From positions 478,523,294-478,587,293 of the forward strand of contig NC_133618.1 in the NCBI RefSeq assembly GCF_048593235.1: a stretch of DNA of 64,000 bases. The letters run 5' to 3'. The stretch is from Sminthopsis crassicaudata (lineage: Eukaryota). Positions 1-64,000 of the stretch are shown in pieces (the stretch's first letter is position 1; the number at the start of each line of letters is the position of its first letter). Under the pieces are notes generated by a model. That model made no database searches and had not been told where the DNA came from. It worked only from the letters and a program-made list of their open reading frames with translations. The position numbers and the translations under genes are program-made.

Positions 1-3000
1 ACTATTCACCCTAGCCTTAGGCTAAATCTTGCAAGAGATATGAGGATTGCATCTCAGGACACTCCTCAAATTGTAAGATGGATCCCTTAGATAAAGGTTC
101 AAGGTAGTTATGGATTTCTATCCCCTCAGAACCATAGTTCATCAGACTAGTCCACTAGAACACACAATGAATTCAAAACAAAAACACTTAATAAAATACT
201 ATAGTAAAAACAATTGCAATAGAACACAGGTTCCTACAATATATATACTATCAGTGATACATACTATCATTACATATGTATCAAAGAGCACTTACAGAGA
301 TTATGCACAAGGTCCCCGCTCTAGGGGAATAGGTATGTGTTGCCCTCTGAAAGCCAGTCAGTGTCTTCCATTTATATTCTCATTGGACCTGCTTCTTGCT
401 GGTTGGGACATTCTAGTGGGCTCATGGCTCCCCTGACAGCTGGCGAATTTTTTTCCTTCTAGCATATTCTTATTCTGGTTCTGTAGTCTCAGTGTACCCT
501 GAGAGCTGTGCAGCATGGGCTGAGTTTTGTTTTCTGCTTTGGTCTTCTTCCAGAGCCACCCAAACCTTTTCAGCTTTACTCTGCTAGGGGATAATGGTTA
601 GAACCTCTCCCTAATAAGAATGGCTCTTTTGCCATTTTTATAACATTGTCCCAATGCTCTGCTAATGAAAAATAAGTGATCCAGGTTAAAGTTAGGTTTT
701 TCCTTTTCAAGCCTTTATTACTAGGTGAACAAAGCCCACTTTTATTGATAATTTCCTAGTTCAGAATATCCTTTCTGTTTGAAAATTTAAATAAATTTTA
801 ACCTGAATGAGGTCAAATGAGAAGACGCATCTCTCCATTAATTATTAATTAAGGACACATTCCTGTCTTTCTTGTGCATAATTGTCGGCAGCAAAGCCTG
901 ATTGCTTTGGCGAGCAAAAAAACTGGAGCCTCTCCATGTAGGAGATGTAGCAATAAAACATTTCTCCTAGACAACTATCACACCTGCTCCATTAAATGAA
1001 TACACTATCAGCAAGGGAAATGACAAAGGTTGGACACGTTTGGAAACCATGGAAATGGAGGACCAGTCTAGATCCCTGAAGCTGCAGAGCCACTGATCTT
1101 CTAGTGATGTCATTGCCCTGCTTCTTTCCTACTTTCTTCCTGTTGATCTCTGAGTGGTGTGGACTCTAATGCCCAGTGGTTTCCACGTGGTTCTGTAAGA
1201 ACCATGGTCACTATTTAAATGTTGACAAGTCACTAAGCAACTAAGGTTGTAGAGTTTATCCTCTGTTTCTACCTTCTGGATTCAGTTGAGAGCCCTTACC
1301 TAATAAGCTATCTATTCTTTGTAGTAGGATAAGTGGGTTCTGCATTGTCTTTTTTTTTTTTTTTTTAGTTTAAAACCTGTAAGATTTTTCAAAATATATT
1401 TCCTTTAGGAAAGAAGAGAACTTTTAACATACTCAGTTACTGGATTAGAAAGGGGATTAAAAAAAAAAAAAAAAAAAAACTTTTTTGGTGAAAAAAATCA
1501 TACTGCTTTTTCCCCCCTCAAGAAAAATGGTTTAGTTCCTCAGAGCTTTGGCTAGAAGGGAGTTTTGCCTCTGAGAAGCTCTTTGCCTTATGGAACAAAC
1601 TGTAAGAAACATAGAGCAGGGTTGCTAACATCTAGCCAATGTCCTCAGGCTTAATTCAATTTTTTTGAATTCTTATTTCTTGGTCATTGAGAGATGAATC
1701 TCTATTAGAGATGCCATTCTAGCTTAGGGCTAGAAAATTTTTGTGTCTTTTTATTTAATTCTCAAGAGGCTATATTGTGCCCTCAACTAATTTCAATGGA
1801 TCATAGGATCATAGCTTCTGACACTAGTGGGACCTCAAAGAATTTTTGCCACAGAGGGTTTAATTCTTTTACAGTGTCTTTGGGGATATGAAATGCTTTG
1901 TGTCTGCTACCCTAATGGTTCTAAGCATGTTCAAAAGTTAAGTCCTGATGGCAAGGTCATGGTCTGTCTCTTGCTTAACTATTCTTCCTAGCCCTTCATA
2001 TATAAATATGATTGCAAAGCCACTACACACTTTGAGCCCACATTACACAAATAACACTTTAATAGAATAAAACTCAGAATTTATGGGAACAAATGAAAAA
2101 TTTGTGTGTGTTGGGGAGATGGGGAAGCCAGAAGAAGAGCTTGTTTTACATTGTAGTCATGTAGGGTAAAGACTTAGGCAGAACTTTTTAGGCCAGTGGG
2201 ATTTAGTTAGAGAGGAGCAATGAGGTCCCAGTAGAATGTAAACTCCTTAAGGACAGGGTCTATTTTAGTTTTGCCTTTTAATCTGTAGGGTTTAGCACAG
2301 CTGCACATAAAAGATACTGAATACAGGTTCCTGGGGTTGAATTGGATTGTGGGTTGAATGGAGGGTATTCTAGGTAGGGAGAGCAGGGAATAGTATCAAT
2401 AATAGAATCCCAGGTTGTTAGACTTCAGAGATCATTCCAGTTTGACTCTTGCGTTTTATAAAGGAAGAAACTGAGATCAGATATGGGAAGCGAGTTACCT
2501 AAATTCACATAGCTGCATCATTCAAACTAGGCCTTCTACCTGCTAACCTAGTTTTAATTCTATATACTAAGTGACAAAGCGGCTGAGGAATAAAACAAGG
2601 AGTGGGATGCATTGGGGAAGGTGAAGACAGCACATTACCTGGATATAGAGAACATTTTCAATATCAGATCCCAGTGCATAATAATTTTCCAGCTATTGGT
2701 ATAGATTTTTATTTTAACTCAAGAAGACAGTATGACTTTTAACATGTACCACAAAATAATATTTTTCTGATTTGCATATTTTAAAGTGGCAGAGATCTGT
2801 AGATTGCTTTGGTCTCTGAATACATGCCTGTTCCTACAACTGTAAAATAGCCATTCACTCCAAGGCAGCACCTATCCTTGAGAAAGAAGATGAGAACTGT
2901 GGGAGGCCAAAGGCCCTCAGAAATAAATTGGTAAGGAATGTCTGCTAACCAGGAAGGTAAGACAGTGAAATAATAATAAAATTAGTCCTGGTGAATCAAG

Positions 3001-3784
3001 CAGTTACAATACATCAGACACCATAGTCTGCAGGGAAATACTGGTCAGCTCAGCCTGGATTAAGTTGAGGCCATAATTGCATTCTAAAGTTAAATTTGGA
3101 AATGGGATGAGGTGGGAAAAGCTGTACTCATTCAATGTGAAATGCAATTGTCTGTCAATTCAGAAACTGAAATACCTGTAGCAAATTGTATTTAAGGTTC
3201 TATTGTTGTAAGGAGATTATCTAATGCTTGATTTTAAGCATAGGCTTCTAATGCTATTACTGCTGGTTAGCTTTCCCTGGCAGGTAACCTTGTAGAGCAA
3301 ATGACTGCAATGCTTGAATAACATATTTGATCAAACAGGACAATTCTTTTAAAAAATTGAGTTCTCTGTGGCAATTTGAGACCTGTAATCAGCAAATTAG
3401 ATGATTACGGCAGGGATAAAAATAGTTCTCTCACAATGTCCAAGGTAGAAATGTGATTTGAATTTCAAAATGTTAAACGGCACAGTAGGGAAACGTGAGG
3501 TTGGGTAAATATGACGAGACATGATCAGATTTGATTTCTCCCTCTCTGCCATAAGCTAGAGCCTAATTGTCTGTCTGCATAAACTCAAATAGCTTTGTGT
3601 CAGAATCAGAGGTTGGAAGGGTATCACCCACTATCCTCTAAAGCCCCAAAACAAGAGACTTCCAATCTTTTGGTGTTTGGGTCTATGAATGATTTATCTA
3701 TTTTACATTAAAAATTTCTCTATCTGTCCCCTTATATCTCCAGAAAAAGTAATGTGCAGAGATGGCCAGAATTAAAGGGATTGT

Positions 3785-5390
3785 TTATAGAATCATAGAA
3801 TCTGAGTTGAAGCACTTCAGAACTCTGAAAATGAACAGGAATCTCCTCTCCAATATCCCTAATGAGAAGACTTTGCTTGAAAACCTCCAGGGAAGGAGAA
3901 CTTAAATCTCTCAAGATGACTTATCCCACTTTTAGACATCTCTAATTGTCAGGACATTCTTCTTTATGTGGAATCTAAATTTCACTGCTTCCACTCATTG
4001 CTCCTCATCTAAACATCAAGATCTGATCAATATGAGTAGAATACCTCTTTTAGGTGACAATTCTTCAAATACTTGAAAATAGTGATTTACTACCCTTTTT
4101 AAGACTTTTTTTCCCCAGGCTTTCTTTTTCTTACTCTTTCCAAGCTTCTTCAGCCTCCCTTCAAAAGACATTAAGGCTATGAATATCCTTCACTATCTAG
4201 TCAATATTTTTCTTAAAGTGTAGTGTCCAGAACTGATATTATTTGGATACAGCAGAATGGAAAGACTCCACCATCTCCATGTACCTAGACCCAGCACTTG
4301 TCTCTCTTAATGGCACCTAAAATCACATTACTTTTTTTGATTGCTATATCACTCTATAGACTCACTTTGAGCTTGTAATCCACTAAAATCTCTAGGTCTT
4401 TTTTGGATAAATTTCTGTCTAGCCATGCCTCCCACATCTTGTACTTGTGAAATTGAATTTTTGAATCCAAGTTTAAGATTTGAAATGTAATAGGAATAAA
4501 TATGTAATTTATTTGTTTGCCTAGATCTTTTTGGATCCTGATTATCATCCAAAGTGCTAGCTATCCTACTTTTAGCTTTTTGTTTTCTACAAGTTTAATA
4601 AACATATCATTTATTATTTTAATGAAGTGGTTGATAGAGATGTTAAATAGCACACTGCCAGCTCATATCTTTGAATCACTCTCCTAAGGTCTTCCTTTAA
4701 AGTTGGCATTAAAGGGGGCAGCTAGTAGGGAAGTGGATAGAGCCCCAGTCTTGAACTCAGGAGGATCTGAGTTCAAATCTGACTTCAGGCACTTTACACT
4801 TCCTAGCTGTGTGACCCTGTAACCCCCAATTGCCTCAACAAAAAGCAATAAATAAATAAGTTGGCATTAAATCATTAATGATGACTAATCCTACCATCCA
4901 ATCAGTTCTGGTTTCACCCAGCCCTCATCTTTCTAACTTATTTACAAGAGTAGTATGAAAGACTTTATCTCAAATGTTTTATTCAAATCCAAGCAAATTC
5001 TATCTATATTCTTGTGCTGGTGAAATCTATAACCAATCTATTACCCTGGCAGACAGAGTATCTATTGGGTTTGGCATTTCCTGCTCTTGACAAAGCCATG
5101 ATGTCTCTATGATCACTACTTCCTTTTCTAGAGGTTCACTGATCATCCTTTTAATGATATACTCTAAAATTTTCCCAGTTATGAAAGTCAAATCCATAGA
5201 ATTATAGTTTGCCGACTATTTTTGCTTTCCTTTATGTGACTATCAAGTCAATTTCTCTTCTCTAGTCCTGGTAGTGGGTCTTCAGTTCTTCCTGATCTTT
5301 CAAAGATCACTGACTGGCTTGGCAATCCCGTTTATTAGTTCTCACAGAACTCTGGAAATCATTCATTTGCGTCTGGTGATTCTCTTCTTT
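3785..5390 (-). mobile_element. Old CR1/L3 LINE relic (interrupted by the WSINE1)
   Basis: atagaatcatagaatc 3'-end motif and degenerate CR1-like body; boundaries approximate. Confidence 0.55.
4714..4857 (+). mobile_element. WSINE1-type marsupial SINE
   Basis: GGGGCAGCTAG...GAGTTCAAAT head and CORE tail; TSD aagttggcattaaa at 4700-4713 and 4858-4871. Confidence 0.85.
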
Positions 5391-5399
5391 TGAACTTCA

Positions 5400-8300
5400 C
5401 TCTATCCAGATTGTGCAGCTGTTATAGTAATCTTTAGGATATTTTCTCCTTTTTTCAAGGAGTTCAGTACCTGACTGACAGTTTTCCACTAGAACCTTCT
5501 GCCCTCAAACTAAGGAGCTTCAACATAAATGTGATGCTTGCTCATACACTTAATTTCCCAATTCTTCAGTCTGTTCAACTCTCATGACTTACCCCTCTAT
5601 TCTACCTCAGTTCCATACAAGAAGGGTCACACCTATGATATTACATTCCCCACAAGTGTTCTACTTCCATGATCAAAAACTCTGAATGCTTTAAATGATA
5701 ATAATTTCCTATCATTTCATCTTTTCCTAGGTCTTACTCCTCCATAGTATACCTATTCCTCATTATCCTTGTGGCCTCCAATCCCTCCACACCTTAGTAC
5801 TTTCCAAGGCCATTGCACCTGGTCTAACCAACATTCCTTCCTTTCCAATCTCAACCCTTTATTAACCATTTCAGTTCAGTTATCATTTGTTCTTGCATCC
5901 CTTGCTCCTTTATCTATTCTATTGTGCCAAGCTCCAAACTTTGATTATTTCTCCCATCTGTCTTCTCTGCTCCTGCTGACATGCTGTAGAACAGAATCAG
6001 AAGAAGTCTTATCTTGCCTCTATATTGACTGAATCAACTACAAATATATACTGTTTAATTTCAATTGAGCCCTCAGTGAAGTAGGCAATCCTTTTACTTT
6101 GGAAGATATCCTTCCAGACATTTTCATCTTTCTTTAATCACCTAATCACCTGCCCTATTTTCATCCTCATAGTCAAGAATCTCACCTTATACTATCCTGA
6201 GAAAATTAAGGTCATTTATCATAAGTTCCCTCTTCTATTTTCTAAACCTCAAAATCCTTTAATATTTTGTATTTTCCATTCTCTCCTCCCTCATCACCAC
6301 TCCCATATAAGATTGTAATACCCTTTTACTTGTTCTTCTTGCCTAATGACTTTCCCTTCTCCAAACCATCTTCCACATGATGACCAGAGTGAAGTTCCTA
6401 AAGTCCTTAAAGCCCAAGTCTGACCTTGTTAGTTTCCTACTCAATAAACTCCTGTGGATCCCTATTTCTCCTAGAACACATATAAACATTTCTGGCTTTT
6501 AAAGCTCTTTATAACAAATTCACACCAGATTAGCTCTCTCAGAAGACTCTCATAGACAAAACTCAAACTCATGTTTCTGTGCCTTATTCCTCTTCCCTTG
6601 ACTAAATGCGTAACAGCCCTACCTTAGTGCCTTAGGAGAGTTGAGCAGTCAATAACCATTTATTAAGTGCTTATTATCTATCAGGCACTGTGGTAAATGC
6701 TGGGTATTTAAAAAAAAAAAAAAAAGGCAAAAGACAATTCCTGCTCCCAAGGAGCTCACAGTCTAATGAGAGAGACAACATGAAAGAAAAAAAAAATAAG
6801 CTATATACAAATAGCATACCAAATAATGGATAGTCCTGTGATGCTGCATATATGGAGGGAGATGCTACTTCTGATTGACTAAGAAATTTCTGAGTCTACA
6901 TAAAGATACATGGTATATGTGAGGGAAATGCAACTTCAGTTTCAGAGATAAGGAAGGAAAGAAAAAAGTAGAGAAGCAGATTCTGACAGACAAGGTGCAA
7001 ACTTTTGAATGGTAAAACTGAATCCCAGAACATGTGAGAAAAACTGAATCCTCAACATGTTTCTTGACTCCCATTGCCTGCTTCCTCAGAGAAAACGTGC
7101 AGATTTCTCCAATGAGATCGTTCTCTTCTTGGTTGAGTTGAAATTTTATCTCACTCTGAAATGAAGAGCCTAATTACTCTTGTGTAATTTATCATTCTGC
7201 AGAACTTCCTTGATTTCTGTTTTACTGTTTATTTTGAGAAGTATTTTTGAGTGCTAATTGTGACTATCTTTTGCATACCAGGTTTTTGGTAGGGTACTAA
7301 ATCAACCAAGATTAAGTTGGTATCCTCCCTTTTAGAACAGGAATTTAATGTTGATCCTGAAATTTCAAAAGAAAATTGTACCTTTAGACTTCAAATATCT
7401 GATATGAAGTAAATAGAGAGAGATGATTCTACTTCAGAACCCCTCTTGGATATTCAGTTACACGCCTCCTTCTACCAGAGGTAAAAATTGCAGTGGAGTG
7501 GGACCTTCCAGATCTAATTAAACAATATATCCCTGTAACTGGGCCAACGTTTAAACTTATTATATGAGCTAATAAATTGGTTACAAATGAATGATTGAAA
7601 AAGCATTTATTACGAGCTTATTACATACTAGGCTAAGTACTGGGGATAGAAATAGAAAAAAAAAAAGGCAAAATGTTCCCTACCCTCAAGGAGCTTATAT
7701 TCTTTTTTTTTTCTTTTCTTTTCTTTTTTTTTTTTTTTAATGATTATTGCTTTTTATTTACAAGATATATGCATGGGTAATTTTTCAGCATTGACAATTG
7801 GAAAACCTTTTGTTCCAATTTTTCCCCTTCTTCCTCCCACCCCCTTCCCCAGATGGCAGGTAGACCAACACATGTTAAATATGTTAAAGTATATGTTAAA
7901 TACAATATATGTATATACCATACAGTTTTTTTGATGCACAAGAAGAATCAGACTTTGAAATAGATGAGCTTATATTCTAATAGGATACATACATATACAT
8001 ACAGCTATATATACATATATACACACATACATATGAGACTTCCTGCATGATAGAAAGATGGAAGCCTTGTTCACTAGACAGGAGCATTAGGGTACCATGA
8101 TGACAGCTGGGATACTGGATTTAAGTCTGATGAGGACAAGAACATAACAGGAAGATGGATGTAGTTCATCAGAATACACCCCCTCCATATTTCAACTCTT
8201 TAGAATCCTTGATCTCCTTCAAGACTTGACTTAAACTCCCCTTTTTGCAGGAGGCCTCTCCTGGTCAGGACTATTATGTGCCTTCCTATTTAGCCTCTCT

Positions 8301-8930
8301 GCTTCAACTCTATCCGTTTCAATCCCATCCTTCACAAAGCTGCCAAAATTATTCTCCTAAAGAACAGGTCTGATCATGTCAAATCTTTTCAGCAAACTCC
8401 AGTGGCTCCCTATTGCCTCAAGGATCAAATATAAATTCCTCTGTTTGACATTTAAAGCTCTTCACAACCCGGCCCCTTCCTACCTTTCTAATTTTCTTTT
8501 TCTTGACTGCTTTATTCCCCTTTCCCCCAGAACTCTTTGATCTAATCATCCTGGCTTACCCACTATTCTGCACACACTATCTCTGTTCCTTTGCATAGGC
8601 TGCCCTTTATGCCTGGAATGCACATCCCCCCATGCTCCCACCCCTTACCTTTGCCTCTGAAAAACCACAGTTACCTTCAAGACTCAGCTCAGGGACCATC
8701 TTTTTCATAAAGCTCCACCAACTACTAGTGCAGCCCTGTTCCAAAATGACCTTGTATTCCCTTTGTATATAGTTGGTACTATAGATGAACGCACTAGTCA
8801 ACCTCATTAGAATGTAAATACTTTGAGGACAAGAACAGCTTTATTTCTATCTCTGGGTGACCTCAGCTGTTAGCCTAATGCCCACTCAGCAAATAGTAAG
8901 TGCTTAATAAGTGCTTCTTTGGTTGGTGGA
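5400..8930 (+). mobile_element. Cluster of L2 fragments (sense pieces about 5400-6650 and 8190-8930; antisense tails about 6650-6800 and 7590-7700)
   Basis: L2 3'-end motifs (aataagtgctt; catttattaagtgctta...ggcactgtgg). Confidence 0.5.
7704..7965 (-). mobile_element. Short L1 3'-end insertion within an L2 tail
   Basis: Poly(T) plus L1 3'UTR similar to 21100-21270; TSD gagcttatattct at 7691-7703 and 7966-7978. Confidence 0.85.
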
Positions 8931-10334
8931 ATTGAACTCATTAAGAAAAGCCAGGTAGTCTCTTACTATCTCAAATCCATTGTACTAGCCCAGGAAAGAG
9001 TCAAGAATGTATTATTTACTGATTAAATAAAACAATTGAAAATATTTGTGGATATCTTTCAGGAAAACTAGGGAAACTGGCATCTAAAAGACTCTATGGC
9101 AGAAGATGCCCTACTAGGAGACAGCTGTGCAATATCAGTTATTGTTCACTAAAAGTCCTAAGAACATACAAATGATAGTAGCATCAGAGCTCCACATTCT
9201 TCATTTAAAAGTTTTTTCCCTCCTAGAAAAAATATTTATATGGGCTTCTTCCTATGTTGATTTAAGTTCTCTTTCCATGCATAAGATTTTAAGGAAAGAC
9301 TGCTGCTCCCAAAAAAAGCAATTTCAGGAGTATTGACTTTTTCTGTTGCTAAATTCTCTTCATTGCTTCTTTAGTTCTCCCTTGCTCCAAAACTGGATAA
9401 TTTGAAACTTAGACCTAACTAGTCTGCATTGTATTGGCACAGTCCACTCTGTCTAGACTCCTGATTATATTGTCCTTATGGCCAATGCTTCTAGGGTTGA
9501 TTTGAGGGTTATTTAATTTTTAAAATTTGGAGTTCTAATGTTGAAAATTAACTTCTGACATTGGTTCTTGTCTTATGCCATGGATGTAGTATTTAAAAAA
9601 TATATTTTATCAATACTATTTTCTACCTTATCACTGTCACTTCTAGTGCCTTGGTATGGTAGACAGAGAGTTGTTTGCAGTTCAGATCCTGCCTTGGAAA
9701 CTTACTATATAACCCTGGCCTAACTTTTCTATTTTTCTGTTTGCTCATATGCAAAAATGAGTGGTCAGGGTTCAATAATTTTTAGGACCCCTTTTAGGTC
9801 TAAATAAATGAGCCTATGATTCTTTCTGTACTCATCTCAAAGAAATATAGTCAGGGAAAATGAATCAATGTATTGGCCATGTCTAAGAAGGCTTTCTCTA
9901 CTTTGTAGCTATAGCTCATCACTTACATAATGACAGTCAGGTGGCACATTTTATCCTAAGTCCTCAGAAGGCATGGCTAGTCACTGCCTAAAGTACTAAA
10001 GCCTTTCCACTTTGTTTTACTTTACAATATTGTGATCATTGTGTAAATCATCCTGGTTCTGTTTTGTTTATTTTACTATATACCATTTTGTACAAAATAC
10101 TCTTCTCAAAGTTTTCTGAAATTTTCATATTTGCTTTTTCTTATGTTTGAATAAAGTTTATCTTATCTTACATTCATATACCACAATTTGGTCAGCCATC
10201 CTCCAGTCAATGAACAACCACTTCTTTTTTCCAATTCATTACTGTTGTTATTTTATTGTTCAGCTGTTTCAATTATGTTCAATTCTTCATGATCCCATTT
10301 GGGATTTTCTTGGCAAAGATAGTGGAACAGTTTT

Positions 10335-10510
10335 CTATTTCTTTCTCCAGCTCATTTTACAGATGAGGAAACTGAGGTAAACAAGGTTAAGTGACTTGTC
10401 TGAGGTCATACAGCTAGTAAATACCTGAAGCCAGATTTGATCTCAGGAAACTAAGTCTTCCTAACTTCAGCCCTGCCACTCTATCTGCTACACCACCTAA
10501 CTGCCCCTTC
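10335..10510 (-). mobile_element. MIR/CORE-SINE (others at about 12260, 12930, 32020, 37270, 42080, 45340, 45600, 46250, 54120, 57290, 59850, 62000)
   Basis: cattttacagatgaggaaactgagg CORE motif. Confidence 0.75.
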
Positions 10511-11317
10511 CAATTCATTAGTTACATGAAAAGTGCTAGACTTTTCCCTTTATTTTTTTACTTCCTTGGGATACATGGCTAGTGAGATTTCTGGGTCATA
10601 TGAACATACTCTTTCATTTGACATTTTCATCATTTTGTGATAGACTTTATTTTAATTGCTCTTTCTTGCTTTCTTAGGTCTTCTACTTTACATCTTAAAC
10701 ACCCCAAAGTTAGAATAGGAAAAACCTTAACAGAGGCCATTTCTTAAGGACTAATTTTTCACCCAAGAAGATGAGGAATAACTAGAGAACTTACTAATAC
10801 AGAGTCTTCTCTTCCTGCTTCCTCTGGCCTGTTACACAAGGATTCTTGGCTTTGGCTGATGTGACACCATCTTACTCTTGTGGTCATCAATAAGCTGAAT
10901 TCTCCTCCACAAAATCTGAAAACAGTCATCCATCCAGCTAAATGAGCTTTAGAATTCCCCATTTCTTCTCTTCAATATGAGTTATGGAAGAGCTGTGGAT
11001 CTAATTCCAATAGAATCATCATTAACTTCTTCCTTTTTTGGTAAACTAAATGAAGTAATGCAAACTCACTCCTGTTTATTGATAGTGCTTTCTCTCCTTC
11101 CCCAAACTTCATGTTTGTCTATATTCTGCCTATACTTGCCTACACACATGTTGTATCCCTCATTAGGATGTTTCCCAAATATTCATTTTCAGTGACTACT
11201 TCCCTATAATCAGTTGCCAGAACAATTAATATTTCCCCAGCATCATTTACTAGTTGATATCACCTTGATGCCACCAAAAAGTAGCTGATGGTAAATTAGC
11301 TTTCAAAAAGGAATGTT

Positions 11318-11465
11318 TAATATATTGGATTACTTGCCATTTAGGGGAGAGGATGGGAGAAAACGGAGGGAGAATTGAAAGACAAGGTTTTGCAAGGGTT
11401 AATGCTGAAAAATTATCTATGCATGTTTTGAAAACAAAAAGCTTTAATTAAAAAAAAAAAAAAAA
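11318..11465 (+). mobile_element. Short L1 3'-end insertion
   Basis: L1 3'UTR plus poly(A); TSD aaaaaggaatgtt at 11305-11317 and 11466-11478. Confidence 0.8.
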
Positions 11466-14228
11466 AAAAAGGAATGTTCACTGAGAAGTTAAAGCAAAAA
11501 CAGAAATTCAAACACAATCCCTTTAACCAGGAGCATACTTCTCCCTTTTCACTTTGATTCCTAGAATTTTAAATTTAGAGTAGTTTGTGACATTCTTCTT
11601 CCCAGGAAGATCACATTCAGGTGTAGTGTAGTTGAAGAATGAGTTGCTGCCTTGCATGTAGGACATAATATCTTGATAGCCAGGTGGATCCACTGCTGAA
11701 TGGAATTCATTAGCTTGCTCCTCTGAGCTATTTCTTTCCCATTCTTGGTTAGCTGCTGTTCTGATCTTCCAAAGCTCACTAGATCCTTCTGTTTCAGTAT
11801 TATTTCACCCAAAATAAGAAAGAATGAATACAATAAGCACAGAAGACTCAACAAGGCTATGCACTCATTAGCTATGGGATGGTCCAGGTGGGGAGATAAG
11901 GGCTTGAGGCCTCTTGCCCTGTCAAGCAGGTTTATAAAATCTCTTTCCTTCATAACCACCAGGAAAAATAGAGTACAATTTGGCCTGTTTTTGCCTTTTG
12001 TATATACCCTCGATACCAAATTAGCATCCAATTAAAAGGCTCTTTTTTTTTTTTTTTTAAATACTATTCAATGAGTAGATAGGAAACAATCACAGATTAT
12101 CTATGTCTGCTAAGAATTGGGGGTAGGGCTTATTCTTGATGTATCATCATGTATTTCCAGAAACAAGCTCATCATTTGATAGGTAGTAGGCTGAACAGCT
12201 GCACAGGAGGCTAGTCCTTTATGTTATCTCAGTTGAGTTTTATCACAATCTTCCAACTTGGACTATTATTATCCTCATTTTATAGATGAAGAAATTGAGT
12301 TTGCTTCATTTCACACAGCTAATGAGACCTGCTTCTGATGTATTCCTCCTGTGTGACCTCCAACAAATCATTTAAACTCTCTGAACCTCAATTTTCTCAA
12401 CTCTAAAATGAGGGGATCTGACCAAATGGCCGATGAATCACTTCCAGCTCTAGAGCTATGACCTTAAGTATTGGAGGACAGATTTAGAACCAGATAACTG
12501 ATAACTCTCCATCCCCTCAATTCCAACTGTCTTTTGTTTAAAATATATATATACATACACGTTTCCTGTCTAGTAAGACTTGTAATATTAGTTTTGACCA
12601 ACTTTCTTACACAAATCTGCTTTTTAAATAGTCAAAATATCATTGATAATGCACACTGTTTTTCTTACTAACTACATTGTACTCCAAGACCAAGAAGACT
12701 GCTTCTTAGGTTATTTTTAGACTTCAAATATCAGCCTCTTTTCTAGAATAATTCAAAGCAGCACTATTTTTTTTTTCATCTTTTAAATGAGTGATTTGAA
12801 CCAGATAATTTAAAAAATGCTTCCAGCTCTATAAATCTATGTTTTTATTATTTCTAGCTCTTTACAACTCACCTAGGTTGGAAGTATAAGGACTAATTTA
12901 ATAGCTATACTTACTATATGTCAAATACTACACCAAATACTTTATAATTATTATCTCATACTTAGGAGATAAGGGCTATTATTATTCACATTTTATAAAT
13001 AAAACTGAGACAAACAGGTTAATTGATGAGCTCAGAGTCACACAGCTGATAAACTGAGTCTGGATATGAACTCAAATCTTCTAAGATCCAGGGCAAAGGC
13101 TCTGCCATTGCAATACCTCACTATTCTCAAAAGCTTTGAGCTGTTCTGTTTACAAGCTGGACCTTCTCTGGAAGCTTTAGGCAACTAATTCTAGCTGGTT
13201 ATCAATGGGAAGGGGTGTTCTAAGCAATGATACTAGAACTCTTAGGGAAGAATTAGCATTCTTCTGGGGATCTGACCCAACAATATGAATGGGACTTAGA
13301 GAAGTAACTCCTTGGAGGGGGAACATAAAAGTCAAATAAGTGATGAATCACCATCAAATCTTCCCAGGGACTTACTATATTGATGCCAGACATAGTATAG
13401 ACCCTCTATTGGCAGAGTCCCCTGTCCTGAACTGAACTCCTGAACTGAAAAGATCCTTTTGCCTCAGCCTGCCCCATATCTAGGGGTGATAGGTATACAT
13501 CTTCATACCTGGCTTTTGTGATTTATTTTGAAGCAAAAACACTCAATAGATTCGTCTCTTCCAGTTCCCTCTGAGCTGCCTTTCTTATACTAGTCATCTG
13601 TGGAACTGTCTTGCCTCAGTAGATTTCAATTAAAGCCTGCAAGTTGAATTGAGTGAATACTTTTTTTCAACTTGGCTTTTTAAAGGTTCAATGATATTGG
13701 TGCAGAAAAAAAACAAAAAACAAAAAAACAAAACAAAAAAAAAAAACCTGATCATTTAGAGATTATAGTAAATATATTTTTTCACTGTCAATTTTTCTCA
13801 AAAGAAATAAAATATTTTTACTATTTGTTAAAAGTTTTCATAAAGTAGAGACTGAGATCCACAGAACCCCAAAACCTCCCTTTAATTATTTGATTTCATC
13901 CATCCATGCATTTAATGTTCTTTACTAGCTAAAAGAATGATTAAGATTTGGCCATGTAAATTTCCGCCTTCAAAAAATTAGGGTTCCTTGAGATAGAGAG
14001 GTTTATGAGAGATAAAGTGGATACTTTTGATTACATGAAATTAAAAAGGTTTTGAGCAAAACCAATTCAGCTAAAATCAAAATAAAAGCACAAAACTGGA
14101 GTGGGGGAGAGGGGAATATTTGCAGCAAATTTCTCTGACAAAAGTCTCATTTCTAAAATATGTGGGGATATGAATCAAATTTGTAAAAATAAGAACCATT
14201 TCCCAATTGTTAAATATAAAAGAATATG

Positions 14229-15499
14229 GCCCATTTCAGAAAAAGAAATAGAACGAGCTATTAACCAACTTCCTAAGAAAAAGTCCCCAGGACCAGATGG
14301 ATTTACATGTGAATTCTACCAAACATTTAAAGAACAGCTAACTCTAATGCTATGTAAACTATTTGAAAAAATAGGGATTGAAGGAGTCCTACCAAATTCC
14401 TTCTATGACACAGACATGGTACTGATACCTAAACCAGGTAGATCGAAAACTGAGAAAGAAAACTATAGACCAATTTCCTTAATGAATATTGATGCTAAAA
14501 CCTTAAATAAGATATTAGCAAATAGACTTCAGAAAATCATCCCCAGGATAATACACTATGACCAAGTGGGATTTATACCAGGAATGCAGGGCTGGTTTAA
14601 TATTAGGAAAACTATTAGTATAATTTACCATATTAATGATCAAATTAATAAAAACCATATGATCATCTCAATAGATGCAGAAAAAGCATTTGATAAAACC
14701 CAACATCCATTCTTACTAAAAACACTTGAGAGTATAGGAATAAATGGACTGTTCCTTAAAATAATAAGGAACATATATTTAAAACCTTCAGTAAACATCA
14801 TATGTAATGGCAATAAACTAGAACCTTTCCCTGTAAGATCAGGAGTGAAACAAGGTTGCCCACTATCACCATTACTATTCAATATAGTACTAGAAACTCT
14901 AGCCTTGGCAATAAGAGCCGAGAAAGAGATTCAAGGAATTAGAGTAGGAAATGAGGAAATCAGATTATCACTTTTCACAGATGACATGATGGTATACTTA
15001 GAGAACCCCAAAGACTCTGCTAAAAAGCTATTAGAAATAATTCAGAATTTTAGCAAAGTTGCAGGATACAAAATAAATCCACATAAATCCTCAGCATTTT
15101 TATACATTACCAGCACAATCCAACAGCAAGAGATACAAAGAGAAATTCCATTCAAAATAATGATCGATAGTATAAAATATTTGGGAATATATCTACCAAA
15201 GGAGAGTCAGGAATTATATGTGCAAAATTACAAAACACTTGCCACAAAAATAAAGTCAGATTTAAATAATTGGAAAGGAATTCAGTGCTCTTGGATAGAC
15301 CGAGTGAATATAATTAAGATGACAATACTCCCTAAACTAATTCTATTTATTTAGTGCTATACCAATCAGACTGCCAAGAAACTATTTTAATAACCTAGAA
15401 AAAATAACAACAGAATTCATATGGAACAACAAAAGGTCAAGAATTTCAAGGGAAGTAATGGGAAAAAAAAATAAGTGAAGGTGGTCTAGCTGTACCTGA
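14229..15499 (+). pseudogene. L1 ORF2 reverse transcriptase segment (frameshift near 15345)
   Basis: ORF track 14101..15354; L1-like coding continues in another frame (AIPIRLPRNYF). Confidence 0.9.
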
Positions 15500-15796
15500 A
15501 GGATCAGGACTAACTTTCTTAACACAATGACAGTCTGCTTTTTAAAATTCAGATTTTCAGTTAAGTAAATCTAGAAGTAGATCTTTTCTGCTATCATTAT
15601 TAACATTAATATTATTAAAACTAACTAGGAATAGCTGGATGGCACAGTAGACAGAGCACCAGCCCTGGGGTCAGAAGGACCCGAGTTAAAAAACAAACAT
15701 TTGGAAAAAAAAATTAAATGAAGGTGGTCTAGCTGTACCTGATTTAGAACTATATTATAAAGCAACAAATACCAAAACCATTTGGTATTGGCTAAG

Positions 15797-16360
15797 TGTA
15801 ACGTGCTCTCCTGGCAGTTACAATTACTAGTCTGTCCTAGACCCACCAGAGTACCTTTGACCACTGTCCTTTGCAGTGTGAGCTCTACCCGGCTCGCCTC
15901 CTCTGAGGCCTTCTAAGGTCTCTGGTCACAATCTCTTGAATCTATAGCTTAGTAACCGGTAGCGCACTCAAGAACAGCCACGTGTAATCTTAAAAGCCTT
16001 TATTATACCTACTCACATAATGCCCTAGCTGATGCCCTGACTTGTTGGTTCCCGAGTGAACACCTGGTCAGAAGACCCATGTGTTCACTACCAAAATCCT
16101 TACCTCTTTCGGCTACCCATCTTGGCTTGGCCACCCAGGCTGGTGAGCCAGGGTGAACAGCACGAGGTTAAAGAGGGCGGTTGCTGCCTGCAGTGGGCTT
16201 ACATAGGGCCTGTGAGGTCACACACACAGCCAATCAGCGAGAGAGTCACCCATTACGAAACTATCTCAATATGGCCAGGATCCCGCCCAAGGGCAGTCCT
16301 AATACTTCTGGGCCTCAATCTCCCGATGCACTGTGTCCGCCCATTTAAAGGGCCCTTACA
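15797..16360 (-). mobile_element. 3' LTR (564 bp, identical to the 5' LTR by eye)
   Basis: Preceded on the minus strand by the polypurine tract; AATAAA at 16004-15999. Confidence 0.95.
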
Positions 16361-16378
16361 ATTCCCTTTCTCTTGTTT
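16361..16378 (-). other. Polypurine tract (AAACAAGAGAAAGGGAAT)
   Basis: Purine run abutting the TG of the 3' LTR. Confidence 0.85.
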
Positions 16379-16697
16379 TGCGGGAACCGCACATCTCATC
16401 AAGCTAAACTTTTAGCACCAGCTATAGTTCACTTGATCCATGAGATGACAGAGTGTTATGCCCAAGGAGGTACAAAGCAGCAGATCAGTAAACAGAAGTA
16501 TGACAATGAGAACCAGGCTCAACAGTGGCCCAAGTGTTCAACCCATTCATCAAAGTCATACTCGAGATAAGCCAAAGAGGTTGGATGCCAATGAGGTAGG
16601 ATGTCAACACTGAGGTGGGAAGTCAACAAGGTAAAACATCACAATTCTAGTTAGCAAATATCAGTAGGTAGGTTGTCACAATTCTAGTTACATTTAT

Positions 16698-17113
16698 CAC
16701 AGTTCTAGACCAATTCTAGTTTCTTACAATTTTCTGTTGCACTTTTCACACTCCTAGAACAATTCTAGCTTATCACAATTCTCAATTGCACTTGTCACAA
16801 TTCTAGAACAATTCTAGCTTATCACAATTCTCTATTGCACTTTTCACAATTCTAGAACAATTCTAGCTTATCACAATTCTCAATTGCATTTGTCACAATC
16901 CTAGAACAATTCTAGTTTATCACAATTCTCAATTGCATTTGTCACAATCCTAGAACAATTCTAGTTTATCACAATTCTCAATTGCACTTTTTCACAATTC
17001 TAGAACAATTCTAGCTTATCACAATTCTCTATTGCACTTTTCACAATCCTAGAACAATTCTAGCTTATCACAATTCTCTATTGCACTTTTCACAATTCTA
17101 GAACAATTCTAGT
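16698..17113. repeat. 49-bp minisatellite, about 8 units (tcacaattctagaacaattctagcttatcacaattctctattgcacttt), inside the LTR element
   Basis: ttctagaaca recurs at 16801 and 16850 and onward at about 49-bp spacing; the unit is built from acaattct sub-repeats. Confidence 0.95.
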
Positions 17114-17323
17114 TTCACAGGTGCACATAAGCAAAGTCATGTCCAGTAACATTGTCTCAATAACAATGGCAGGTGGGTGTGTTGGTTTTTCACCCACTAA
17201 TTTAAAAGCATAGTCCTTCAATAGAAAGCATAGGGCAAAGCCTCTTCCCAGGCCACCATATGGCAAGTGGCCACGGGAGAAGCAAGCAGGCCCATTGTCC
17301 ATTTACAGTCTTTATATTGCGTA

Positions 17324-17600
17324 TCACCCAAAACAGTCCATTTCAGCTGCAACATTGGAACTGTGTCTGGTGTCTCTGGTGTCACGGTCAGGAGGGGCAT
17401 CGCTGCCATCAGCGTCTGAAGGGCTGCGGACATCTGGCTGGTCTCTCTGGACTGTTGCCTGGTCCTTCTCTTGGATCCCCAGGTTACAAATGTCTCTGGT
17501 GGGGATGAACTCTGCTGCTGGATCTGCACCTAGGAAGGAATGTCCCCGGGGCCCAACTTGGGCCTTTCCAAATGCCATCCAGGCCTTTCCACATCACAGT
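17324..17600 (-). pseudogene. Degenerate betaretroviral integrase C-terminal remnant, possibly overlapping an env leader remnant
   Basis: VMWKGLDGIWKGP, then after a frameshift GPRGHSF...FIPTRDI; resembles the WKDP..WKGP..WGRG..WIPTRH tail of ERVK integrases. Confidence 0.5.
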
Positions 17601-17700
17601 GGAAACAAAGTTGTTGTCAAAAAGATTAACAAGTCAGACAAAAGTCAGTCTGTCACTTAGCTGCACTTTCTGTGTATGCCCGAAGTGCATTGCTAAGGTA

Positions 17701-17868
17701 AAATGCAAAGAATTTAAAAATGTAAAACCAAAATAATTTAAAAGTGTAAAACCGAAATAGATTAAAAATGTAAAACCAAAATAACTTTAAAATGTAAAAT
17801 CAAAATACTTTGAAGATGTAAAATCAAAAATGTTTTAAAATGTAAAATCAAAATTTAAAAATTGTAAG
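17701..17868. repeat. 24-bp AT-rich minisatellite, 6-7 units, inside the LTR element
   Basis: tgtaaaa at 17721, 17745, 17769, 17793, 17817 and 17841. Confidence 0.92.
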
Positions 17869-18033
17869 CAATCACATATCCCAAAATTCCCTTCTCTTGT
17901 TTAGAAGAGAAGATCTTGGGGATAGTCTGTGCAGTAATGACTTTACTAGAACACTCGGCTATATCCCTGAATTTTTTTGCCTAAAAATCAAAGTTTGAAT
18001 TTCTGATACCGAATTGTACTCCAGGAGTGTGAA

Positions 18034-19059
18034 TCAATAAATCTGATATTTTCCTCCTGGGTCAAAGATCACACACTGTCTATTTATTCTAGTGATTAAA
18101 ACAGCAATTTTCCAACCCATTCTAGGCATAAACACTGTTTTATAAGTACCCGTAGGGGGTTGGGAAATCAAGCTCACCTGTGGAAGTGGAAAATCCACGA
18201 GGTAAGAAAAGAGGAGTTTCAACTCTCCAAAGACGATCCTAGCAGTTTTACAAGTATAAAACTCCACTCTCTCTAACTGCAAGGTCTTATCCCTGTAAGA
18301 TTTCTTAGAAATTAACTGAACTGTATTTTTAAAACTTTTCTGATTATACTCAATACCCCACAATTCCTTTTTGCCTTGGGCCATAAAGACCACTCCTGTC
18401 CTTTGAGATGAAGACACAGGAGTTTTGAATGGATTAATGAGCAGTGCTGATGGTATTATCGCCCTTCCTTTTCCTCCTCCCCCTTCTCCCTTGGCCCAAG
18501 AAGGTGAGGCAGAGGGAAGAAGAATTGGAAAATCCCCCAAAGGCTGATTCAAAATCAAACCTGAGCTTTGCACATAAAAAGAACTAAACTTCTTCTCAAT
18601 GAAAGAGTAATCAATAAATTCCTTAAAACAACAATGCAGGAGGTAAACCAACAAAATGCTAAGAAGAATTTCTACAACTGAAGTCCATGTGGTTCCTTTA
18701 TTTCCTTCCTTAGTTTCAGCCACTGGTTTGAACTCTTCCTGTTCTATCTGTAGTAACCTAGCTTTTTCTTCTTTCTCTATCTCAATCTGTAGTTTAACCT
18801 GCAATTCCAGCAACTCTTGCTGTGGCATTTTATACTCTCTACTGTCATACAATCGCATTAGCTCTAGGTTGCTCCCTCTCCGAGCTGTATCTAATAGGTG
18901 TGGGGATAGCCTTCTGGGAGCCTGATTACAAGCTTCCTGCTGTTCTTCAGTGGTGATCTTTGTTAAAAGATCTTCCATCTGGCTCTTTAACCTCTTTATA
19001 TAATAAGCATTATGTTCAGCTGTGTCCTTGAGTCTGATCCCAGATTTACCTGGGTCCAT
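18034..19059 (-). CDS. Orphan 341-aa ORF of the LTR element (coiled-coil N-terminus, one predicted TM helix at about aa 125-145, unknown C-terminal domain)
   Basis: ATG in strong Kozak context (gcaatATGG) about 100 nt after the PBS; no internal stops over 1026 nt; no Gag, protease, RT or Env motifs recognised. Confidence 0.7.
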   Translation of the reverse strand: MDPGKSGIRLKDTAEHNAYYIKRLKSQMEDLLTKITTEEQQEACNQAPRRLSPHLLDTARRGSNLELMRLYDSREYKMPQQELLELQVKLQIEIEKEEKARLLQIEQEEFKPVAETKEGNKGTTWTSVVEILLSILLVYLLHCCFKEFIDYSFIEKKFSSFYVQSSGLILNQPLGDFPILLPSASPSWAKGEGGGGKGRAIIPSALLINPFKTPVSSSQRTGVVFMAQGKKELWGIEYNQKSFKNTVQLISKKSYRDKTLQLERVEFYTCKTARIVFGELKLLFSYLVDFPLPQVSLISQPPTGTYKTVFMPRMGWKIAVLITRINRQCVIFDPGGKYQIY

Positions 19060-19162
19060 ATTGCTTCTCTGTCTTCCCTCTTAAGTGGCGTTTCTACCGG
19101 ATCTTTCAGAATCTTAATTCTGAATATTAAATATTTTCAAAACCTGATAATTCCTTATGTGT

Positions 19163-19180
19163 CCACCACGTTGGGCGCCA
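19163..19180 (-). other. Primer binding site, tRNA-Lys1,2 type (TGGCGCCCAACGTGG...)
   Basis: Begins 2 nt after the 5' LTR; the first 15 nt match the TGGCGCCCAACGTGGGGC Lys1,2 PBS. Confidence 0.9.
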
Positions 19181-19182
19181 TT

Positions 19183-19746
19183 TGTAACGTGCTCTCCTGG
19201 CAGTTACAATTACTAGTCTGTCCTAGACCCACCAGAGTACCTTTGACCACTGTCCTTTGCAGTGTGAGCTCTACCCGGCTCGCCTCCTCTGAGGCCTTCT
19301 AAGGTCTCTGGTCACAATCTCTTGAATCTATAGCTTAGTAACCGGTAGCGCACTCAAGAACAGCCACGTGTAATCTTAAAAGCCTTTATTATACCTACTC
19401 ACATAATGCCCTAGCTGATGCCCTGACTTGTTGGTTCCCGAGTGAACACCTGGTCAGAAGACCCATGTGTTCACTACCAAAATCCTTACCTCTTTCGGCT
19501 ACCCATCTTGGCTTGGCCACCCAGGCTGGTGAGCCAGGGTGAACAGCACGAGGTTAAAGAGGGCGGTTGCTGCCTGCAGTGGGCTTACATAGGGCCTGTG
19601 AGGTCACACACACAGCCAATCAGCGAGAGAGTCACCCATTACGAAACTATCTCAATATGGCCAGGATCCCGCCCAAGGGCAGTCCTAATACTTCTGGGCC
19701 TCAATCTCCCGATGCACTGTGTCCGCCCATTTAAAGGGCCCTTACA
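19183..19746 (-). mobile_element. 5' LTR (564 bp)
   Basis: Followed on the minus strand by the PBS; has CCAAT and GC boxes, and AATAAA at 19390-19385. Confidence 0.95.
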
Positions 19747-19752
19747 GCTAAG

Positions 19753-20910
19753 AAATAGACTAGTTGATCAGTGGCTTAGGTTAGGTTCACAGGGCAAGAT
19801 AGTGAATAAAAATAGCAATCTAGTGTTTGACAAACCCAAAGATCCCAAATTTTGGGATAAGAATTCATTATTTGACAAAAACTGCTGGGAAAACTGGAAA
19901 TTAATATGGCAGAAACTAGCCATGGACCCACATTTAACACCACATACTAAGATTAGATCAAAATGGGTCCAAGATTTAGGCATAAAGAATGAAATCATAA
20001 ATAAATTGGAGGAACATGGGATGGTTTACCTCTCAGACTTGTGGAGGAGGAAGGAGTTTGTGTCCAAGGGAGAACTAGAGACCATTATTGATCACAAAAT
20101 AGAAAATTTTGATTACACCAAATTAAAAAGTTTCTGCACAAACAAAACTAATGCAAACAAGATTAGAAGGGAAGTAATAAATTGGGAAAACATTTTTACA
20201 GTTAAAGGTTCTGATAAAGGCTTCATCTCCAAAATATACAGAGAATTGACTTTAATTTATAAGAAATCAAGCCATTCTCCATTTGATAAATGGTCAAAGG
20301 ATATGAACAGACAATTTTCAGATGATGAAATTAAAACTATTTCCACTCATATGAAAGAGTGTTCCAAATCACTATTGATCAGAGAAATGCAAATTGAGAC
20401 AACTCTGAGATACCACTACACACCTGTCAGATTGGCTAAGATGACAGGAACAAATAACGATGAATGTTGGAGGGGCTGTGGGAAAACTGGGACACTGATG
20501 CATTGTTGGTGGAGTTGTGAAAGAATCCAACCATTCTGGAGCGCAATCTGGAATTATGCCCCAAAAGTTATCAAAATGTGCATACCCTTTGACCCAGCCA
20601 TACTACTACTGGGCTTATATCCCAAGGAAATACTAAAGAGCGGAAAGGAATCTGTATGTGCCAAAATGTTTGTGGCAGCCCTTTTCATAGTGGCTAGAAG
20701 CTGGAAGATGAATGGATGTCCATCAATTGGAGAATGGTTGGGTAAATTATGATATATGAATGTTATGGAATATTATTGTTCTGTAAGAAATGACCAACAG
20801 GAGGAATACAGAGAAGCTTGGAGAGACTTACATCAACTGATGCTAAGTGAAACGAGCAGAACCAGAAGATCATTATACACTTCAACAATGATATTGTACG
20901 AGGATGTATG
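19753..20910 (+). pseudogene. L1 ORF2 C-terminal segment (premature TGA at 20750-20752)
   Basis: NRLVDQW...KNCWENW...CWRGCG...HCWW...CPSIGEWLGKL*YMNVMEYY. Confidence 0.9.
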
Positions 20911-22086
20911 CTGATGGAAGTGGTTATCTTCAACATAGAGAAGAGCTAATCCAATTCCAATTGATCAATGATGGACAGAATCAGCTACATCCAGAAAAGG
21001 AACACTGGGAAATGAGTGTAAACTGTTATTTTTACCTTCTGAATCCAATTCTTCCTGTGCAACAAGAAATTCAGTTCTACACACATATATTGTATCTAGA
21101 ATATATTATAATATATTTAACATGTATAAGACTGCCTGCCATCTGGGGGAGGGGGTTGGGGGAGGAAGGGAAAAAATCTGAACAGAAGTAAGTGCAAGGG
21201 ATAATGTTGTAAAAAATTACCCATGTATATGTACTGTCAAAAAAAAAGTTATAATTATAAAATAAAATAAAAAAAATAAAAGAATATGAATAGGCAGTTT
21301 AAAAAAAATCAAAGCAATCAATAGTCTTATGAAAAAGTGTTCCAAATTAGTAATAATTAGAAAAATGCAACAACAATAAAAAAAACCTCACCTCTGAAGT
21401 ACTTTCTCACACCATTGGATTAACGAAAATGACCAAAAAAAAAAAAAAAAAAAAAAAAAAAGGAAAATTACAGATGCTAAAGAGATATGGGAAAACAGGT
21501 ACATGAATATATTGTAGGTGGAGCTATGAAGTAATCCAACCATTCTGAAAAGCACTTTTGAACTATGCCTAAATAGACCATAGACATCTACTCCAAGTAT
21601 AAAAGATCCTTCTGTCTTAGCCTCTCCCTTTATATTTTCAAATATAAAGCTTTGAAGTTTAAAAAGCCAATACAAACTGTATAGCCTTTTATCTAGCAAT
21701 ATTGCTCTTAGGGCTATACCCCATAGATAACAAAGAAAGAGGAAAAGGACTTATCTGCACAAAAATATTCATAGTGGCTTTTGATGGGATGGTGACACAG
21801 AATTCGAAAGTGAGAAGATGTCCATCTATTGGGGAATGAATGAATAAATTATGATATATAAATATGATAGAATACTATTGTACTGTAAGAAATGATGAAG
21901 GGGATGCTTTCATTAAAAGGCTTGTACAAATATTAGTTTATAGAGGAAAATAAACAGAACCAAAAAAAACCCAAACAAACCCATACACAATAACATTATA
22001 AAATAATCAGCTCTTCAAAACCTAGTAACTCTGATCCACACAATAACCCACCACAACTCCAAACAACTCATGGTAAAAGACTTTGC

Positions 22087-22675
22087 AGAAGAATGTTTGT
22101 GGCAACCTTCTTTATAGTGGCCAGAAACTGGAAACTAAGTGGATGTCCATCAGTGGGAGAATGGCTGAATAAATTGTGGTATATAAATATTATGGAATAT
22201 TATTGTTCTGTAAGAAATGACCAGCAAGGATGATTTCAGAAAGGCCTGGAGAGACTTACATGAACTGATGCTGAGTGAAATGAGCAGGACCAGGAGATCA
22301 TTATATACTTCAATAACAATATTATATGATAATCAATTCTGATGGACGCGGCCCTCTTCAACAATGAGATGAACGAAATCAGTTCCAATAGAGCAGTGAT
22401 GAATTGAACCAGCTACACCTAATGAAAGAATTCTGGGAGATGACTATGAACCACTACATAGAATTCCCAATCCCTCTATTTTTGTCCGCCTATAACATAT
22501 ATGTCAACATATTTAACATGTATGGGACTACCTGCTATCTGGGGAAGGGGGTGGAAAGAAGGAAGGGAAAAATTAGAACAAAAGGCTTTGCAATTGTCAA
22601 TGCTGAAAAAATTATCCATGCATATATTTTGTAAGTAAAAAGCTATAATAATTAAAAAAAAAAAAAAAAAAAAAA
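22087..22675 (+). mobile_element. 5'-truncated L1 3' fragment with poly(A), nested in the older L1
   Basis: MFVATFFIVARNWKLSGCPSVGEWLNKLWY, then 3'UTR and a long A tail; short actttg duplication at the flanks. Confidence 0.8.
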
Positions 22676-23499
22676 CTTTGGCAAAGACTGAGGGAATCAG
22701 AGTACAGATTGAAGTACATTTTTTTCCTTATTTTATGTTGTCCTGTCCCCCACTTTGGCTCATTAGAATTTTGATTTGCATGAATATGCATATTTGTAAT
22801 AGATATTGTTTTTTCTTACCTTCTCATTGAGTGGGGAAGGGCGAAGGAGACCGGGAAAGATTGTGGACTTGAAAAAAATTTTGTTTAGGTCTTTGTGCTT
22901 AAAAAAAAAAAAAAAATCACAAAAACAGAAACAAAAAAAAATCGGCATTCCTAGAATGAAATATTATACAAATTAAATTATATATTTGCAATAAAATATT
23001 ACTCAAGGAAAGTATTTTTGCTACTGTGAACTATTATTTTAAATGAATAAACCTAATAAAAGTAAAATCCAATAATACAAGTAGTTCTATAGGGGATGGA
23101 TGTGTTCTGAGTCATCTGGAGCTAGTTGCAAAAATTCATTCACTTTGCCTTCAGCATGCAGTCAACCAGGTGTTGTCCCACAAAAATGTCGACATTTTCC
23201 AATTAATTTTAAATATAAAGCTTTGAAGTTTTTTTTTTTTTTTTCCCCAGTTTCTAACTTTGGATAATGCCAAGGATAAATTTATCCCCCTTAACTATTT
23301 TGTTGACAAATCACTTACTGACCAATACATACTCCATAATAATTGAACATTTTTTAGTTTAAATACAACTTAAAGCTGCCTGGGAAGGGAACTGAGTGTT
23401 TCCCACCACAATCTTTAAGCAAAGTTTAAATGACCATCTGCTGAGGATATTATAGAGGAAATTCTTCTTCCTCTTCCTCTTCCTTCTTCTTTTTCTTCC

Positions 23500-23607
23500 T
23501 TTTTTTTGCTGAGGTAATCGTGTTAAGTGTCTAAGACCAGATTTAAACTCAGGTCTTCCTGACTTCAGGGCTGGTTGCTCTATCCACTACACCAACTAGC
23601 TGCCCCA
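23500..23607 (-). mobile_element. WSINE1-type SINE with an internal deletion
   Basis: ...ctctatccactacaccaactagctgcccc, the reverse complement of the SINE head. Confidence 0.75.
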
Positions 23608-24439
23608 ATAGAGGAAATTCTTGATCAGGTGCTGGTTAGAGTATATGACTTCAAGATCCTTTGATTTTGTACAATTTGTACATGCATCAATATTCCCCCC
23701 CCCAAAAAATGATTTCATAACCACTCTACTATATTGATTGTAATTCCTCGATACCCTCACTGATCTTAATTAGTGGTTTCATGAATATGGCCAGTATTTT
23801 GGTGAAGAGATTACTTGTGCTTAGCTAGGTTGATCTGTATATGAAAGTTCATCCTGGCACCCATATTCAGTGTTTCCCAGATTGCTGGGAACTGTTGCAG
23901 TTTATGCTACACTAGTATAGCTTTTAAGACTAGTGGAGGAATGATCTTGAATTCTCTACTTCTGGATATGGTGTCCTACTATAGGACAGGTTCATCCCTT
24001 AGCTCAATATTGAAATCTATATCACTCATCTAGCACTACTTAAATGCCCTGGAGACGTGGTTTACTAGTAGTTAGCCAAATACTTCAGTTCTTTTTTTAA
24101 TCCATCAAAAGGATCTGAACCTCATAAAGAGATCCCCAAACTCTAGTTTGCATACATAAAACTCCACCTTTCTGTTAATTGATTCACCAGAGACTCTAAA
24201 TCTTTCAGTGATTACATTATTTGAGGTGAGGTTGAAATTTTATACCCTTGCATTTCTTTATGTAAAAAAGTAGAGTTAGCTACTGCTGCACAAGCACCAA
24301 GTTCTGTAGTTGACCAACAATTTTATTTCACCTATACAAGATATATTACCAAACCCTATGATGTATTCAAGTGTTTGCAATATAAGGTCTAGCTTAGCTA
24401 ATTTTATCACCAGAGGGTTAGCCATTCAGTGAACTTTAG

Positions 24440-27400
24440 CATAATCAATCAGTCAATAATCAGAAAATGCTTATTAAGTATTTTACTACACTAGACACAG
24501 TGCTAAATGGTAGGAATACAAAGAAAAAACAAAAAAATTCCCTGCCCTCAAGGGACTTACTTTCTCCTCGGGAAAGGCAACATTTAAATCAGCATAAGTA
24601 AGATAAGTACCGAGTAGATGAAAGATAACTTAAGAAGAGAAAACACAAGCTGCTGTGGAATGCAGCAAAGGTTTTATGGAGGAGGTAATGCTTAGGTAGA
24701 GTTTTAAAAGACGTCTGGGATTTTAAGAGTTCAAAGTTAGAAGGGATTGCATTTTAGGGGAACAGATGAATGGAGTTGGGAAATCTGGTGTATAAGAAGC
24801 AGCAAATAATCTAATGACTGGTTCATAGTGTGTGGAGAAGAATAATGTATTAAAGGACTGCAAAGACAGAAAGGGGCTAAGTTGTAAAGAAATGCCAAAT
24901 AGAGGACTTGATGTTTGATATAGAGGCAGCACTAAGGCATTAGAATTTGATTAGAACTGTGACATAGTGAACTTTGGGAAAATCACTTTGGCAACAGTAT
25001 GGATAATAGATTGGAGTGAAGAGAGATTTGAGCTAGAGCAATCAGCAAGCTATTGCAATTGTTCAAAAGAAAGAATATGAGGATCTGAATTTAGGATGGT
25101 GATTGTATAAATGGAGAGGAGGTAAATGCAAGAGATATAGAGAGATCACAAGTTTTGCAGTTGGTTTGGAGTAAATGAGAAGAGTCAAAAATGATCAAAG
25201 TGACAAACATATATTAAAAAAATTATGGTACCCTTCAAAATAATAAAGTTCAGAAGATAGGTGCCTTTGGGAGAGGGGAAGTAAATATTGCTTTGGACAT
25301 TGAGTATAAAGATGCTCAACAAGCAATTGATGATGTGGAACTAGAGAAAGACTAGGCCTGGAAAAGTAAATCTGACAATCATATAAGTAAAAATGACAAT
25401 TTAACTCACGGAAGCTAGTCAGATACCAAGTAGGGATTACAGATAGAAAACAAAAAGCTTAGAGAAATCTTAGGAAACATCCACATTTAATGGGCATGAC
25501 ATATATGAAGACCCAGGACTGGAAACTGAGGAGTGGCCCTAGATATAAGTTTTTCACAAGAACCTAGAAAGAAAATCTCCATGAGGAAGATATTGGTGTT
25601 CAACAGTGTCAAATGTTGCAGAGAGATAAAGAAGGAAAAGGTGAGAAGAGAACTAATAGATGTGGCATTGAAGAGATCATTGGTACCTTTAGAGGTAGCA
25701 GTGTTGGGTAAATGGTGAGTTCAGAAGCTAGGTTGCATAGGATCTAGAAGATAAAGTGAAGAAAGGAAATAGAAGCACAGAATATAAAAGATAGTTGGCT
25801 TTTTCAAGGAGTTAAGGGAGGGAGGAGAAATAAGAAATGATAGCTACTAAGTCCCAAAAGGGTTATGATATAGATTGGAGGAAAGAGTACCCACATTGAT
25901 AAAATAATAGATCACTGAAATATTAAATATGTAGTATAGCATGTATTTAGTCCAGTATTATGTAATTATCTTACATAGTTTACTTTCTGATGTTTGCCAT
26001 AGGTTTACCAATGGCCTTAAAACTATTTTTTCAGCTTAAGCATTAAAATTCATAGCAAGAAGAATACTGTTAATAAATACTGATTAATTTTTGGCCTGCT
26101 CTAGGAATCTAAAATCTTAAGAGTTGAAAAGAAGGAACCTCAAGAGAACATGCTATACAATTTCTGCCATTAGTCAGGCAAATCCTAATACCATAGGATT
26201 TTAGAACTCAAAAGAGATTTACCAATCAACAGTGATCACAAACTAAATGCCAAGCAACTTGTTAGGCATTGGAGACAGATACAAAAACAAAAGTAAAATT
26301 ATTCTTGCTTTTAAGGGCCTTGCAACTTTTCATGGGAAACATGTCATATATAAATATATACAGAATATGGTTAGTATAAAGTAATTTCAGAGGGAGACAG
26401 GGTCATAAAAACTCTCATGTAGGAAATAGTGTTTAAATTGGGGAAATTAAGATTTTAAGATGAAATGAGGGAATTCATTCCAAAAATGCAAAGGATAGCA
26501 TGGAAATGGGAGATAAAATTATGTGACTGAGGAATAATGAGGACAGTATGATTGAATTGTAGAGTACACAAAGGAGAATAACATATAGTAACCCTAAAAG
26601 TATAGGTAGAAAAGAAGCTGAGAAGAAAAATGCCTAACTGTAGAATAGACTTGATTCTGTAGACAATAAGAAATCTCTAGAATTTATTAAATAGAAGAGT
26701 GGAAACCCTCTACTTTGGGGGGATATCATTTTGTCATCTGTATGGAGAGTAGATTGGAGAAGGAAAAGATGATGTATAGCAGGCTAATAGACTATTGCAA
26801 TAATGCAAACAAGAGGTGATGAGGAACTGAGAGTGATGGTTGAATAGAGAGAAGAACATAGGTGAGAAATGTTGTGGAGGTCAAACTGACAAGATTTAGC
26901 AACTGGTTGGATATGTAGAGTGAAAGAGGAAGGAAGTTCTGGACCTGTTGAAGCACAGTGAATTCAAGGATTGAATGGAGAAATGGAGAAGTTTGGTAGT
27001 AGAAAATAGTGACTTCTATTTTGGAAATGTTGGTTTGAGATGCCTCTAGAACATTCAATTTAAAATTTCCTATAGGAATTTAGCAATATGAGGTTGGTGC
27101 TGAAGGCTGGAGGGATGCGGGAGGAAAGGAAGAGAGAAAAGGAGAAAGGATAGAGAGAGAAGGGGGGGAGCCATTGTTGTAGGGAACATAACTGAACCCG
27201 TGAGATTTGATAAGGTCATAGAGAAAGCAAAGAGAGAAGGATCCTGACAGAACTTGGAGATACATCTAGTTAGGGGATAGGATATAAATGACAAAAGTAA
27301 AGAGACTGAGGACTGAGATTGGAGAAAGAATAGATAGCAGTGCTCAAGAGTATCAAAGAGTACAGAGGGTCAAGAAGGATTGAGAAAAGAGTATCAGATT

Positions 27401-27830
27401 TGGCAATAGAGAGATTTTTTTTTTTCAAAAAGTAATTTCAATAAATTGCAAGAGGCTGAGAGCTGAATTGTGAGAAAATTGAAGGAAGGAATCTAGACAA
27501 TTTTTTCATAAAGATTTTGGATGTAAAGGGTAAGTAAGATAATAATTTGATGAGGTAGAGGCTACAATTTTTTTTTAAGGATTGGGAGACTTGGTTCCAT
27601 TGTTGGCAGGAGGAGTAAATAGGAGAAATTGAAGATTAGATTGTGGGAAGTCTACTAGAGGAGATAGGAATGTAGGGATCTAAGAATACAAATAAATCAG
27701 GTCTTGGCAGGGAGTAGGGCCAGTTCTTCAGCTTCTTCTAGAATCGGTATCAAGGAAGAAAAAAATGAGGAATACATTAAAGGATTCTGAGATATCAATA
27801 AAGAAAGAAGAAAGATACTGCAAATGGTTT
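24440..27830 (-). mobile_element. Long degenerate L2 LINE relic
   Basis: L2 3'-terminal motif in reverse (aatcaatcagtc...cttattaag...cacagtgctaaat) followed by purine-rich antisense L2 body; boundaries approximate. Confidence 0.6.
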
Positions 27831-28652
27831 ATTTTTTCCTTCTCCAAATATGGAGAATCTTAAAAATAACTGACTCCATCAATTTATTGAACAAGGAACG
27901 ACTCCTAAAAAAGTAAAATGAGCTTTCCATGATTATATAAGAAAAAGGCAGCAGAGCAAATGTTCTATGTCAGGGCTTTTGCTACTATACTCTGGCTATT
28001 CCTGTTCAGTTAATGAAGCAGGTATAGGGGAGCCAAACCTTTTCTGATATACCTAGTCAAGTGATTTTTCCTTCCATTAAAAGTTATTTTTTCCATACCT
28101 CTCATGAATTGGTTACTTATATTAATTTGTGGTCATATCTTCTCTCCCCAATCTGACCAGGAGCTTCTTGAGGATAAACCATAGTTTTGAGATTCTCACA
28201 GCATTCACACAGAGATATGAAGTGGCTATGTTTTTTTGGTTTTCTGAAAAACATTGTTGTTGAATGACATGCCCATGATTATGTAGCTAATGATAGAATG
28301 TGACTACAAATATCTGTTCCCAGTTACTCATCTTCAGCACACATCCCTGCCCCCCATCCACCCAGAATAATAATGAAAGGATATTATAGACAAGAACCTC
28401 ATAATAAATTGTGTGTATGTCCTCACACACAATGACATTAGATATGTCATCTTGTTGAAAAGAAGAGGAACCAGTTATTCAACAGTCTGTTGGTCAACAT
28501 TAAGTACAATTCATGTTGGAAGATAAAGACAAGCTACCAAGTAGACACTCTAAATTATGCCTAATGGATAGTAGCAAGGGTAACAAAGTTTATCGTCAAC
28601 TCCAATTAATTAGACAAAGTTCCAAAAACTCTGCTGTCTTTAAGACAGTAAC

Positions 28653-28658
28653 TTTATT
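28653..28658 (-). terminator. CCNE1: CCNE1 polyadenylation signal AATAAA (3'UTR about 28635-29176)
   Basis: tttatt on the + strand, about 520 nt after the stop, just downstream of a TGCTGCTA site as in the human 3'UTR end. Confidence 0.8.
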
Positions 28659-28673
28659 GAATTGAAAGCAATA

Positions 28674-28681
28674 TAGCAGCA
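28674..28681 (-). promoter_or_regulatory. Second miR-15/16-family 8mer site (TGCTGCTA) near the poly(A) signal
   Basis: gtaaacTGCTGCTAtattg on the minus strand. Confidence 0.78.
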
Positions 28682-28914
28682 GTTTACATATTGGAAAGGT
28701 TAAAAAGGAAAGCATTTTCACATATTAATATTGCAGGAAAGGTAAGCTACCCTCCATAGTTAGTTGCAACTATTGCAGTATAATGTTAATAATTAGGTAT
28801 TCATGCATTAAATGTGATTAATAACCCTAGGGTACCAAAGCAAAGGCCAGAAAGAGTTATACTTAATTTCAAGGCTTTTTTATTGTATGAATGGTTGACC
28901 AAGTATCACCCTCC

Positions 28915-28922
28915 TAGCAGCA
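28915..28922 (-). promoter_or_regulatory. miR-15/16/195/497 8mer target site (TGCTGCTA) in a conserved 3'UTR block
   Basis: Lies within gggtcaagtacaccagccacc...ccagatgctgctagg, which resembles the human CCNE1 3'UTR block. Confidence 0.8.
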
Positions 28923-29176
28923 TCTGGAGCACTCGTTGGTGTTCTATAGGTGGCTGGTGTACTTGACCCCCTTTAAAAAAAACAAAAACCGTGTGTTCCA
29001 TAAAAACACTACTTCCGCCCCAGTCCCATCTAAGAAGCTTCTGTTAAGGAAAAGAAATGCATGTTTTTGTCTAAAAATCTGTAAAAGCTAACAAATCCCC
29101 CAGGCAGCAGTCAACGGAGCAGAGCTTAGAGCAGGCACTTCAGCAAATTCATTTCTGATGAGAAGTGTTGGAAAAT

Positions 29177-29287
29177 TCACTCCTGCTCTTTGCTAGGTTT
29201 CTTATCACTCGGAGGTGGTGTGAGGAGTCCATTGGGAGCAGACACTCTCTCATCAGCCAACATGGCTTGTTTTTCATAAGCTTTGTC
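29177..29287 (-). CDS. CCNE1: CCNE1 last coding exon ([36 protein letters not shown])
   Basis: ttttag|GAC; TGA at 29179-29177; LLTPPxS Fbw7 phosphodegron. Confidence 0.96.
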   Translation of the reverse strand, partial: DKAYEKQAMLADERVSAPNGLLTPPPSDKKPSKEQE

Positions 29288-32200
29288 CTAAAACAAGATC
29301 AAAGGAGAGAAATGACACTGGTTAAAAAAAAAAAAGCAGGTTTTTTACATATTTATTTATTAATTTCTGAAGAGAACACATCTAATATTTCTTAAACCCT
29401 ACTACACTTTCAAAACTGTCCCTTATATTAAGGTATTTTAGCAAATCAACATTAATTTTGAGTAAAATAAATCTTAAATTCAGAAGTGATAATCTAGGGA
29501 CAAGGATATTAAAAGGGGGAAACGATCAGTTTCATATTGCTATAATAAGGTATATCTCAAATCAAATTCAGGATTTTTTTACCAACTGATTTCTTAAAAA
29601 TCTACCTTAGATGTATGAAAAAACTAACAAAAATATAAATTTATGAAATAAACTCACAAAAAAACAAAGTCATATAAAGTTTATCTAACACCTAGAAGTA
29701 GAATTTTCTTCAGTGATTTAAAAATATATAATTAAATGGGTGGGTGGGTGTCTTTCTGGGTTATTTATATGTAGTCTTGTCTGGGGTAAGGACTACATGG
29801 ACTGGGTAAGGTCACTTCTAGAATGATGTTCTATTTTGTCATCATTAAATCAAGTCATAAGAAAATATAAATGTTAATACTGACCAGCAAATTTATGGTG
29901 TTCACATGAGTCTGAATGTTATGCATGTCTTCACTAGGAACACCCTTAAAATATTTGAGTCTGGCTCCACCTACTTCCTTTACAGCCATAGCAAATGGGA
30001 CCATCCATTTCACACAATCCTCTACTTCTGGCCAATCAAATCCTGGAAAACAAAGTGAAAATTGCTTAAGCTAAAGCTTAAAATGTAGATATGTCAACTT
30101 TATACATGCTTCAAATTAAACTGAAATCCAACTTACCTGAAACTTTTTTCATTATCTCAGTGGAAGAGAAATGATATAAGGCAGATGCAGCTAGCACTCC
30201 ATAAGTAAAATCAAAGCAGCCCATATCCAGGATGCAGACATCTAAAAGCTATAGGAGGATGGGGAAAACATGATATAGAACAAGTCCATCAATCAATACC
30301 TCCATAAAATTAAGATAGATGAGCTGTCACACAAAATGGGATAAGTTATAGTGCTGGTACTTACCTCAGCAACCTGAACAAAGATTTGCTGAGGATACTG
30401 TGGCATAAGCACTTCTTCATACAGGTCATTGAGATAAGCAACCTGCATATATACATTTAGCCAGGACACAAGTGTCATCGGACTTAAACGCCATTTAAGG
30501 GCCTAGAGTAAAATGAAGGAGAAGGCAAATTTAGAGATCAACAGCTAAGCCAAAAATAATGGAGCACCCTGCCATGCAGTGGTAGATTGTCATACAAATA
30601 ATCAACCATTTTTGAGACTTAGAAGGTTATCACTTAATTTAAAGAGTATGATAATACAATTGAAGATGAATCAAATTCAAACAGGCAATTGCTTTCATCT
30701 TTGAAGAAATTCTAAATGAAGATTGAGCAGAAAATGTTTTATAAATCATTACTAACTTACCTTCATAATGATTAATTCCATGGTAAGAATTTCTTCCTCG
30801 GTACAAGCTCCATCGGTCACATAAGCAAACTGGTACAACTTTGGTGGATAGATTTCCTGAATGAAAAATAAATAAATAATGCCATCATGACCATCAAATC
30901 CAAACATAAATATTTTTATGTCATAATGTTTATCTAAACATGCTTTTGCTGAACCAGTTTTGACTGATGAAGATATAAAAACATAAACATTCTACTTTTG
31001 ACTTAAGAATCTTGAGTTCTAGCACCTTTAAATGGTTAATCCATAGCAATATAGTCATGGAAAAATATAAGAAACCACTAGTAGTCAAAATGCCTGTGAA
31101 ATCTGAAAGAAATTAATAAACTGTGCTTGCTGTCATATACTTTTAGAGCATTTTTTTTTTGGTCCCCTCAATGTTGTTAGCTTCACATTTAAAAGTTACC
31201 TAACTTTTAGCACAAGTTGCCAAGATTAAGGCTGTTTCTTCCATCTAAACCATATTCATAGTCCAAAAGTAAAGTACTTTCCATACCATAAAAATAAAAC
31301 AGTCTGTTTTCTAAACATTCTAAACATGAACAGATTTCCTATCCTTACTGAAACTAACATGTAATACTAATATAAAAACTTGAACAAGTTTTACCTCAAG
31401 TTTGGCAGCTATAAATAATGAGGTAATCCCAATAAGCTGCAAAAGTGTTTTTGTAATATTTCGCTGTGTTGCCATATATCGATCAAAGAAGTCTTGTGCC
31501 AAGTAATACGTCTCCCTGTGAAGTTTATAGACTTCAGACACCTGAAAAAATATTTAATAAGTTTTAGTACATTTACCTGAAAGAATGTTTTTCATGGGCT
31601 TTCAATGTTTTGCTTTTAGGCAAAACAGCAAAAACAAAAGTGCTGACAAGTTTACTTTTCTCCATTCTAACTTATAAGTATACTTATATAGAGAACTTGA
31701 GTCTTACTTAATATGGTCCAACTCTTCCAAATGTAGGTTTACGTAGGTGTAATGTTTATGTATAATATATATTTAATACTTAAGAGAATTAAAAACTTGT
31801 TTTCAAGAGAAACTCTCTTAAGAATTCTCATAAATTATTATCAATCTTTATAAATTTAATTTTAAAAATGTTATATGACTTGGGCATCACATACCTTATA
31901 GCACTAGATGGTTGAAATAGCAAAAAAGTTTAATAAACATTAATATACAGTCATTTAAAGACAGGCGCAAAGTCAAGCTTCAAAGGCATCACAGTATGGC
32001 AGAAATATTAATGGACCAAGAGGAAGACCTTGATCCTAGTCCCAGCTCTATCATTAAGTGAATATGTCTTTATTCTCATTTGTAAAACAGGTAAAACTAC
32101 CCAGCCTAATTGGTTGTTGTGAGAATCATAAGTTGTGAAGGTGCTTTGTAAATGACAAATTGCAATAAAAATGTAAGATATCACAAAAGCTAAAAAAAAA

Positions 32201-35200
32201 AAAACACTAAACACTGAATCTTTCTAGTAATAGGATATGCCAACATTAACATGTTAATGTTTGAAAATTTGTCTATGTTAGAATCTAAATTGTATGCGAG
32301 CAAAAGGTAGGCATATTTTTCAAGGGATAGGTAGAAAAGAATGATTGGAAGGGTAAGGAGACAGAAACTTAAGTAAACAAAATAAGTTTATGAAGATTCC
32401 TTAGCATACCAAAACCACTTCTAATGATTAGAGTTAACATCCCTCACTAGTATTCAAGTTCCACTTATATTTTGGAACAGAAGTAAAACCCAACTCTAAA
32501 AGTGAAACTCTTTTGTTGTTTCTAAGACAAATTTTCAGAAATCCTTTTCTAAGCCCCAAATTTGGTACTTGCCATTAATAGTGTAGGCACCCTTTACATA
32601 CACAAAAGTCACAGTTGTAATAAGTATTAGGTTTCTTAGCTTATCTGACTTTTAAACTGTTACTCAGTTTAACCCAGAAATAGCAGAATTTGGTAACAGA
32701 GTTAAGAGTTACAGGAGGCATAATTTTAAAAAATAATTTATCAAAAGTAATACATGATGAAGAACCTCTCATAAAAGATTGGATATGCCAGATAAGATGG
32801 ATTTACCTATAACAGTCACAAAATAGGGAACAACTTTACTTCATGTCTGATACTGATTTTAAACAATCAAAATGTTTGTTCCAGGGCCAAATTAGAAAAG
32901 AAAAACAGAATTACTTTGATTTCTATGTTTTGGAAATGAGAAAGGGAATGAATACTCCATGGATTAAAAAAAAAAACCAGAACACCAATTCAAAGAATTC
33001 TTTGTAAATGAGCATAATATGATCACGTACTTGTTTATACTATACTGTCACAGTTAATGAGAACAGTCAAACTCACCTCCATCATCCAATCCAGAAGGAT
33101 GGATCGCATTCTTGGCTGGAGAGAAGGATGTCTCTCCATAAAGTTCTTATCCCTCAGATATACCTGTTCTTTGCTTAACATGATTTTCCAAACTTCATCT
33201 CTATTTGCCCAGCTATAAAAAAAAATGAAACACTTATTAAAGTGCCTAAAAATTAGAAGGAAAGCTATAGTGAAAAGCTACAGATATATAAATGGATATG
33301 GCAGTTTAACTACTCACCCCAATAAGGGTAAGGGTGTAGCTCTATGTTGTGAAAAGTTGTGGGTTGGCATATTAGAATTAGGTAAGGATGGCTCATCCCA
33401 TCCTTTATCAGGTGTAAGAATCACTGACCATGGATTTCTGAGAAAAGCCTGTTGAAGAAAAACATTTTTTTAAGTGATGAATTACTCTAAATCACTCAGT
33501 ATAAAGGATATAAATGATTCTTTAAATCAGATAATATTTATTAATAAAAAAGAAATATTTACACACTACAGAAAAATATTGGTGTCATTGTCTTAATTAA
33601 AACAGAACCTTGCATTTTGTGGGATAAAGACAAGTCTGGATTAGGGATTTTTAACTCTTTTGGCAATCAGGTAAAGAGTATAGACTACTCAGTGTTTTGT
33701 TTTTTAATACATAAAATACACAGGATTACAAAATAAATTAGTTATACTGAAATATACTTATCAAAATATTAAAAAAATAAATTCATGAATCCAATTAAAT
33801 ATATTCAAAGACAGCAGATTAAGAACCCTTTGTCTAAATAAATGAAATTCATATAACCTCAAGTATTCATTTTGGCTATTAACTTTGTCTCTTTATCTAG
33901 CAAGCCCCTCCTATTTAAAATTTAATTTTTAGAAACATTCTTCACACCCTTTTGTGGCATTTTATAAAAGATCTCTTGGCTTCTATTACCTCATTTACTT
34001 AGACTTTATCTAAAGTTACAGACCAATCTACAATCAAATTAACAAAAAGAGATCAAGTAAATATATTCTACAACAAAATATTTGCTTTCAGCTGGCTGTG
34101 CGTACTAAAAAGTATAAAAATAAGATTTCCCAAACCAAACTGCTCTGGTAACTTTTGCGGTAGCAAATCTGAAATGAAATCCATCAGTTGCTGCACCTTT
34201 CAGATTCATGATAGAAGGAACTAGGCAACCTTTTCACATAGCTCCCTTAAATTGAAATTTTACTTTCTGTATCTGCTCTATCTTCATATGGTACTAAAAA
34301 GTACAAGAATACAACTTTAAAAAAATTTAACTCCCTTGAAAGAGAATCAAAATGCTTGACACATTTAAAAAATTTTTATACATTTTAAGAAAAACAAACA
34401 GTAACTCTAGGATTGTGAGAACTAAAATTTATGCCATCTATAAAAACCATAAAAACAGAAAATCAAAACATTTAAGACCACCTTTGCACACCAAATGTAT
34501 CCCAAATGTTATAGTGGTCTCAGTTGAAGTTTTGGAATATTTGATTTCTATTCAAATAGGAATGTTTTGACAAAGTTTGAGTTACATTAAGACTTATTTT
34601 AAGTTACCATATTTAATTTCTGGCTTTATAAACAATTTTAGACTCAATTTTAGGAACTCCTTATCCTCTTTTTTTTTTTTTTTTAAAGCAATGCAGCCAT
34701 CTTGCCGAAAATGTCAGCCAACTATGCCTCTATGGAAAACCCGCAGAAAAGTCTGAATTTATTTGCATTTCCACTATTTTAATAAGGAGGGAGCCTATTA
34801 AGTTTTAATACAAAAGACTGAAAAAATTGTAAATGAATGTAATCTAGCTTCTGGCTCAAAAGTAGTGTTGATTAGGCAATAATACGTAGTTCCTTATTTA
34901 ATACATTTTACATACTATGTATCATTCAGAGGTTACTTATGCATTTTTCAAGCTGCAAAAAAGTATCTCAGTTGAAAATAAGTCTTCTCCCTGCCTCCTC
35001 TAAAAATATAAGACTACTCTTCACCCAAGGCAGAAAGAGCTCTAGATATGCAAGATTTCCCCCTCAGAGTTCATGGGATAATTTGTGGGAGAAAGGGAGC
35101 TCCTACTAATTAGTCTATAACATGCTACTGATACCATCTCTATAATTCAACATGTTAAGAGTGCTTTAAGTTAATTTTACTCTTTCTATCAGTGGGCCAG

Positions 35201-38200
35201 GAATTTTGTTATGAGGGCACAATCAGTGTCATCTTCTCTGACTATGTGATTGGCAAAGCTAAGAATAGGTTTTTGTAGATAAGTTGCCAAACATCTTAAA
35301 ACTACAAGTCAGAGAATAGTTACAAGAGAGCTAACAATTGATAAGTTTTTTCCCAGAAGACACATCTTAGAAAAGAAATAGGTAAATCAGAACAACATTC
35401 TACTATTATGTTGAGTGTACCTTGAAGATGTACCTAGCTTTCAAAAACTAGCCCAAAGTAAAGAGAGTTATAGAGAAGAATGGTATAAACTAAAAGCTCA
35501 AGTTAATATAACAATGAAATAGAATGTTAGGGCTACAAATTTCCTGAAGCAACATGGTGGATATACTATATTTGTCTTAGAATTCCACAAAATTGCTACT
35601 AATATTTAGTAGGAGACTTGAAGATAAATATTATCCTAGGACTAAATATGGTGTTGATGAAGTAGTTATTCAAAACAACTTTACTAATGATTTTTAAAGA
35701 CAGTTTTCAGAAAACTGTCCATTGTTCTATTACATATGCACTTACTTCAGCAGATCAATGATTATTACATGTTTGACTGAATGACTTTATCCACAAACCA
35801 ACCAAACGATTTCTATTTCCAAATTTTGCCTTTACAAATTAACATTCCCCAAGTAAACTGATAAACTCAGATATCAATATGTTTAAAAAATAAATAGGAA
35901 ACTGTTCTGAGTATGTAGAAAATTTCAAGAAACCCTTAAAAATATCCATGAATGGAAATTAATAAGTAAATTCTATAATTGGAAAGTGTTATACAGAGGT
36001 AAACTATTATCATATTCTATTAATATATCAGAGACCAAGAGATCTGCTTGGTCTATTCCTCATTTAAGAACTGGAAACATTTTTAAGTATTTACATTTTA
36101 AAAATAAGCTTAATTAGCTCAGTATCCATTGTTGCTGTTCTCCCTAAGCAATGAAGTTGCGCATAGTAGATACTATGATTAGGTACTATGGTACTAAGAT
36201 TTGTGAGAGAAGAAAAAATAAATTTATTTTCTAATCAAAGTATATCTAATGCCATATTTTACATTTTTAAATAGGATTATAATACTTCCCATAACCCTCA
36301 TTATTGGGTTTGATTAAAAGATAGGCTTAGAGAGTATGAGAAGACATGAGAAAAAAGGAATAACTATTGCCTTTACTAAACTAAAAAAATTTTTTTCCTA
36401 TATAAGAGGAAGTCACCAATCTCACTCTTCAATGTTCAGTGAATCCTGCTTATGAAAGACTGAATGTGTCTTTTATATTCAACTATGACTACCATTTCAA
36501 ACAATGTTGCCCATCTGCTGTGAAGCACTTTACTCTTTAAGGTTCCAGCTGCTACCTCTGTTTATATATGTCTCATTGTTCATTATCCTATGAAATGATG
36601 TACTACCCAACCCCAAATTAGTCATTAGCATTTAACTCAGAATAAATAAAATATTCCTGCTTTTGTTTTTTATATGATGTTATAAGATATGACAGGGGGT
36701 AGGGTGGGGAGAATGAGAGATATTTTCTCTAAATCCAAACCATGACTATGATTTCCAGTCATTTCTGGAGGTAAAGATAGCATGGACTCTTTTCATAATG
36801 AGCATCAGCTATCACAATGTATAATTTTAGTGGCTTATCTTTAAGGGAAAGATAAGACAAATAGATTAGTCCACTGAAATTCTATAATGGAACGTACATT
36901 AATATTCGATATCTTCAATAGGTATATAAGTGAACTTATACCTGTTAAGGTCAGTTCAAATCCCAGCTGGTAGGGACACTTATTTAAATGTTAAATACAT
37001 ATAAAAATCACAGGCCAGAGACAGTGAGGCAGTCATCAAGATACAAATCAAGGCATTTTATTTAATGTTACCACGTGCTCTGTGCAGAAGGAATTCAAGA
37101 ATTTCCAAGAATTTCAGAGGTATAAAAGGACTTTCCAAATAGAATGAGATCTTCATTTAGAAGCTTATTCTTTCAGAAACCATCATTAATCCACTTAACT
37201 TGAGCTATTTGTTCTTCTTCAGAAGTTCACTAAGACATTTGGATCACATAAGAGCGCCTACACTGGAATAAGAATCTAGAGAGCTTGGCTTTAAGTCTGC
37301 CTGCCAGTAATTAGCTTTGTTACTCTATAGGCAAATCATTTTACCTCTCTAGGACTCAGTTTCCTTCCCAGTAAAAGGAAATGCTTAAAACAGATATTTG
37401 CAAGGATTTTTTCCAGGTATTATAGGACATCTAAAATCTAAGGGGAAGAGTGAGCAGTCTCAATTTAAGAGCTGGGAATACATAATTAGGCAAGGATTAC
37501 ATTTAATTCCACTGAGCGAGGAAGAATAAAAGAATATAGTAGAAGCATGATTATAGTAGCATGGAGAGAGTAAACTGGAGAGTTAAAAAATCATCTTTAT
37601 CAATACTGGAAAATAACAATGATCATACTTGTAGATTATGAATCTTACCGGTATCCTGACTGCAGTTCTTCCAATTGTTTCTCTTTTGGCCAAAACTTCA
37701 TCTGGGTCCAGCAAAAACTATATCCAAAAAACACATTCAAACAAGAGAGAGAATCTTAAACACAAAAACTGTGAGCATAAAGTTTGACCCAAAAAACTGT
37801 CTTTTCTAATCCAATCTTTTCCCCACAATACTAAGGATCCCTACAGTACTAGGATACTTGCAATCTATTTCAGGGAAGTAATTCCCCATATTTTACTTCT
37901 CTTGTACTCACCACAGCTACATCTGCCTTTCTTTTCCGGGATCGAGAGGATTCTGTTGAGCTGCTGCCACTTTGCTCATTTACCCTCTTCATGTTCTCTT
38001 CCTCTTTTCCATTCCCATCAGGGCTTCTTTCCCCCTTCCTTCCAGTACTGGGACTTTGATCATTCTTTCCGTCAAAGAGCTCACCAGCACTTGGATCTTG
38101 CCTGGCATCAGGATTGGGGTCTTCCCTGCCATCAGGTCTTGGATCTTCCCTGCCGTCAGGGGTTGGATTTTCCCTTGCATTTGGTCTTGGCTCATCCCTC

Positions 38201-39072
38201 CCATCAAAAAGTTCATGGAGACTTGGATCTTGCTCCCCACAGATAAGCTCATGAAAATTTGGATCTTCTTCCTCACAGATGAGATCAATAGGATTTGGGT
38301 CTTCTTCCTCACAAATAAAGTCATCCTCATCAGGGTGTGGGATTTCCTCCTCACAAATAAGATCATCAGGGTTTGGGCCTTGCTCCTCACAAATAAGATC
38401 ATCTGAGTTTGGGTCTTCTTCCTCACAAATAAGTTCATCTGCGTTGGGATATTCTTCGTCACAGATAAGCTCCTCAGGACTGGCATCTTCCTCGTCAATG
38501 GCATCTTCTTCATCACACATAAGCTCATCAAGGATGGGATCTTCCTCTTCACAGATCAGCTCATCGGCATGGGGATCTTCTTCCTCACAGACAAGCTCAT
38601 CTAAGCTCGAACCTTCCTCCTCACAGACAAGCTCATCTAAGCTCGAACCTTCCTCTTCACAAACAAGTTCGTTGGGGTTTGGATCTTCCTCTTCATAGAT
38701 AACTTCATCAAAGCTTGGATCATCGCCATAAACAAGCTCATCAATACTTGGATCTTCTTCCCCGTCAAAGAGCTCATCAGGGCTTGGCTCATGCGTACCG
38801 TTCATAAGCACATCGGGACTCCGCTCCTGTGTACCATTCATAAGCTCATCATGGCTTGGCTCTTCCTTTCCATTCACAAGTTCACCGGAGTTTGGTTCTT
38901 CCTTCTCATCAACATGATCTTCCTTCCCATCCTGGGCAAATTCCTCCTTCTCGTGGCATTCCTCAGAACCACTGCAAAAAATAAAACCAATGGGGATTAT
39001 TGGGAGGAGCTTTGCCCCTCAACCAACTTCTCTCTTTCCCTGCCACAGAGATACTCACCTTTCTCTGGACAT
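29177..39072 (-). CDS. CCNE1: Cyclin E1 (G1/S-specific), spliced CDS of 11 coding exons, 2172 nt / about 723 aa, with a roughly 316-aa acidic repeat insertion near the N-terminus
   Basis: Exons assembled by hand: 39059-39072, 37912-38971, 37649-37717, 33318-33448, 33077-33212, 31395-31541, 30761-30856, 30365-30502, 30137-30248, 29885-30042, 29177-29287. All introns are GT-AG and the joined frame is open. The peptide has the cyclin E hallmarks [22 protein letters not shown], the cyclin box ([21 protein letters not shown]) and the C-terminal LLTPPPS degron. Confidence 0.97.
29885..30042 (-). CDS. CCNE1: CCNE1 exon 11 ([19 protein letters not shown]...[13 protein letters not shown])
   Basis: 158 bp, ttttccag|GA...CTG|gtcagt. 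Confidence 0.97.
30137..30248 (-). CDS. CCNE1: CCNE1 exon 10 ([37 protein letters not shown])
   Basis: 112 bp, tag|CTT...CAG|gtaagt. Confidence 0.97.
30365..30502 (-). CDS. CCNE1: CCNE1 exon 9 ([46 protein letters not shown])
   Basis: 138 bp (one codon longer than human), tag|GCC...GAG|gtaagt. Confidence 0.98.
30761..30856 (-). CDS. CCNE1: CCNE1 exon 8 ([32 protein letters not shown])
   Basis: 96 bp, cag|GAA...AAG|gtaagt. Confidence 0.98.
31395..31541 (-). CDS. CCNE1: CCNE1 exon 7 ([23 protein letters not shown]...FIAAKLE)
   Basis: 147 bp, cag|GTG...GAG|gtaaaa; cyclin box core. Confidence 0.98.
33077..33212 (-). CDS. CCNE1: CCNE1 exon 6 ([45 protein letters not shown])
   Basis: 136 bp with canonical splice sites; start of the cyclin box. 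Confidence 0.97.
33318..33448 (-). CDS. CCNE1: CCNE1 exon 5 ([44 protein letters not shown])
   Basis: 131 bp, ttcttcaacag|GCT...GG|gtgagt; contains TPDK and TPLPLL, homologous to human TPDK and SPLPVL; phase fits exon 6. Confidence 0.9.
37649..37717 (-). CDS. CCNE1: CCNE1 exon 4 ([23 protein letters not shown])
   Basis: 69 bp, tag|TTT...CCG|gtaaga; matches human FLQDPDEEMAK exon in length and sequence. Confidence 0.93.
37912..38971 (-). CDS. CCNE1: CCNE1 exon 3, expanded to 1060 bp (acidic LxCxE repeat array, then NMKR...[14 protein letters not shown])
   Basis: Acceptor tttattttttgcag|T and donor GTG|gtgagt. Open frame for 353 codons ending in the conserved cyclin E NLS RSRKRK. Entry phase matches exon 2. 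Confidence 0.9.
38086..38202 (-). repeat. Coding 24-bp (8-aa) repeat, about 5 units, consensus GREDPRPD
   Basis: GRDEPRPN / ARENPTPD / GREDPRPD / GREDPNPD / ARQDPSA in the exon 3 translation. Confidence 0.85.
38200..38904 (-). repeat. Coding 36-bp (12-aa) minisatellite, about 19 units, consensus EEEDPNPDELIC
   Basis: Periodic gagcttatctgtgaggaagaagatcc motif. Units 38585-38620 and 38621-38656 are identical at 35 of 36 nt. Confidence 0.95.
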
Positions 39073-39102
39073 TGTGGCAGAGCAAGGGCTAAGACCTCAG
39101 TT
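39059..39102 (-). CDS. CCNE1: CCNE1 exon 2 (5'UTR plus start codon; coding part 39059-39072, MSRES)
   Basis: Acceptor ctctttctgtccctctag; ATG at 39072 in context gccacaATGT; donor AG|gtgagt. Fourteen coding nt ending in phase 2, resembling mammalian MPRER. Confidence 0.85.
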
Positions 39103-40180
39103 CTAGAGGGACAGAAAGAGGAAAGATTAAAAGGACTAAGTCTTTGCCGAATTGTAGCGATCTATCCTGCGGCCATCTAATTCCCAAGAGGCCACCTCCC
39201 ACCTAGTCCTTCCACCTTCTCTCCCAGGGCAGTGGCAGGGAAAGCCTTCCAAGCCTGGGGGGAGGCGGGGAGAAGGAATGGCAATTTGGAAAGAGAGAGG
39301 GGCTACGCATTCTCAACCCCAATCTCCAAGAGATAACCTACCCACCCATTGCAATGAGACTTTCTAACCTCCCGCTCAGCCCTCTGAGAACAGCGGTCCA
39401 CGCGGTACGCTAATCTTTCAAACTCAAGTGCAACCAGGACTACCAGACTTGCTTCTGTGGGTTTATGTGCAAAGTTAGGGAACTGGGGTGGTATGGGGCA
39501 AAGTCCCTCCACCCTGTCCCCTCTTGGCACATCTCCACACAAACCATCAGGCACGAGAAAAAAAAGCAACCTAGTGGTAGTAGCTGCGGTGCGGCGGTGG
39601 AGGCGGCGGCGGCGGTTCATACGGATAATTCTGGGGTCCGCACTATCCCGATTCCCCTGCTCTCGAATCTCACTCACCTACTCAACCTCCCCCTTACCTC
39701 CGCCGTTGCACTGGCAGGCGGCCACACACCGGGAATCCAGGTGGCAGAAGCAATGACCGAGCAAGGCAGGAGTCTTGCCAGGGGTAGCCTTGCCAACCTG
39801 CCGGATGACAGGCGGCTAGTACCGCGGACCTGGGTCAAGTCTGCTAGCGAGCTGACCGTGCACTCCTCTGCCTCTACCTCCCTAGCCCATCTGAGCCTAT
39901 CTCCCGCCTGCTCACTGCCCGCTCTGGGGCTGGCTGGCTCCAGCTTGCTGGCTGGCTGGCTGGGCTGGCCTGCCCGCCCTCAGGGGCGGCGTTTGCGGCT
40001 CCCACTCCCCGCCCTCCTTCACCGATCTCCCGCCTCCACATGCAGCTCCTCCCGCCAAGCCACACCGTGCGGAGTGTGGCCCTTGCCGGCTCCGCCGACT
40101 GGTCTTGACCGGTGGCGGCTGAAGGACGCAGAGCTCCATCTCTGGCACCAGCCGCTGTCATTGCGCTGGAAGGATGAGGA

Positions 40181-40278
40181 TGCGAGGACCCGGCTGCAAG
40201 GACCCGGCTGCGAGGACCCGGCTGCAAGATAGGCTGCAGGGTCTTGGCTGCAGGGACTTGGCCGCAGGGATTTGGCTG
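40181..40278. repeat. 14-bp GC-rich minisatellite in the CpG island (gaggacccggctgc x3, then ggctgcagggactt-like x3)
   Basis: Seen directly in the sequence. Confidence 0.85.
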
Positions 40279-40424
40279 ACTCCGCACTGTGAAGACTTGG
40301 CTGCTGGCACTTGGCTGTTATCAGAACTCCGTGGTGGAACTCCGTAGCTGTGGCGCCGGGATACCCACCACACCACCTCCCTCCTCCTCCCGCCCTCTTT
40401 TGGGAACCCCAGGTGCATCCTTAC

Positions 40425-40770
40425 CCGCAGCGGGCGGCGGCTGGTGGCAGAAGCGGCAGCGGGCACAGGCGGTGGAGGCTGTGGCAGAGGAGCTGGAGGA
40501 GGCGGTGGGGGTGGCGGTGGAGGCAGAGGTTGAGGAGGTGGAGGTGGTGGCGGCGGCAGAGGCGGCGGGGGCTGCTGGTGAATGCCCGCAGGCGGCAGCT
40601 GGCGATCGGGGTTGGCCGAGGGAGGCAGGGTGAAGAGGAGGAGAGGCAAAGGCCGGAGGCGAAGAAGTAGGAGGCCGAAGGAGGCGAAGCTCGGAGCTCC
40701 TGGGCAGCTCTGGTGGGATGTGCAGGGCGCAGCTACCTTCCTTTATACCCTGACTGCCCGCGCCCCCCTC
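40425..40770 (-). other. Putative non-coding exon 1 of CCNE1
   Basis: Runs from the CERM-like TSS to a donor CGG|gtaagg at 40424. Other donors exist (39697, 41536), so the exon cannot be fixed without RNA data. Confidence 0.4.
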
Positions 40771-40771
40771 C

Positions 40772-40789
40772 AGCGGGACATTAAAAAAA
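40772..40789 (-). promoter_or_regulatory. CERM-like element (AT-rich tract plus variant E2F site, TTTTTTTAATGTCCCGCT) at the likely TSS
   Basis: Closely resembles the TTTTAAATGTCCCGCT cyclin E repressor module of the mouse/human cyclin E promoter. Confidence 0.75.
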
Positions 40790-43700
40790 TATCTAAGGCG
40801 CGCAGTGGCCCCCCCACCCCACCCCCTCATTTCTCCCCCTCCTCTCCTTACTTCCCCACCCCCACTCCCTACCCTCCTCCCCCTACCCCCACCCCAGGTC
40901 TGGCCAGTCCCGGCCTCAGTGCTTGGGCCGGACCAGGGCCAGCTCTCTCTGCCTGGGCGTCGAACTCTGGAGGTAGGGGGCACGGGGCCAGCAGCTCCGG
41001 ATGGGAGGCTGCACCGCCCCCCCACCCCCTTCAACGTGCAGGGAGCATGCGCATTAAAGTGCAGCTGCCTAAGTGGGGGGGGGGGCCTCCTGGAGCTCTG
41101 GGAGAGGCGAAGGGAGGGGGGGGTGCTTGCAACTCTAGGGCCCGGGGAAGGGAGGCGGGGCTGGCCCAAGCACTGAGCTGAAGGAGCTGCAAAAAAACAG
41201 CGTGGTCGGCTCCAAATCCGTGTAAACAAGGGAGCGATTGTATAGCCGTTTTGGAGGGGGGGGAATGAGTATGGGGCCCCCAGACTTCAGTCTTGGTTCC
41301 AGCCTCAGAATTGGGGAACGGTATGGGATGAACTTAGAAAGTGGAGTGGAAGGGAGGCGTTACTGTTCTCTGGTGCCGTCGCGGTCGTAGTTGAGCTTGG
41401 TGTCTTTCTCCACGGTGTGTGGCGGGAGGGAGTCTTAGCCTCTTTTCTTGAGTTTTGAGACCGTGCCGCTAGTCCCACCTCTCCCACTTCTCCCCTTTTT
41501 GGGGATATATCTAACGCAGGATAACACCAAACTTACCTGGCTCTGCAGAAACTTGTGTGATTTTCCATTCTTCTGCCTCTCATTCATGCGCAACCACTGA
41601 TTCCAAGTCTTGGGACACCTTTCCAACCCAGGTCGAGCTTTCTAGCTCTTGAGACCTCTTCGCACTTACGGGCTGTTGCAGCCATTCTGGCCCCTGGTTT
41701 TATGCACCTTAGTACTTAGCTGTACATGGGTCTTGCATTGATATCAGACATGACTGTGAATTGGGGTTCTTCCAAAGGAACCTTCCAAAAGACTGTAAAC
41801 TGAAATATGATGTTCCTGGGCCCCTCAACAAAATGCCACAGCCATATTTTCTGAACCAAAATTGGGAGTGGGGGAAAGTTTTATCTGACAAAGAATGTTT
41901 CTTTGGGAAAGCATCCTTGGTTGAAATATACTTTCTTTTCTTAAAATGAAACTCTGAAAAATACAGAGTTTAGAATCTCTACTCCCAAACCCAACTCTAG
42001 GAGGTGTAGTAGATACTTGATTATATTTGTGGGATGAATGAGTGAATGAATAAAGACATAGCTGTTTCGTGGGAAGAGAATGGATTTGGAGTCAGAGGTC
42101 CTGTATTCATTATCAAGCTCTGCTGCTTACCGCTAGTGTGACTTTTGGCAAATTAGTTTCTTTATCTATCGATCACAGGTTGGACTCTCCATAGATGAAG
42201 ATCTAACTGACATTTAGTGCTTCTTCAAATGAATAAGGATGACAGGATGTTATGAATAAATGGATAATGATAGAGGGCTTCTGCCAATTAATGAATAAAG
42301 ATGATGGTCTCCATGGTGCCTGGTGTGAGAGGGATTGCAAACTGATTACTAGGCTCCAGGTGTGCTTGGGGAAAGAGAGGCAGGGAGAAACCTGAGTAAG
42401 TTGATCATGCAGTTTAATTGTACTGAGTTAAAGGAATAGGCTTTTAACCCAAATCTTTCTCTTATTGACTCTGATTTGTGAGGCAACTCCCTTAATCTCT
42501 TTGGGTCTCAGTTCCCATTCTGTAAAATGAAAATTAAATGGAATTAGATTAGACCTGCCAACAAAAAACACCTTCCAACTCAACAGTCAGTGATTTTTTT
42601 TAAGTTCATGAGGCAAAATTTAATTAAACAAACATTTATTTATTTATTTTTGAGTACTCACCATATACAAATCTCTACTAGGGAAATCCAAGATAAAATA
42701 TGTCCACTGGCCTCAAAAAGCTTACAGTTTAGTGCTCATTTAGGAAAACTAAATCTTCCTTAATCCCTTGGTTTTCTGTTTTCCTGATCCTTTCCTAGAC
42801 CATTTTTACTGAAGTTTAGGGAATAACAAAATAGGGATTTGGAGGGAATGATACTGGTTTAGATTAGAGGAACAAGATTAGACACAAACATGGGAAATGG
42901 GAGAAGACAAGCGCCAAATTTGAAGAGAGCCATGCACATTTCATCATCTGGGGTAGGGACCTTTCTGCCTTTGGAGGGGGATCTCCCTGGGAAAGAGACA
43001 GCCTTCTCAGAGCACACTACACCTAATCCTCCCTTACAGATATACAAATTATAGTTCCTCTTGGGAGATATGGACATAATGAGGCAAGGCAAGCATTTTG
43101 AGGGTTTGTTTTCTCTCTGATAGTCCGTGAAGTTTGGGCAGCTGTGTGCACAACTGGACTTTGCTGTCACTGAGGCAGCCTCTGTCTGTTTGCAGTTGGT
43201 ATTGATTACACTCCAAGGAAGTGAGCTCTCCTTTATCCTTGGAGCTCAGTTTTCAGTTTAGGGATTATCTGGACCCAGGGCTTTGCCTTCCTGCCAGACA
43301 TTTGGATGTTTCTAGGCTCCCTTGTTAGTATCTCAACTCCTGTTTGTCAAAGAATGAATTGACCATTTGTTAACTGGTTTTGAGGAGTAGGGATAGTAGC
43401 AAAGCAGAGTGAAATTGTTGTCTGAGTCAGAACTGGGTAACCTGTATCACAGTTTGCTGTGAGTTCAACCAGAGACAACTTCTGAAGATTACCTGTCCAT
43501 TCCAATTACATCTCTTCTACCTTTCAAAACTAAGTCCAAGTGATTGGACTGATGAAACCAGTCTTGAAAGTTTCAGAACTATCCCTTAGGCAAAAATATG
43601 AAGTAATGGAAATCATCTTTAGCATCTGTACTTGGAACCACCTACCACAGACTTGAATTCTTGTACCCCTCCCAAATCTGAGGGTAGACCTCACTTTATC

Positions 43701-44640
43701 TTTCTTCTCTTCTTCTTCCTTAAAATCAACATACTTTTGTCTTCTGCCTTGAAGGACCTTGTTTTCCATTCATTGTCCAGCTTTTTATTCTCATCTGATT
43801 CTTTGAAAAGTTGTGTTCTCTTCTGATTCTAGAATAGTAGAATTTTAAAATGTTGGACTAGGCAGAAAGAGTACTCATTTTCTGAGGAGGAAACAGAATT
43901 CCACAGAGATGGAATGATTTGCCCCAAAAGTCAACTTTTCTCCACCAAAAACTTTGCTTTGTAAGTAAGATTCATCTTCCTATGACTCTTTCCTCTAGGC
44001 ATTTTATATTAAATGGAACTGATATATTTTAAATATTTATAATTATACTATTAATATTATAAACATATATATAAACCAATATATTTTATACCAAACTAAA
44101 CTTGACGTTGTTTCTTTTGTACTTTCATTTTCAGAGTTAAGTTCAATTATTTTTAGATTTTTGATATTTTAGTGTATATAGCCCTTTCACTTAACAAATG
44201 TCTCAAAGCTTTGATTGAAAGAAGTGAATCTCTATAGAGGGGAGCTTTTATATAATACTATGTACAACCATTCAGCCTAGAAGATCTTTGGAGAAGCAGG
44301 GTGACTCTCTCATTTTCCTATTTGATTCTATGAGATGTAACTATTAACAAGGAGGCTAATTTTTGAATCAACTCATATGAACTTTATATATCCAAAGAGT
44401 GTTGCCTCTGATCCTGTGAGCCTTTCTTCCATCTGTCCCCTTCAATCAATCAACAAATATTTATTGATGGCTATTCCTGTGGTTCTAAATGTCAAAATGC
44501 TATCCATTCTTCAAAACCCAGAATATATCCTACCTCTTATGTGAAGCTTTGCCAACCTACAGGCATCTGCCCTTTTCTGAATTCCTATAGCACTTGCTGT
44601 GTACCATGTAGAGAGGATTACAGATTCTCAAAAGTTAAAC

Positions 44641-44849
44641 CAGGGGTTCATAACTGGGTACATGAATTTGTCTTTTATACATACATATATACATACACAA
44701 TTTATTCCAATAGAATTGGTTTATATTATAATCCTATGTATTTTAAGTATTTAAAATATTTAAAAACATTATCATGAGATGGGATCTATATACTTTATCA
44801 GATTGCCAAAAGGTACTATGACACACAAAAAAAAGATTAACGAACCCGA
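44641..44849. mobile_element. Small hAT-type (MER5/MER20-like) non-autonomous DNA transposon relic
   Basis: Imperfect terminal inverted repeats caggggttcataac / gattaacgaacccg. Confidence 0.45.
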
Positions 44850-47383
44850 AGTTTAAAGAGATCTCAAAGACTATTGAAGCAGTAGTCAAATAAGAATTAC
44901 CTCTAAAATAGAGTCAGCAAGAAGTCAGGCCTTTGCTTGAAAGACCTTTGCAGAGAGAGAAGGCACTCCTTCCTTTGCCCTCCCTTCCTCCCTGTACCCA
45001 GCAGCCCATTCCACTTTGGGATAGCTCTCATTGTTGGAAAGTTTTTCCTTACATCAAACCTAAATCTGCTTCTCTGTTAACTTCCAGTCATTCTTCCTAA
45101 GTCTGCACTTTGGTGCCAGGCAGAACAAGCCTAATCCCCTCTACCACATGACAGCCCTTCAAATACTTGAAGGTGGCTATCATATTCCCCCTTAGTCCCC
45201 CTTCTGTCCTCTAAATTCAGCATCAGCAGTTCCTTCAATAGATCCTCACATGACAAGATCTCATGGCCCTTCACAACCCTGTCATCCACTAGACATTCAT
45301 CATATTTGGTCTTGTACTTAGATTTATTCATATATCATTGTACTTTATGATTACAAAGCACTTTCTATAGGTTATCTCATTTGATCCTCACAGCAACCTT
45401 GGGAGATAGGTGCTATTATATAGTCTCCTTATTTTGTAGATAAGGAAACTAAGGTTGAGAAAAATTGAGTGACTTGCCCTTGGTAGCAAAGCTACTAAGT
45501 ATCTAAGATTCCCTATTATAAGGTAAGCTCCTTGAAATAAAAAATATATTCACCTTTCTTTCTTCAAAGATGCTTCATATAATAAAGCACCAGTCTTATA
45601 GAGTCTTCAAACTCCGAATTCAAAGCTTTTTGAAGATGTACAAGTCACTTGATCTCTCTCAGCCTCTTGTATCCTCATCTAGAAAATGGATAGCTGTAGA
45701 ACCCTCCACCTCAGGCTTTATGCAAGATGCATATTAAGTAGTGAATATAAAGTACTTTGAAAACCTTAAAGCACTATATAAATATCAGTTATTTAGACCT
45801 TTTGCACAATAGATATTAAATTAAAAAAAAATCTCTTGTACTTCAGGCACTTATACAGTCTGGTTGAGAGACATGCAAACATTCCATTCAATTCAACCAA
45901 GACATATTTAGAGACACAAGAGTACACCAGATATAACATGATGGAGTCTTTCCACAAACACCCCAGAATTTACACACCCAAATGGACACTATCTCCTTCA
46001 AAGTAGTCCTCTGGGGAGATAATATGTTTATTCCAACAGTGTTGCCATTGCTCAGGTGTGTCTGAAAATCCTCCTAGGAACTGGCTGTCTGAGCCAGTCT
46101 TTGGGTCACATAAGAAATTCAGTCCAATTACTTTACAGTCATACCTCATTTTTGATTCAAAATCATATTACTCAGCCTAATTCTCCACCTTATTTTTCAG
46201 CTTTGGCTTCTAATTGCTTTTTATACTTTCCAGAAAGCAGAGTGGATGGATAGTATAATGGATAGAGCAGTAAGAGGGCATAAGTCCCACATCTTGTTCT
46301 TGACTCTGCAAGTAACCATGAGACTTGAAGCAGGTCTCACTTGTGACTTCTGTGACCATGAATTTCATCTATAAAATGGGAGTAATGATAACTTTTCCAC
46401 CTCACAGATTTGTTGTGAGGATTAAATGAAATAATATAAATGAAAATGCCTTGTAACAAGGTATTATACAAATAATAAGCTTCAGCCCTGAACTTCCACC
46501 TGCCTGTTGGACACTCAACATCTTCAAAACAATTCCACTCCTCATTGAGACATATTCTTTCTGTTGATGGAGCTGATATTGTCTTAGTTGCCCAAATCTG
46601 AAACTTAGTAGTCCTTCCTTATTCTTCCTTCTCTTGTGTCTACTACATCTACTCAGTCACTAAGTTATATCTGTTCTGCTTTAATATTTCTTCTCTCTAT
46701 TCCATTCTCACCACACTCTACCAATCTAATTCCACTCCAAGCCCTTGGTACCAATCATAGGCTTTATTATCCTAAGTTCCTATCAGATCTCCCAGCTTTT
46801 AGTCCCTCCCAGATTCAATACATTTTCCACACAATTGTGAAAATAATGTTACATCTGTCATGTCACCCCACCTTCTTAGAAACCTTCAGTGGTTCCTTAC
46901 TGCCTATAAAATGTTTTATCCTACATTCTTGCTCCAATCCATTTTTCCAATTTCATTTCTCATTCTATTTTTTTTACTCACTCTATGTTCCATCTAAACC
47001 ACACGATTGGTTGTGTCTGATCTCATCCTGTCTTCTTGCATTTACACACACTATCATTTCCCATGCTTACAGTGCATTGCCTTTATATCTTTGGCTATTG
47101 AAATCATTCCTTTCCTTCAAGAAGCCACTCAGGTGCCATGTTCTCTTTGAAACCTTGACTGACTTCCCACCCACCCAGATGAATGTTATCTTACACCTCA
47201 TTTTTTTTTTTTTAGTACTTGATATCTTTCCCTTTATTTCACTCTACCTCACAGTATAGTTATTTGATTACATGTTTTACTATGCTTTCATCCATCCTTA
47301 GTTCCTTGAGAGTAGGGACTGCTGGTTTTTCAGTTTTTGTATCCCCACCACCTGACGTATTGTCTTGCATTTAGTACATTTTT

Positions 47384-47526
47384 TTTTTTTAATTTTAGGC
47401 TGGGGTTAAGTGACTTGCCCAGGGTCACACAGCTAGGAAGTGTTAAGTGTCTGAGGCCACATTCGAACTCGGGTCCTCCTGAATTCAAGGCTGGTGCTCT
47501 ATCCACTGCGCCACCTAGCTGCCCCC
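47384..47526 (-). mobile_element. WSINE1-type SINE (young)
   Basis: Near-consensus sequence; TSD atttagtacattttt at 47369-47383 and 47527-47541. Confidence 0.9.
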
Positions 47527-48297
47527 ATTTAGTACATTTTTAGAAATTTAAATTGCTGAGCTGAATTGAAATGAATTATATTCTGTAGGTAACTGGAACA
47601 GACAAAAAGTTAGTACCAGAGATTTGACTTTGGGATACAGAGTAATATTTCATCGCAGGAGATCAGAATGCTAAGAACTGAGTCATGATGGATACCATTA
47701 AAAATGAAATAAGAAGACTCACTAAAGAAGATGGGGAAATGGTCTTAGAGAGGTATGGAAAGGATCAGGAAGATAAAACACCACAGAAACTGGGAGAAAA
47801 AAAAAATCCTCAAAAAGGAAAGGGCAGCCAATGAAGTCAGGTGAAGAATATAAGGATTAAAAAAAAAAAGGTTGTATTATTTTTAAACTCTTCTTTATCC
47901 TATTTTTATCTGAAAATCTTTACATCTACTAATGTTCACATAAACCTGGTTCCCTCTGGAAGGTACCATCTGTGGTCTCTCCAAAACTGGATACTTTTTA
48001 CCTCTTGCCTCTTATCCACACTCTCCTCCCAAAACATTGGGCCAAGAGAAGCTGGAATTTTCCTTGCTCCTCACTGCCCTTTCTAGATTATTTGTCATCA
48101 CTGATCAACCTGTTTGAGACAGACTCCATCTACCTATCTATATCATGGAGTCTTAAACTTTTTCCATTCACAATTCTTTTTTGCTGAAGAATTTTTACAT
48201 GGGGCTTAAAGATATATAAAATAGGTATTCAAGCCAAACATTTATTGATAAAATCATAATTTTGTAATCTGCAATTCAATTATGTGAACCTATATGT

Positions 48298-48500
48298 CAG
48301 GGATGAGGAACCTTTTTTCTGCCACTTGCTATTGGGTACTTAGAACATCATTCATGGGCCAAACAAAATTATCAACTTAATGAACTCAAGCAACAGAAAG
48401 TTGATGTACCTAACTTTCAGCTTATCATTGCCTGCAAGTGCTTTAGCAAAAGATCACAGGCCTTACATGGCCCTGAGGGCCAGATATTCCCCAGCTCTGC
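48298..48500. mobile_element. Small hAT-type MITE relic
   Basis: Imperfect terminal inverted repeats cagggatgaggaac / tattccccagctctg. Confidence 0.4.
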
Positions 48501-50970
48501 CTTATGGGGTTGTGACACAGTTTAAGAAGCTTTAGTCTATCTCTATCATCCTCTGCAGATTCTTATTATAGTCATTTGCTGGTGGTATTCTGGTCAGTCT
48601 CCCTCCTTTCTCCAGGAATTTAGTACCTGGCTCACAGTGGTTCTCTTTGGACTTCAATACAACTATGCTGATATTTCTTTGAATGTTACCATTCATAGTG
48701 AAAAATATCTTAGGGATATTAGGGATAAGATAGGGATATCTTAGAGTTTACTATTACCTGTAGCTTTTCTACTTCCATGATCCTAAATCAGAAATACTTC
48801 TTATGATCATAACTTCCACATTATTCCATCTTTTGTTCTGTCTCATTCTTCCTAAATCTATTCTCTATCTTCACCAAAAGTCCCTCTCCCCCTGTTCTTT
48901 CAGTCTGTTACCTTTGCTTTGGGCTCACTTTCCTCCCATTACAATATTAAACCTAGGGTTGTTTAGTTTAACTCTATCCCATTCTTTCCCTTTAAATCCC
49001 TTTCTCTTTATCCTTGCTTGTTCATATCTCACACCAATTCTTGGCTATGGCCACCATTTGCTGCCTCTATTTCTATTCAAGTACTACTAAAGAATCATGC
49101 TATCATGCTGAATTGGTCCATTGTGACTGTATGCTATTTAATCTCAATTGAACCCTCAGTGTTGCACAGAAATCCTTTTTTTCTTTCTTGATCGACACTA
49201 TCATGCTCCCTAAAGTGGCTACAACACATTTTATCCCCTTTTCTTCACCCAGTAGATGATGTCATCTTCTACTAAGAAAATAAGAGACATCTGCTGGGAG
49301 CCCTCATCCCCCTCCCCCCCATTCCATATCTCAGCAGTCTTGTTTATACTATCTCCCATTTTATCTCTTTTGCAAAGGGGACGCCTCTATTTGTATCTTT
49401 GATCTCATCTTGCATCTGCCCTGGAAGCCTGCCCTCTGGAACTTATTTCAATCTTTTCTTATCCATTTGATCCTTTCCTGTTGTTTGAAAATATACCTAA
49501 GTTTTCTCATTTCTCAAAAACCACAACTTCAAGCAATCATCCTCAGAAATTATATCTTTCTCTCTTTTTTCTTCCACTTTTATACTCTTAGAGCTATCAA
49601 TACATATTACTTCCATTTCCTCTGTTTCCAGTCTGCAATCTCCTTCAGTCTGACTTCTGACCTTTAATATTCTAATGAAATTATTCTCTCCAAGGCTTCC
49701 AATGATCTTTTAACTGTTAAATCCAAATTTCCTCTTGGCCTTCATCCAACTTAACCTCTCTGAACCTTTTAGAACTGTTGACCACTCCCCTCGCCACTCC
49801 TGGATATTCTCTTCCTTGGCTTATATATATATATTTTTTTGGGTTCATCTTTTGCATCTTATCCTCAGTTCTCTCTACTGGATTGTCATCTATCTCCTGC
49901 CCACTAAATACAAATCTATCTGAGGCTCTGTCCTAAACTCTCCTCTCCTTGCCTTACCTCTTTTCTTTTTTCTTTACTCTATTTTTCTTCATGATCTCAT
50001 CCATTTATTTGGATTCTATTGTCATTTCCCTTCAGATGACTTCAAAATCTATATATCTAGCCTTTTCTTTTTCCTAAACTCTAGTCCCATTTTAGCCACT
50101 GATTACTGGACATCTCCATATGGATATGCCATCAAGAGCTCAAACACAATTTGACTAAAATGAAATTTATATTTTTCTATTAAAATCATCCTTTTTTCAA
50201 ACTTCCCTATTTCTGATTAGGACAAATTCACAGGTATCTTTGCCTCTTCCCTTACTTATCCAAGCCTTATCTATTCAATGTCCACAACATCTTTTTCATC
50301 TTCTCAATTCTCATGACCACTAATAGTTCAAGCCCTCATCACCCCTTGCTTAGACTATTACAGTGGTCTTTTCCCTGATCCCATCTTCCTCATAGCCACC
50401 AAACTGATATTCCTATGACACAATTATGACCATACTTATCCTTCCCTCCACCTCACTGCTCAAAAAACTACAATGATGGCCTTTTGCTTCAGGAGAGAAT
50501 AAACTGACTTTAAATTCTTCCATAATTGGGCTTAATCCTAACTTTACAGAATTATTTTATATAATTCCACATTCTATATTCCAACCCAAATAACCTAATA
50601 TCTTTTTTCCAAACTCATCATTATACTTCTGTTGCCATCTTTCCCAATACTTGACAAATATTCCTTCCTAACTTCTATCCCTAAGAAGACTTAGCTTCCT
50701 TCAAGATTTATCTCAACTGATACCTCTCATAGAAACTCTTTCCTCACATCCTTCACTCTCATCTCCTCCATAGTTCTTTCCTTCTTGAATTCTCTTGCAT
50801 TTGCTTACTTACTGGTATACATGCTTCATTCTGTCCTGCTGCTACTGCTGCTACCACTCCTTACTCCCCTCACCTAAGCTATTTGAGAACAGAGACTCTC
50901 ATATTGGTCTCTTGTCCCTAATATCTGGCACAATGTCTTCCAGTTAGTAGTCACTTAATAAATAAGTCTT

Positions 50971-51089
50971 GGGGCAGCTAGTTGGTGTAGTAGACAGCTC
51001 ACCAGCCTTGAAGTCAGAAGGACCTGAATTCAAATCTGGCCCCAGACACTTAACACGTCCTGGCTATGTGACCCTGGGCAAGTCACTTA
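50971..51089 (+). mobile_element. WSINE1-type SINE
   Basis: GGGGCAGCTAG head; TSD aataaataagtctt at 50957-50970 and 51090-51103. Confidence 0.85.
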
Positions 51090-54000
51090 AATAAATAAGT
51101 CTTTGAATTAAAAAAGGTCATTGGTGACCACACAGAAAGGAATTCTAGTGGAATGGTAGGACTTATTGTAGAAGGTTAAAGAAGGAGCAACTAGGAATGG
51201 AATAGATTTAACAAATATTGACCAGCCACCAAAAAAAAAAAAATTTTTTTTTTTGTGAAAGGTTAAGACAGAAATAGGGTGATAACTGAGATAAGAAGCC
51301 CCAGGACTGAATGAAGGTCTTTTCCTATCATGGAGTCCTATGTGCTTTTACTTCTGTGTGACAATCCTATCCTTAGGGAAGAGGTAAACCAAACTTGTTT
51401 TACCAGTATGGATTGGGAGGTGGGGGAAGAGCCGAGACAAGATAAAGCAAGACTAGGACCATAAACCTGTGGAGGCTTCCAGAGAGTATGCTTCAATTCC
51501 CCTTTTTTTTGAGATCAAAAAAGTGTGGGAAAAGGCCAGAGCTGCCTGCTTTTCTCTCCAGTTGCCAAATAGTCTCTGTGTGAACAAGTTGTCTAGACAC
51601 ACCCATATCTTCAAGTTATCCTAAGTTTAGACATACCAGGTTGCTTGGGATTTGGTTGTTGCCATACAAGGTACATATGTTATATGCACATATGAATGCC
51701 TGATGAAGCAAGGAAGAATAATTAACAGATTGATTAGTTATCCTTTTTGCAATCCAAACAAGGTAATTGTATAGCAGCTGTGTTTTAGTTACAGTCCAGA
51801 AGTGGTCATTAATAAGTGAAACTGTGTTTGCATTTCATAAGCATGTTTGAATTTCTCAAGTTTTGGATTTCATGTGAGGGAGCCAAGCTCAGGCAACACT
51901 TTAATGGGCAAACCCAACTTCAATTTAACTTTGGGGATTTTAGAGTACAAACAGAATCAATTAATCAAGAAATATTTAATGAGCTCTTTGCACACTGACC
52001 ATGTTCAAGGCCCTGTAAGTACTATAGAATTACTTATTACTTTTTCTAATTATTCTTCTCTCCTATAGATAATAGCCAGCATTTCTTCTTCGCCATGATT
52101 ATAAAGCTGTTTTTTTTCCCCTCTACCCATGACAAATATGCTATAGCCTTCTCTGTCGAACAAGGCAGACTTTAACCTTTTTATATGCAGCAGTCATATC
52201 CCTAGGGGATCTACTTGCTGTGGGAGAAAAGCTTGTCTCCAGCTGTCTTTATCTTCTTATATTCCATGGATGCTCATATCTCAGTTGTTAGATAGAACTG
52301 GAAAAGTATCCATTGTTTGTTGCCAGAACCCCAATGGAACAAACTGCTTGATCATGGGCCAACATGTGGCTCAACACCTGCTAGGAGCTGCCCCCCACAT
52401 TCATCATTCCTCCTTGGGAAAAAAAAAAACACCCTTCATATATTTGAGGACAATAAGTTATTCTATAACCTTTTTAAGATTATTGTGCTTCTTTTATGTC
52501 CTTTTTTAAAAAATGGTTTAAAATAAAATGCTTTGATAATGATTGGTGTATCATCTCTGCTCTGGATGCACTTCCAGGACACTCCACCTACCTCTTTGCT
52601 GCTTCACAGTGCTATAACACACAAAGACCTTAGAATCCATTGAGAATCATCTCCAAACAGTGACATTAGACATAGCACTGGGTGCAGAAGTAAAGAGGTG
52701 GAAATAAGCAATGGATGAGGGGAGGAGGTGATGTATATCTCCTGGGGGGAGTGGAGATCCAATGGGAATATGGAGCTCCTTACAAAAAAGAGTCTGACCT
52801 GCCTGGAGATGACTATCCATACAGGTTGAATAATTAAAATGAAGTCAAGTGTCAACCTGTGCTTTCTCTTGGTACAGTAAAAAAAGTTTCTCATCTGTGT
52901 CAGTGACATACTTGTCTGAAAGTCCTTTTTGTCTATCATGTCAGTGTTGAATTTATCCTTTCTGTCATTCAGTCATTGAGCAAACATTTACTGAGTACCT
53001 ACTGTGTGCTGGGGGAGGGAGAAAGTTGTTTGGATTATCTCCTTTTTAGGGATGGGGATGAGGGGAGTATTTAAGCAACTTGTATTCTGGCCCTGCTTTT
53101 TCCTTTATAGCCAGCCTGAGGGAAAGATATAAAATGCCCGGGCTGGCAGGCCTTTGCCACTCTAGTAATTTACTTTCTTGGGACCGCAGGGGCTTGGAGG
53201 GGCTGTAGCTTTCTGCCTGTCCAGCTCTTTGCAGAGTTTGCAAGGATTTCATTTCTTGTAAATTAGCATTTTGATGGGGGCTGGGAGTGGGGAACTGTGG
53301 AGTACAAGCGCTCCTCACTCTTCCCTCAAAACCACATTCCAGCGTTTATTTTCCTGTACTGGCAAAAGCTGAACAGTAAACATTTACCAAGGGGGAATTT
53401 GCCTTCTGCCTGCTCCATGAATGTGTGAGATTAAATATTACCAACTCTCTATTTTGGATCCACTTTTCCATGCCATCAGACAGGCGTCTCGAAGTAACAC
53501 CTGAGTGGGATTGGAAAGATTGAAAGAACGTGTTCTGAAGGCAGGAAGACTGTTTCCCAGGGGTTCACTAAAGAGCTATCCAGGCTAGAGGGTTGATCTT
53601 ACCCAGAAGTCAAAGGAGGCTTCACTTGATATGATTTAAGGAGCACTAGGAAGACCCCTTTCCTAAAAAGTTCTCCCCGAAAATTGATGCCTGAAATCTC
53701 ACCACTACAAATACATATCTTCATTCCCTTAGATTAATAACCCTGTCCTTTTACAGATGCTGTGAGTCTCTGATAAAGGACTTGATACTTCAGTAACCTT
53801 TATATCTTTTCTGCTGTAGGAATATACTTATTAAATATATACTTTATATAACTTTATAAAACCAACAGCATCTGCAGCTACTGCTCAGCAGAGCCTGACA
53901 CAATCTTCCTTAGAGAGCTCCCTTCCACATAGCTGCTAGAAATTGAGAGAATATCATATTCTAGAAGGGCAGGCAGGGCTGGCTTGAATTTAGTCTTTGT

Positions 54001-57000
54001 CTCCCTAGTGCCTAGCTTTGTGCCTGGCACATGGTAGGTGTTTGATAAATGGTTGTTGAATAAAATTGAGAGCCTTTGTAATTTCTAAGGGCTGTTGGAC
54101 AGGGATTCAGAATATCTACTTTCTAGTCCCAGCTCTCTGACCTAAGAAGTTACCTCCCTTTTCAGAGCCTCAGAGATTTCCTCATCTGTCAAAAAACAAC
54201 AAAAAACACAATCCTCCCTACTTATCTCAGCAAGGTTGTTGTGAGGATCCAGTGAAATATACGTGAAGTGAGTTGTAGAGTACAAAAACTACAAAATTCT
54301 TTGAGGGAATTATTATTATTGCATTAAGTTTCACATTAAATCCTTAATATCATAGAGTACAATGGGTTTATCAGATACATTTTCTTCCTCCCCAATGGGG
54401 ACTGGAGATAGAAAGCTTCTTGAAGTAGACACCTCGAAATAAAGTTGATAAAAGAAGGGAAAAAGTGTAAAAAGGAAAAGAATGTGTGCAAGTGTGTAAA
54501 CAAATGCAGTTTTGCTGAGTTCACAATCCTACCCATAGCTGGCCCTATCCTCACCTTTTCTAGCTTTGTGGTCTTGGTGTGGCTTGCTCTTGTGGGCCAG
54601 GGAATTCCTAGAATGGAAGGCACGTGAGTGTATGGTCTCTCCAAGGCTTTTCCAACAATGGCTTCCTTCCTAAAACCTCCCAGTTTGGAGTTCAGTTTGC
54701 CAAAGTTTGGGTGATCTAATTTATGGACCATGGTCTAAGAATCCTTAGGACAGCCAAATTCCTTTTGTTTGCCTTCTTCTTCTTTGGGTAATTAAGACTT
54801 TTACAATAACTAGCACCTGGTTCAATCACAGCCCTATTTGCACCTTGAAACAAATGGAATTTGTTACTTCATTACTCTTTTAGAGATAGGGGCATTATAG
54901 GGAAATGATCAGAGCAGAAATGAAGGAGCCCTGTCTCCCCCAAGTCTTATCAGTCAAGAAATATTCTGGAATTGTTACAGCACAGGACTAAGTATATAGT
55001 AGGTACCCCCCAAATGTGTGCTGTTTGGAGCCATACTTAATCCAGTTTCATCTACCTCCAGACATGAGCAGTGGTCATAGCCATTCAGAATATTGACCTT
55101 GAGGTCCTTCAAGACCCTCTATCATGAAAAAAATATGCCATTGTCTTCACTTGACTGTTCTTTACTGAAGCAGGAAAGTAGACTCAGATTTTTTCCAAAG
55201 ATTTTGAATAAAAAGGGTTTTCAGGTTCACATTGAGTTACCAAGAAAATTCAATTAACCAGAACCCCTGTTCCCCACAAATATTAGTTTCTCAAGATTTT
55301 CATTTGAATTTCCCAAAACCTAATCCCTTTCCTTGGGAGCAGCACAGTCTGCTTTACCTCCTCTCCAATTCCCCCCCACACACACACACACACCCTGCCT
55401 CGTCCCCAACCCACCCAGCACACGTTTTCATCAGTGGGCGTAGGGCCTCCTGGGTATGTGGCAGCCAATTCAGAAATGTACACATGTGCTCTGGAACGAA
55501 AAAAGTTGGAAAGCTGTGGTCTAATCCATCCAGGACAGAGGGCTGCCTCATCAGTCCTGTGTATGCTTTCCACTCTACCTCCTCCTTAAAATCCCGGAGG
55601 TTCCAGCTGTCAAATTCCTCTGCTAGCCTGGATCCGGAGTTGGGGGGAGTTGGAGGGGGGAAAAAGAAGGGGGTGGAGGGAGGTGATTTTTTCAGGGTTG
55701 TAATTTGCACAAAGGAGTGAATTTCAAACCTAGTTGTAGTGCAAAGTTAACTTTTAAAATTAGATTTTGTTCTAAAAAATCTTTGAGAAAACATTCAAGT
55801 CAGTGACTATTCTGTAAGCATAGCCTATTGATAAACTACCTTCAAGGAGATTATAGAAGGAGGGGGACAAGAAAGAGACATCGTCAAGCCTCAGTTCCAA
55901 TATTCCCTTTCCTCTTTGAGAGTCCCAATATACCATTATCTCTTCCTTCAAACTTTGGTGGTACTTATTCTCAGCATGCTTTATTTGTATTTTTACTTAT
56001 CTTTCCATAGGTTCATGCCCTAATTTCATTTGGTAGCCTATAAATTCCTGGAGGATAGGGGTAGTCTTTGTATTTCCCTTCTTTCCCCACCCTGTGCCTA
56101 GCAGAGGTTTATGAACATAATAGATTTTAGTTTGGCACTTATCCATAACACACGAGATACTAAATGCCAGGACTACAAAAACAAGAATCCTTACCTTCAA
56201 GAATTAATCCCTGGACCTCTGTCCTACAGTCTCACCTTCTACAAGAAGCCTCCTTAACCTTAGTGCCTTCCTTCAGAAATTATCTCCAGTTTATTCTATA
56301 TGCATCTTGTTTCCCCATACTTGTAGTTGTATCTCTTCCATTAGACTGTGAGCTCCTTGAGAGCAGTCTCTTTTCTTTATAGGAATCTTTAATGTGCTAA
56401 GATACATTGTAGTACTTAATAAATGCTTTTTGGTTGACTCTGTTAACCAAAGTTGAATGGTTCCCTTTTAACTTTCTCTCCTATTTGCTGTGATTTAGGA
56501 GGCTGCTTCTTAAGCCATGAATGGACCCTATGGTTGATGTGTAGCTTGGATGAATGACCACTTGTTGCTGTTCTTGTTCAGATATGGTTAGATCAGAAAG
56601 CCTATGAAGTCTCTTCCAACCCTGACATTTCATGATTCTGTGGCTACCATTACTCTATCTAGTCTCTTTCCTTCCTCTCAAAAATAGTTCTGTGGGATAA
56701 TCTATTCTATCCTTTTAGACCTCACCCATTTCTGTCATCTGAAGAAATTCCCTGAGCAGTTTAAGGAAGTGATGTGTGCCTGCAGGGCGTGGCAGGCAGG
56801 ACCCTGAAATGGGACAGGTAAGCTGTCAACCATTGACCCTGCTTGTAGCAAGGTCAGCCACTATGGATGCTGATCCACTTTCATCTTTTTCACTAGTCCA
56901 GGTTTTAATTTAATTTAATTTGGAAAATTATACCTTGTATTCTTTTTTTGTAATGAGGAATCCAACTAGACTTCTTTTCTTTTTTCCTCTAAAAGGGGGA

Positions 57001-60000
57001 AATCTCTCCTTTAGAGCTTTGGTATCTTCCTTTCTGTAAGTCATTTAGAAACAAGGTCTTTGGTCCAGGAATACTTACTCACTTTCTTCCTGGGGATCAG
57101 TCCTAAAGTCCTTGGAAATCTAGGAAACTTCTTTTGTCAGTTAAAGAGTTGTCCCTGACAAACTGAAAAAAATGAGTAACATGCTTCCAATTGGCCTTAG
57201 CTTCCCCAAAATCTATTACACATCTCTGTTCCTGATGATCACAGAATCACTGGATTTAGAGACAGAAGCGACCTTAGGAGAATCTCTTATCTAACCTCTT
57301 CATTTTATAGCTGACCCAGAAAAGGAGACGTGGTTTGTCCACTATCACATATCTAGTAAGTGGCAGAGTTGCGATTCAAACAAACCCATAAATGGCAGTA
57401 GAAAAAGTATTTCCTTTCAGAATTGCTGAGTTCTAGTCCCAACCAAACTTTGTCCTGATTCCCCATGTGCCTTTTCTCTGTTCCTTGGTTTTCAAAGGGA
57501 ATAATAATCCCCAACACACTTCACAGAGTTGTGAGAATAAAAATAATGTATCTCATTTTAGAAAGTTGAAAGCACTTTACAAATGTGGGAGATTATTATA
57601 TTTTCAGTCTGTGTTGCTTCTCAGGGTAACGAGTTCCATAAGTTTTCTCCCTGCTGTGTGAAGGAGGATGGCCTGTTATTTGTCCTAAAAACTGCCTCTT
57701 TCAAGCTTCAGGGGGTTAGGGGTTTAGGGGGAGGAGGGAAGGGTGCCAGTTCTAGGATTTGGGGACTTAGTGAATAAGTCTCACATTTCTTCTCTCCACT
57801 ACCTTAATAAGCCTGGAGAATGGAGAAGAATTGGTCAAATTCCTATGTGATAGCATCTAGTCAAGCTCTAAGCTTAGCACACAGTAGGTATTCCATAAAT
57901 GTCTGTTGAATGAATGCATACATATTTCCCATGAGGCCAGGTATAAGGCCAAAGCAGATGCAGTTGTGTAACTGTAGATTTTTATACCAATAGCTCATGT
58001 TCCAAGAACTTTAATTTGCCGTAACTGTTTTCTTTCCACCATCCTTCCCCCCCCCCCCATTCCCCTTTCTCCCTCCTCCCCCTCCCACCATGGGCTGGCT
58101 TATAACACAAGAGTCTGTTTTATATGCATATAGATAGATATTTGGTAAACATAAAAATATGTTGTAAATAATGTTGCATTTCTTTTATTATTAACACACA
58201 AAAGCAAGAAAGCTCCGAGTTAGAGCAGCTGCAATTCAGCCCAGTGTGTGGTAAACCATATGGTCTAAAAAATTAAACAGAATACAACACATGAGTGCAA
58301 CATACAGCCTTTATCTGACAGTGCCAAGGACAGCCCTTCCCCTTGGAAAAGGCCACCCTCAGCATGGGGTCGTGGGAGGATTTTCTCAGATATTTGTAAT
58401 CACGAACAATAATGAGACCTTGCAGTCTCATCAGCTTTTGCTCGCAAGTATCTATTATCTCATTTTATCTTTATAACAAACCTACAAGTTACACAAAGCA
58501 AATAACATTTCTCTCTATGAGTAGTTAGATAGAGATGCAGTCACCTAGCATAGATGACACATAGAATCAATGGTGAAACATGTTCATTTGTCATCCAAAA
58601 CTCTTGTGAAAAGGATTGACTAATCTGCCCTGTCCAATGTAGCCTCAGCTTATCTTTATAGATTTATTTCTCCCTGTTCCCCTCTTATATTTTGTACTCT
58701 AATTTTTCCTCACTTTCCTAACCTCCTCACTCCCTGCTTTGTTTTATATTTTGTATAGGTTGTATTCTTCAAAAATCTCTCTTAACCACCAATGTAATGT
58801 GAGTTTCTTGAGGACAAGGATTATTTTATTTGTTATCTTTATATCCTAGATGCTTAGCACAATTCTTGCATATAAGAAAGGCTTAATAAATATTGGATGA
58901 ATGGTTAATGGTTTAACTATACTATTTGCTGTTCCTCTAAGAAAATTTGTTTTCTGTGCTTCCACTATGATTTGGAATACTGGGAACTGAAATACTCTTC
59001 TCCTTATGCCTCTTCTCAATGTAGTTTACATGCTAATTCCATAAAGCCTTCTTTAATTCTCTCCCTTCTGTCCCCAACCGAGATCTCTTTCTTCACTGAG
59101 CCACCATAGCAACAGCCTTTTCCTATATAGTCCTTACCAAAGTCTCCTGTGTTTTGTAGTTATGCATGAATTATCTCTCAATCACTAAATTATAAACTAT
59201 TTGTTAGGTTGGGTTGGATTAAGACCTGAATCTTTATGTCATCTGCCCTTGCCTTTAATCTAGCACGTAGTAGGCTCTTGACAGATGTTTTTGAGCTGAA
59301 TTGCTCAATCGTTAGTTATTCCTTTTTCAATTCCAGAAGTCTAGTCACCACAAGCTACATTTTATGGGCTAGGAATTGGAAATGGTATTTATACATAACA
59401 CTGTTTTCATTTACTTATACCAACAGGCATTTTAACATTTAGAATATGAAAACATCTCTACCTTTTACTATTTGAAGAGCGGCTGGTCTTAAATTTCCTT
59501 TACATTTTCTAGGAAGAAAATGCTTGCCTTCACAAACTATAATTCCTTTCCTGACAGTTCCCATTGAGTACACATTTAGGAGGCTCAAAATTTGACAAAA
59601 TATAATAGTGTAAACAAGCTTATAAAATGAATGGAGATTTAACTTAAGTAAATAACTGATTTTAAGCATTTTAAAAGCACCCACCCACGATTAGCTTGCT
59701 TCTCTTTTATAAAGAAGACTTATAGTCATTAAAGGACCATCCTTCTCCCAACATACAAAGTCTGATAGCTTAGCTTAAATTACTTTATGTAGTGAGAGTG
59801 GGGGAAAAAATGAACAAACCCTGGATCTGTGGATCTAGATTTCTATCCTAGATTTACCATGAATTCACTCTGATTTTGGACGAGTCTCAGTTCCTCATCC
59901 ATAAAATAAGTAGATTGAGATGGTTCAAAAACTACATGAACCTCTTTAAATATATACATGCCATTTGGCTTTTAAAACAAAATCAAGTAGCGAAGCTGTA

Positions 60001-63000
60001 TCTTTATGTTGATTTATTTCTTAAGTGAACAAACTCCCCTTTGCTACTAGGAACAATTACTTGTCTTAGAGGAAGGTGAACTCTGGAGATTTGTCATTCT
60101 CCTTCTCAACCCACTTCTTCCAACCCCAAAGAACACTCCCTTCTCCCTGCTAGGTCTCTCTTGGGCCTTCTCTTCTTAATCTTTGACCCTATTTGTCAAC
60201 TTCCCCCCCCACTCTCCCTATCTGTCAACCTTTGCTTCTCACCTCTATTTCCTCCTGCTCCATACTTCATCCCTTCAAGCCCTCCCAGTCTTACTAGGTG
60301 ACATTTAGCTAATCCGATAAACTCATTGTTTATGAGCATTAATGTGCTAATGGAAGAAGGCTATGGGAGTTTCTCAGGATCCTCCCTCCAGATCTTGGGC
60401 CACACATGTGTGCTGCAATAAAGGCTTTCTTGAAAGACAATAAATAATTATTATTTGGTCTTTCTATTGTGTTGTTTAAACTTGTATAAATTAAATGCAA
60501 TTATAGCAATGTATAAACCAGTACAGATGAAGTTTGTGTAAAATCTTTCTGGTATTAATTGAGAAAAAAAATATAAAATATCATGTGGCTCTTCAAAAAA
60601 GTTATATTCTAAAAATATTATCCCAAAACGGCTCTTTTCTCTTAAAATGTTGTCAGCCCCAGGACCAGATGATCACTGAGGTCCCTTCTGGCAATTCTTA
60701 GCTCCTCTAGGGAACCCATACTATTCCAGCTCATGTGGTGTCTCCCCTTTTTGCACTTCCATTGTGCTTATTTCCCATACAGAATAAAGATCCCATTTTC
60801 TTTAAAGGTGTTCTCCAATCTAGGATTTCCAGTAACTCCAATTAGCCTTTTCTCTTCCCCACCCATGTATGGGGAATGTAAAATGTTCCTGTACCTGGGG
60901 GCTTCTGGCATGGATATGTGATGTTTAAGTGAGGGATGATAGCAGAATGTAGAATGTGCCATTGGAACTCATCTTGAAGGCATACACTTTGAAGCTTTAT
61001 ATAACTACATGATCTTCTGGCCCAGCTCTGTATGATTTGCGGCGATAGGGAATTTTCTCCCGATCACTAATGATAGAAAGAAATGCAGTGTTCCATATAA
61101 TGTCCCAAAGATTTTTCTATAAATCACACTGTAAGTTAAATCAGCAGAATATTTTTATCACTATCCCACTGTTTGCCAAGTATGTGCTGGTGCCGAGTGA
61201 GAAATGAGATCTCAGTAGACAATAAATGGCAGAGGATTCTGTGGAGCACATTTTAAGCCCAGCAACTGAAGCCCTGGTTTCCAGCCCCACCTCAAAGGAA
61301 ACCAAGCAGAATGTAACCGCATGAAAGTGTTTGTATCATCGAGAAACTATCATTCCTTTCCCAACAGCTCCCACTGAGTACAGATTTAGGGGAAACTAAA
61401 TCTGGCAAAACAAACTTTCAATGTGGTATGTCTCTGTTTTCTCTTTGACCTGAGATCAGCTACCTTGGGTCAGGTGAAGCCCAGAATACAGCTGTTACCA
61501 TCTCTTATTTCTAGGTGGATTAACTCACCCTCACATCTAGAATAAAGCTGGAGATAGAAAGCATTCCCTTTCGGGGTTTTCTTGTTACTAGGGCTCCTGC
61601 GGCAGAATTGGGCTTCCCTGGTTTCTCTGCTGATTTCTTGATTATCTCTTCAAGCAGCAAAAAAAGAGTATACTTTCTTTAGCCTAGCATTTGGGGTCCT
61701 TCATGACTTAGATCCACTTCTCCCCGACTCTAGCCTATGCTTTCTAACTCACTCACCATTGTAGGGCTTAGAACTGGAAAGGACCATAAGATCATCTAGT
61801 CCACCACCTTTTATAGGAAAGAGCTTCACAGAAAGGGGAAGCAATTTAGATAGGGTCAGACAAGTTGGATAATAATAATAAGTAATAAGCAGCTGGAACT
61901 TTAATGTTAGGGTCTCTAATCATATCTAATTATCTAATATTTAATCATATCTAGTCATGTAATGATTAGAAATCATAAAATCATAGCTTTGGACCTGGAA
62001 GAAACTTTTAGAGGTCATTAATCCAAGATTCCCATTTCACAAATGAGTAATCTGAGGCCAGCAATTAACTAGTTTATTCAACTTTGCATAGATAGTAAAT
62101 AACAGAAATAAAATCAGGAAAATCAGGTTTGCTGACCAGTGGAGTTTCTGAGTTCTTCAGCCTCCTGATTTTGGTGACTGTTTTGCATCAATTAAACTTT
62201 TTTAAGACATAATGTTGGATCAAAATATTAAATATTGTTCATTTCTTTTTTTTCCCCCTGGAGTTGTCAACTTATTTAAATAAATTGGATTAGAGCTGCT
62301 ATAACTAGATGTGAAGTCTTTTCTTGCTCCAAATCACTGTGCCTGTTTTCTTGCTTAAAATACTTTTTAACCCATCTACCAATCAAAAATTTTGCCCAAA
62401 CTTTAAAATCAGCTTAAATGTCCCCACAACTGATTCTTCCAGACAAGGGCAAAGGGGTTTCTCCCCTTTCTAAATTTGTTATATGCTTACATCTAAAAGT
62501 AGCACCATCACAAGTCAGAATATAAAATTTTATCTCCTCTAATAGACTATATTAGTTCTCTGAAGATGGGATCTGTGTTTCTTAATGAACCAACAAGTAG
62601 TTTTTGAGGTGTGTAACTGAGTTAAACACAATGGGGGATGAAAAGATGAATCAGTTTATAACATCCCTTGTCTTTGAAAGAAAGAGAAGGGAAAAAAATT
62701 AGCTCCTAACTCAAAAGTATCACTGGGAATGATGTTGCCTGCTGAGTTTGCCATGGCCTCTTGGTATAATTGTGATGTTGTGCTTTAAGTGCTTTCTTCA
62801 CATCAAACTTGTGAGGAAGGCAATGAAAACTTTACCCCCATTTTATGGATGAGGAAGTCAAAGCTGCAGAGATCAGGCACCTATTTTTCTGTGCTTCTCT
62901 AATCTTGAATGGTTCTTCTTTAGCCTAGCCTCTGGGTATGCTTTCTCTGCCGGTGATTGTCCTCTCATACTTACCCTTCTCTCTCTGGCATCCTAAGTGA

Positions 63001-64000
63001 TAAAAGGAATTGAAGGTATAGTTATTTTTGTGGAAGGAGGTAAAGAGGATTATATCAGTTCTTATTATTTTACTTCTCTTTGAATTTTTTCACTTTCCCT
63101 CTCAAACACTTTTGAAGAACCTTCTTTGTTTGTTTGTTTGTTTGTTTGCTTTCTTTTCAAGAGCTTTGCAGAATTACTATTTGGTATAGACTCAGTTTGA
63201 CTAACAGGATAAAGGGAACATGGATCCAATGATCTTCCTTTCAAAGATGATTCCAGGGATATAGGGGAGATTTCATTTTTTTTTCTCTGTCACAATTCCA
63301 TCTCTTCTTTTCTTACCCTATTCCTCCTTTCCCCTCCTCTCCCCTTTTTCCTCTCCCCTTCTCCCCCACCCTCCACCCCCAACTTAGCTTCATTTGCACA
63401 GCAGACAGGCCTGCTTTCCCAGGAGAGGAGATAGATCTGCACCTGCATCATTAAGCTGATGTGCTCTGGGCTCCAGGGAGTGTATTTCCTGGGGTTTTTG
63501 GTATCTGATTGTGCTGCAGAGGCTGCAGAGGGAGACCAGACGTTCTGTTCAGAATGAGACAAAGCTGGATCTCACGCTAACGAGCCAACATTGTCTCCTC
63601 TTGGGCCTCCCTTTCCGGCTCTTTCAGGCCTGATCTTTGGGAGAAGTTTCCCAGAGACTAAATATTTCAGTAAGAAGGTTATTTTTTCCTTCCTTCCAAG
63701 GATGCCTTCACTCATCCAGAGCTCATCAGGGTTTAGAACATTTGAATGTCTTAACATGCAGGATTGCCATATTGGAGGGCTCCTGGCAAGCTCAGAGCCC
63801 CCCATTCTCATTTTCCCCATCCAGAGCCTCATTGTGGGAATGAGTGATTATTGTTGCAATAAAACTGTGCAACTTCCAGATCCGGGAAGGAGGGAGAAAT
63901 GGATGGATGGACTGATTTTCTTTTAAGCTGAGTTACATCTGGGTATTTTAATGTTGGTCCAAAACTTTCATACGTGGCAAAATTTTTTCTAAGGTCACAT

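What the first reader, a model, noticed from the sequence alone, without database searches (positions are those of the whole stretch)
18034..19059. Intact orphan membrane-protein ORF occupies the gag position of a young LTR element
Seen: a 341-codon ORF with a strong Kozak ATG just after the PBS. It encodes helical/coiled-coil segments (QQELLELQVKLQIEIEKEEKARLLQIEQEE), a hydrophobic stretch ending in a di-Cys (WTSVVEILLSILLVYLLHCCF), a Gly-rich linker and a roughly 140-aa C-terminal region rich in likely beta-strands. It has no myristoylation MG, major homology region, CCHC knuckle, DTG or YxDD. It is uninterrupted, whereas the integrase/env traces in the same element are decayed. Inference: a non-autonomous betaretrovirus-like family that is mobilised in trans and carries a novel accessory or captured gene, possibly maintained for element fitness (for example restriction antagonism or membrane targeting).
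Basis: partly seen in the sequence, partly recalled or inferred. Interest (0 to 1): 0.7.

Follow-up and report, generated by a model that had tools for sequence, protein, structure and literature searches.

The report
Parasite retroelement keeps frame, not protein
The apparent orphan gene is a scrambled leftover of retroviral gag and pro genes in a ~900-copy stripped-down jumping element of a marsupial; its reading frame is kept open while its amino acids drift freely, so the element likely needs to be translated, rather than to make a specific protein, in order to be copied by a helper retrovirus.

Summary
The ORF is real (minus strand, 341 aa) and sits in a 3.95-kb element with identical 564-bp LTRs and a 6-bp TSD; about 900 copies exist. 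It is not a captured orphan gene. Codons ~170-215 derive from the gag spacer and ~215-337 from the gag end plus the degenerate dUTPase of envelope-less betaretrovirus-like ERVs of the same genome; capsid and nucleocapsid are deleted. Residues 1-100 remain unassigned; the hydrophobic segment is shared with an ancient sister family. In 61 copies sampled without regard to the ORF, 55 are full length. Shared indels are 9 of 9 in frame (non-coding control 2 of 20), shared stops 0 against 4-5 expected, yet dN/dS is about 1. Five hybrid insertions with one end from each family point to the helper. Best reading: translation is selected in cis (RNA stability and/or membrane tethering), as reported for mouse IAP 1-delta-1 and coronavirus defective RNAs. 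Expression and mechanism are untested.

The parts
19183..19746 (-). 5' LTR, 564 bp, TG..CA
   Evidence: identical to the 3' LTR
19747..19752 (.). target site duplication GCTAAG (second copy 15791-15796); the element sits in a LINE-1 ORF2 remnant
   Evidence: L1-like ORFs on both sides (L1 label from recalled motifs)
19163..19180 (-). primer binding site, tRNA-Lys(CTT) type, 16 of 18 nt
   Evidence: sequence; aberrant copies L102 and L057 carry a read-through copy of the primer with anticodon CTT
18034..19059 (-). 341-codon ORF (32 of 61 copies carry the older ~360-codon form, 23 the 341 form)
18760..19059 (-). codons 1-100, Q/E/K-rich; occupies the matrix position but homology to matrix is not statistically shown
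   Evidence: P 0.03-0.9
18625..18681 (-). hydrophobic segment (codons 127-145), predicted signal anchor; shared with an ancient sister non-autonomous family, not found in the autonomous gag genes examined
   Evidence: (z 7.1)
18415..18555 (-). codons ~169-215, derived from the Pro/Gly-rich gag spacer between matrix and capsid
   Evidence: nhmmer E 2e-4, z 7.0, profile E 5e-10
18319..18417 (-). codons ~215-247, derived from the gag 3' end / gag-pro overlap; capsid and nucleocapsid deleted; gag frame joined to pro frame at DNA level
   Evidence: profile match extends to this part in older ERV copies L248, L252; frame map
17956..18321 (-). degenerate dUTPase domain of pro (codons ~247-337); DNA homology runs on past the stop codon
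   Evidence: tblastn 38% identity, E 2e-8; nhmmer E 1e-21
17887..17902 (-). internal polypurine-tract-like motif at the matching place of integrase; kept in 56 of 61 copies
17698..17854 (-). U-rich 24-bp tandem repeat (6.5 copies) starting ~180 nt after the stop; candidate RNA element, function untested
17440..17640 (-). integrase C-terminal remnant
16669..17119 (.). 49-bp tandem repeat, 9.2 copies, variable among copies
16361..16379 (-). 3' polypurine tract
   Evidence: sequence
15797..16360 (-). 3' LTR

Best explanation
This is a young, ~900-copy non-autonomous class II LTR element whose single ORF is an eroded gag-pro deletion fusion; the frame is kept open while the amino acids drift, likely because each source copy's RNA has to be translated to the end of this frame in cis before a helper, envelope-less ERV packages and copies it. 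Shown: ancestry of codons ~170-337, selection on frame, near-neutral amino-acid change, hybrid insertions with the helper family. Inferred: that the need is in cis (a product acting in trans would also move copies with broken frames, and shared stops or frameshifts would then be common). Inferred and untested: the reason - an early stop would expose a >2-kb 3' UTR to UPF1 decay, and/or the emerging hydrophobic segment would hold the translating RNA at the ER or other membrane where helper Gag assembles; I rate these about equal and they can act together.
For: Frame: 55 of 61 junction-selected copies are full length. Shared indels in codons 1-335: 4 of 4 in frame in the young set, 6 of 6 in 17 older copies, 9 of 9 distinct events, against 2 of 20 in non-coding parts (Fisher P 5e-6) and 18 of 53 private indels (P 2e-4). 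Shared stops 0 against 5.1 expected (P 0.006), 0 against 3.8 without CpG sites (P 0.02). Amino acids: dN/dS 0.98 shared and 1.0 private; 1.30 (95% CI 0.77-2.30) and 0.99 without CpG sites; substitutions no more conservative than chance; deep net dN/dS 0.96-1.02 for the spacer, 1.27-1.34 for the dUTPase part against the sister family and 0.97 against the helper, whereas among 5 helper copies the same domain has pS 0.208, pN 0.087. A shared 4-nt deletion removes the last ~20 residues in 23 of 61 copies. Ancestry. Helper: 5 insertions with one end from each family and a 6-bp TSD. Membrane option: hydrophobic core kept across the deep split with net dN/dS 0.38-0.48. Precedents: IAP 1-delta-1 gag-pol fusion acts in cis (PMC6466679 and PMC7411935, passages); early stops in RSV gag trigger UPF1 decay (PMC2925335, background section); long ORF needed in coronavirus defective RNAs even if chimeric (PMC8255065, passage); co-translational ER targeting of Ty1 RNA (PMC3945221, abstract).
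Against: Private stops are also somewhat low in the young set (2 against 6.3, P 0.05), so part of the contrast may reflect youth or unsampled source lineages. One stop (codon 244, at an A/T run) is shared by 5 of 17 old copies and one +1 by 2 of 17; I read these as recurrent slippage, not shown. Several 3-nt deletions lie in tandem triplets, where slippage favours 3-nt events (31 such sites and 26 runs of 4 or more identical bases in the ORF). Some non-coding control indels may be one event counted twice; 9 of 10 against 2 of 17 still gives P about 1e-4 (hand calculation). In the ~80%-identical sister family only 3 of 8 indels shared by 4 or more of 30 copies are in frame, which is inconclusive at best. 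The low dN/dS of the hydrophobic core comes from a 16-codon window chosen after looking; its bootstrap range reaches 1.05-1.24 and the wider 27-codon window gives 0.74-0.86. dN/dS intervals are wide, and a mix of purifying and positive selection could average to 1. Residues 1-100 are unassigned. Translation, RNA levels and localisation were not measured.
Confidence: 0.65

Rival explanations
1. The ORF encodes a real cis-acting protein (membrane anchor plus a dUTPase-fold or coiled-coil binding module) that tethers its own RNA to helper Gag; fast change reflects relaxed or partly positive selection rather than no function.
For: Hydrophobic core and one Cys kept across the deep split; shared changes in the core are I/V and L/V; excess of shared non-synonymous changes in the dUTPase part (25 N, 4 S against 20 and 9 expected); a model built with dUTPase rows gives a beta fold with dUTPases as top Foldseek rows (circular, E 0.058 at best).
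Against: dN/dS about 1 in every segment but the hydrophobic core; no excess of conservative changes; last strand lost in 23 of 61 copies; all catalytic dUTPase motifs absent already in the helper; single-sequence model pLDDT 32.
Confidence: 0.2
2. A novel accessory or captured gene acting in trans (for example against a host restriction factor).
For: Residues 1-100 and the hydrophobic segment have no assigned source; high copy number; automatic gene models exist for 8 family members.
Against: About half of the ORF is colinear gag/pro remnant; a product acting in trans does not explain why source copies avoid frameshifts; no purifying selection on sequence.
Confidence: 0.07
3. No selection at all: the frame is open only because the family is young and descends from few sources, and 3-nt indels are a slippage bias.
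For: LTR pairs differ by 1.4 bases on average, 9 of 30 identical; dN/dS about 1; triplet repeats at indel sites; sister family test inconclusive.
Against: Copies differ by 3% (median), ten times their LTR divergence, with 111 shared substitutions and no shared stop; +39, -18, +6 and whole-codon gaps against the helper are all in frame; the frame has stayed open over ~66% DNA identity to the helper domain; non-coding shared indels are 2 of 20 in frame.
Confidence: 0.08

Closest known systems
Mouse IAP 1-delta-1 (non-autonomous class II element with an in-frame gag-pol deletion fusion that acts in cis; PMC6466679, PMC7411935, passages; primary paper Saito 2008 not held)
   Same: Class II, envelope-less helper, internal deletion that fuses gag to a downstream gene in frame, needs helper proteins in trans, frame needed in cis.
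   Different: Here the fusion is gag spacer to pseudo-dUTPase, the element has its own unrelated LTR, the ORF has drifted to 38-44% identity with dN/dS about 1, and it carries a hydrophobic segment not found in the helper gag genes examined.
MEBrv3 envelope-less IAP-like ERVs of Dasyuridae (PMC11334065; parts 1-3 of 7 read, rest by term search)
   Same: The parent/helper ERVs found here fit the description: class II gag-pro-pol intact, ~6.3-7.1 kb, near-identical LTRs, no env but a short ISD-like remnant.
   Different: The window element has no functional pol and only eroded gag/pro; the paper has no occurrence of 'dUTPase', 'non-autonomous' or 'nonautonomous'. No direct sequence comparison with published MEBrv3 was possible.
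ETn/MusD and bovine ERVK D-type elements (PMC6466679, PMC10924933, passages)
   Same: Non-autonomous partner that is mobilised by, and can outnumber, an autonomous class II element.
   Different: The bovine D-type is described as lacking full-length ORFs or functional genes, and ETn as non-coding (ETn part recalled); this family keeps a long frame under selection.
Coronavirus (MHV) defective interfering RNAs needing a long ORF even if chimeric and non-functional (PMC8255065, passage citing van der Most 1995)
   Same: Parasitic genome in which translation, not encoded sequence, is what is selected.
   Different: RNA virus in cell culture against a germ-line LTR retroelement; here the evidence is from genome sequence only.
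Retroviral dUTPase (PF00692) in the betaretroviral nucleocapsid-protease position
   Same: Position, length and colinear alignment of the helper domain.
   Different: Catalytic motifs are lost in the helper and further eroded in this ORF; not an enzyme.

Membership tests
Class II (betaretrovirus-like) LTR element | Paired LTRs with TG..CA ends and polypurine tract | tested here: met
Class II (betaretrovirus-like) LTR element | 6-bp target site duplication | tested here: met
   window; 28 of 30 full-length copies
Class II (betaretrovirus-like) LTR element | tRNA-Lys primer binding site | tested here: met
   ARAGORN found no whole tRNA in the three read-through loci, the anticodon was read by eye
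Class II (betaretrovirus-like) LTR element | gag/pro/pol related to class II ERVs | tested here: met
   remnants match ERVs with Gag_p10, Gag_p24, RVP, rve
Autonomous ERV (MEBrv3) | Intact gag, pro, pol | tested here: not met
   no capsid, nucleocapsid, protease or RT in 3.95 kb
Autonomous ERV (MEBrv3) | RT phylogeny places the helper in the published MEBrv3 clade | not testable with these tools
   published sequences not available; match is by description only
Non-autonomous trans-mobilised element (ETn / IAP 1-delta-1 kind) | Recent amplification without own enzymes | tested here: met
   922 motif matches; LTR pairs 1.4 mismatches on average
Non-autonomous trans-mobilised element (ETn / IAP 1-delta-1 kind) | Shares a particle with an autonomous helper | tested here: met
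   5 hybrid insertions with TSD: 3 of 70 junction loci, 2 of 30 integrase loci; indirect genomic evidence
IAP 1-delta-1-like cis-acting fusion ORF | In-frame deletion fusion of gag to a downstream gene | tested here: met
IAP 1-delta-1-like cis-acting fusion ORF | Translation needed in cis for mobilisation | not testable with these tools
   only the selection signature on frame
Trimeric dUTPase | Five catalytic motifs (motif definitions recalled) | tested here: not met
   absent from ORF and helper, present in canonical ERV dUTPases of the same genome
Trimeric dUTPase | Homology / fold | tested here: inconclusive
   ORF to helper domain strong (E 1e-21); helper domain to dUTPase moderate (hhalign 80%, P 1e-5; Pfam E 0.1; PDB E 0.23); ORF model pLDDT 58 and circular
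Gag matrix (Gag_p10) | Significant similarity of residues 1-100 to matrix | tested here: inconclusive
   not significant; the sister family has recognisable matrix at this place (E 2e-12)
Retroviral accessory / captured host gene | Non-gag/pol/env origin and purifying selection on protein sequence | tested here: not met

The most novel reading that the evidence does not exclude
A lineage of parasitic LTR elements evolved its own membrane anchor inside a decaying gag frame and uses the act of translating it to carry its RNA to the membrane where the helper retrovirus assembles - an LTR-element counterpart of Alu's hijacking of the ribosome - with the rest of the ORF acting only as a length spacer; the anchor has been kept across two waves of amplification while all flanking residues drift neutrally.
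Probability: 0.25. Interest if true: 0.75.

Novelty: new variant of a known kind. Interest (0 to 1): 0.5.

Why it matters
It gives a natural, many-copy test of a question so far addressed with single lab constructs: whether a non-autonomous retroelement must be translated to be packaged and copied, and whether the ribosome or the protein matters. Intact and naturally broken copies lie side by side in one genome, so RNA levels, ribosome load and localisation can be compared copy by copy without altering anything. It also warns that a long intact 'orphan' ORF with gene models in a young transposon is not evidence of a functional protein, and it adds a recently active parasite, with genomic evidence of its helper, to the dasyurid ERV expansion.

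Tried and rejected
Database searches for named relatives: Pfam, PDB sequences, 5.8-billion-protein search and 1.84-billion representative search return only the family itself; ESM Atlas hits (kinesin-like, score 0.80 or less) are at shuffle level and were rejected; the helper pro domain query found nothing. Single-sequence AlphaFold of the C-terminal 138 aa failed (pLDDT 32). Matrix homology of residues 1-100 was tried seven ways and is not significant; my first idea that the hydrophobic segment is matrix helix 4 was dropped after the sister family showed it lies after the matrix. An env or known-gag origin of the hydrophobic segment was not found. A compensating frameshift pair inside the dUTPase part seen against L134 vanished against the closer L248 and is not claimed. 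The first dN/dS (0.71) used best-hit copies and no transition correction and was superseded. Hydrophobic-segment values against helper are alignments of non-homologous sequence and were ignored. Expression: no RNA holder listed; contigs of four runs only guessed to be RNA cover the element but no silent-stretch control is available, so expression stays open. Literature: 10 searches found no description of this family; most subscription journals and repeat libraries (Repbase, Dfam) were not searchable, so absence from print is not shown. Saito 2008 and Ribet 2008 were not held. No supplements were read; those of PMC11334065 may hold related sequences. Rows dropped: 9 of 70 junction loci had no ORF region; 13 of 30 loci lacked the +39 marker and were left out of the old set; 10 of 40 full-length fetches lacked a cleanly delimited LTR pair.

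Full report
Observation. The ORF lies on the minus strand, 19059 to 18034, 341 codons. It belongs to an element at 15797-19746 with two identical 564-bp LTRs, a 6-bp target site duplication, a tRNA-Lys type PBS and a polypurine tract, inserted in a LINE-1 remnant. Pfam, PDB and two very large protein searches return nothing but the family itself: one cluster of 8 automatic gene models labelled Sminthopsis crassicaudata, 89-95% identical for the six aligned. The host is therefore a dasyurid, very probably a dunnart.

Family. A 21-base motif from the ORF start occurs 922 times in the genome (control 0); the exact LTR/PBS junction 288 times. I took the first 70 junction matches on contig C1, chosen without regard to the ORF. 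61 hold the ORF region and 55 of these have a frame of at least 337 codons: 32 end in a ~360-codon form, 23 in the window's 341 form. Of 30 cleanly delimited copies, 28 have a 6-bp TSD, 9 have identical LTRs, and the mean is 1.4 mismatches per pair, while copies differ from each other by 3%: many source lineages, recent insertions.

Ancestry. Integrase-bearing ERVs of the same genome are envelope-less class II elements with open gag, pro and pol frames that fit the description of MEBrv3 (PMC11334065, parts 1-3 of 7 read). ORF residues 248-335 match the 5' part of their pro frame (38% identity, E 2e-8; DNA E 1e-21; profile of older copies up to E 2e-35), and the DNA match runs past the stop; the 360 form continues the pro frame, so it is the older one. 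That helper domain stands between nucleocapsid and protease and aligns end to end with canonical ERV dUTPases of the same genome but lacks the catalytic motifs (hhalign 80%, P 1e-5; Pfam E 0.1; the only two PDB matches, E 0.23, are retroviral dUTPase chains). Codons ~170-215 match the Pro/Gly-rich gag spacer; codons ~215-247 match the gag end and gag-pro overlap, with the change from gag to pro frame fixed in the DNA. Older copies keep further colinear pieces of integrase (E about 1e-20). So the element is a multiply deleted descendant of this ERV lineage. A still older sister family (30 loci, ~80% identical) has the same spacer-to-dUTPase junction, a recognisable matrix (E 2e-12) and the same hydrophobic segment (z 7.1; profile rank 1 of 3001 for an old copy and 3-4 of 3001 for the window copy). 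That segment was not found in the autonomous gag or class I env loci examined. Residues 1-100 occupy the matrix position and show scattered resemblance, but no test was significant. Env traces were not confirmed. A structure model of the C-terminal domain built with dUTPase rows gives a beta fold with dUTPases as top rows at weak E-values; this is circular and adds little.

Selection. Variants seen in two or more copies arose mostly in replicating sources; single-copy variants mostly after insertion (inference). In the 61 young copies shared substitutions are 31 synonymous, 80 non-synonymous, 0 stops (5.1 expected, P 0.006), dN/dS 0.98; private ones 38, 98, 2 (6.3 expected), dN/dS 1.0. Without CpG sites: 1.30 (CI 0.77-2.30) and 0.99, stops 0 against 3.8, and no bias to conservative changes. 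Shared indels are 4 of 4 in frame; in 17 copies of an older subfamily 6 of 6; 9 of 9 distinct events, against 2 of 20 in LTR and 3' non-coding parts and 18 of 53 private indels. Against this: one stop shared by 5 old copies and one +1 by 2, both at A/T runs, triplet repeats at several indel sites, and an inconclusive sister family (3 of 8). Across the deep split, net dN/dS is about 1 for the spacer and 1.3 for the dUTPase part, while 5 helper copies show constraint on that domain (pS 0.208, pN 0.087); only the hydrophobic core is lower (0.38-0.48, range reaching 1.2, window chosen after looking).

Helper. Five insertions have one end from this family and the other from one subfamily of the envelope-less ERV, each flanked by a 6-bp TSD: three are LTR-plus-PBS copies of the two families joined head to head at the primer sites (3 of 70 junction loci), two join the 3' halves (2 of 30 integrase loci). 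Such molecules require both templates in one reverse-transcription complex (inference), which identifies the helper although the LTRs of the two families are unrelated. An earlier unchecked note on this genome describes the same kind of joint (e1-9002883).

Mechanism. A product acting in trans would move broken copies as well as intact ones, so clean frames in source lineages imply a need in cis (inference). Near-neutral amino-acid change and a dispensable C-terminus suggest that the ribosome's passage, more than the protein, is what is needed. Two routes fit: protection from UPF1 decay, since the stop already leaves about 2 kb of 3' UTR and early stops destabilise unspliced RSV RNA (PMC2925335, background section; PMC4764554, abstract); and co-translational membrane tethering through the hydrophobic segment, with the downstream frame extending the time on the membrane (compare Ty1, PMC3945221, abstract). 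The U-rich repeat after the stop is not CU-rich like a classical PTBP1 site, so it is only a candidate. Neither route, nor expression, was tested.

Comparison and verdict. It works like mouse IAP 1-delta-1, whose gag-pol fusion acts in cis (PMC6466679, PMC7411935, passages), and like coronavirus defective RNAs that need a long frame of any sequence (PMC8255065, passage). It differs in how far the protein has eroded, in the added anchor and in having its own LTR. It is not an autonomous MEBrv3, not a dUTPase enzyme and not a captured gene. My ten literature searches found no description of the family, but repeat libraries and most subscription papers were out of reach. Verdict: new variant of a known kind; interest 0.5.

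Noticed in passing
G000:C7:28.0-29.3 Mb: About 20 weak dUTPase (PF00692) matches clustered on the minus strand, most in open frames of 134-140 aa: possibly a tandem array of a dUTPase-derived gene.
   Followed up: no
L093, L098, L128, L145, L146, L102, L047, L057: Aberrant integrants: head-to-head joins of LTR-plus-primer-site copies, within the family or with the helper family, some with read-through copies of the tRNA-Lys(CTT) primer; TSDs shown for six of them.
   Followed up: yes
L307:1890-4510 and L308-L337: An ancient sister non-autonomous family (3979 first-look candidates, not a copy count) with matrix, hydrophobic segment and the same gag-spacer/dUTPase junction.
   Followed up: partly
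L131, L132, L140, L143 against L134, L138: Two kinds of envelope-less class II ERV: in some gag and pro form one open frame of 767-797 aa, in others they overlap; some carry two primer sites in tandem (Lys1,2-like and Lys3-like); the degenerate dUTPase shows constraint among them.
   Followed up: partly
window 17887-17902: Internal polypurine-tract-like motif at the matching place in integrase, kept in 56 of 61 copies; a similar purine tract stands there in the helper: possible central PPT.
   Followed up: partly
window 18180 and 17533 (minus strand): A splice donor inside the ORF and an acceptor in the integrase remnant; the end of gene model P0008 fits a splice between them.
   Followed up: no
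window 37870-38841 (minus) and 39300-41200: A 323-codon acidic ORF of ~12-residue repeats (36-nt unit) next to a GC-rich region that looks like a gene start.
   Followed up: no
L338-L359, L220-L226: Groups of near-identical ERV loci with open class I env frames (689-706 aa) and class II gag/dUTPase, i.e. other recent ERV families in this genome.
   Followed up: no
L236-L238; L034/L035; L057/L058: Tandem head-to-tail copies of the element sharing LTRs.
   Followed up: no

Follow-up and report, generated by a model that had tools for sequence, protein, structure and literature searches.

How did exon 3 of the fat-tailed dunnart's cyclin E1 gene come to be 1060 nt long, and what might the added segment do? 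Cyclin E-CDK2 and Rb stand at the core of a cell's commitment to S phase. Debate continues over the route by which each cyclin reaches Rb (through LxCxE, RxL or helix docking), and the tandem array described here amounts to a natural experiment that bears on it. We analysed a 64,000-nt window of the Sminthopsis crassicaudata genome; positions are those of the window, and all CCNE1 features lie on the minus strand. Searches used exon 3 alone and then the database proteins, and exons were joined solely for translation and codon alignment.

Exons 3 and 4 in the window match the RefSeq S. crassicaudata cyclin E1 (XP_074149371.1, 723 aa) at 100%. Pfam finds both cyclin domains in this protein (Cyclin_N, PF00134, 6e-43; Cyclin_C, PF02984, 9e-8). 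All 120 database relatives among the matches listed are cyclin E-type, and their family names, where given, are nearly all cyclin E1. These matches identify the 1060-nt exon as exon 3 of CCNE1. The coding part of exon 2 (39059..39072) has 14 nt, the ATG of M1 (at 39072) plus 11 nt, and encodes MSRE and two further nucleotides, ending in phase 2 at the donor AAAG/GTGAGT. Intron 2 (38972..39058) is an 87-nt GT..AG intron in which CCATTGG is conserved and the acceptor is preceded by a T-rich tract. Exon 3 (37912..38971) is a single open frame of 1060 nt and is followed by the 194-nt intron 3 (37718..37911) and the 69-nt exon 4 (37649..37717), which begins FLLDPDE. The other coding exons, with Cyclin_N and Cyclin_C, were mapped with XP_074149371.1 to 29180..33448. 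Together, exons 2 and 3 encode 358 aa with in-frame methionines at residues 1, 49, 61, 156 and 332.

Dog CCNE1 has the same layout around a far smaller exon 3. Its exon 2 contributes 23 coding nt in phase 2, intron 2 has 88 nt, exon 3 has 88 nt and the next intron has 207 nt. The two genes share the ATG exon in phase 2, introns of ~88 and ~200 nt and the RSRKRKA(D/N)VAV-FLxDPDE junction; for M1, exon and phase are identical. The dunnart exon differs in length (1060 vs 88 nt), in its 321 additional codons and in its 11 LxCxE motifs. With dog rather than human as the eutherian comparator, exon 3 has grown 12.0-fold (1060/88). The first-pass annotation had proposed growth of about 12-fold inside one exon, between small conserved introns of 87 and 194 bp and after a phase 2 exon 2, to give a long form of about 723 aa. 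The window and dog CCNE1 bear this out, and the database protein has exactly that length.

The added codons are organised as repeats. N-terminal 12-aa units without Cys (38668..38904; ELVNG, ELMNG, VLMNG, ELFDG, ELVYG and EVIYE) precede an array of 36-nt/12-aa units (38233..38667) with 11 strict LxCxE motifs, one FICEE and the consensus EEDPNPDELICE. Shorter 24-nt/8-aa, PDGREDPR-like units lie downstream of this array (38090..38206), as does the RSRKRK basic cluster (37927..37944), the proposed cyclin E NLS, whose residues R350-K353 are invariant across 24 aligned vertebrate cyclin E1 proteins. Asp and Glu make up 36% of the composition of the array-bearing region. In an AlphaFold2 model built on the 24-sequence alignment, residues 1-360 are coil with pLDDT ~30; confidence is low throughout (mean 35.9), the cyclin box included, so that the coil says nothing either way on disorder.

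The dunnart is one of many marsupials with this protein. A long cyclin E1 of 712-747 aa with 10-12 LxCxE motifs occurs in 11 marsupials from four orders, and among the vertebrates listed, cyclin E1 has ~395-415 aa in eutherians, echidna, sauropsids, amphibians and fishes. Eutherian and monotreme cyclin E1 (~395-410 aa) are orthologous to the marsupial protein, and Cyclin_N and Cyclin_C are common to both. At the DNA level, exon 3 measures 1027-1129 nt in eight marsupials; all lengths are congruent to 1 modulo 3 and differ only by multiples of 3. Intron 2 has 86-92 nt in these eight species, intron 3 has 176-200 nt in marsupials, and the splice sites and start context are kept across the eight. 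The repeat units are positional orthologues, with 86-90% identity across species vs 65% between units. By these sequence comparisons, the exon 3 expansion is marsupial-wide and old, not peculiar to the dunnart genome.

Across the eight marsupials, the array has a dN/dS of ~0.07-0.18 at dS values of up to 0.9, from which we conclude that it is translated and constrained. Variable sites number 51, 55 and 208 at the three codon positions, a fourfold third-position excess. The N-terminal Cys-less units hardly vary from one marsupial to another (dN/dS 0.03-0.13). Inclusion of exon 3 is argued from this selection together with the RefSeq models. Ensembl wombat models of 362-370 aa leave the repeat out, as would be expected if it were intronic or untranslated and the true protein were canonical in size. 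We regard such an annotation artefact as extremely improbable. Over a span no shorter than the age of crown marsupials the frame has remained open, with indels in multiples of three, dN/dS of about 0.1 and the third-position excess, and the splice sites on either side are kept. The short wombat models themselves begin with intron-derived residues, and we rejected them as evidence for a short isoform. The sole annotated marsupial cyclin E1 is the array-bearing form, and the long form is almost certainly the cyclin E1 form.

Very probably, then, a CCNE1 exon 3 of ~88 nt was enlarged on the marsupial stem and is now a constitutive coding exon of a ~720-aa cyclin E1. Tandem amplification of 36-nt and 24-nt units would have taken it to ~1.0-1.1 kb, and the enlarged exon would have been fixed before the living marsupials split and then nearly frozen by purifying selection. 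Ribosomes are expected to initiate at the exon 2 ATG and to translate through the array, giving a product whose NLS and cyclin box would be preceded by an acidic segment bearing 10-12 LxCxE motifs. The exon offers a clean case of a coding exon grown twelvefold by tandem duplication and then frozen.

Whether the array can be left out by choice of start codon is a separate matter. Eutherian cyclin E1 has two starts, which give a long form and a form 15 aa shorter. The first-pass annotation took an in-frame ATG near the end of exon 3 (37990..37992; M332, context aacATGa) for a retained ancestral equivalent of M16, and proposed that start choice toggles between a ~723-aa array-bearing form and a ~392-aa form. 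This ATG has A at -3 and is common to three Dasyuromorphia (Sminthopsis, Sarcophilus and Antechinus), the only species in which it was found. Eutherians and echidna do carry a Met ~11 residues before RSRKRK, and one echidna isoform starts there. This second start (Met16 in dog) is not conserved in marsupial cyclin E1. The codon is AAG (Lys) in the DNA of Monodelphis, Notamacropus, Vombatus, Dromiciops and Trichosurus; the Gracilinanus and Phascolarctos proteins have K at this position. In eight of the 11 marsupials, the part of exon 3 that follows the array encodes no Met. A second ATG shortly before the NLS is not conserved across the clade. In a MAFFT alignment, dunnart M332 does not align with dog Met16, and the distance from Met to RSRKRK is 16-20 residues for the 37992 Met vs 11 for dog Met16. 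The supposed second ancestral start is a dasyurid-only codon.

The position of this ATG in the transcript also speaks against the toggle. In the dunnart, 42 ATGs precede 37992, three in frame and 39 out of frame, and 13 have a purine at -3. The three in frame encode residues 49, 61 and 156; the first-pass annotation had noted further in-frame methionines within the array. The M1 context, GCCACAATGT, is near-consensus and kept across marsupials. If exon 2 were skipped, the first ATG of exon 3 would be out of frame and open an ORF of 16 codons. For the three dasyurids, the databases contain no protein that begins at an internal Met. The expectation that the long form should dominate holds. The proposal that two ancestral starts were kept, M1 for the 723-aa protein and 37992 for the ~392-aa one, is weakly supported and in our judgement very improbable; the sequence comparisons make a designed switch to a short canonical form at 37992 unlikely.

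A short form could arise beside the long one by other routes, namely N-terminal proteolysis, an internal promoter or a weak acceptor downstream of the array. Such an addition would be compatible with a constitutive array-bearing protein, and we think it rather unlikely to exist. Human cyclin E is cut by elastase to N-terminally truncated, hyperactive forms, and an extended acidic stretch, if disordered as we presume, would be open to proteases. Cyclin E of low molecular weight (LMW-E) arises by elastase-type cleavage in tumours and is active with altered localisation. Because N-terminal truncation gives active forms, cleavage is a plausible way of shedding the array, and the likeness to LMW-E, which is known from tumours, extends only to that route. 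None of the 11 marsupials has an annotated short form save for the two intron-starting wombat models.

Splicing bears on the same question. The claim that the 3' part of exon 3 is purine-rich and has no acceptor that could skip the array stands in part. The segment is 65% purine, and a crude pyrimidine-count scan found no good acceptor in it, yet two weak in-frame AGs lie downstream of the array, at 38197 and 37930. The scan counts pyrimidines and uses no trained model; even the genuine exon 4 acceptor reaches no more than 0.56 in it, and weak sites at 38197 and 37930 could therefore be functional. Inside the array itself, cryptic GTGAGG donors and weak acceptors all break the frame. If a short form is made at all, N-terminal proteolysis or an internal transcription start is a more likely source than initiation at 37992.

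The array-bearing protein, which we take as the main product, displays the core of a pocket-protein ligand in every species. Among 131 units from the 11 marsupials, Cys and the final Glu occur in 131/131 and Leu in 123/131. Position -1 is E or D in 130/131 units, and at -2 D or E predominates; on the C-terminal side, +1 is E in 114/131 units and +2 is D in 86/131. Pocket affinity is determined by acidic residues at -1 to -3, an acidic C-terminal stretch and, for high affinity, a bulky hydrophobic residue at +2/+3 (bioRxiv 10.1101/2022.06.10.495386). Both acidic flanks are present in the array units. A bulky hydrophobic residue at +2/+3 is missing from most, which have D or G at +2 and P or A at +3, and we therefore predict weak single-site affinity, as for cyclin D1/D2. 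The sole exception is the LICEEEI unit (38341..38361), which has Ile at +2, occurs once per species and should, by prediction, bind the pocket more strongly than any other single unit.

On the analogy of known LxCxE proteins, the array may dock multivalently on Rb, p107 and p130 by way of their LxCxE cleft, a proposal to which we give an even chance. Docking would bring cyclin E1-CDK2 to Rb-family substrates, much as happens with cyclin D through its single LxCxE and with the viral kinase pUL97 through its own. The array might instead be translated for a chief role other than cleft binding, for example in activation or histone binding through an acidic-hydrophobic region, in SIM-like binding of poly-SUMO (e.g. 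IDLI plus acidic residues) or as a Cys redox or metal site. This seems to us improbable. In its favour, constraint on the Cys-less units (DELMNG, DELFDG and DELVYG) equals that on the LxCxE units, position +1 of the motif is always hydrophobic (I/V/M) in a way that LxCxE binding does not need, and most units have no hydrophobic residue at +2/+3. With the six Cys-less units under constraint no weaker than that on the LxCxE units, some of the segment must have a function other than cleft binding. The near-invariant Leu, Cys and Glu with acidic flanks are nevertheless the exact LxCxE signature and not a generic acidic tract; SIMs and activation domains need no Cys, and metal sites usually have paired Cys.

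Three known systems frame the docking proposal. Cyclin D carries an LxCxE, and cyclin E normally docks through RxL. The D-type cyclins resemble marsupial cyclin E1 in placing the LxCxE N-terminal to the cyclin box as a route to Rb, and cyclin D1/D2, like most marsupial units, have no +2/+3 hydrophobic residue. They differ in having one motif, as opposed to 10-12 in tandem in a strongly acidic repeat. The marsupial array also sits on a CDK2 partner that would normally dock by RxL and its hydrophobic patch, and the cyclin D N-terminus has no sequence homology to it. The HCMV kinase pUL97, a viral CDK-like kinase, uses an LxCxE in its non-catalytic N-terminus to recruit pocket proteins for multisite phosphorylation. 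Its recruitment logic equals that proposed for cyclin E1-CDK2, but it is a kinase and not a cyclin, is non-homologous and has no 10-12-copy array. HPV E7, SV40 large T and adenovirus E1A share with the array the core LxCxE, the acidic residues before it and the acidic stretch after it. These oncoproteins have one motif with Leu or Met at +2, whereas the array has one unit per protein with Ile at that position. Unlike the viral motifs, it belongs to a host gene and has been under purifying selection throughout crown-marsupial history.

If docking occurs, marsupial G1/S control may have been rewired, with cyclin E1-CDK2 binding hypophosphorylated Rb, p107 and p130 directly and with high avidity; we hold this to be a little short of evenly balanced. 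A host cyclin would then dock like cyclin D, pUL97 and the tumour-virus oncoproteins and compete with other LxCxE clients of the pocket, and the cyclin D step would perhaps be bypassed or reinforced. The array predicts that a CDK2 complex docks in a cleft-dependent way.

An exhaustive search of 1.84 billion protein representatives returned no other cluster with a related array, and its other matches were acidic or low-complexity repeats that are unrelated and have no LxCxE array. As queries in word-index protein searches, exon 3 (353 aa) and its last 113 aa gave no matches and no transcript-derived fragments, under a length filter that hides full-length proteins. Literature searches yielded no description of the marsupial cyclin E1 array and nothing relevant on cyclin E blots in opossum kidney cells. 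The array sequences are public as unremarked gene predictions, and Ensembl models drop the region.

Upstream of exon 2, conservation points to a putative CCNE1 core promoter and non-coding exon 1 at 40425..40822. We read no ATG in this stretch. A scan for the E2F consensus produced a single match, at chance level and far upstream. The block is the most conserved upstream stretch across eight marsupials, with GGGTATAAAGG at ~40745 and a donor, GCGG/GTAAGG, near 40425.

The cyclin E1 gene lies on the minus strand, from 39072 to about 29180 of the window. The coding part of exon 2 consists of the ATG at 39072 (M1) and 11 further coding bases, and ends in phase 2 at a GTGAGT donor. It is followed on the same strand by an 87 nt intron 2, exon 3 (38971-37912, 1060 nt in a single open frame), a 194 nt intron 3 and a 69 nt exon 4 that starts with FLLDPDE. 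Checked on the window sequence, this layout coincides to the base with that of the first-pass annotation. The dunnart protein XP_074149371.1 (723 aa) matches the window at 100% identity across exons 3 and 4 and also maps onto the remaining exons. The gene is therefore dunnart CCNE1, whose long product is already modelled by RefSeq. Pfam recovers only Cyclin_N and Cyclin_C in this protein, and no Pfam domain was detected in residues 1-358. Comparisons at full protein length were made with database proteins; joined exons served only for translation and for the codon alignment.

Exons 2 and 3 together encode 358 residues, 36% of which are Asp or Glu, and Tandem Repeats Finder reports periodicities of 36 nt and 24 nt in this region. 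The N-terminal part of exon 3 carries six 12-residue units with ends such as ELVNG, ELMNG, ELFDG and ELVYG. These Cys-less units are followed by 11 strict LxCxE units and one FICEE unit (38667-38233), then by 8-residue PDGREDPR-like units, and finally by ENMKR... at the exon end. Two neighbouring 36-nt units (38596-38667, minus strand) are identical at 36/36 positions in the dunnart. At the position equivalent to the Cys, successive units in 38668-38904 (minus strand) read AAT, AAT, AAC (Asn), GAC (Asp), TAT, TAT (Tyr) and TGT (Cys); these are single-base steps if each residue's other codon is allowed (GAT for Asp).

An exhaustive representative search with exon 3 returned one strong match, a wombat cyclin E1 of 712 aa with 87% identity over the whole exon; the LxCxE array is absent from the other 22 matches. 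No transcript-derived protein fragments of the exon 3 region were found in the protein collection searched. Searches with this wombat protein and listings of its clusters place cyclin E1 proteins of 712-747 aa in Sminthopsis, Sarcophilus, Antechinus, Dromiciops, Petaurus, Trichosurus, Notamacropus, Phascolarctos, Vombatus, Monodelphis and Gracilinanus. The protein measures about 395-415 aa in eutherians, echidna, birds, reptiles, amphibians and fishes. The long cyclin E1 is an old, marsupial-wide variant. Searches of the literature turned up no account of the array, which exists in databases in the form of predictions but has apparently not been described in print.

At the DNA level, we compared the orthologous loci of the dunnart, seven other marsupials and the dog, which served as the eutherian comparator rather than human. 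All eight marsupials share an exon 2 of 14 coding nt with the same donor, an intron 2 of 86-92 nt, an exon 3 of 1027-1129 nt (every length 1 mod 3) with a GTG|GTGAGT or GTG|GTAAGT donor, and an intron 3 of 176-200 nt. Dog CCNE1 has an exon 2 of 23 coding nt (phase 2), an intron of 88 nt, an exon 3 of 88 nt and an intron 3 of 207 nt. The proposed roughly twelve-fold growth of exon 3 thus holds between dunnart and dog (1060/88 = 12.0). Given the shared layout, the 321 extra codons arose, as had been suggested, within one exon flanked by small conserved introns.

A codon alignment of exon 3 from eight marsupials gives dN/dS values of 0.07-0.18 for the LxCxE array, with one higher value of 0.35 against Sarcophilus that is based on only 16 changes. 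The Cys-less units give 0.03-0.13 and the exon 3 tail 0.16-0.32, with dS reaching 0.9 between dunnart and opossum. Variable sites at codon positions 1, 2 and 3 number 51, 55 and 208. Orthology of the repeat units follows their position: a dunnart unit shares 86-90% identity with its positional counterpart in opossum, tammar and monito del monte and 65% with units at other positions, and the best match is the positional partner in 11/12, 12/13 and 15/15 comparisons, respectively. From dN/dS, codon-position bias and positional orthology, we infer that the array was built on the marsupial stem, after the eutherian split and before the opossum-australidelphian split, and has been under purifying selection in its present frame ever since. 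The marsupial crown split dates to about 80 million years ago. Copy number varies only in EEG(A/S)SLDELVC units (one to four), the type to which the two identical dunnart units belong, so turnover of the array now continues in this unit type alone; wombat is without one further unit. The N-to-D-to-Y-to-C gradient is present in 8/8 marsupials compared and therefore ancestral. The comparison across species shows it to be a frozen state, with turnover confined to one unit type.

The extra codons had been placed between two retained ancestral start codons, M1 and the in-frame ATG at 37992 (M332), that might toggle between long and short isoforms. M1 lies in the context GCCACAATGT, which is near the vertebrate consensus and conserved in marsupials. 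Only the three dasyurids have ATG at 37992; Monodelphis, Notamacropus, Vombatus, Dromiciops and Trichosurus have AAG, and the proteins of Gracilinanus and Phascolarctos have K at this position. No Met follows the array within exon 3 in eight of the 11 marsupial species. With the eutherian and monotreme Met as outgroup, stem loss and dasyurid regain are more parsimonious than three or more independent losses, and MAFFT did not align the dasyurid Met with Met16 of the dog. Between M1 and M332, the dunnart mRNA has 42 ATGs, 13 of them with a purine at -3. Three are in frame, and the 39 out-of-frame ones arise mostly from GAT GAG codons. With these ATGs ahead of it, M332 is not plausibly within reach of scanning ribosomes. 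The first-pass expectation of a dominant long form is supported by these ATGs and by the M1 context; the idea of two retained ancestral starts is not supported, given the dasyurid-only occurrence of the 37992 ATG, its failure to align with dog Met16 and the ATGs before it. No proteins starting at M49, M61, M156 or M332, or at the Sarcophilus or Antechinus equivalents, are on record.

Skipping of exon 2 in the dunnart would leave an out-of-frame ATG as the first in exon 3, with an ORF of 16 codons. Within the array, seven donor-like GTGAGG sites and three weak acceptors are created by TGT GAG GA codons, and all combinations of these remove a length of 2 mod 3 and would break the frame. The 3' part of exon 3 had been described as purine-rich and lacking acceptors. 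The post-array sequence is 65% purine and contains only two weak in-frame AGs (38197 and 37930), which the crude count used is insufficient to dismiss. A short cyclin E1 may arise by proteolysis or from an internal TSS, and human LMW-E is a precedent for N-terminal proteolysis of cyclin E. Two short Ensembl wombat models, P0150 (370 aa) and P0151 (362 aa), were rejected as a short isoform because their first residues are intron-derived. Both start with MFQFIDFSS... and omit exons 2-4, and the RefSeq wombat protein has 712 aa; this annotation mismatch hides the array in UniProt.

In 131 units from 11 marsupial species, the Cys and final Glu never vary, and 123 units have the Leu. An acidic residue, Glu or Asp, occupies position -1 in 130/131 units; most units are acidic at position -2 as well, and the motif is followed by Glu-Asp. 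An LxCxE core with such acidic flanks is reported to determine binding to the Rb, p107 and p130 pocket cleft (bioRxiv 10.1101/2022.06.10.495386). The bulky hydrophobic residue at +2/+3 that marks high-affinity ligands is absent from the array units, except for one conserved unit (LICEEEI, 38361-38341). Cyclins D1 and D2 carry a weak single LxCxE of similar profile, whereas marsupial cyclin E1 has ten- to twelvefold copies. This profile is more suggestive of avidity or rebinding than of a single tight site. On Rb, the usual docking route of cyclin E-CDK2 is via RxL motifs, and LxCxE is carried by cyclin D. In cytomegalovirus, the kinase pUL97 recruits all three pocket proteins through an N-terminal LxCxE and phosphorylates them. 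Given the motif determinants and the cyclin D and pUL97 precedents, the most likely mechanism, in which we place about even confidence, is that the array would tether cyclin E1-CDK2 multivalently to pocket proteins. The residue directly after the Leu is invariably hydrophobic in array units. Together with constraint that is just as strong on the Cys-less units, this shows that LxCxE binding cannot account for the whole of the exon 3 segment.

Upstream of the coding region, the most conserved block in the eight marsupials is 40573-40822 (minus strand; 0.95-0.98 per 50-nt bin). It holds GGGTATAAAGG at about 40745; next comes a GC-rich stretch in which no ATG was read, with a GCGG|GTAAGG donor beyond it near 40425. 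The segment from this block to the donor is probably the CCNE1 core promoter and a non-coding exon 1. Within the putative intron 1, a 100-nt block at 40173-40272 (minus strand) is 98-100% conserved in 8/8 marsupials and carries repeated copies of CAGCCGGGTCCT; it may serve as an alternative first exon or as a regulatory element. In intron 2, the three dasyurids have CCATTGG (an inverted CCAAT box) about 20 nt before exon 3 (38985-38995, minus strand), and the other five marsupials have CATTGGC or TATTGGC there; no such element was seen at this site in the dog. In the Antechinus flavipes locus, the 3' cyclin-box exons occur twice in tandem (11333-12117 and 12580-13364) and the gene is recorded in two pieces, which is probably an assembly duplication.

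Follow-up and report, generated by a model that had tools for sequence, protein, structure and literature searches.

Together with Rb, the best-known substrate of the kinase to which it belongs, cyclin E1 forms the core of the G1/S switch, which is thought to be wired alike in all mammals. In HPV E7, adenovirus E1A and polyomavirus large T, a disordered region holds an LxCxE core with an acidic stretch behind it; a tandem LxCxE array is not known in these oncoproteins. Among coding tandem repeats, involucrin records its own expansion, with ordered unit types, lineage additions at one site and frame-preserving changes. As a rule, new units of a tandem array are added in its interior, and the older variants persist at its edges. 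In D-type cyclins, the N-terminal LxCxE motif binds the LxCxE cleft of Rb, though this single contact is weak, its removal lowering Rb phosphorylation only about 1.7-fold (10.1101/397448).

The window analysed here, a stretch of 64,000 nucleotides from the dunnart Sminthopsis crassicaudata, contains the cyclin E1 (CCNE1) orthologue of this species on the minus strand. Exon ORFs generated Pfam matches to Cyclin_N and Cyclin_C, and their best PDB matches were all human cyclin E1 (E = 1e-23, 6e-19 and 4e-14). The exon that carries the array, whose product alone generated no family hit in a Pfam scan, was 100% identical to residues 5-358 of S. crassicaudata cyclin E1 (P0033), a database protein that is identical to the window exons and was used in place of a spliced protein joined by ourselves. 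The coding parts of the gene are the following.

39059..39072, minus strand: coding part of the start-codon exon, with the ATG at 39072-39070 (M-S-R-E-S) and a GT donor right after 39059
37912..38971, minus strand: array exon, 353 codons and stop-free, flanked by an AG acceptor (before 38971) and a GT donor (after 37912)
37912..38046, minus strand: tail of the array exon with an internal Met and the basic element, the sole part of the exon common to non-marsupial cyclin E1
37649..37717, minus strand: next coding exon (F-L-L-D-P-D-E...), placed by spliced contigs and by tblastn at 100%
29180..33448 (approximate range, stop near 29180), minus strand: other cyclin E1 exons, encoding the cyclin box folds and the C-terminus, from Pfam, PDB matches and tblastn of P0033

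Contigs of runs X12 and X16 contained the splice joint 39059/38971, at which 87 bp are skipped (GT..AG, minus strand), the joint 37912/37717, and a loose contig end that matched the following exon. As spliced RNA contigs from two studies span the array exon, the entire exon is present in mRNA, in frame. The basic element (R348-V356), located ahead of F-L-x-D-P-D-E, forms invariant columns in marsupials, monotremes, a rodent and snakes.

The array exon encodes twenty units of the 12-aa type: six outer units with N, D or Y at the Cys position, twelve central Cys units, and two ELFDG units on the 3' side. In gene order, the outer units are ELVNG, ELMNG, VLMNG, ELFDG, ELVYG (11 aa) and EVIYE, and the Cys units are ELVCE (three times), ELICE, ELMCD (18 aa, with a 6-aa insert), ELICD, ELICE, DLICE, DLICE (14 aa), DFICE, DLICE and ELICG, followed by ELFDG, four 8-aa (24-bp) units and a second ELFDG. 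The series of N/D, Tyr and Cys states described in the initial annotation is present in the sequence where it had been placed, on the minus strand, and the array runs past the 3' limit given there, to about 38047. Its parts were delimited as follows.

38671..38883, minus strand: outer units A1-A6, Cys-less, the most conserved block, with position 4 invariant in 11 species
38599..38670, minus strand: block B, two ELVCEEEG[A/S]SLD units, the sole sub-block varying in copy number among marsupials (1-4)
38215..38598, minus strand: units C1-C10, ten Cys units that are orthologous one to one across marsupials, C3 being 18 aa and C7 14 aa long, C8 reading FxCxE and C10 ELICG
38083..38214, minus strand: unit D1, ELFDG plus four 8-aa G-R-E-D-P-x-P-D units (TRF period 24), conserved in all marsupials compared
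38047..38082, minus strand: unit D2, the final ELFDG, from the unit parse

Unit lengths were 33, 36, 42 and 54 bp, every one divisible by 3, which bears out the claim that all length variants preserve the frame. A strict LxCxE motif was found in 11 of the 12 Cys units; 20,000 composition-preserving shuffles contained 0.17 on average and never more than 3. Asp and Glu account for 38% of the array, with a net charge of -97, and in an AF2 model that was poor overall (mean pLDDT 40, 16-row alignment) residues 1-427 had a pLDDT of 26-39 and secondary structure was absent.

Protein comparison revealed the same array architecture, unit for unit and aside from the variable B block, in 11 marsupial species of four orders: the dunnart, wombat, wallaby, possum, devil, Gracilinanus, Antechinus, Dromiciops, Petaurus, Monodelphis and koala, a set spanning two didelphids as well as Dromiciops. 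The arrays were aligned by a rule-based unit parse; MAFFT slipped by one unit in possum and Gracilinanus. Codon-level tests concern dunnart versus devil, and all other species entered at the protein level. The array is absent from the cyclin E1 of monotremes, eutherians and snakes (squamates), and outgroup cyclin E1 has just 12-31 residues ahead of the basic element, with no N-terminal LxCxE. A search of 1.84 billion representative proteins found the LxCxE array nowhere else; the other matches of this search (P0002-P0023) were unrelated periodic proteins without LxCxE arrays. At the DNA level, each window unit was closest to the devil unit at the same position, indicating no homogenisation among units, and paralogous units matched at 15-30 of 36 nt (42-83% identity), only B1/B2 reaching 33/36. 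By these comparisons, the array is about as old as the living marsupials and almost frozen, having arisen on the marsupial stem lineage. As it is shared unit for unit by all 11 marsupials, the N/D, Tyr and Cys states were already fixed in their common ancestor.

The dN/dS of the array against devil was 0.24, and dunnart-devil identity was 97.0% in the array and 94.7-95.3% in introns. The outer units A1-A6 differed from those of devil by 6 synonymous and 0 non-synonymous changes, and none of the 10 non-synonymous differences in units C1-C10 fell at unit positions 2-6. Across marsupials, 4 changes were counted at 30 L/C/E sites versus 41 at 40 spacer sites (P = 1.2e-4), so motif positions are more conserved than spacer positions, and the refuting pattern named in the initial annotation, motif positions no better conserved than spacers, did not appear. 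Changes at unit positions 1-12 numbered 6, 2, 1, 2, 4, 0, 4, 8, 0, 13, 7 and 9; Pro9 is as invariant as the motif residues, position 3 is hydrophobic yet variable, and position 5 is free (E/D/Q/G). These counts indicate that purifying selection acts on the array and that the outer units, as well as L, C, E and P of the Cys units, are constrained most. Since the non-motif units are more conserved than the motif units, the LxCxE motifs cannot be the entire function of the array. The Tyr units do not vary, purifying selection on them is strong, and they are therefore not transitional today. On a literal reading of the initial annotation, the outer and Tyr units would be fossils of a mutational path; being invariant at the key position, with dN = 0 against devil, they are constrained and hence not fossils.

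The best explanation of the whole, to which we assign a probability of roughly 60%, is an acidic, disordered N-terminal insertion of marsupial cyclin E1 that is built of 12-aa units, originated on the stem lineage, has been conserved since, and is a candidate docking array for pocket proteins. The LxCxE core was defined as [LI]-x-C-x-E with acidic/Ser/Thr flanks and a hydrophobic residue or Pro 2-5 residues after Glu, following the ELM-type regular expression. All 11 cores of the window fit this context, as do the 10-12 cores of every one of five further marsupials scanned, the residue at +3 after the motif being Pro, not the classical hydrophobic one. The 10-12 LxCxE copies may dock, as a multivalent array, into the LxCxE cleft of RB1, p107 and p130; cyclin E1-CDK2 would then hold Rb in a cyclin-D-like or E7-like way, avidity offsetting the weakness of the single motif. 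Single Cys units have been lost in koala (C9 to Tyr) and Petaurus (C8 to Ser), which shows that units are redundant and that Cys can give rise to Tyr. The outer ELxNG, ELFDG and ELVYG units would serve some separate function.

The arrangement of fixed L, C and E around a hydrophobic, variable position 3 and a free position 5 fits the LxCxE rule closely, every core stands in an ELM-type context, and the host protein is a subunit of the very kinase that phosphorylates Rb, which makes it somewhat unlikely that the Leu-x-Cys-x-Glu pattern is unrelated to pocket proteins and that this acidic disordered region with its cysteines serves another purpose. Examples might be metal or redox sensing via 12 regularly spaced cysteines, the binding of basic proteins such as histones, or control over how stable cyclin E1 is or where in the cell it resides. 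The extreme acidity of the array would suit such a purpose, as would the invariance of Pro9 and the fact that the non-motif units are conserved most. Moreover, the V/I-x-C-L-E site in the second cyclin fold has become M-G-C-F-D in all marsupials, so Rb contacts may simply differ in this group, and docking by one LxCxE is weak in any case (10.1101/397448).

The codons at the key position (AAT/AAC, GAC/GAT, TAT and TGT) are connected by a single-base path, and the polarity from N/D through Y to C is plausible but unproven. That all Cys codons are TGT was considered as a sign of a single origin and rejected, as TGT is probably favoured by mutation anyway, because TGC before G would make a CpG. 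ELFDG with Gly5 is found on both flanks (A4, D1 and D2), and Gly5 followed by Lys/Arg6 is common to the outer and the 8-aa units. In a midpoint-rooted unit tree (48% bootstrap on 36 nt), EVIYE falls among the Cys units and ELVYG among the non-Cys ones. Lineage-specific additions of units are confined to block B, and all unit types occur in every marsupial and the array in none of the outgroups. Most likely, the array grew from inside before the marsupials radiated, and the edge-to-centre gradient is a result of this; the edges would then hold the older unit type, which is the polarity proposed in the initial annotation. A fuller scenario is possible, and we put it forward tentatively: on the stem lineage, LxCxE may have been born de novo in an acidic ELFDG-type repeat by the steps Asp/Asn to Tyr to Cys and Gly to Glu, and may then have been amplified into 10-13 copies that selection froze, the mutational series being kept side by side and cyclin E1-CDK2 becoming a multivalent pocket-protein binder.

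The opposite order, in which LxCxE units came first and the outer N/D/Y units (Gly at +1) descend from copies in which the motif disappeared early and which later took on a constrained role of their own, is unlikely, as the ELFDG units (Phe3, Asp4, Gly5) would require three identical changes independently at each end. The Gly5 and basic position 6 shared by the outer and 8-aa units, as well as the usual growth of tandem arrays from inside, also argue against it. The change of a koala Cys unit into a Tyr unit means that the step also runs backwards, and this observed loss of Cys by a single step, together with that in Petaurus, speaks for the opposite order; no outgroup polarises the states, and the unit tree is weakly supported and only midpoint-rooted.

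Block B behaves differently from the rest. The identity of the adjacent units 38585-38620 and 38621-38656 at 35 of 36 nt, reported in the initial annotation, was reproduced. Two further features of the array were recorded.

38582..38655, no strand assigned: 74-bp stretch of perfect 36-bp periodicity, 38582-38619 being exactly equal to 38618-38655
38382, no strand assigned: G>C SNP (given on the plus strand) that changes Gln to Glu at spacer position 7 of C6; three of the four runs have the Glu allele, as does devil

The 74-bp stretch is the trace of unequal exchange or gene conversion in the dunnart lineage. Both dunnart B units carry Ser (TCG) at the position where devil has Ala, and devil has one extra 36-bp unit in block B relative to dunnart. 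B-unit copies in the 11 species numbered 2, 3, 3, 2, 1, 2, 1, 4, 1, 3 and 3, corresponding to at least 5 gains or losses on the tree, and the indels between window and devil (36, 6, 15 and 12) were all divisible by 3. Judging from these alignments, length has changed by in-frame events only, nearly all within the B block, which was reshuffled in the dunnart lineage. The claim that the array is still turning over therefore holds for block B, with its 1-4 copies, but not for the remainder, which is orthologous unit for unit in 11 marsupials.

As to the age of the exchange, 0 differences in 38 bp are expected 14-31% of the time even for a duplicate dating to the dunnart-devil split. No indels in the array were found in four sequencing runs from four studies, in contig-level data in which block B is collapsed; the contigs of all four runs break at the 74-bp stretch, where a 38-bp unitig had a depth of ~1.6-2.7x. 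This depth was rejected as an estimate of copy number, being too noisy for short unitigs, with three of the values from RNA-derived contigs. Three more array SNPs (38233, 38443 and 38818) were synonymous, and two devil assemblies were identical across 11,059 bp, which is uninformative on polymorphism. A literal reading of the initial annotation, namely a young, still expanding minisatellite in which LxCxE has just arisen, with passive fossil units and polymorphic copy number, could draw on the graded states and single-base codon path, the perfect 74-bp stretch, the differing B copy number and a unitig depth that varies among runs and could mask copy-number alleles, but it is very unlikely and largely refuted by unit orthology across 11 species including didelphids, as the units are not homogenised, the key position never varies in the outer and Tyr units, the four runs show zero array indels at contig level, and the 38-bp identity is compatible with an old duplicate. 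The 'young, unstable minisatellite' reading is to be dropped, and interest in turnover is confined to block B (38599-38670).

A literature search returned zero papers describing the array, and the proteins stand in NCBI under the plain name cyclin E1. In all, the cyclin E1 of an entire mammalian infraclass is fused to 10-12 conserved copies of the motif with which cyclin D and DNA tumour viruses grip Rb. The array suggests a different docking logic of cyclin E1 on Rb, and if de novo birth and multivalent binding both hold true, the G1/S switch would have been rewired across the whole lineage. It is also a clean example from nature of how a short linear motif was multiplied within a disordered region and then kept through the marsupial radiation, possibly with precursor states of the motif kept beside it.

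Like the array, the D-type cyclins of animals and plants carry LxCxE in a flexible N-terminal region before the cyclin box; they have one copy, whereas marsupial cyclin E1 has 10-12 tandem copies in a ~330-aa acidic insertion of an E-type cyclin. The viral LxCxE oncoproteins match the array units in motif context, but they have a single motif, are not kinase subunits, and displace E2F or target Rb for degradation. Human cyclin E1 (PDB 1W98 / 9NYQ) is ~90% identical or more in the cyclin box exons and identical in the basic R-S-R-K-R-K-A, but it has 410 residues versus 712-747 in marsupials, and V-D-C-L-E in cyclin fold 2 where all marsupials have M-G-C-F-D. With coding VNTRs the array shares an in-frame 36-bp head-to-tail period, whereas its units are 42-83% alike and not homogenised, and the four runs were without length variants (contig-level). 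The likeness to involucrin lies in the ordered unit types, the one site of lineage additions and the kept frame; unlike involucrin, most of the array ceased growing before the marsupial radiation, and only block B resembles the 'modern' segment.

The downstream minus-strand ORF pieces of the window carry Cyclin_N and Cyclin_C, and the solved structures closest to them are all human cyclin E1. The database protein S. crassicaudata cyclin E1 (P0033, 723 aa), which stood in for the spliced product of the window's exons, maps onto the downstream exons and matches both the array exon and the exon after it at 100% identity; thus, the window holds the fat-tailed dunnart CCNE1 locus. Contigs from two RNA-derived runs of different studies contained the splice joints 39059/38971 and 37912/37717 (GT..AG, minus strand) and continued past the 37717 joint into the next exon. 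Neither joint was present in the contigs of a DNA run. The whole array exon is thus kept in the mature mRNA. One RNA contig (run X16) departs from the window at 39103 and carries 12 unmatched letters beyond that point, which suggests a further non-coding 5′ exon upstream of 39103, probably in the GC-rich region 39300-42000 (GC 0.52-0.59). In the devil, the CCNE1 locus (L002, minus strand) lies over its whole length inside a gene called on the opposite strand, the product of which matches Pfam C19orf12. C19orf12 neighbours CCNE1 in human too, and this adjacency would support CCNE1 orthology by synteny.

Features of the array exon and its upstream exon, in gene order (units from the in-frame parse)
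ATG at 39072-39070, minus: short upstream exon, contributing the start codon and four and two-thirds codons
37912-38971, minus: coding array exon, AG acceptor before 38971 and GT donor after 37912
First in the array-exon product: acidic head, 29 aa
After the head: A1-A6, outer units without Cys (ELVNG, ELMNG, VLMNG, ELFDG, ELVYG of 11 aa, EVIYE)
38599-38670, after A6: block B, two [12 protein letters not shown] units
C1-C10: ten more Cys units, including one of 18 aa, one of 14 aa and one FxCxE, the last being ELICG
38083-38214: D1, ELFDG followed by four 8-aa G-R-E-D-P-x-P-D units (TRF period 24)
38047-38082, after D1: D2, the final ELFDG unit
After D2: exon tail, terminating in a basic [11 protein letters not shown] element

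The exon encodes 11 strict LxCxE motifs; when its residues were shuffled 20,000 times, the mean count was 0.17 and the highest 3. The parse bore out the unit types, the frame-preserving unit lengths and the single-base codon path (AAT/AAC, GAC/GAT, TAT, TGT) described in the initial annotation, as well as its pair of units identical at 35 of 36 positions; 38582-38619 and 38618-38655 in fact match exactly. Plus-strand and other reading frames across the array also contain long ORFs (e.g. a 139-aa Ser-rich ORF at 38279-38698 (+)); these are by-products of a stop-free repeat and no evidence of genes.

A search of 1.84 billion representative proteins returned one true relative, wombat cyclin E1 (E 1e-151), and none of the other matches was an LxCxE array. 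The array was present in all ten further marsupial cyclin E1 proteins collected (devil, Antechinus, Dromiciops, wombat, koala, tammar wallaby, brushtail possum, sugar glider, Gracilinanus and Monodelphis; 712-747 aa). N-terminal LxCxE was absent from the cyclin E1 of echidna, platypus, kangaroo rat and two snakes (395-418 aa), which have just 12-31 residues ahead of the basic element; the full-length human chain in PDB has 410 residues. The insertion is therefore a marsupial character, and it predates the didelphid/australidelphian split. This split dates to about 70-80 million years ago. NCBI and UniProt list the marsupial proteins simply as cyclin E1, and full-text literature searches found no description of the array.

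A rule-based parse of all eleven species recovered the same unit series in each. A1-A6 occurred in 11 of 11 species with position 4 (N, N, N, D, Y, Y) invariant, D1 and D2 were conserved, and C1-C10 corresponded one to one except for C6, which wombat and possum lack; A5, C2, C3, C6 and C7 contain small in-frame indels. At the DNA level, each dunnart unit was closest to the devil unit in the same position (86-100% identity), paralogues reaching only 42-83%; concerted evolution is therefore absent outside block B. Copy number varied only in block B, and the species tree requires a minimum of five changes to account for this. Thus, the proposal that the array is still turning over holds for block B, with 1-4 units per species, and not for the remaining, orthologous units.

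Units in block B in eleven marsupial species
Dunnart (window): 2
Devil: 3
Antechinus: 3
Dromiciops: 2
Wombat: 1
Koala: 2
Wallaby: 1
Possum: 4
Sugar glider: 1
Gracilinanus: 3
Monodelphis: 3

Both dunnart B units carry Ser (TCG), all three devil units carry Ala, and Antechinus has Ala-Ser-Ala. In their 5′ halves, B1 and B2 still differ from each other at synonymous sites, and devil shares these differences. The B units themselves are therefore old, but the block was reshaped by unequal exchange or gene conversion after the dunnart lineage split off, and that event left its trace in the perfect 74-bp periodic stretch. That periodicity alone argues only weakly for recency: even between sequences as diverged as those of dunnart and devil, 0 differences in 38 bp would be expected in 14-31% of cases.

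Polymorphism was surveyed in one DNA run and three RNA-derived runs, each from a different study and all at least 99% alike. The array contained four SNPs, three synonymous and one a Gln/Glu replacement in a spacer, with the rarer Gln in the window. No indel was found in the array contigs of this shallow sample, and common frameshift alleles thus found no support, although block B copy number is unreadable there because contigs break at the perfect repeat. The depth of the 38-bp repeat unitig (38618-38655) relative to its flanks was about 1.6x in X12, 2.1x in X16, 2.7x in X18 and 2.6x in X7; these differences could be noise or block B copy-number alleles, and the ratios (1.6-2.7) were rejected as a copy-number measure as too noisy.

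Dunnart and devil are 97.0% identical in the array and 94.7-95.3% identical in introns, with an array dN/dS of 0.24 (12 synonymous, 13 non-synonymous) and all four exon indels multiples of three. The outer units A1-A6 showed 6 synonymous and 0 non-synonymous differences, and none of the 10 non-synonymous differences in Cys units fell at unit positions 2-6. Across the eleven species, parsimony changes at positions 1-12 of C1-C10 numbered 6, 2, 1, 2, 4, 0, 4, 8, 0, 13, 7 and 9. The possibility raised in the initial annotation, that L, C and E are no more conserved than the spacers, was not borne out: these three had 4 changes in 30 sites, against 41 in 40 for the five spacer positions (binomial P = 1.2e-4). 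The outer units were even more conserved (12 changes in 72 sites versus 56 in 108 for Cys units). They are neither decaying relics nor passive fossils and must have a role of their own; because non-motif units are strongly constrained, part of the array's function lies elsewhere than LxCxE.

The initial annotation had further proposed that LxCxE emerged stepwise, from Asn/Asp through Tyr to Cys. The order of these changes is not observable, because the crown ancestor already had every state fixed and no outgroup carries the array. In favour of the proposed direction, ELFDG, with Gly at +1, is present on both flanks, and the outer units and the 8-aa units share Gly5 followed by a basic residue at position 6. 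Motif-like states also increase monotonically inward from both ends (N-G-K, N-G-T, N-G-T, D-G-E, Y-G-D, Y-E-E, C-E-E on one side; C-E-E, C-G-E, D-G-R on the other), and in a neighbour-joining unit tree EVIYE falls among the Cys units and ELVYG among the rest, though with only 48% bootstrap. Against it, C9 has changed from Cys to Tyr in koala (P0043, DLIYE) and C8 from Cys to Ser in sugar glider (P0037, DFISE); therefore, Tyr units can descend from Cys units. We put the proposed direction at roughly 55-60%. The same losses indicate that individual motifs are dispensable.

The pattern of conservation agrees closely with the LxCxE rule, with L, C and E fixed, position 3 hydrophobic yet variable and position 5 free, and all LxCxE cores lie in an ELM-type context. 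The array region is extremely acidic and without structure in the AF2 model, which is poor overall. One LxCxE-cleft contact by itself is weak: without it, Rb phosphorylation by cyclin D kinases drops about 1.7-fold (10.1101/397448). In the best reading, the array would act as a multivalent dock through which cyclin E1-CDK2 would gain effective affinity for RB1, p107 and p130; alternatively, it may compete for the cleft with other LxCxE clients. The array could instead be a binder of basic proteins. It could also be a Cys-based metal or redox element.

Kelly et al. 1998 reportedly once proposed a 'VxCxE' site as an Rb-targeting element of cyclin E, and, speculatively, a change at this site may be linked to the gain of the array. 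The site, in cyclin fold 2 (30210-30224 (-)), reads M-G-C-F-D in the window and in the five marsupial cyclin E1 proteins checked, whereas the sequence there is V-D-C-L-E in human cyclin E1 and [IV]-G-C-L-E in monotremes.

What the first reader, a model, noticed from the sequence alone, without database searches (positions are those of the whole stretch)
38233..38667. Cyclin E1 carries a tandem array of 11 LxCxE Rb-pocket-binding motifs
Seen in sequence: the in-frame exon 3 repeat encodes LVCEE x3, LICEE x5, LMCDE, LICDE and LICGE (11 perfect L-x-C-x-E) plus one FICEE, at about 12-aa spacing (about aa 107-251 of the predicted protein). Each is preceded by D/E and followed by an acidic patch, and some are followed by CK2-type S-x-x-D/E sites (GSSLDE). 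Established: LxCxE is the motif by which HPV E7 (DLYCYE), SV40 large T (LFCSE), adenovirus E1A (DLTCHE) and D-type cyclins bind the RB1/p107/p130 pocket; upstream Asp and downstream acidic or CK2-phosphorylated residues increase affinity; human and mouse cyclin E1 have no such array. Inference: this marsupial cyclin E1 may be a multivalent, viral-oncoprotein-like pocket-protein tether or sponge fused to the CDK2 activator. That could rewire G1/S control by super-docking Rb as a substrate, displacing LxCxE chromatin partners, or letting Rb-family proteins sequester cyclin E-CDK2. I know of no description of this. Alternatives: an acidic activation or PEST region, a Cys/acid metal-binding tract, or a SIM-like function (one IDLICEEE unit).
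Basis: partly seen in the sequence, partly recalled or inferred. Interest (0 to 1): 0.95.

Follow-up and report, generated by a model that had tools for sequence, protein, structure and literature searches.

The report
Marsupial cyclin E1 LxCxE repeat domain
All marsupials examined carry a cyclin E1 almost twice the usual length, because one exon has grown into a conserved, expressed acidic repeat holding 10-12 copies of the short motif that viral oncoproteins and D-type cyclins use to grip the retinoblastoma protein. Whether the repeat actually binds that protein has not been tested.

Summary
On the minus strand, window 38233-38667 encodes 11 perfect L-x-C-x-E motifs plus one FICEE, about 12 aa apart, at aa 107-251 of the product.

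- **Gene:** it is CCNE1 of the fat-tailed dunnart. All 723 residues of the RefSeq protein map onto the window.
- **Expression:** RNA contigs from three runs splice exon 2 (which holds the ATG) to exon 3 and exon 3 to exon 4 at GT..AG sites. They cover all of exon 3 with no internal splice.
- **Distribution:** the array is present in 11 marsupial species of four orders, with 10-12 strict motifs each. It is absent from monotreme, eutherian, sauropsid, amphibian and fish cyclin E1 (395-450 aa).
- **Selection:** it is under frame-specific purifying selection (omega 0.13-0.39; control frames 0.9-2.1). The L, C and E positions change five times more slowly than the linkers.
- **Expected binding strength:** by published affinity rules most units lack the +2/+3 hydrophobic residue, so each should be a weak ligand of the cyclin D/BRG1 type. 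One or two units per species fit better.

I read it as a translated, disordered, marsupial-specific docking domain, most likely for RB-family pocket clefts. Binding itself is untested. I found no description in the literature.

The parts
40425..40712 (-). CCNE1 exon 1 (5' UTR) inside the CpG island. The 5' end is not fixed: the spliced contig reaches 40712 and an unspliced contig reaches 40815.
   Evidence: RNA contig joint 40425|39102 with GT..AG ends. GC content is 0.52-0.59 over 38-42 kb. There is no ATG between 40712 and 40425.
39059..39102 (-). CCNE1 exon 2 (44 nt). It carries the start codon at 39072-39070, an in-frame stop upstream, and encodes MSRE plus two bases of the Ser5 codon.
   Evidence: Joints 39102|40425 and 38971|39059 in RNA contigs. 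Spliced translation.
37912..38971 (-). CCNE1 exon 3 (1060 nt, aa 5-358). About 24 tandem 12-aa acidic units, followed by four 8-aa units, a spacer and the nuclear localisation signal.
   Evidence: Splice joints on both sides in 3 runs and full contig coverage. Open frame of 382 codons. Tandem repeats of period 36 and 24. Frame-specific omega below 1.
38233..38667 (-). The flagged block: 12 Cys-containing units, 11 strict LxCxE plus FICEE, aa 107-251.
   Evidence: Conserved unit by unit in 11 marsupials. L/C/E columns change at 0.12 per column against 0.63 for the rest.
38347..38361 (-). The best-fitting unit, [10 protein letters not shown]. It has acidic residues at -1 and -2 and Ile at +2 (LxCxExPhi, as in E7). 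It is present in every marsupial examined.
   Evidence: EIPHP or EILHP in all 11 species. Determinants from Putta et al. 2022.
38686..38865 (-). N-terminal units without Cys ([35 protein letters not shown]), aa 41-100. This is the most conserved part of the domain, and its function is unexplained.
   Evidence: 0.133 changes per column against 0.50 in the Cys block. Alignment.
38090..38206 (-). Four 8-aa units of the DPxPDGRE type (24-nt period), between the LxCxE block and the nuclear localisation signal.
   Evidence: Tandem repeat finder. Translation.
37912..37950 (-). The ancestral end of exon 3, [13 protein letters not shown], which is the cyclin E nuclear localisation signal. It aligns with ...RSRKRKA[DN]V.V of all vertebrate cyclin E1 proteins examined.
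   Evidence: R350-A357 invariant. No changes in 13 columns.
37649..37717 (-). CCNE1 exon 4 (FLLDPDE...RIP).
   Evidence: Joint 37912|37717 in 3 runs. Exact protein mapping.
29180..33448 (-). CCNE1 exons 5-12, holding the TPDK degron, the cyclin box and the C-terminus. Coding pieces are 33448-33317, 33211-33071, 31535-31395, 30856-30761, 30502-30365, 30248-30135, 30040-29885 and 29287-29180, each within about 2 nt where a codon is split.
   Evidence: Exact mapping of the 723-aa protein. Pfam Cyclin_N E=6e-43 and Cyclin_C E=9e-8.

Best explanation
In the marsupial stem lineage, CCNE1 exon 3 expanded by tandem duplication of a 36-nt unit. In other vertebrates this exon encodes about 20-35 residues ahead of the nuclear localisation signal. 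The result is a hyper-acidic N-terminal domain of about 320 aa (36% D+E, 9% P, net charge -103) that is probably disordered. It is constitutively spliced into the mRNA, translated from the exon 2 ATG, and has been kept unit by unit since before the living marsupial orders diverged.

Its central 10-13 units each present an LxCxE short linear motif with acidic flanks. The most likely mechanism is that these motifs dock into the LxCxE cleft of the B-box of pocket proteins (RB1, RBL1/p107, RBL2/p130). That would tether cyclin E1-CDK2 to its classical substrates, as the single N-terminal LxCxE of D-type cyclins does.

Each site is predicted to be weak, in the micromolar to tens-of-micromolar range. 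The large number of closely spaced sites would raise capture and rebinding. With 12-aa spacing, neighbouring units are unlikely to hold separate pocket domains at once.

**Shown:** the sequence, splicing, conservation, selection and motif-level constraint.
**Inferred:** disorder, pocket binding, the weak-per-site and many-sites behaviour, and every downstream effect.
For: - **Gene and coding status.** All 723 residues of Sminthopsis crassicaudata cyclin E1 map onto the window. GT..AG joints link exons 1-2-3-4, and exon 3 is fully covered without internal splicing in runs X5, X6 and X9. An ATG with an upstream in-frame stop lies in exon 2.
- **Lineage and age.** Eleven marsupial species of Didelphimorphia, Microbiotheria, Dasyuromorphia and Diprotodontia carry 10-12 strict LxCxE motifs. 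All non-marsupial cyclin E1 proteins lack the array. Positional orthologues between window and wombat are 87% identical in DNA, against 71% for paralogous units, so the units are old and not homogenised.
- **Selection.** Window-versus-wombat differences by codon position are 17:20:72. Omega is 0.13-0.39 in the coding frame and 0.9-2.1 in shifted frames. All indels are whole codons.
- **Motif-level constraint.** Over 133 unit instances, L is kept in 124, C in 131, E in 133, and -1 is acidic in 132. Parsimony counts 4 changes in 33 core columns against 61 in 97 other columns, p=6e-5.
- **Fit to the motif class.** Eleven of 12 units match the ELM-type LxCxE pattern, which I wrote from memory. Acidic residues at -1 to -3 and a C-terminal acidic or phosphorylatable stretch are published affinity enhancers.
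- **Precedents.** Cyclin D has an N-terminal LxCxE that binds the Rb cleft. Cyclin E1 itself has a VDCLE element credited with pocket-protein interaction.
- **Indirect support.** A possum polyomavirus large T antigen keeps an LXCXE motif, which suggests the cleft is in use in marsupials.
Against: - No binding data exist, and none could be produced here.
- Ten of the 12 units lack the +2/+3 hydrophobic residue said to be important for high affinity. Their second wild-card residue is E/D/G, as in the weak binders HDAC1, SMCA2 and EID1.
- Removing LxCxE-cleft docking changes cyclin D-dependent Rb phosphorylation only about 1.7-fold, so the functional gain from such docking may be small.
- The units without Cys (aa 41-100) are even more conserved than the LxCxE units. 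Part of the domain therefore has a function that LxCxE does not explain, and the whole array may share that other function.
- The first wild-card position is as conserved as L and C, which the pocket-binding model does not require.
- Disorder rests on composition only. The AlphaFold2 model was poor throughout, with mean pLDDT 35.7.
- The marsupial RB-family cleft was not examined.
Confidence: 0.5

Rival explanations
1. The domain is a conserved acidic, hydrophobic-studded disordered region that does something other than pocket binding. Candidates are an acidic activation-domain-like module that recruits co-activators or chromatin factors, a histone or basic-protein binder, or an intramolecular regulator of the adjacent basic nuclear localisation signal or of CDK2. 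On this reading the functional element is the shared [DE][DE]-L-Phi core of all ~24 units, and the LxCxE match in half of them is a by-product of amplifying one unit.
For: - Units without Cys have the same D-E-L-Phi skeleton ([42 protein letters not shown]). They are at least as conserved as the Cys units, at 0.13 against 0.50 changes per column.
- The first wild-card position (I/V/M) is as constrained as L and C.
- Most units lack the +2/+3 hydrophobic residue of good pocket ligands.
- Net charge is -103 and pI 4.05.
Against: - Within the Cys units, C (131 of 133) and the fifth-position E (133 of 133) are held, while the linkers vary up to 1.6 changes per column. A generic acidic-hydrophobic function does not predict that pattern.
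- No other defined motif class fits. My hand check of SUMO-interaction patterns (recalled from memory, no tool call) failed for 11 of 12 units.
- Pfam finds no family.
Confidence: 0.33
2. The array is a tolerated, essentially neutral repeat expansion in a dispensable N-terminus, with no function of its own.
For: - The cyclin E N-terminus is dispensable for CDK2 activation. Low-molecular-weight forms that lack it are active (review).
- Copy number of the G[AS]SL[DE]ELVCEEE-type units varies from 1 to 4 among species.
Against: - The array has been retained in all 11 species of four orders with unit-by-unit orthology.
- Omega is 0.13-0.39 only in the coding frame.
- Rates differ by position in the unit, p=6e-5.
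- The reading frame is preserved through every indel.
Confidence: 0.06
3. The Cys/Asp/Glu-rich tract binds metal ions (Zn, Cd, Ca) or senses redox state. About a dozen regularly spaced thiols sit among carboxylates.
For: Twelve Cys residues at regular spacing lie in an acidic context, and Cys is nearly invariant.
Against: - Each unit has only one Cys and no CxxC or His partner pattern.
- Units that lost Cys (FISEE in Petaurus, LIYEE in Phascolarctos) are otherwise kept intact.
- No family match.
- There is no precedent in cyclins that I know of.
Confidence: 0.05
4. The repeat is transcribed but not translated as part of cyclin E1, either because translation starts downstream or because the gene model is an annotation artefact.
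For: - Dasyurids have an internal Met (NMKRVN) that aligns with the start of the short eutherian isoform.
- Ensembl models for wombat omit the region.
- No proteomic evidence was available.
Against: - The first AUG of the spliced mRNA is in exon 2 and in frame with the array.
- The internal Met is K in the eight non-dasyurid species, so it is not a conserved start.
- Frame-specific purifying selection requires translation.
- The Ensembl wombat models begin in intron-derived sequence and lack the nuclear localisation signal.
Confidence: 0.03

Closest known systems
N-terminal LxCxE of D-type cyclins (animal cyclin D1-3, plant CYCD)
   Same: A cyclin that carries LxCxE in a flexible N-terminal region ahead of the cyclin box, aimed at the pocket-protein substrate of its CDK. 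The predicted per-site affinity is weak, with hydrophobic residues at +4/+5 rather than +2/+3.
   Different: D cyclins have one motif within the first ~10 residues. Here there are 10-13 motifs within a ~320-aa acidic domain, in an E-type cyclin that partners CDK2 and already has RxL/MRAIL docking. The two are not homologous; the array arose on its own by repeat expansion.
HPV E7 CR2, SV40/polyomavirus large T and adenovirus E1A LxCxE modules
   Same: The same core, an acidic residue at -1, and a downstream acidic or CK2-phosphorylatable stretch that raises affinity. One unit ([10 protein letters not shown]) also has the +2 aliphatic residue.
   Different: Viral motifs have bulky wild-card residues (Y,Y in E7) and a +2 Leu or Met, and they bind at sub-micromolar Kd. 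Most units here have E/D/G at the second wild-card position and no +2/+3 hydrophobic residue, so they are expected to be weaker.
Polyomavirus superT antigen (duplicated LxCxE); JCV small t antigen is also listed for LxCxE motifs and Rb-family binding
   Same: The only multi-LxCxE proteins my literature search turned up. In superT, duplication of a segment doubles the RB-binding motif.
   Different: SuperT has two copies in a viral protein, produced by wraparound transcription. Here there are 10-13 copies encoded in the germ line of a host cell-cycle gene.
The VDCLE (VxCxE) element in the C-terminal cyclin fold of eutherian cyclin E1
   Same: An LxCxE-like element of cyclin E1 credited with pocket-protein interaction (review citing Kelly 1998).
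   Different: It lies inside the folded cyclin box. In all 11 marsupials that site reads MGCFD, whereas 12 of 13 outgroups from shark to primate keep [VIL]xCLE and one fish has CLD. Marsupials may therefore have moved the contact rather than added one. This is speculative.
Multisite weak-motif docking in disordered regions, for example the many suboptimal phosphodegrons of Sic1 binding Cdc4 (from my own knowledge, not checked here)
   Same: Many weak, closely spaced copies of one motif compete for a single site on the partner, which raises effective affinity.
   Different: That case is phosphorylation-dependent and in a different pathway. No measurement exists for this array.

Membership tests
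Cyclin E1 (CCNE1 orthologue) | Cyclin_N and Cyclin_C folds | tested here: met
   Pfam PF00134 E=6.2e-43 and PF02984 E=8.8e-8 on the 723-aa product.
Cyclin E1 (CCNE1 orthologue) | Closest relatives are cyclin E1 of other vertebrates across the cyclin box and N-terminal landmarks ([11 protein letters not shown] nuclear localisation signal, FLxDPDE, TPDK degron, MRxIL patch) | tested here: met
   All 120 listed hits carry the cyclin Pfam domains, and the named ones are almost all called G1/S-specific cyclin-E1. The landmark columns are invariant or nearly so. The patch reads MRSIL in marsupials.
Cyclin E1 (CCNE1 orthologue) | Conserved exon structure and genomic neighbourhood | tested here: inconclusive
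   Twelve exons with GT..AG boundaries. A C19orf12-domain gene overlaps the Tasmanian devil locus. Neighbouring genes in the window itself were not examined.
LxCxE pocket-protein ligand motif (ELM LIG_Rb_LxCxE class) | Core L-x-C-x-E | tested here: met
   11 strict copies in the window and 10-12 in each of 11 marsupials.
LxCxE pocket-protein ligand motif (ELM LIG_Rb_LxCxE class) | Acidic residue at -1 to -3, and an acidic or phosphorylatable stretch on the C-terminal side | tested here: met
   -1 is D or E in 132 of 133 units and +1 is E in 116 of 133. S-x-x-[DE] sites follow three units. Criteria from Putta et al. 2022.
LxCxE pocket-protein ligand motif (ELM LIG_Rb_LxCxE class) | Hydrophobic residue at +2/+3 filling the shallow pocket, needed for high affinity | tested here: not met
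   Met by only 1 unit per species (LICEEEIP), plus LICDEEYP in dasyurids. The other units have D/G at +2 and P/A at +3. The looser ELM-style pattern, which counts P and positions +2 to +5, is met by 11 of 12 units. This failure lowers the expected affinity. It does not exclude membership of the weak cyclin D/BRG1-like subclass.
LxCxE pocket-protein ligand motif (ELM LIG_Rb_LxCxE class) | Motif lies in an accessible, disordered region of a nuclear protein | tested here: inconclusive
   The composition (36% D+E, 9% P) and the adjacent nuclear localisation signal argue for it. The AlphaFold2 model predicts no secondary structure for residues 1-380, but it is low-confidence everywhere.
LxCxE pocket-protein ligand motif (ELM LIG_Rb_LxCxE class) | Cys-dependent binding to the B-box cleft of RB1/p107/p130, competable by E7 | not testable with these tools
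D-type cyclin | Cyclin D family cyclin box that partners CDK4/6 | tested here: not met
   The cyclin box is 99% identical among marsupial cyclin E1 proteins and 55-62% identical to eutherian cyclin E1. It may work like a D cyclin in docking, but it is not one.
SUMO-interaction motif array | Core of 3-4 aliphatic residues (psi-psi-x-psi or psi-x-psi-psi) next to acidic residues | tested here: not met
   Hand check against the ELM-type SIM patterns, recalled from memory and with no tool call. L-[IV]-C has only two aliphatic residues, and only IDLICEEE comes close to the pattern.
Acidic transcriptional activation domain | Bulky hydrophobic residues embedded in acidic sequence, with reporter activity | not tested
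   The composition is compatible. No predictor or assay was available.

The most novel reading that the evidence does not exclude
Marsupials have rewired G1/S control. Their cyclin E1 acquired a germ-line-encoded, multivalent Rb-family cleft-binding module on the plan of a viral oncoprotein. At the same time the ancestral pocket-protein contact in the cyclin box ([VI]xCLE) decayed to MGCFD in every marsupial. On this reading cyclin E1-CDK2 engages RB1/p107/p130 in a cyclin D-like, LxCxE-dependent way. It could also displace LxCxE co-repressors, or viral oncoproteins, from the cleft.
Probability: 0.2. Interest if true: 0.9.

Novelty: new variant of a known kind. Interest (0 to 1): 0.8.

Why it matters
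Cyclin E1 is a core and otherwise very conservative G1/S regulator and a major human oncogene. A whole mammalian infraclass has nearly doubled its length with a selected domain built from the motif that defines Rb-pocket ligands.

- **Multivalency.** If the array binds pocket proteins, it is a natural experiment in multivalent LxCxE docking. It would also be a cellular counterpart of viral Rb-targeting modules.
- **Cyclin D comparison.** It offers a way to ask how much LxCxE docking can contribute to CDK substrate targeting, a question still argued for cyclin D.
- **Marsupial cell-cycle and cancer biology.** It bears on fields such as Tasmanian devil transmissible tumours, and on using dunnart and opossum as models.
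- **If it does not bind.** The domain would still be an unexplained, strongly conserved addition to a central cell-cycle protein.

The sequences are already in public databases under an ordinary name, so the feature is easy to follow up.

Tried and rejected
- **Wide protein search.** phmmer of exon 3 against 1.84 billion representatives found only marsupial cyclin E1 as a real relative. The other 22 hits are unrelated repetitive proteins, and none has an LxCxE array.
- **ESM Atlas.** It gave no usable features.
- **Pfam on exon 3.** No family matched.
- **AlphaFold2 on the full protein with a 24-sequence alignment.** Mean pLDDT was 35.7, and even the cyclin box stayed below 55. I use it only as weak support for the absence of secondary structure in residues 1-380, and ran no fold search.
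- **DNA of more orthologues.** Gracilinanus and Trichosurus DNA could not be fetched because the files are too large. Two look-ups failed on a busy queue. The dN/dS analysis therefore rests on window, Tasmanian devil and wombat.
- **Literature.** 'VxCxE' plus 'cyclin E' gave nothing. Kelly et al. 1998 is not held, so I cite it through a review. Searches for a prior description were negative.
- **The 36-nt skip in run X1 (38581|38618).** I rejected it as evidence of copy-number polymorphism. The two units are identical, and a k-mer assembler would collapse them.
- **SIM, clathrin-box, LIR and RxL readings of the units.** I checked these by hand from recalled patterns (no tool call) and dropped them.
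- **Marsupial RB1/RBL1/RBL2 cleft.** Not examined, because no tool-supplied query sequence was available.
Full report
**1. What is in the sequence**

The flagged stretch is read on the minus strand. Tandem Repeats Finder reports overlapping arrays of period 36 (and multiples) across 38198-38884, and of period 24 at 38090-38206. Translating the minus strand gives an open frame of 382 codons.

Within it, window 38233-38667 encodes LVCEE x3, LICEE, LMCDE, LICDE, LICEE x3, FICEE, LICEE and LICGE. That is 11 strict L-x-C-x-E motifs plus one F-x-C-x-E, at aa 107-251 of the product.

- Every motif has D or E at -1 and is followed by an acidic run.
- S-x-x-[DE] sites follow three units: the two GSSLDE units and the last unit.
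- Shuffling the 358-residue N-terminus gives a mean of 0.175 LxCxE and a maximum of 4 in 20,000 trials, against 11 observed.
- This excess reflects amplification of one 36-nt unit, so it does not represent eleven independent events.

**2. Which gene, and is the repeat in the mRNA**

Downstream on the same strand lie the hallmark cyclin E peptides ([29 protein letters not shown]). The complete 723-aa RefSeq protein 'G1/S-specific cyclin-E1 [Sminthopsis crassicaudata]' (P0143) maps residue for residue onto twelve exons of the window. It carries the Pfam domains Cyclin_N (E=6e-43) and Cyclin_C.

Contigs assembled from RNA runs were laid on 36501-42000. They show GT..AG joints at:

- 40425|39102 (exon 1 to exon 2);
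- 39059|38971 (exon 2 to exon 3), in X5, X6 and X9;
- 37912|37717 (exon 3 to exon 4), in X5, X6 and X9.

Exon 3 is covered from end to end. The contigs break only at a pair of identical 36-nt units, which short contigs bridge. No contig shows an internal splice or skips exon 3, although contigs drop rare variants. Run X1 holds an unspliced copy, either pre-mRNA or DNA.

The spliced sequence places the first AUG in exon 2 (39072-39070), after an in-frame stop. It reads straight into the array, through to the nuclear localisation signal [11 protein letters not shown] at the exon's 3' end, and on into FLLDPDE in exon 4. Calling this 'exon 3 of cyclin E1' is therefore correct, and the array is in the mature message.

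**3. How widespread and how old**

A phmmer scan of 1.84 billion representative proteins found one real relative, wombat cyclin E1 (E=1e-151). The remaining hits are unrelated repeat proteins.

Word-indexed searches and cluster look-ups then recovered cyclin E1 proteins of 712-747 aa from more marsupials:

- Didelphimorphia: Monodelphis, Gracilinanus.
- Microbiotheria: Dromiciops.
- Dasyuromorphia: Antechinus, Sarcophilus.
- Diprotodontia: Vombatus, Phascolarctos, Trichosurus, Petaurus, Notamacropus.

Together with the window's dunnart (Sminthopsis, Dasyuromorphia) that makes 11 species. Each has 10-12 strict LxCxE motifs, and the units align one to one. Only the G[AS]SL[DE]ELVCEEE-type units vary in number.

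Every non-marsupial cyclin E1 recovered is 395-450 aa, apart from a few odd gene models, and none has an array. This covers echidna (395 aa), platypus (418 aa), eutherians (about 410 aa), birds, reptiles, frogs, fish and a shark. In those species the homologous exon encodes only about 20-35 residues before the nuclear localisation signal.

The domain therefore arose after the split from eutherians and before the living marsupial orders diverged. From general knowledge, that is roughly 160-80 million years ago.

Unit DNA supports an old, non-homogenised array. Positional orthologues between dunnart and wombat are 87% identical, against 71% for paralogous units within the dunnart.

**4. Is it under selection**

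Exon 3 DNA was extracted from the wombat and Tasmanian devil loci.

| Comparison (dunnart vs wombat) | Result |
|---|---|
| Differences by codon position 1:2:3 | 17:20:72 |
| Omega, NG86 | 0.13 |
| Omega, LWL85 | 0.17 |
| Omega, maximum likelihood | 0.23 |
| Omega, YN00 | 0.39 |
| Omega, same alignment in the two shifted frames | 0.9-2.1 |

All length differences among species are whole codons, and mostly whole units. This shows translation in the annotated frame and purifying selection on the protein.

A parsimony count on the species tree, over 10 taxa (Trichosurus was left out because its middle block misaligns), shows the constraint is at motif level:

- The L, C and E columns of the Cys units changed 4 times in 33 columns.
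- The other nine unit positions changed 61 times in 97 columns (binomial p=6e-5).
- Two of the four core changes are F to L, towards the consensus.
- The linker positions change at 0.5-1.6 per column, except an almost invariant Pro.
- Over 133 unit instances, L is kept in 124, C in 131 and E in 133.

Two caveats apply. The first wild-card residue (I/V/M) is as constrained as L and C. The N-terminal units without Cys (aa 41-100) are the most conserved stretch of all, at 0.13 changes per column.

**5. How well the units fit a pocket-protein ligand**

Putta et al. 2022 (bioRxiv 10.1101/2022.06.10.495386) list the determinants:

- an invariant L-C-E core;
- a mild benefit from acidic residues at -1 to -3;
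- a benefit from a C-terminal acidic or phosphorylated stretch;
- higher affinity with bulky wild-card residues;
- a hydrophobic residue at +2/+3 that matters for high affinity.

Ligands whose hydrophobic residue sits at +4/+5 (cyclin D, BRG1, SMCA2) are weak. Cellular peptides span about 0.25 to 100 uM.

The marsupial units satisfy the core, the -1 acid and the acidic tail. However, they have E/D/G at the second wild-card position, and usually D/G at +2 and P/A at +3. One unit present in every species, [10 protein letters not shown] (EIL in didelphids), has the +2 aliphatic residue. Dasyurids add LICDEEYP. Eleven of 12 units match the looser ELM-type pattern, which I recalled from memory.

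I therefore expect many weak sites and one or two better ones, rather than eleven E7-grade sites.

With 12-residue spacing, neighbouring units probably cannot hold separate pocket domains at the same time. Any gain would come from repeated capture and rebinding, or from a few well-separated sites being occupied. This is inference.

Three pieces of context bear on the reading:

- Loss of the Rb cleft reduces cyclin D-dependent phosphorylation only about 1.7-fold in vitro.
- Cyclin E1 is credited with a VDCLE element for pocket-protein interaction (review PMC8652076).
- A possum polyomavirus large T antigen keeps an LXCXE motif (PMC9662318).

**6. Interpretation**

The best-supported account is a translated, probably disordered, marsupial-specific N-terminal domain. 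Its central block is a motif array selected at the L, C and E positions. The only defined motif class it matches is the pocket-protein LxCxE ligand, in a protein whose classical substrates are the pocket proteins. I put about 0.5 on pocket binding being a real function.

- **Main rival (about 0.33).** The shared [DE][DE]-L-Phi skeleton of all ~24 units serves another partner, and LxCxE is incidental. Candidates are an activation-domain-like role, binding of basic proteins, or masking of the nuclear localisation signal. The stronger conservation of the units without Cys is the chief argument for it.
- **Neutral expansion.** Disfavoured by sections 3 and 4.
- **Non-translation.** Disfavoured by section 4 and by the start-codon evidence in section 2.
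- **Metal binding.** Little in the sequence supports it: there is one Cys per unit and no CxxC or His partner pattern.

**7. Comparison with what is known, and novelty**

The array works most like the N-terminal LxCxE of D-type cyclins, and in sequence context like the E7 and large T modules. It is not a member of either family.

The only multi-LxCxE proteins my searches found are viral: polyomavirus superT with two copies (PMC9007360), and JCV small t antigen, listed for LxCxE motifs and Rb-family binding. I found no paper that mentions the marsupial array, although the protein sequences have long been in public databases under the plain name cyclin E1.

I class it as a new variant of a known kind.

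**8. Limits**

- No binding, proteomic or ribosome-profiling evidence was available.
- The structure model is uninformative.
- The selection analysis uses three DNA sequences.
- The marsupial RB-family cleft was not examined.
- The ELM and SIM patterns were written from memory.

Noticed in passing
window 30210-30224 (minus strand; aa 606-610): The cyclin-box element reported to mediate pocket-protein interaction in eutherian cyclin E1 (VDCLE) reads MGCFD in all 11 marsupials. In 12 of 13 outgroups from shark to primate it is [VIL]xCLE, and one fish has CLD. Its decay coincides in lineage with the gain of the N-terminal LxCxE array, so the contact may have moved. The hydrophobic patch is MRSIL in all marsupials.
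   Followed up: partly
window 38686-38865 (minus strand; aa 41-100): The repeat units without Cys ([35 protein letters not shown]) are the most conserved part of the domain, at 0.13 changes per column. ELFDG recurs three times across the domain. The Tyr units look like acidic tyrosine-kinase substrate sites. No known motif class could be assigned.
   Followed up: partly
window 37966-37983 (minus strand; aa ~335-340): Dasyurids have an internal Met (NMKRVN) that aligns with the start codon of the short eutherian isoform (MKEDGG). The other eight marsupials have Lys there, so an array-free isoform that keeps the nuclear localisation signal cannot be a general marsupial feature.
   Followed up: partly
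window 38581-38618: The unspliced contig of run X1 lacks one 36-nt [12 protein letters not shown] unit. The two units are identical, so this is most likely an assembler collapse rather than a copy-number allele. The number of such units does differ among species, from 1 to 4.
   Followed up: partly
window 40430-40650 (exon 1, 5' UTR): A GC-rich triplet-like repeat (33-nt period at 40499-40562, and 14-nt repeats at 40181-40278) lies in the CpG-island promoter and 5' UTR. It would read as poly-Pro in one frame but sits upstream of the in-frame stop. RNA contigs were cut at 40488-40574.
   Followed up: no
window 41479-41911: A separate RNA contig in run X6 lies upstream of the CCNE1 promoter. It could be an alternative first exon or a divergent transcript. 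The Tasmanian devil locus lists a C19orf12-domain gene on the opposite strand.
   Followed up: no
window 14101-15354 (+): A 417-aa open frame with a reverse transcriptase domain (RVT_1, E=1.6e-45), presumably a LINE remnant downstream of CCNE1. Nearby long ORFs at 18034-19059 (-) and 19442-20752 (+) have no Pfam match.
   Followed up: partly
window 16669-17119: A tandem repeat of 49 nt in 9.2 copies at 90% match, and a 24-nt AT-rich repeat at 17698-17854.
   Followed up: no
P0150 and P0151 (wombat, UniProt/Ensembl models): Two public wombat 'Cyclin E1' models of 362 and 370 aa start in intron-derived sequence and omit exons 2-4, including the array and the nuclear localisation signal. Automated pipelines disagree on this exon, which may be one reason the feature has gone unremarked.
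   Followed up: yes
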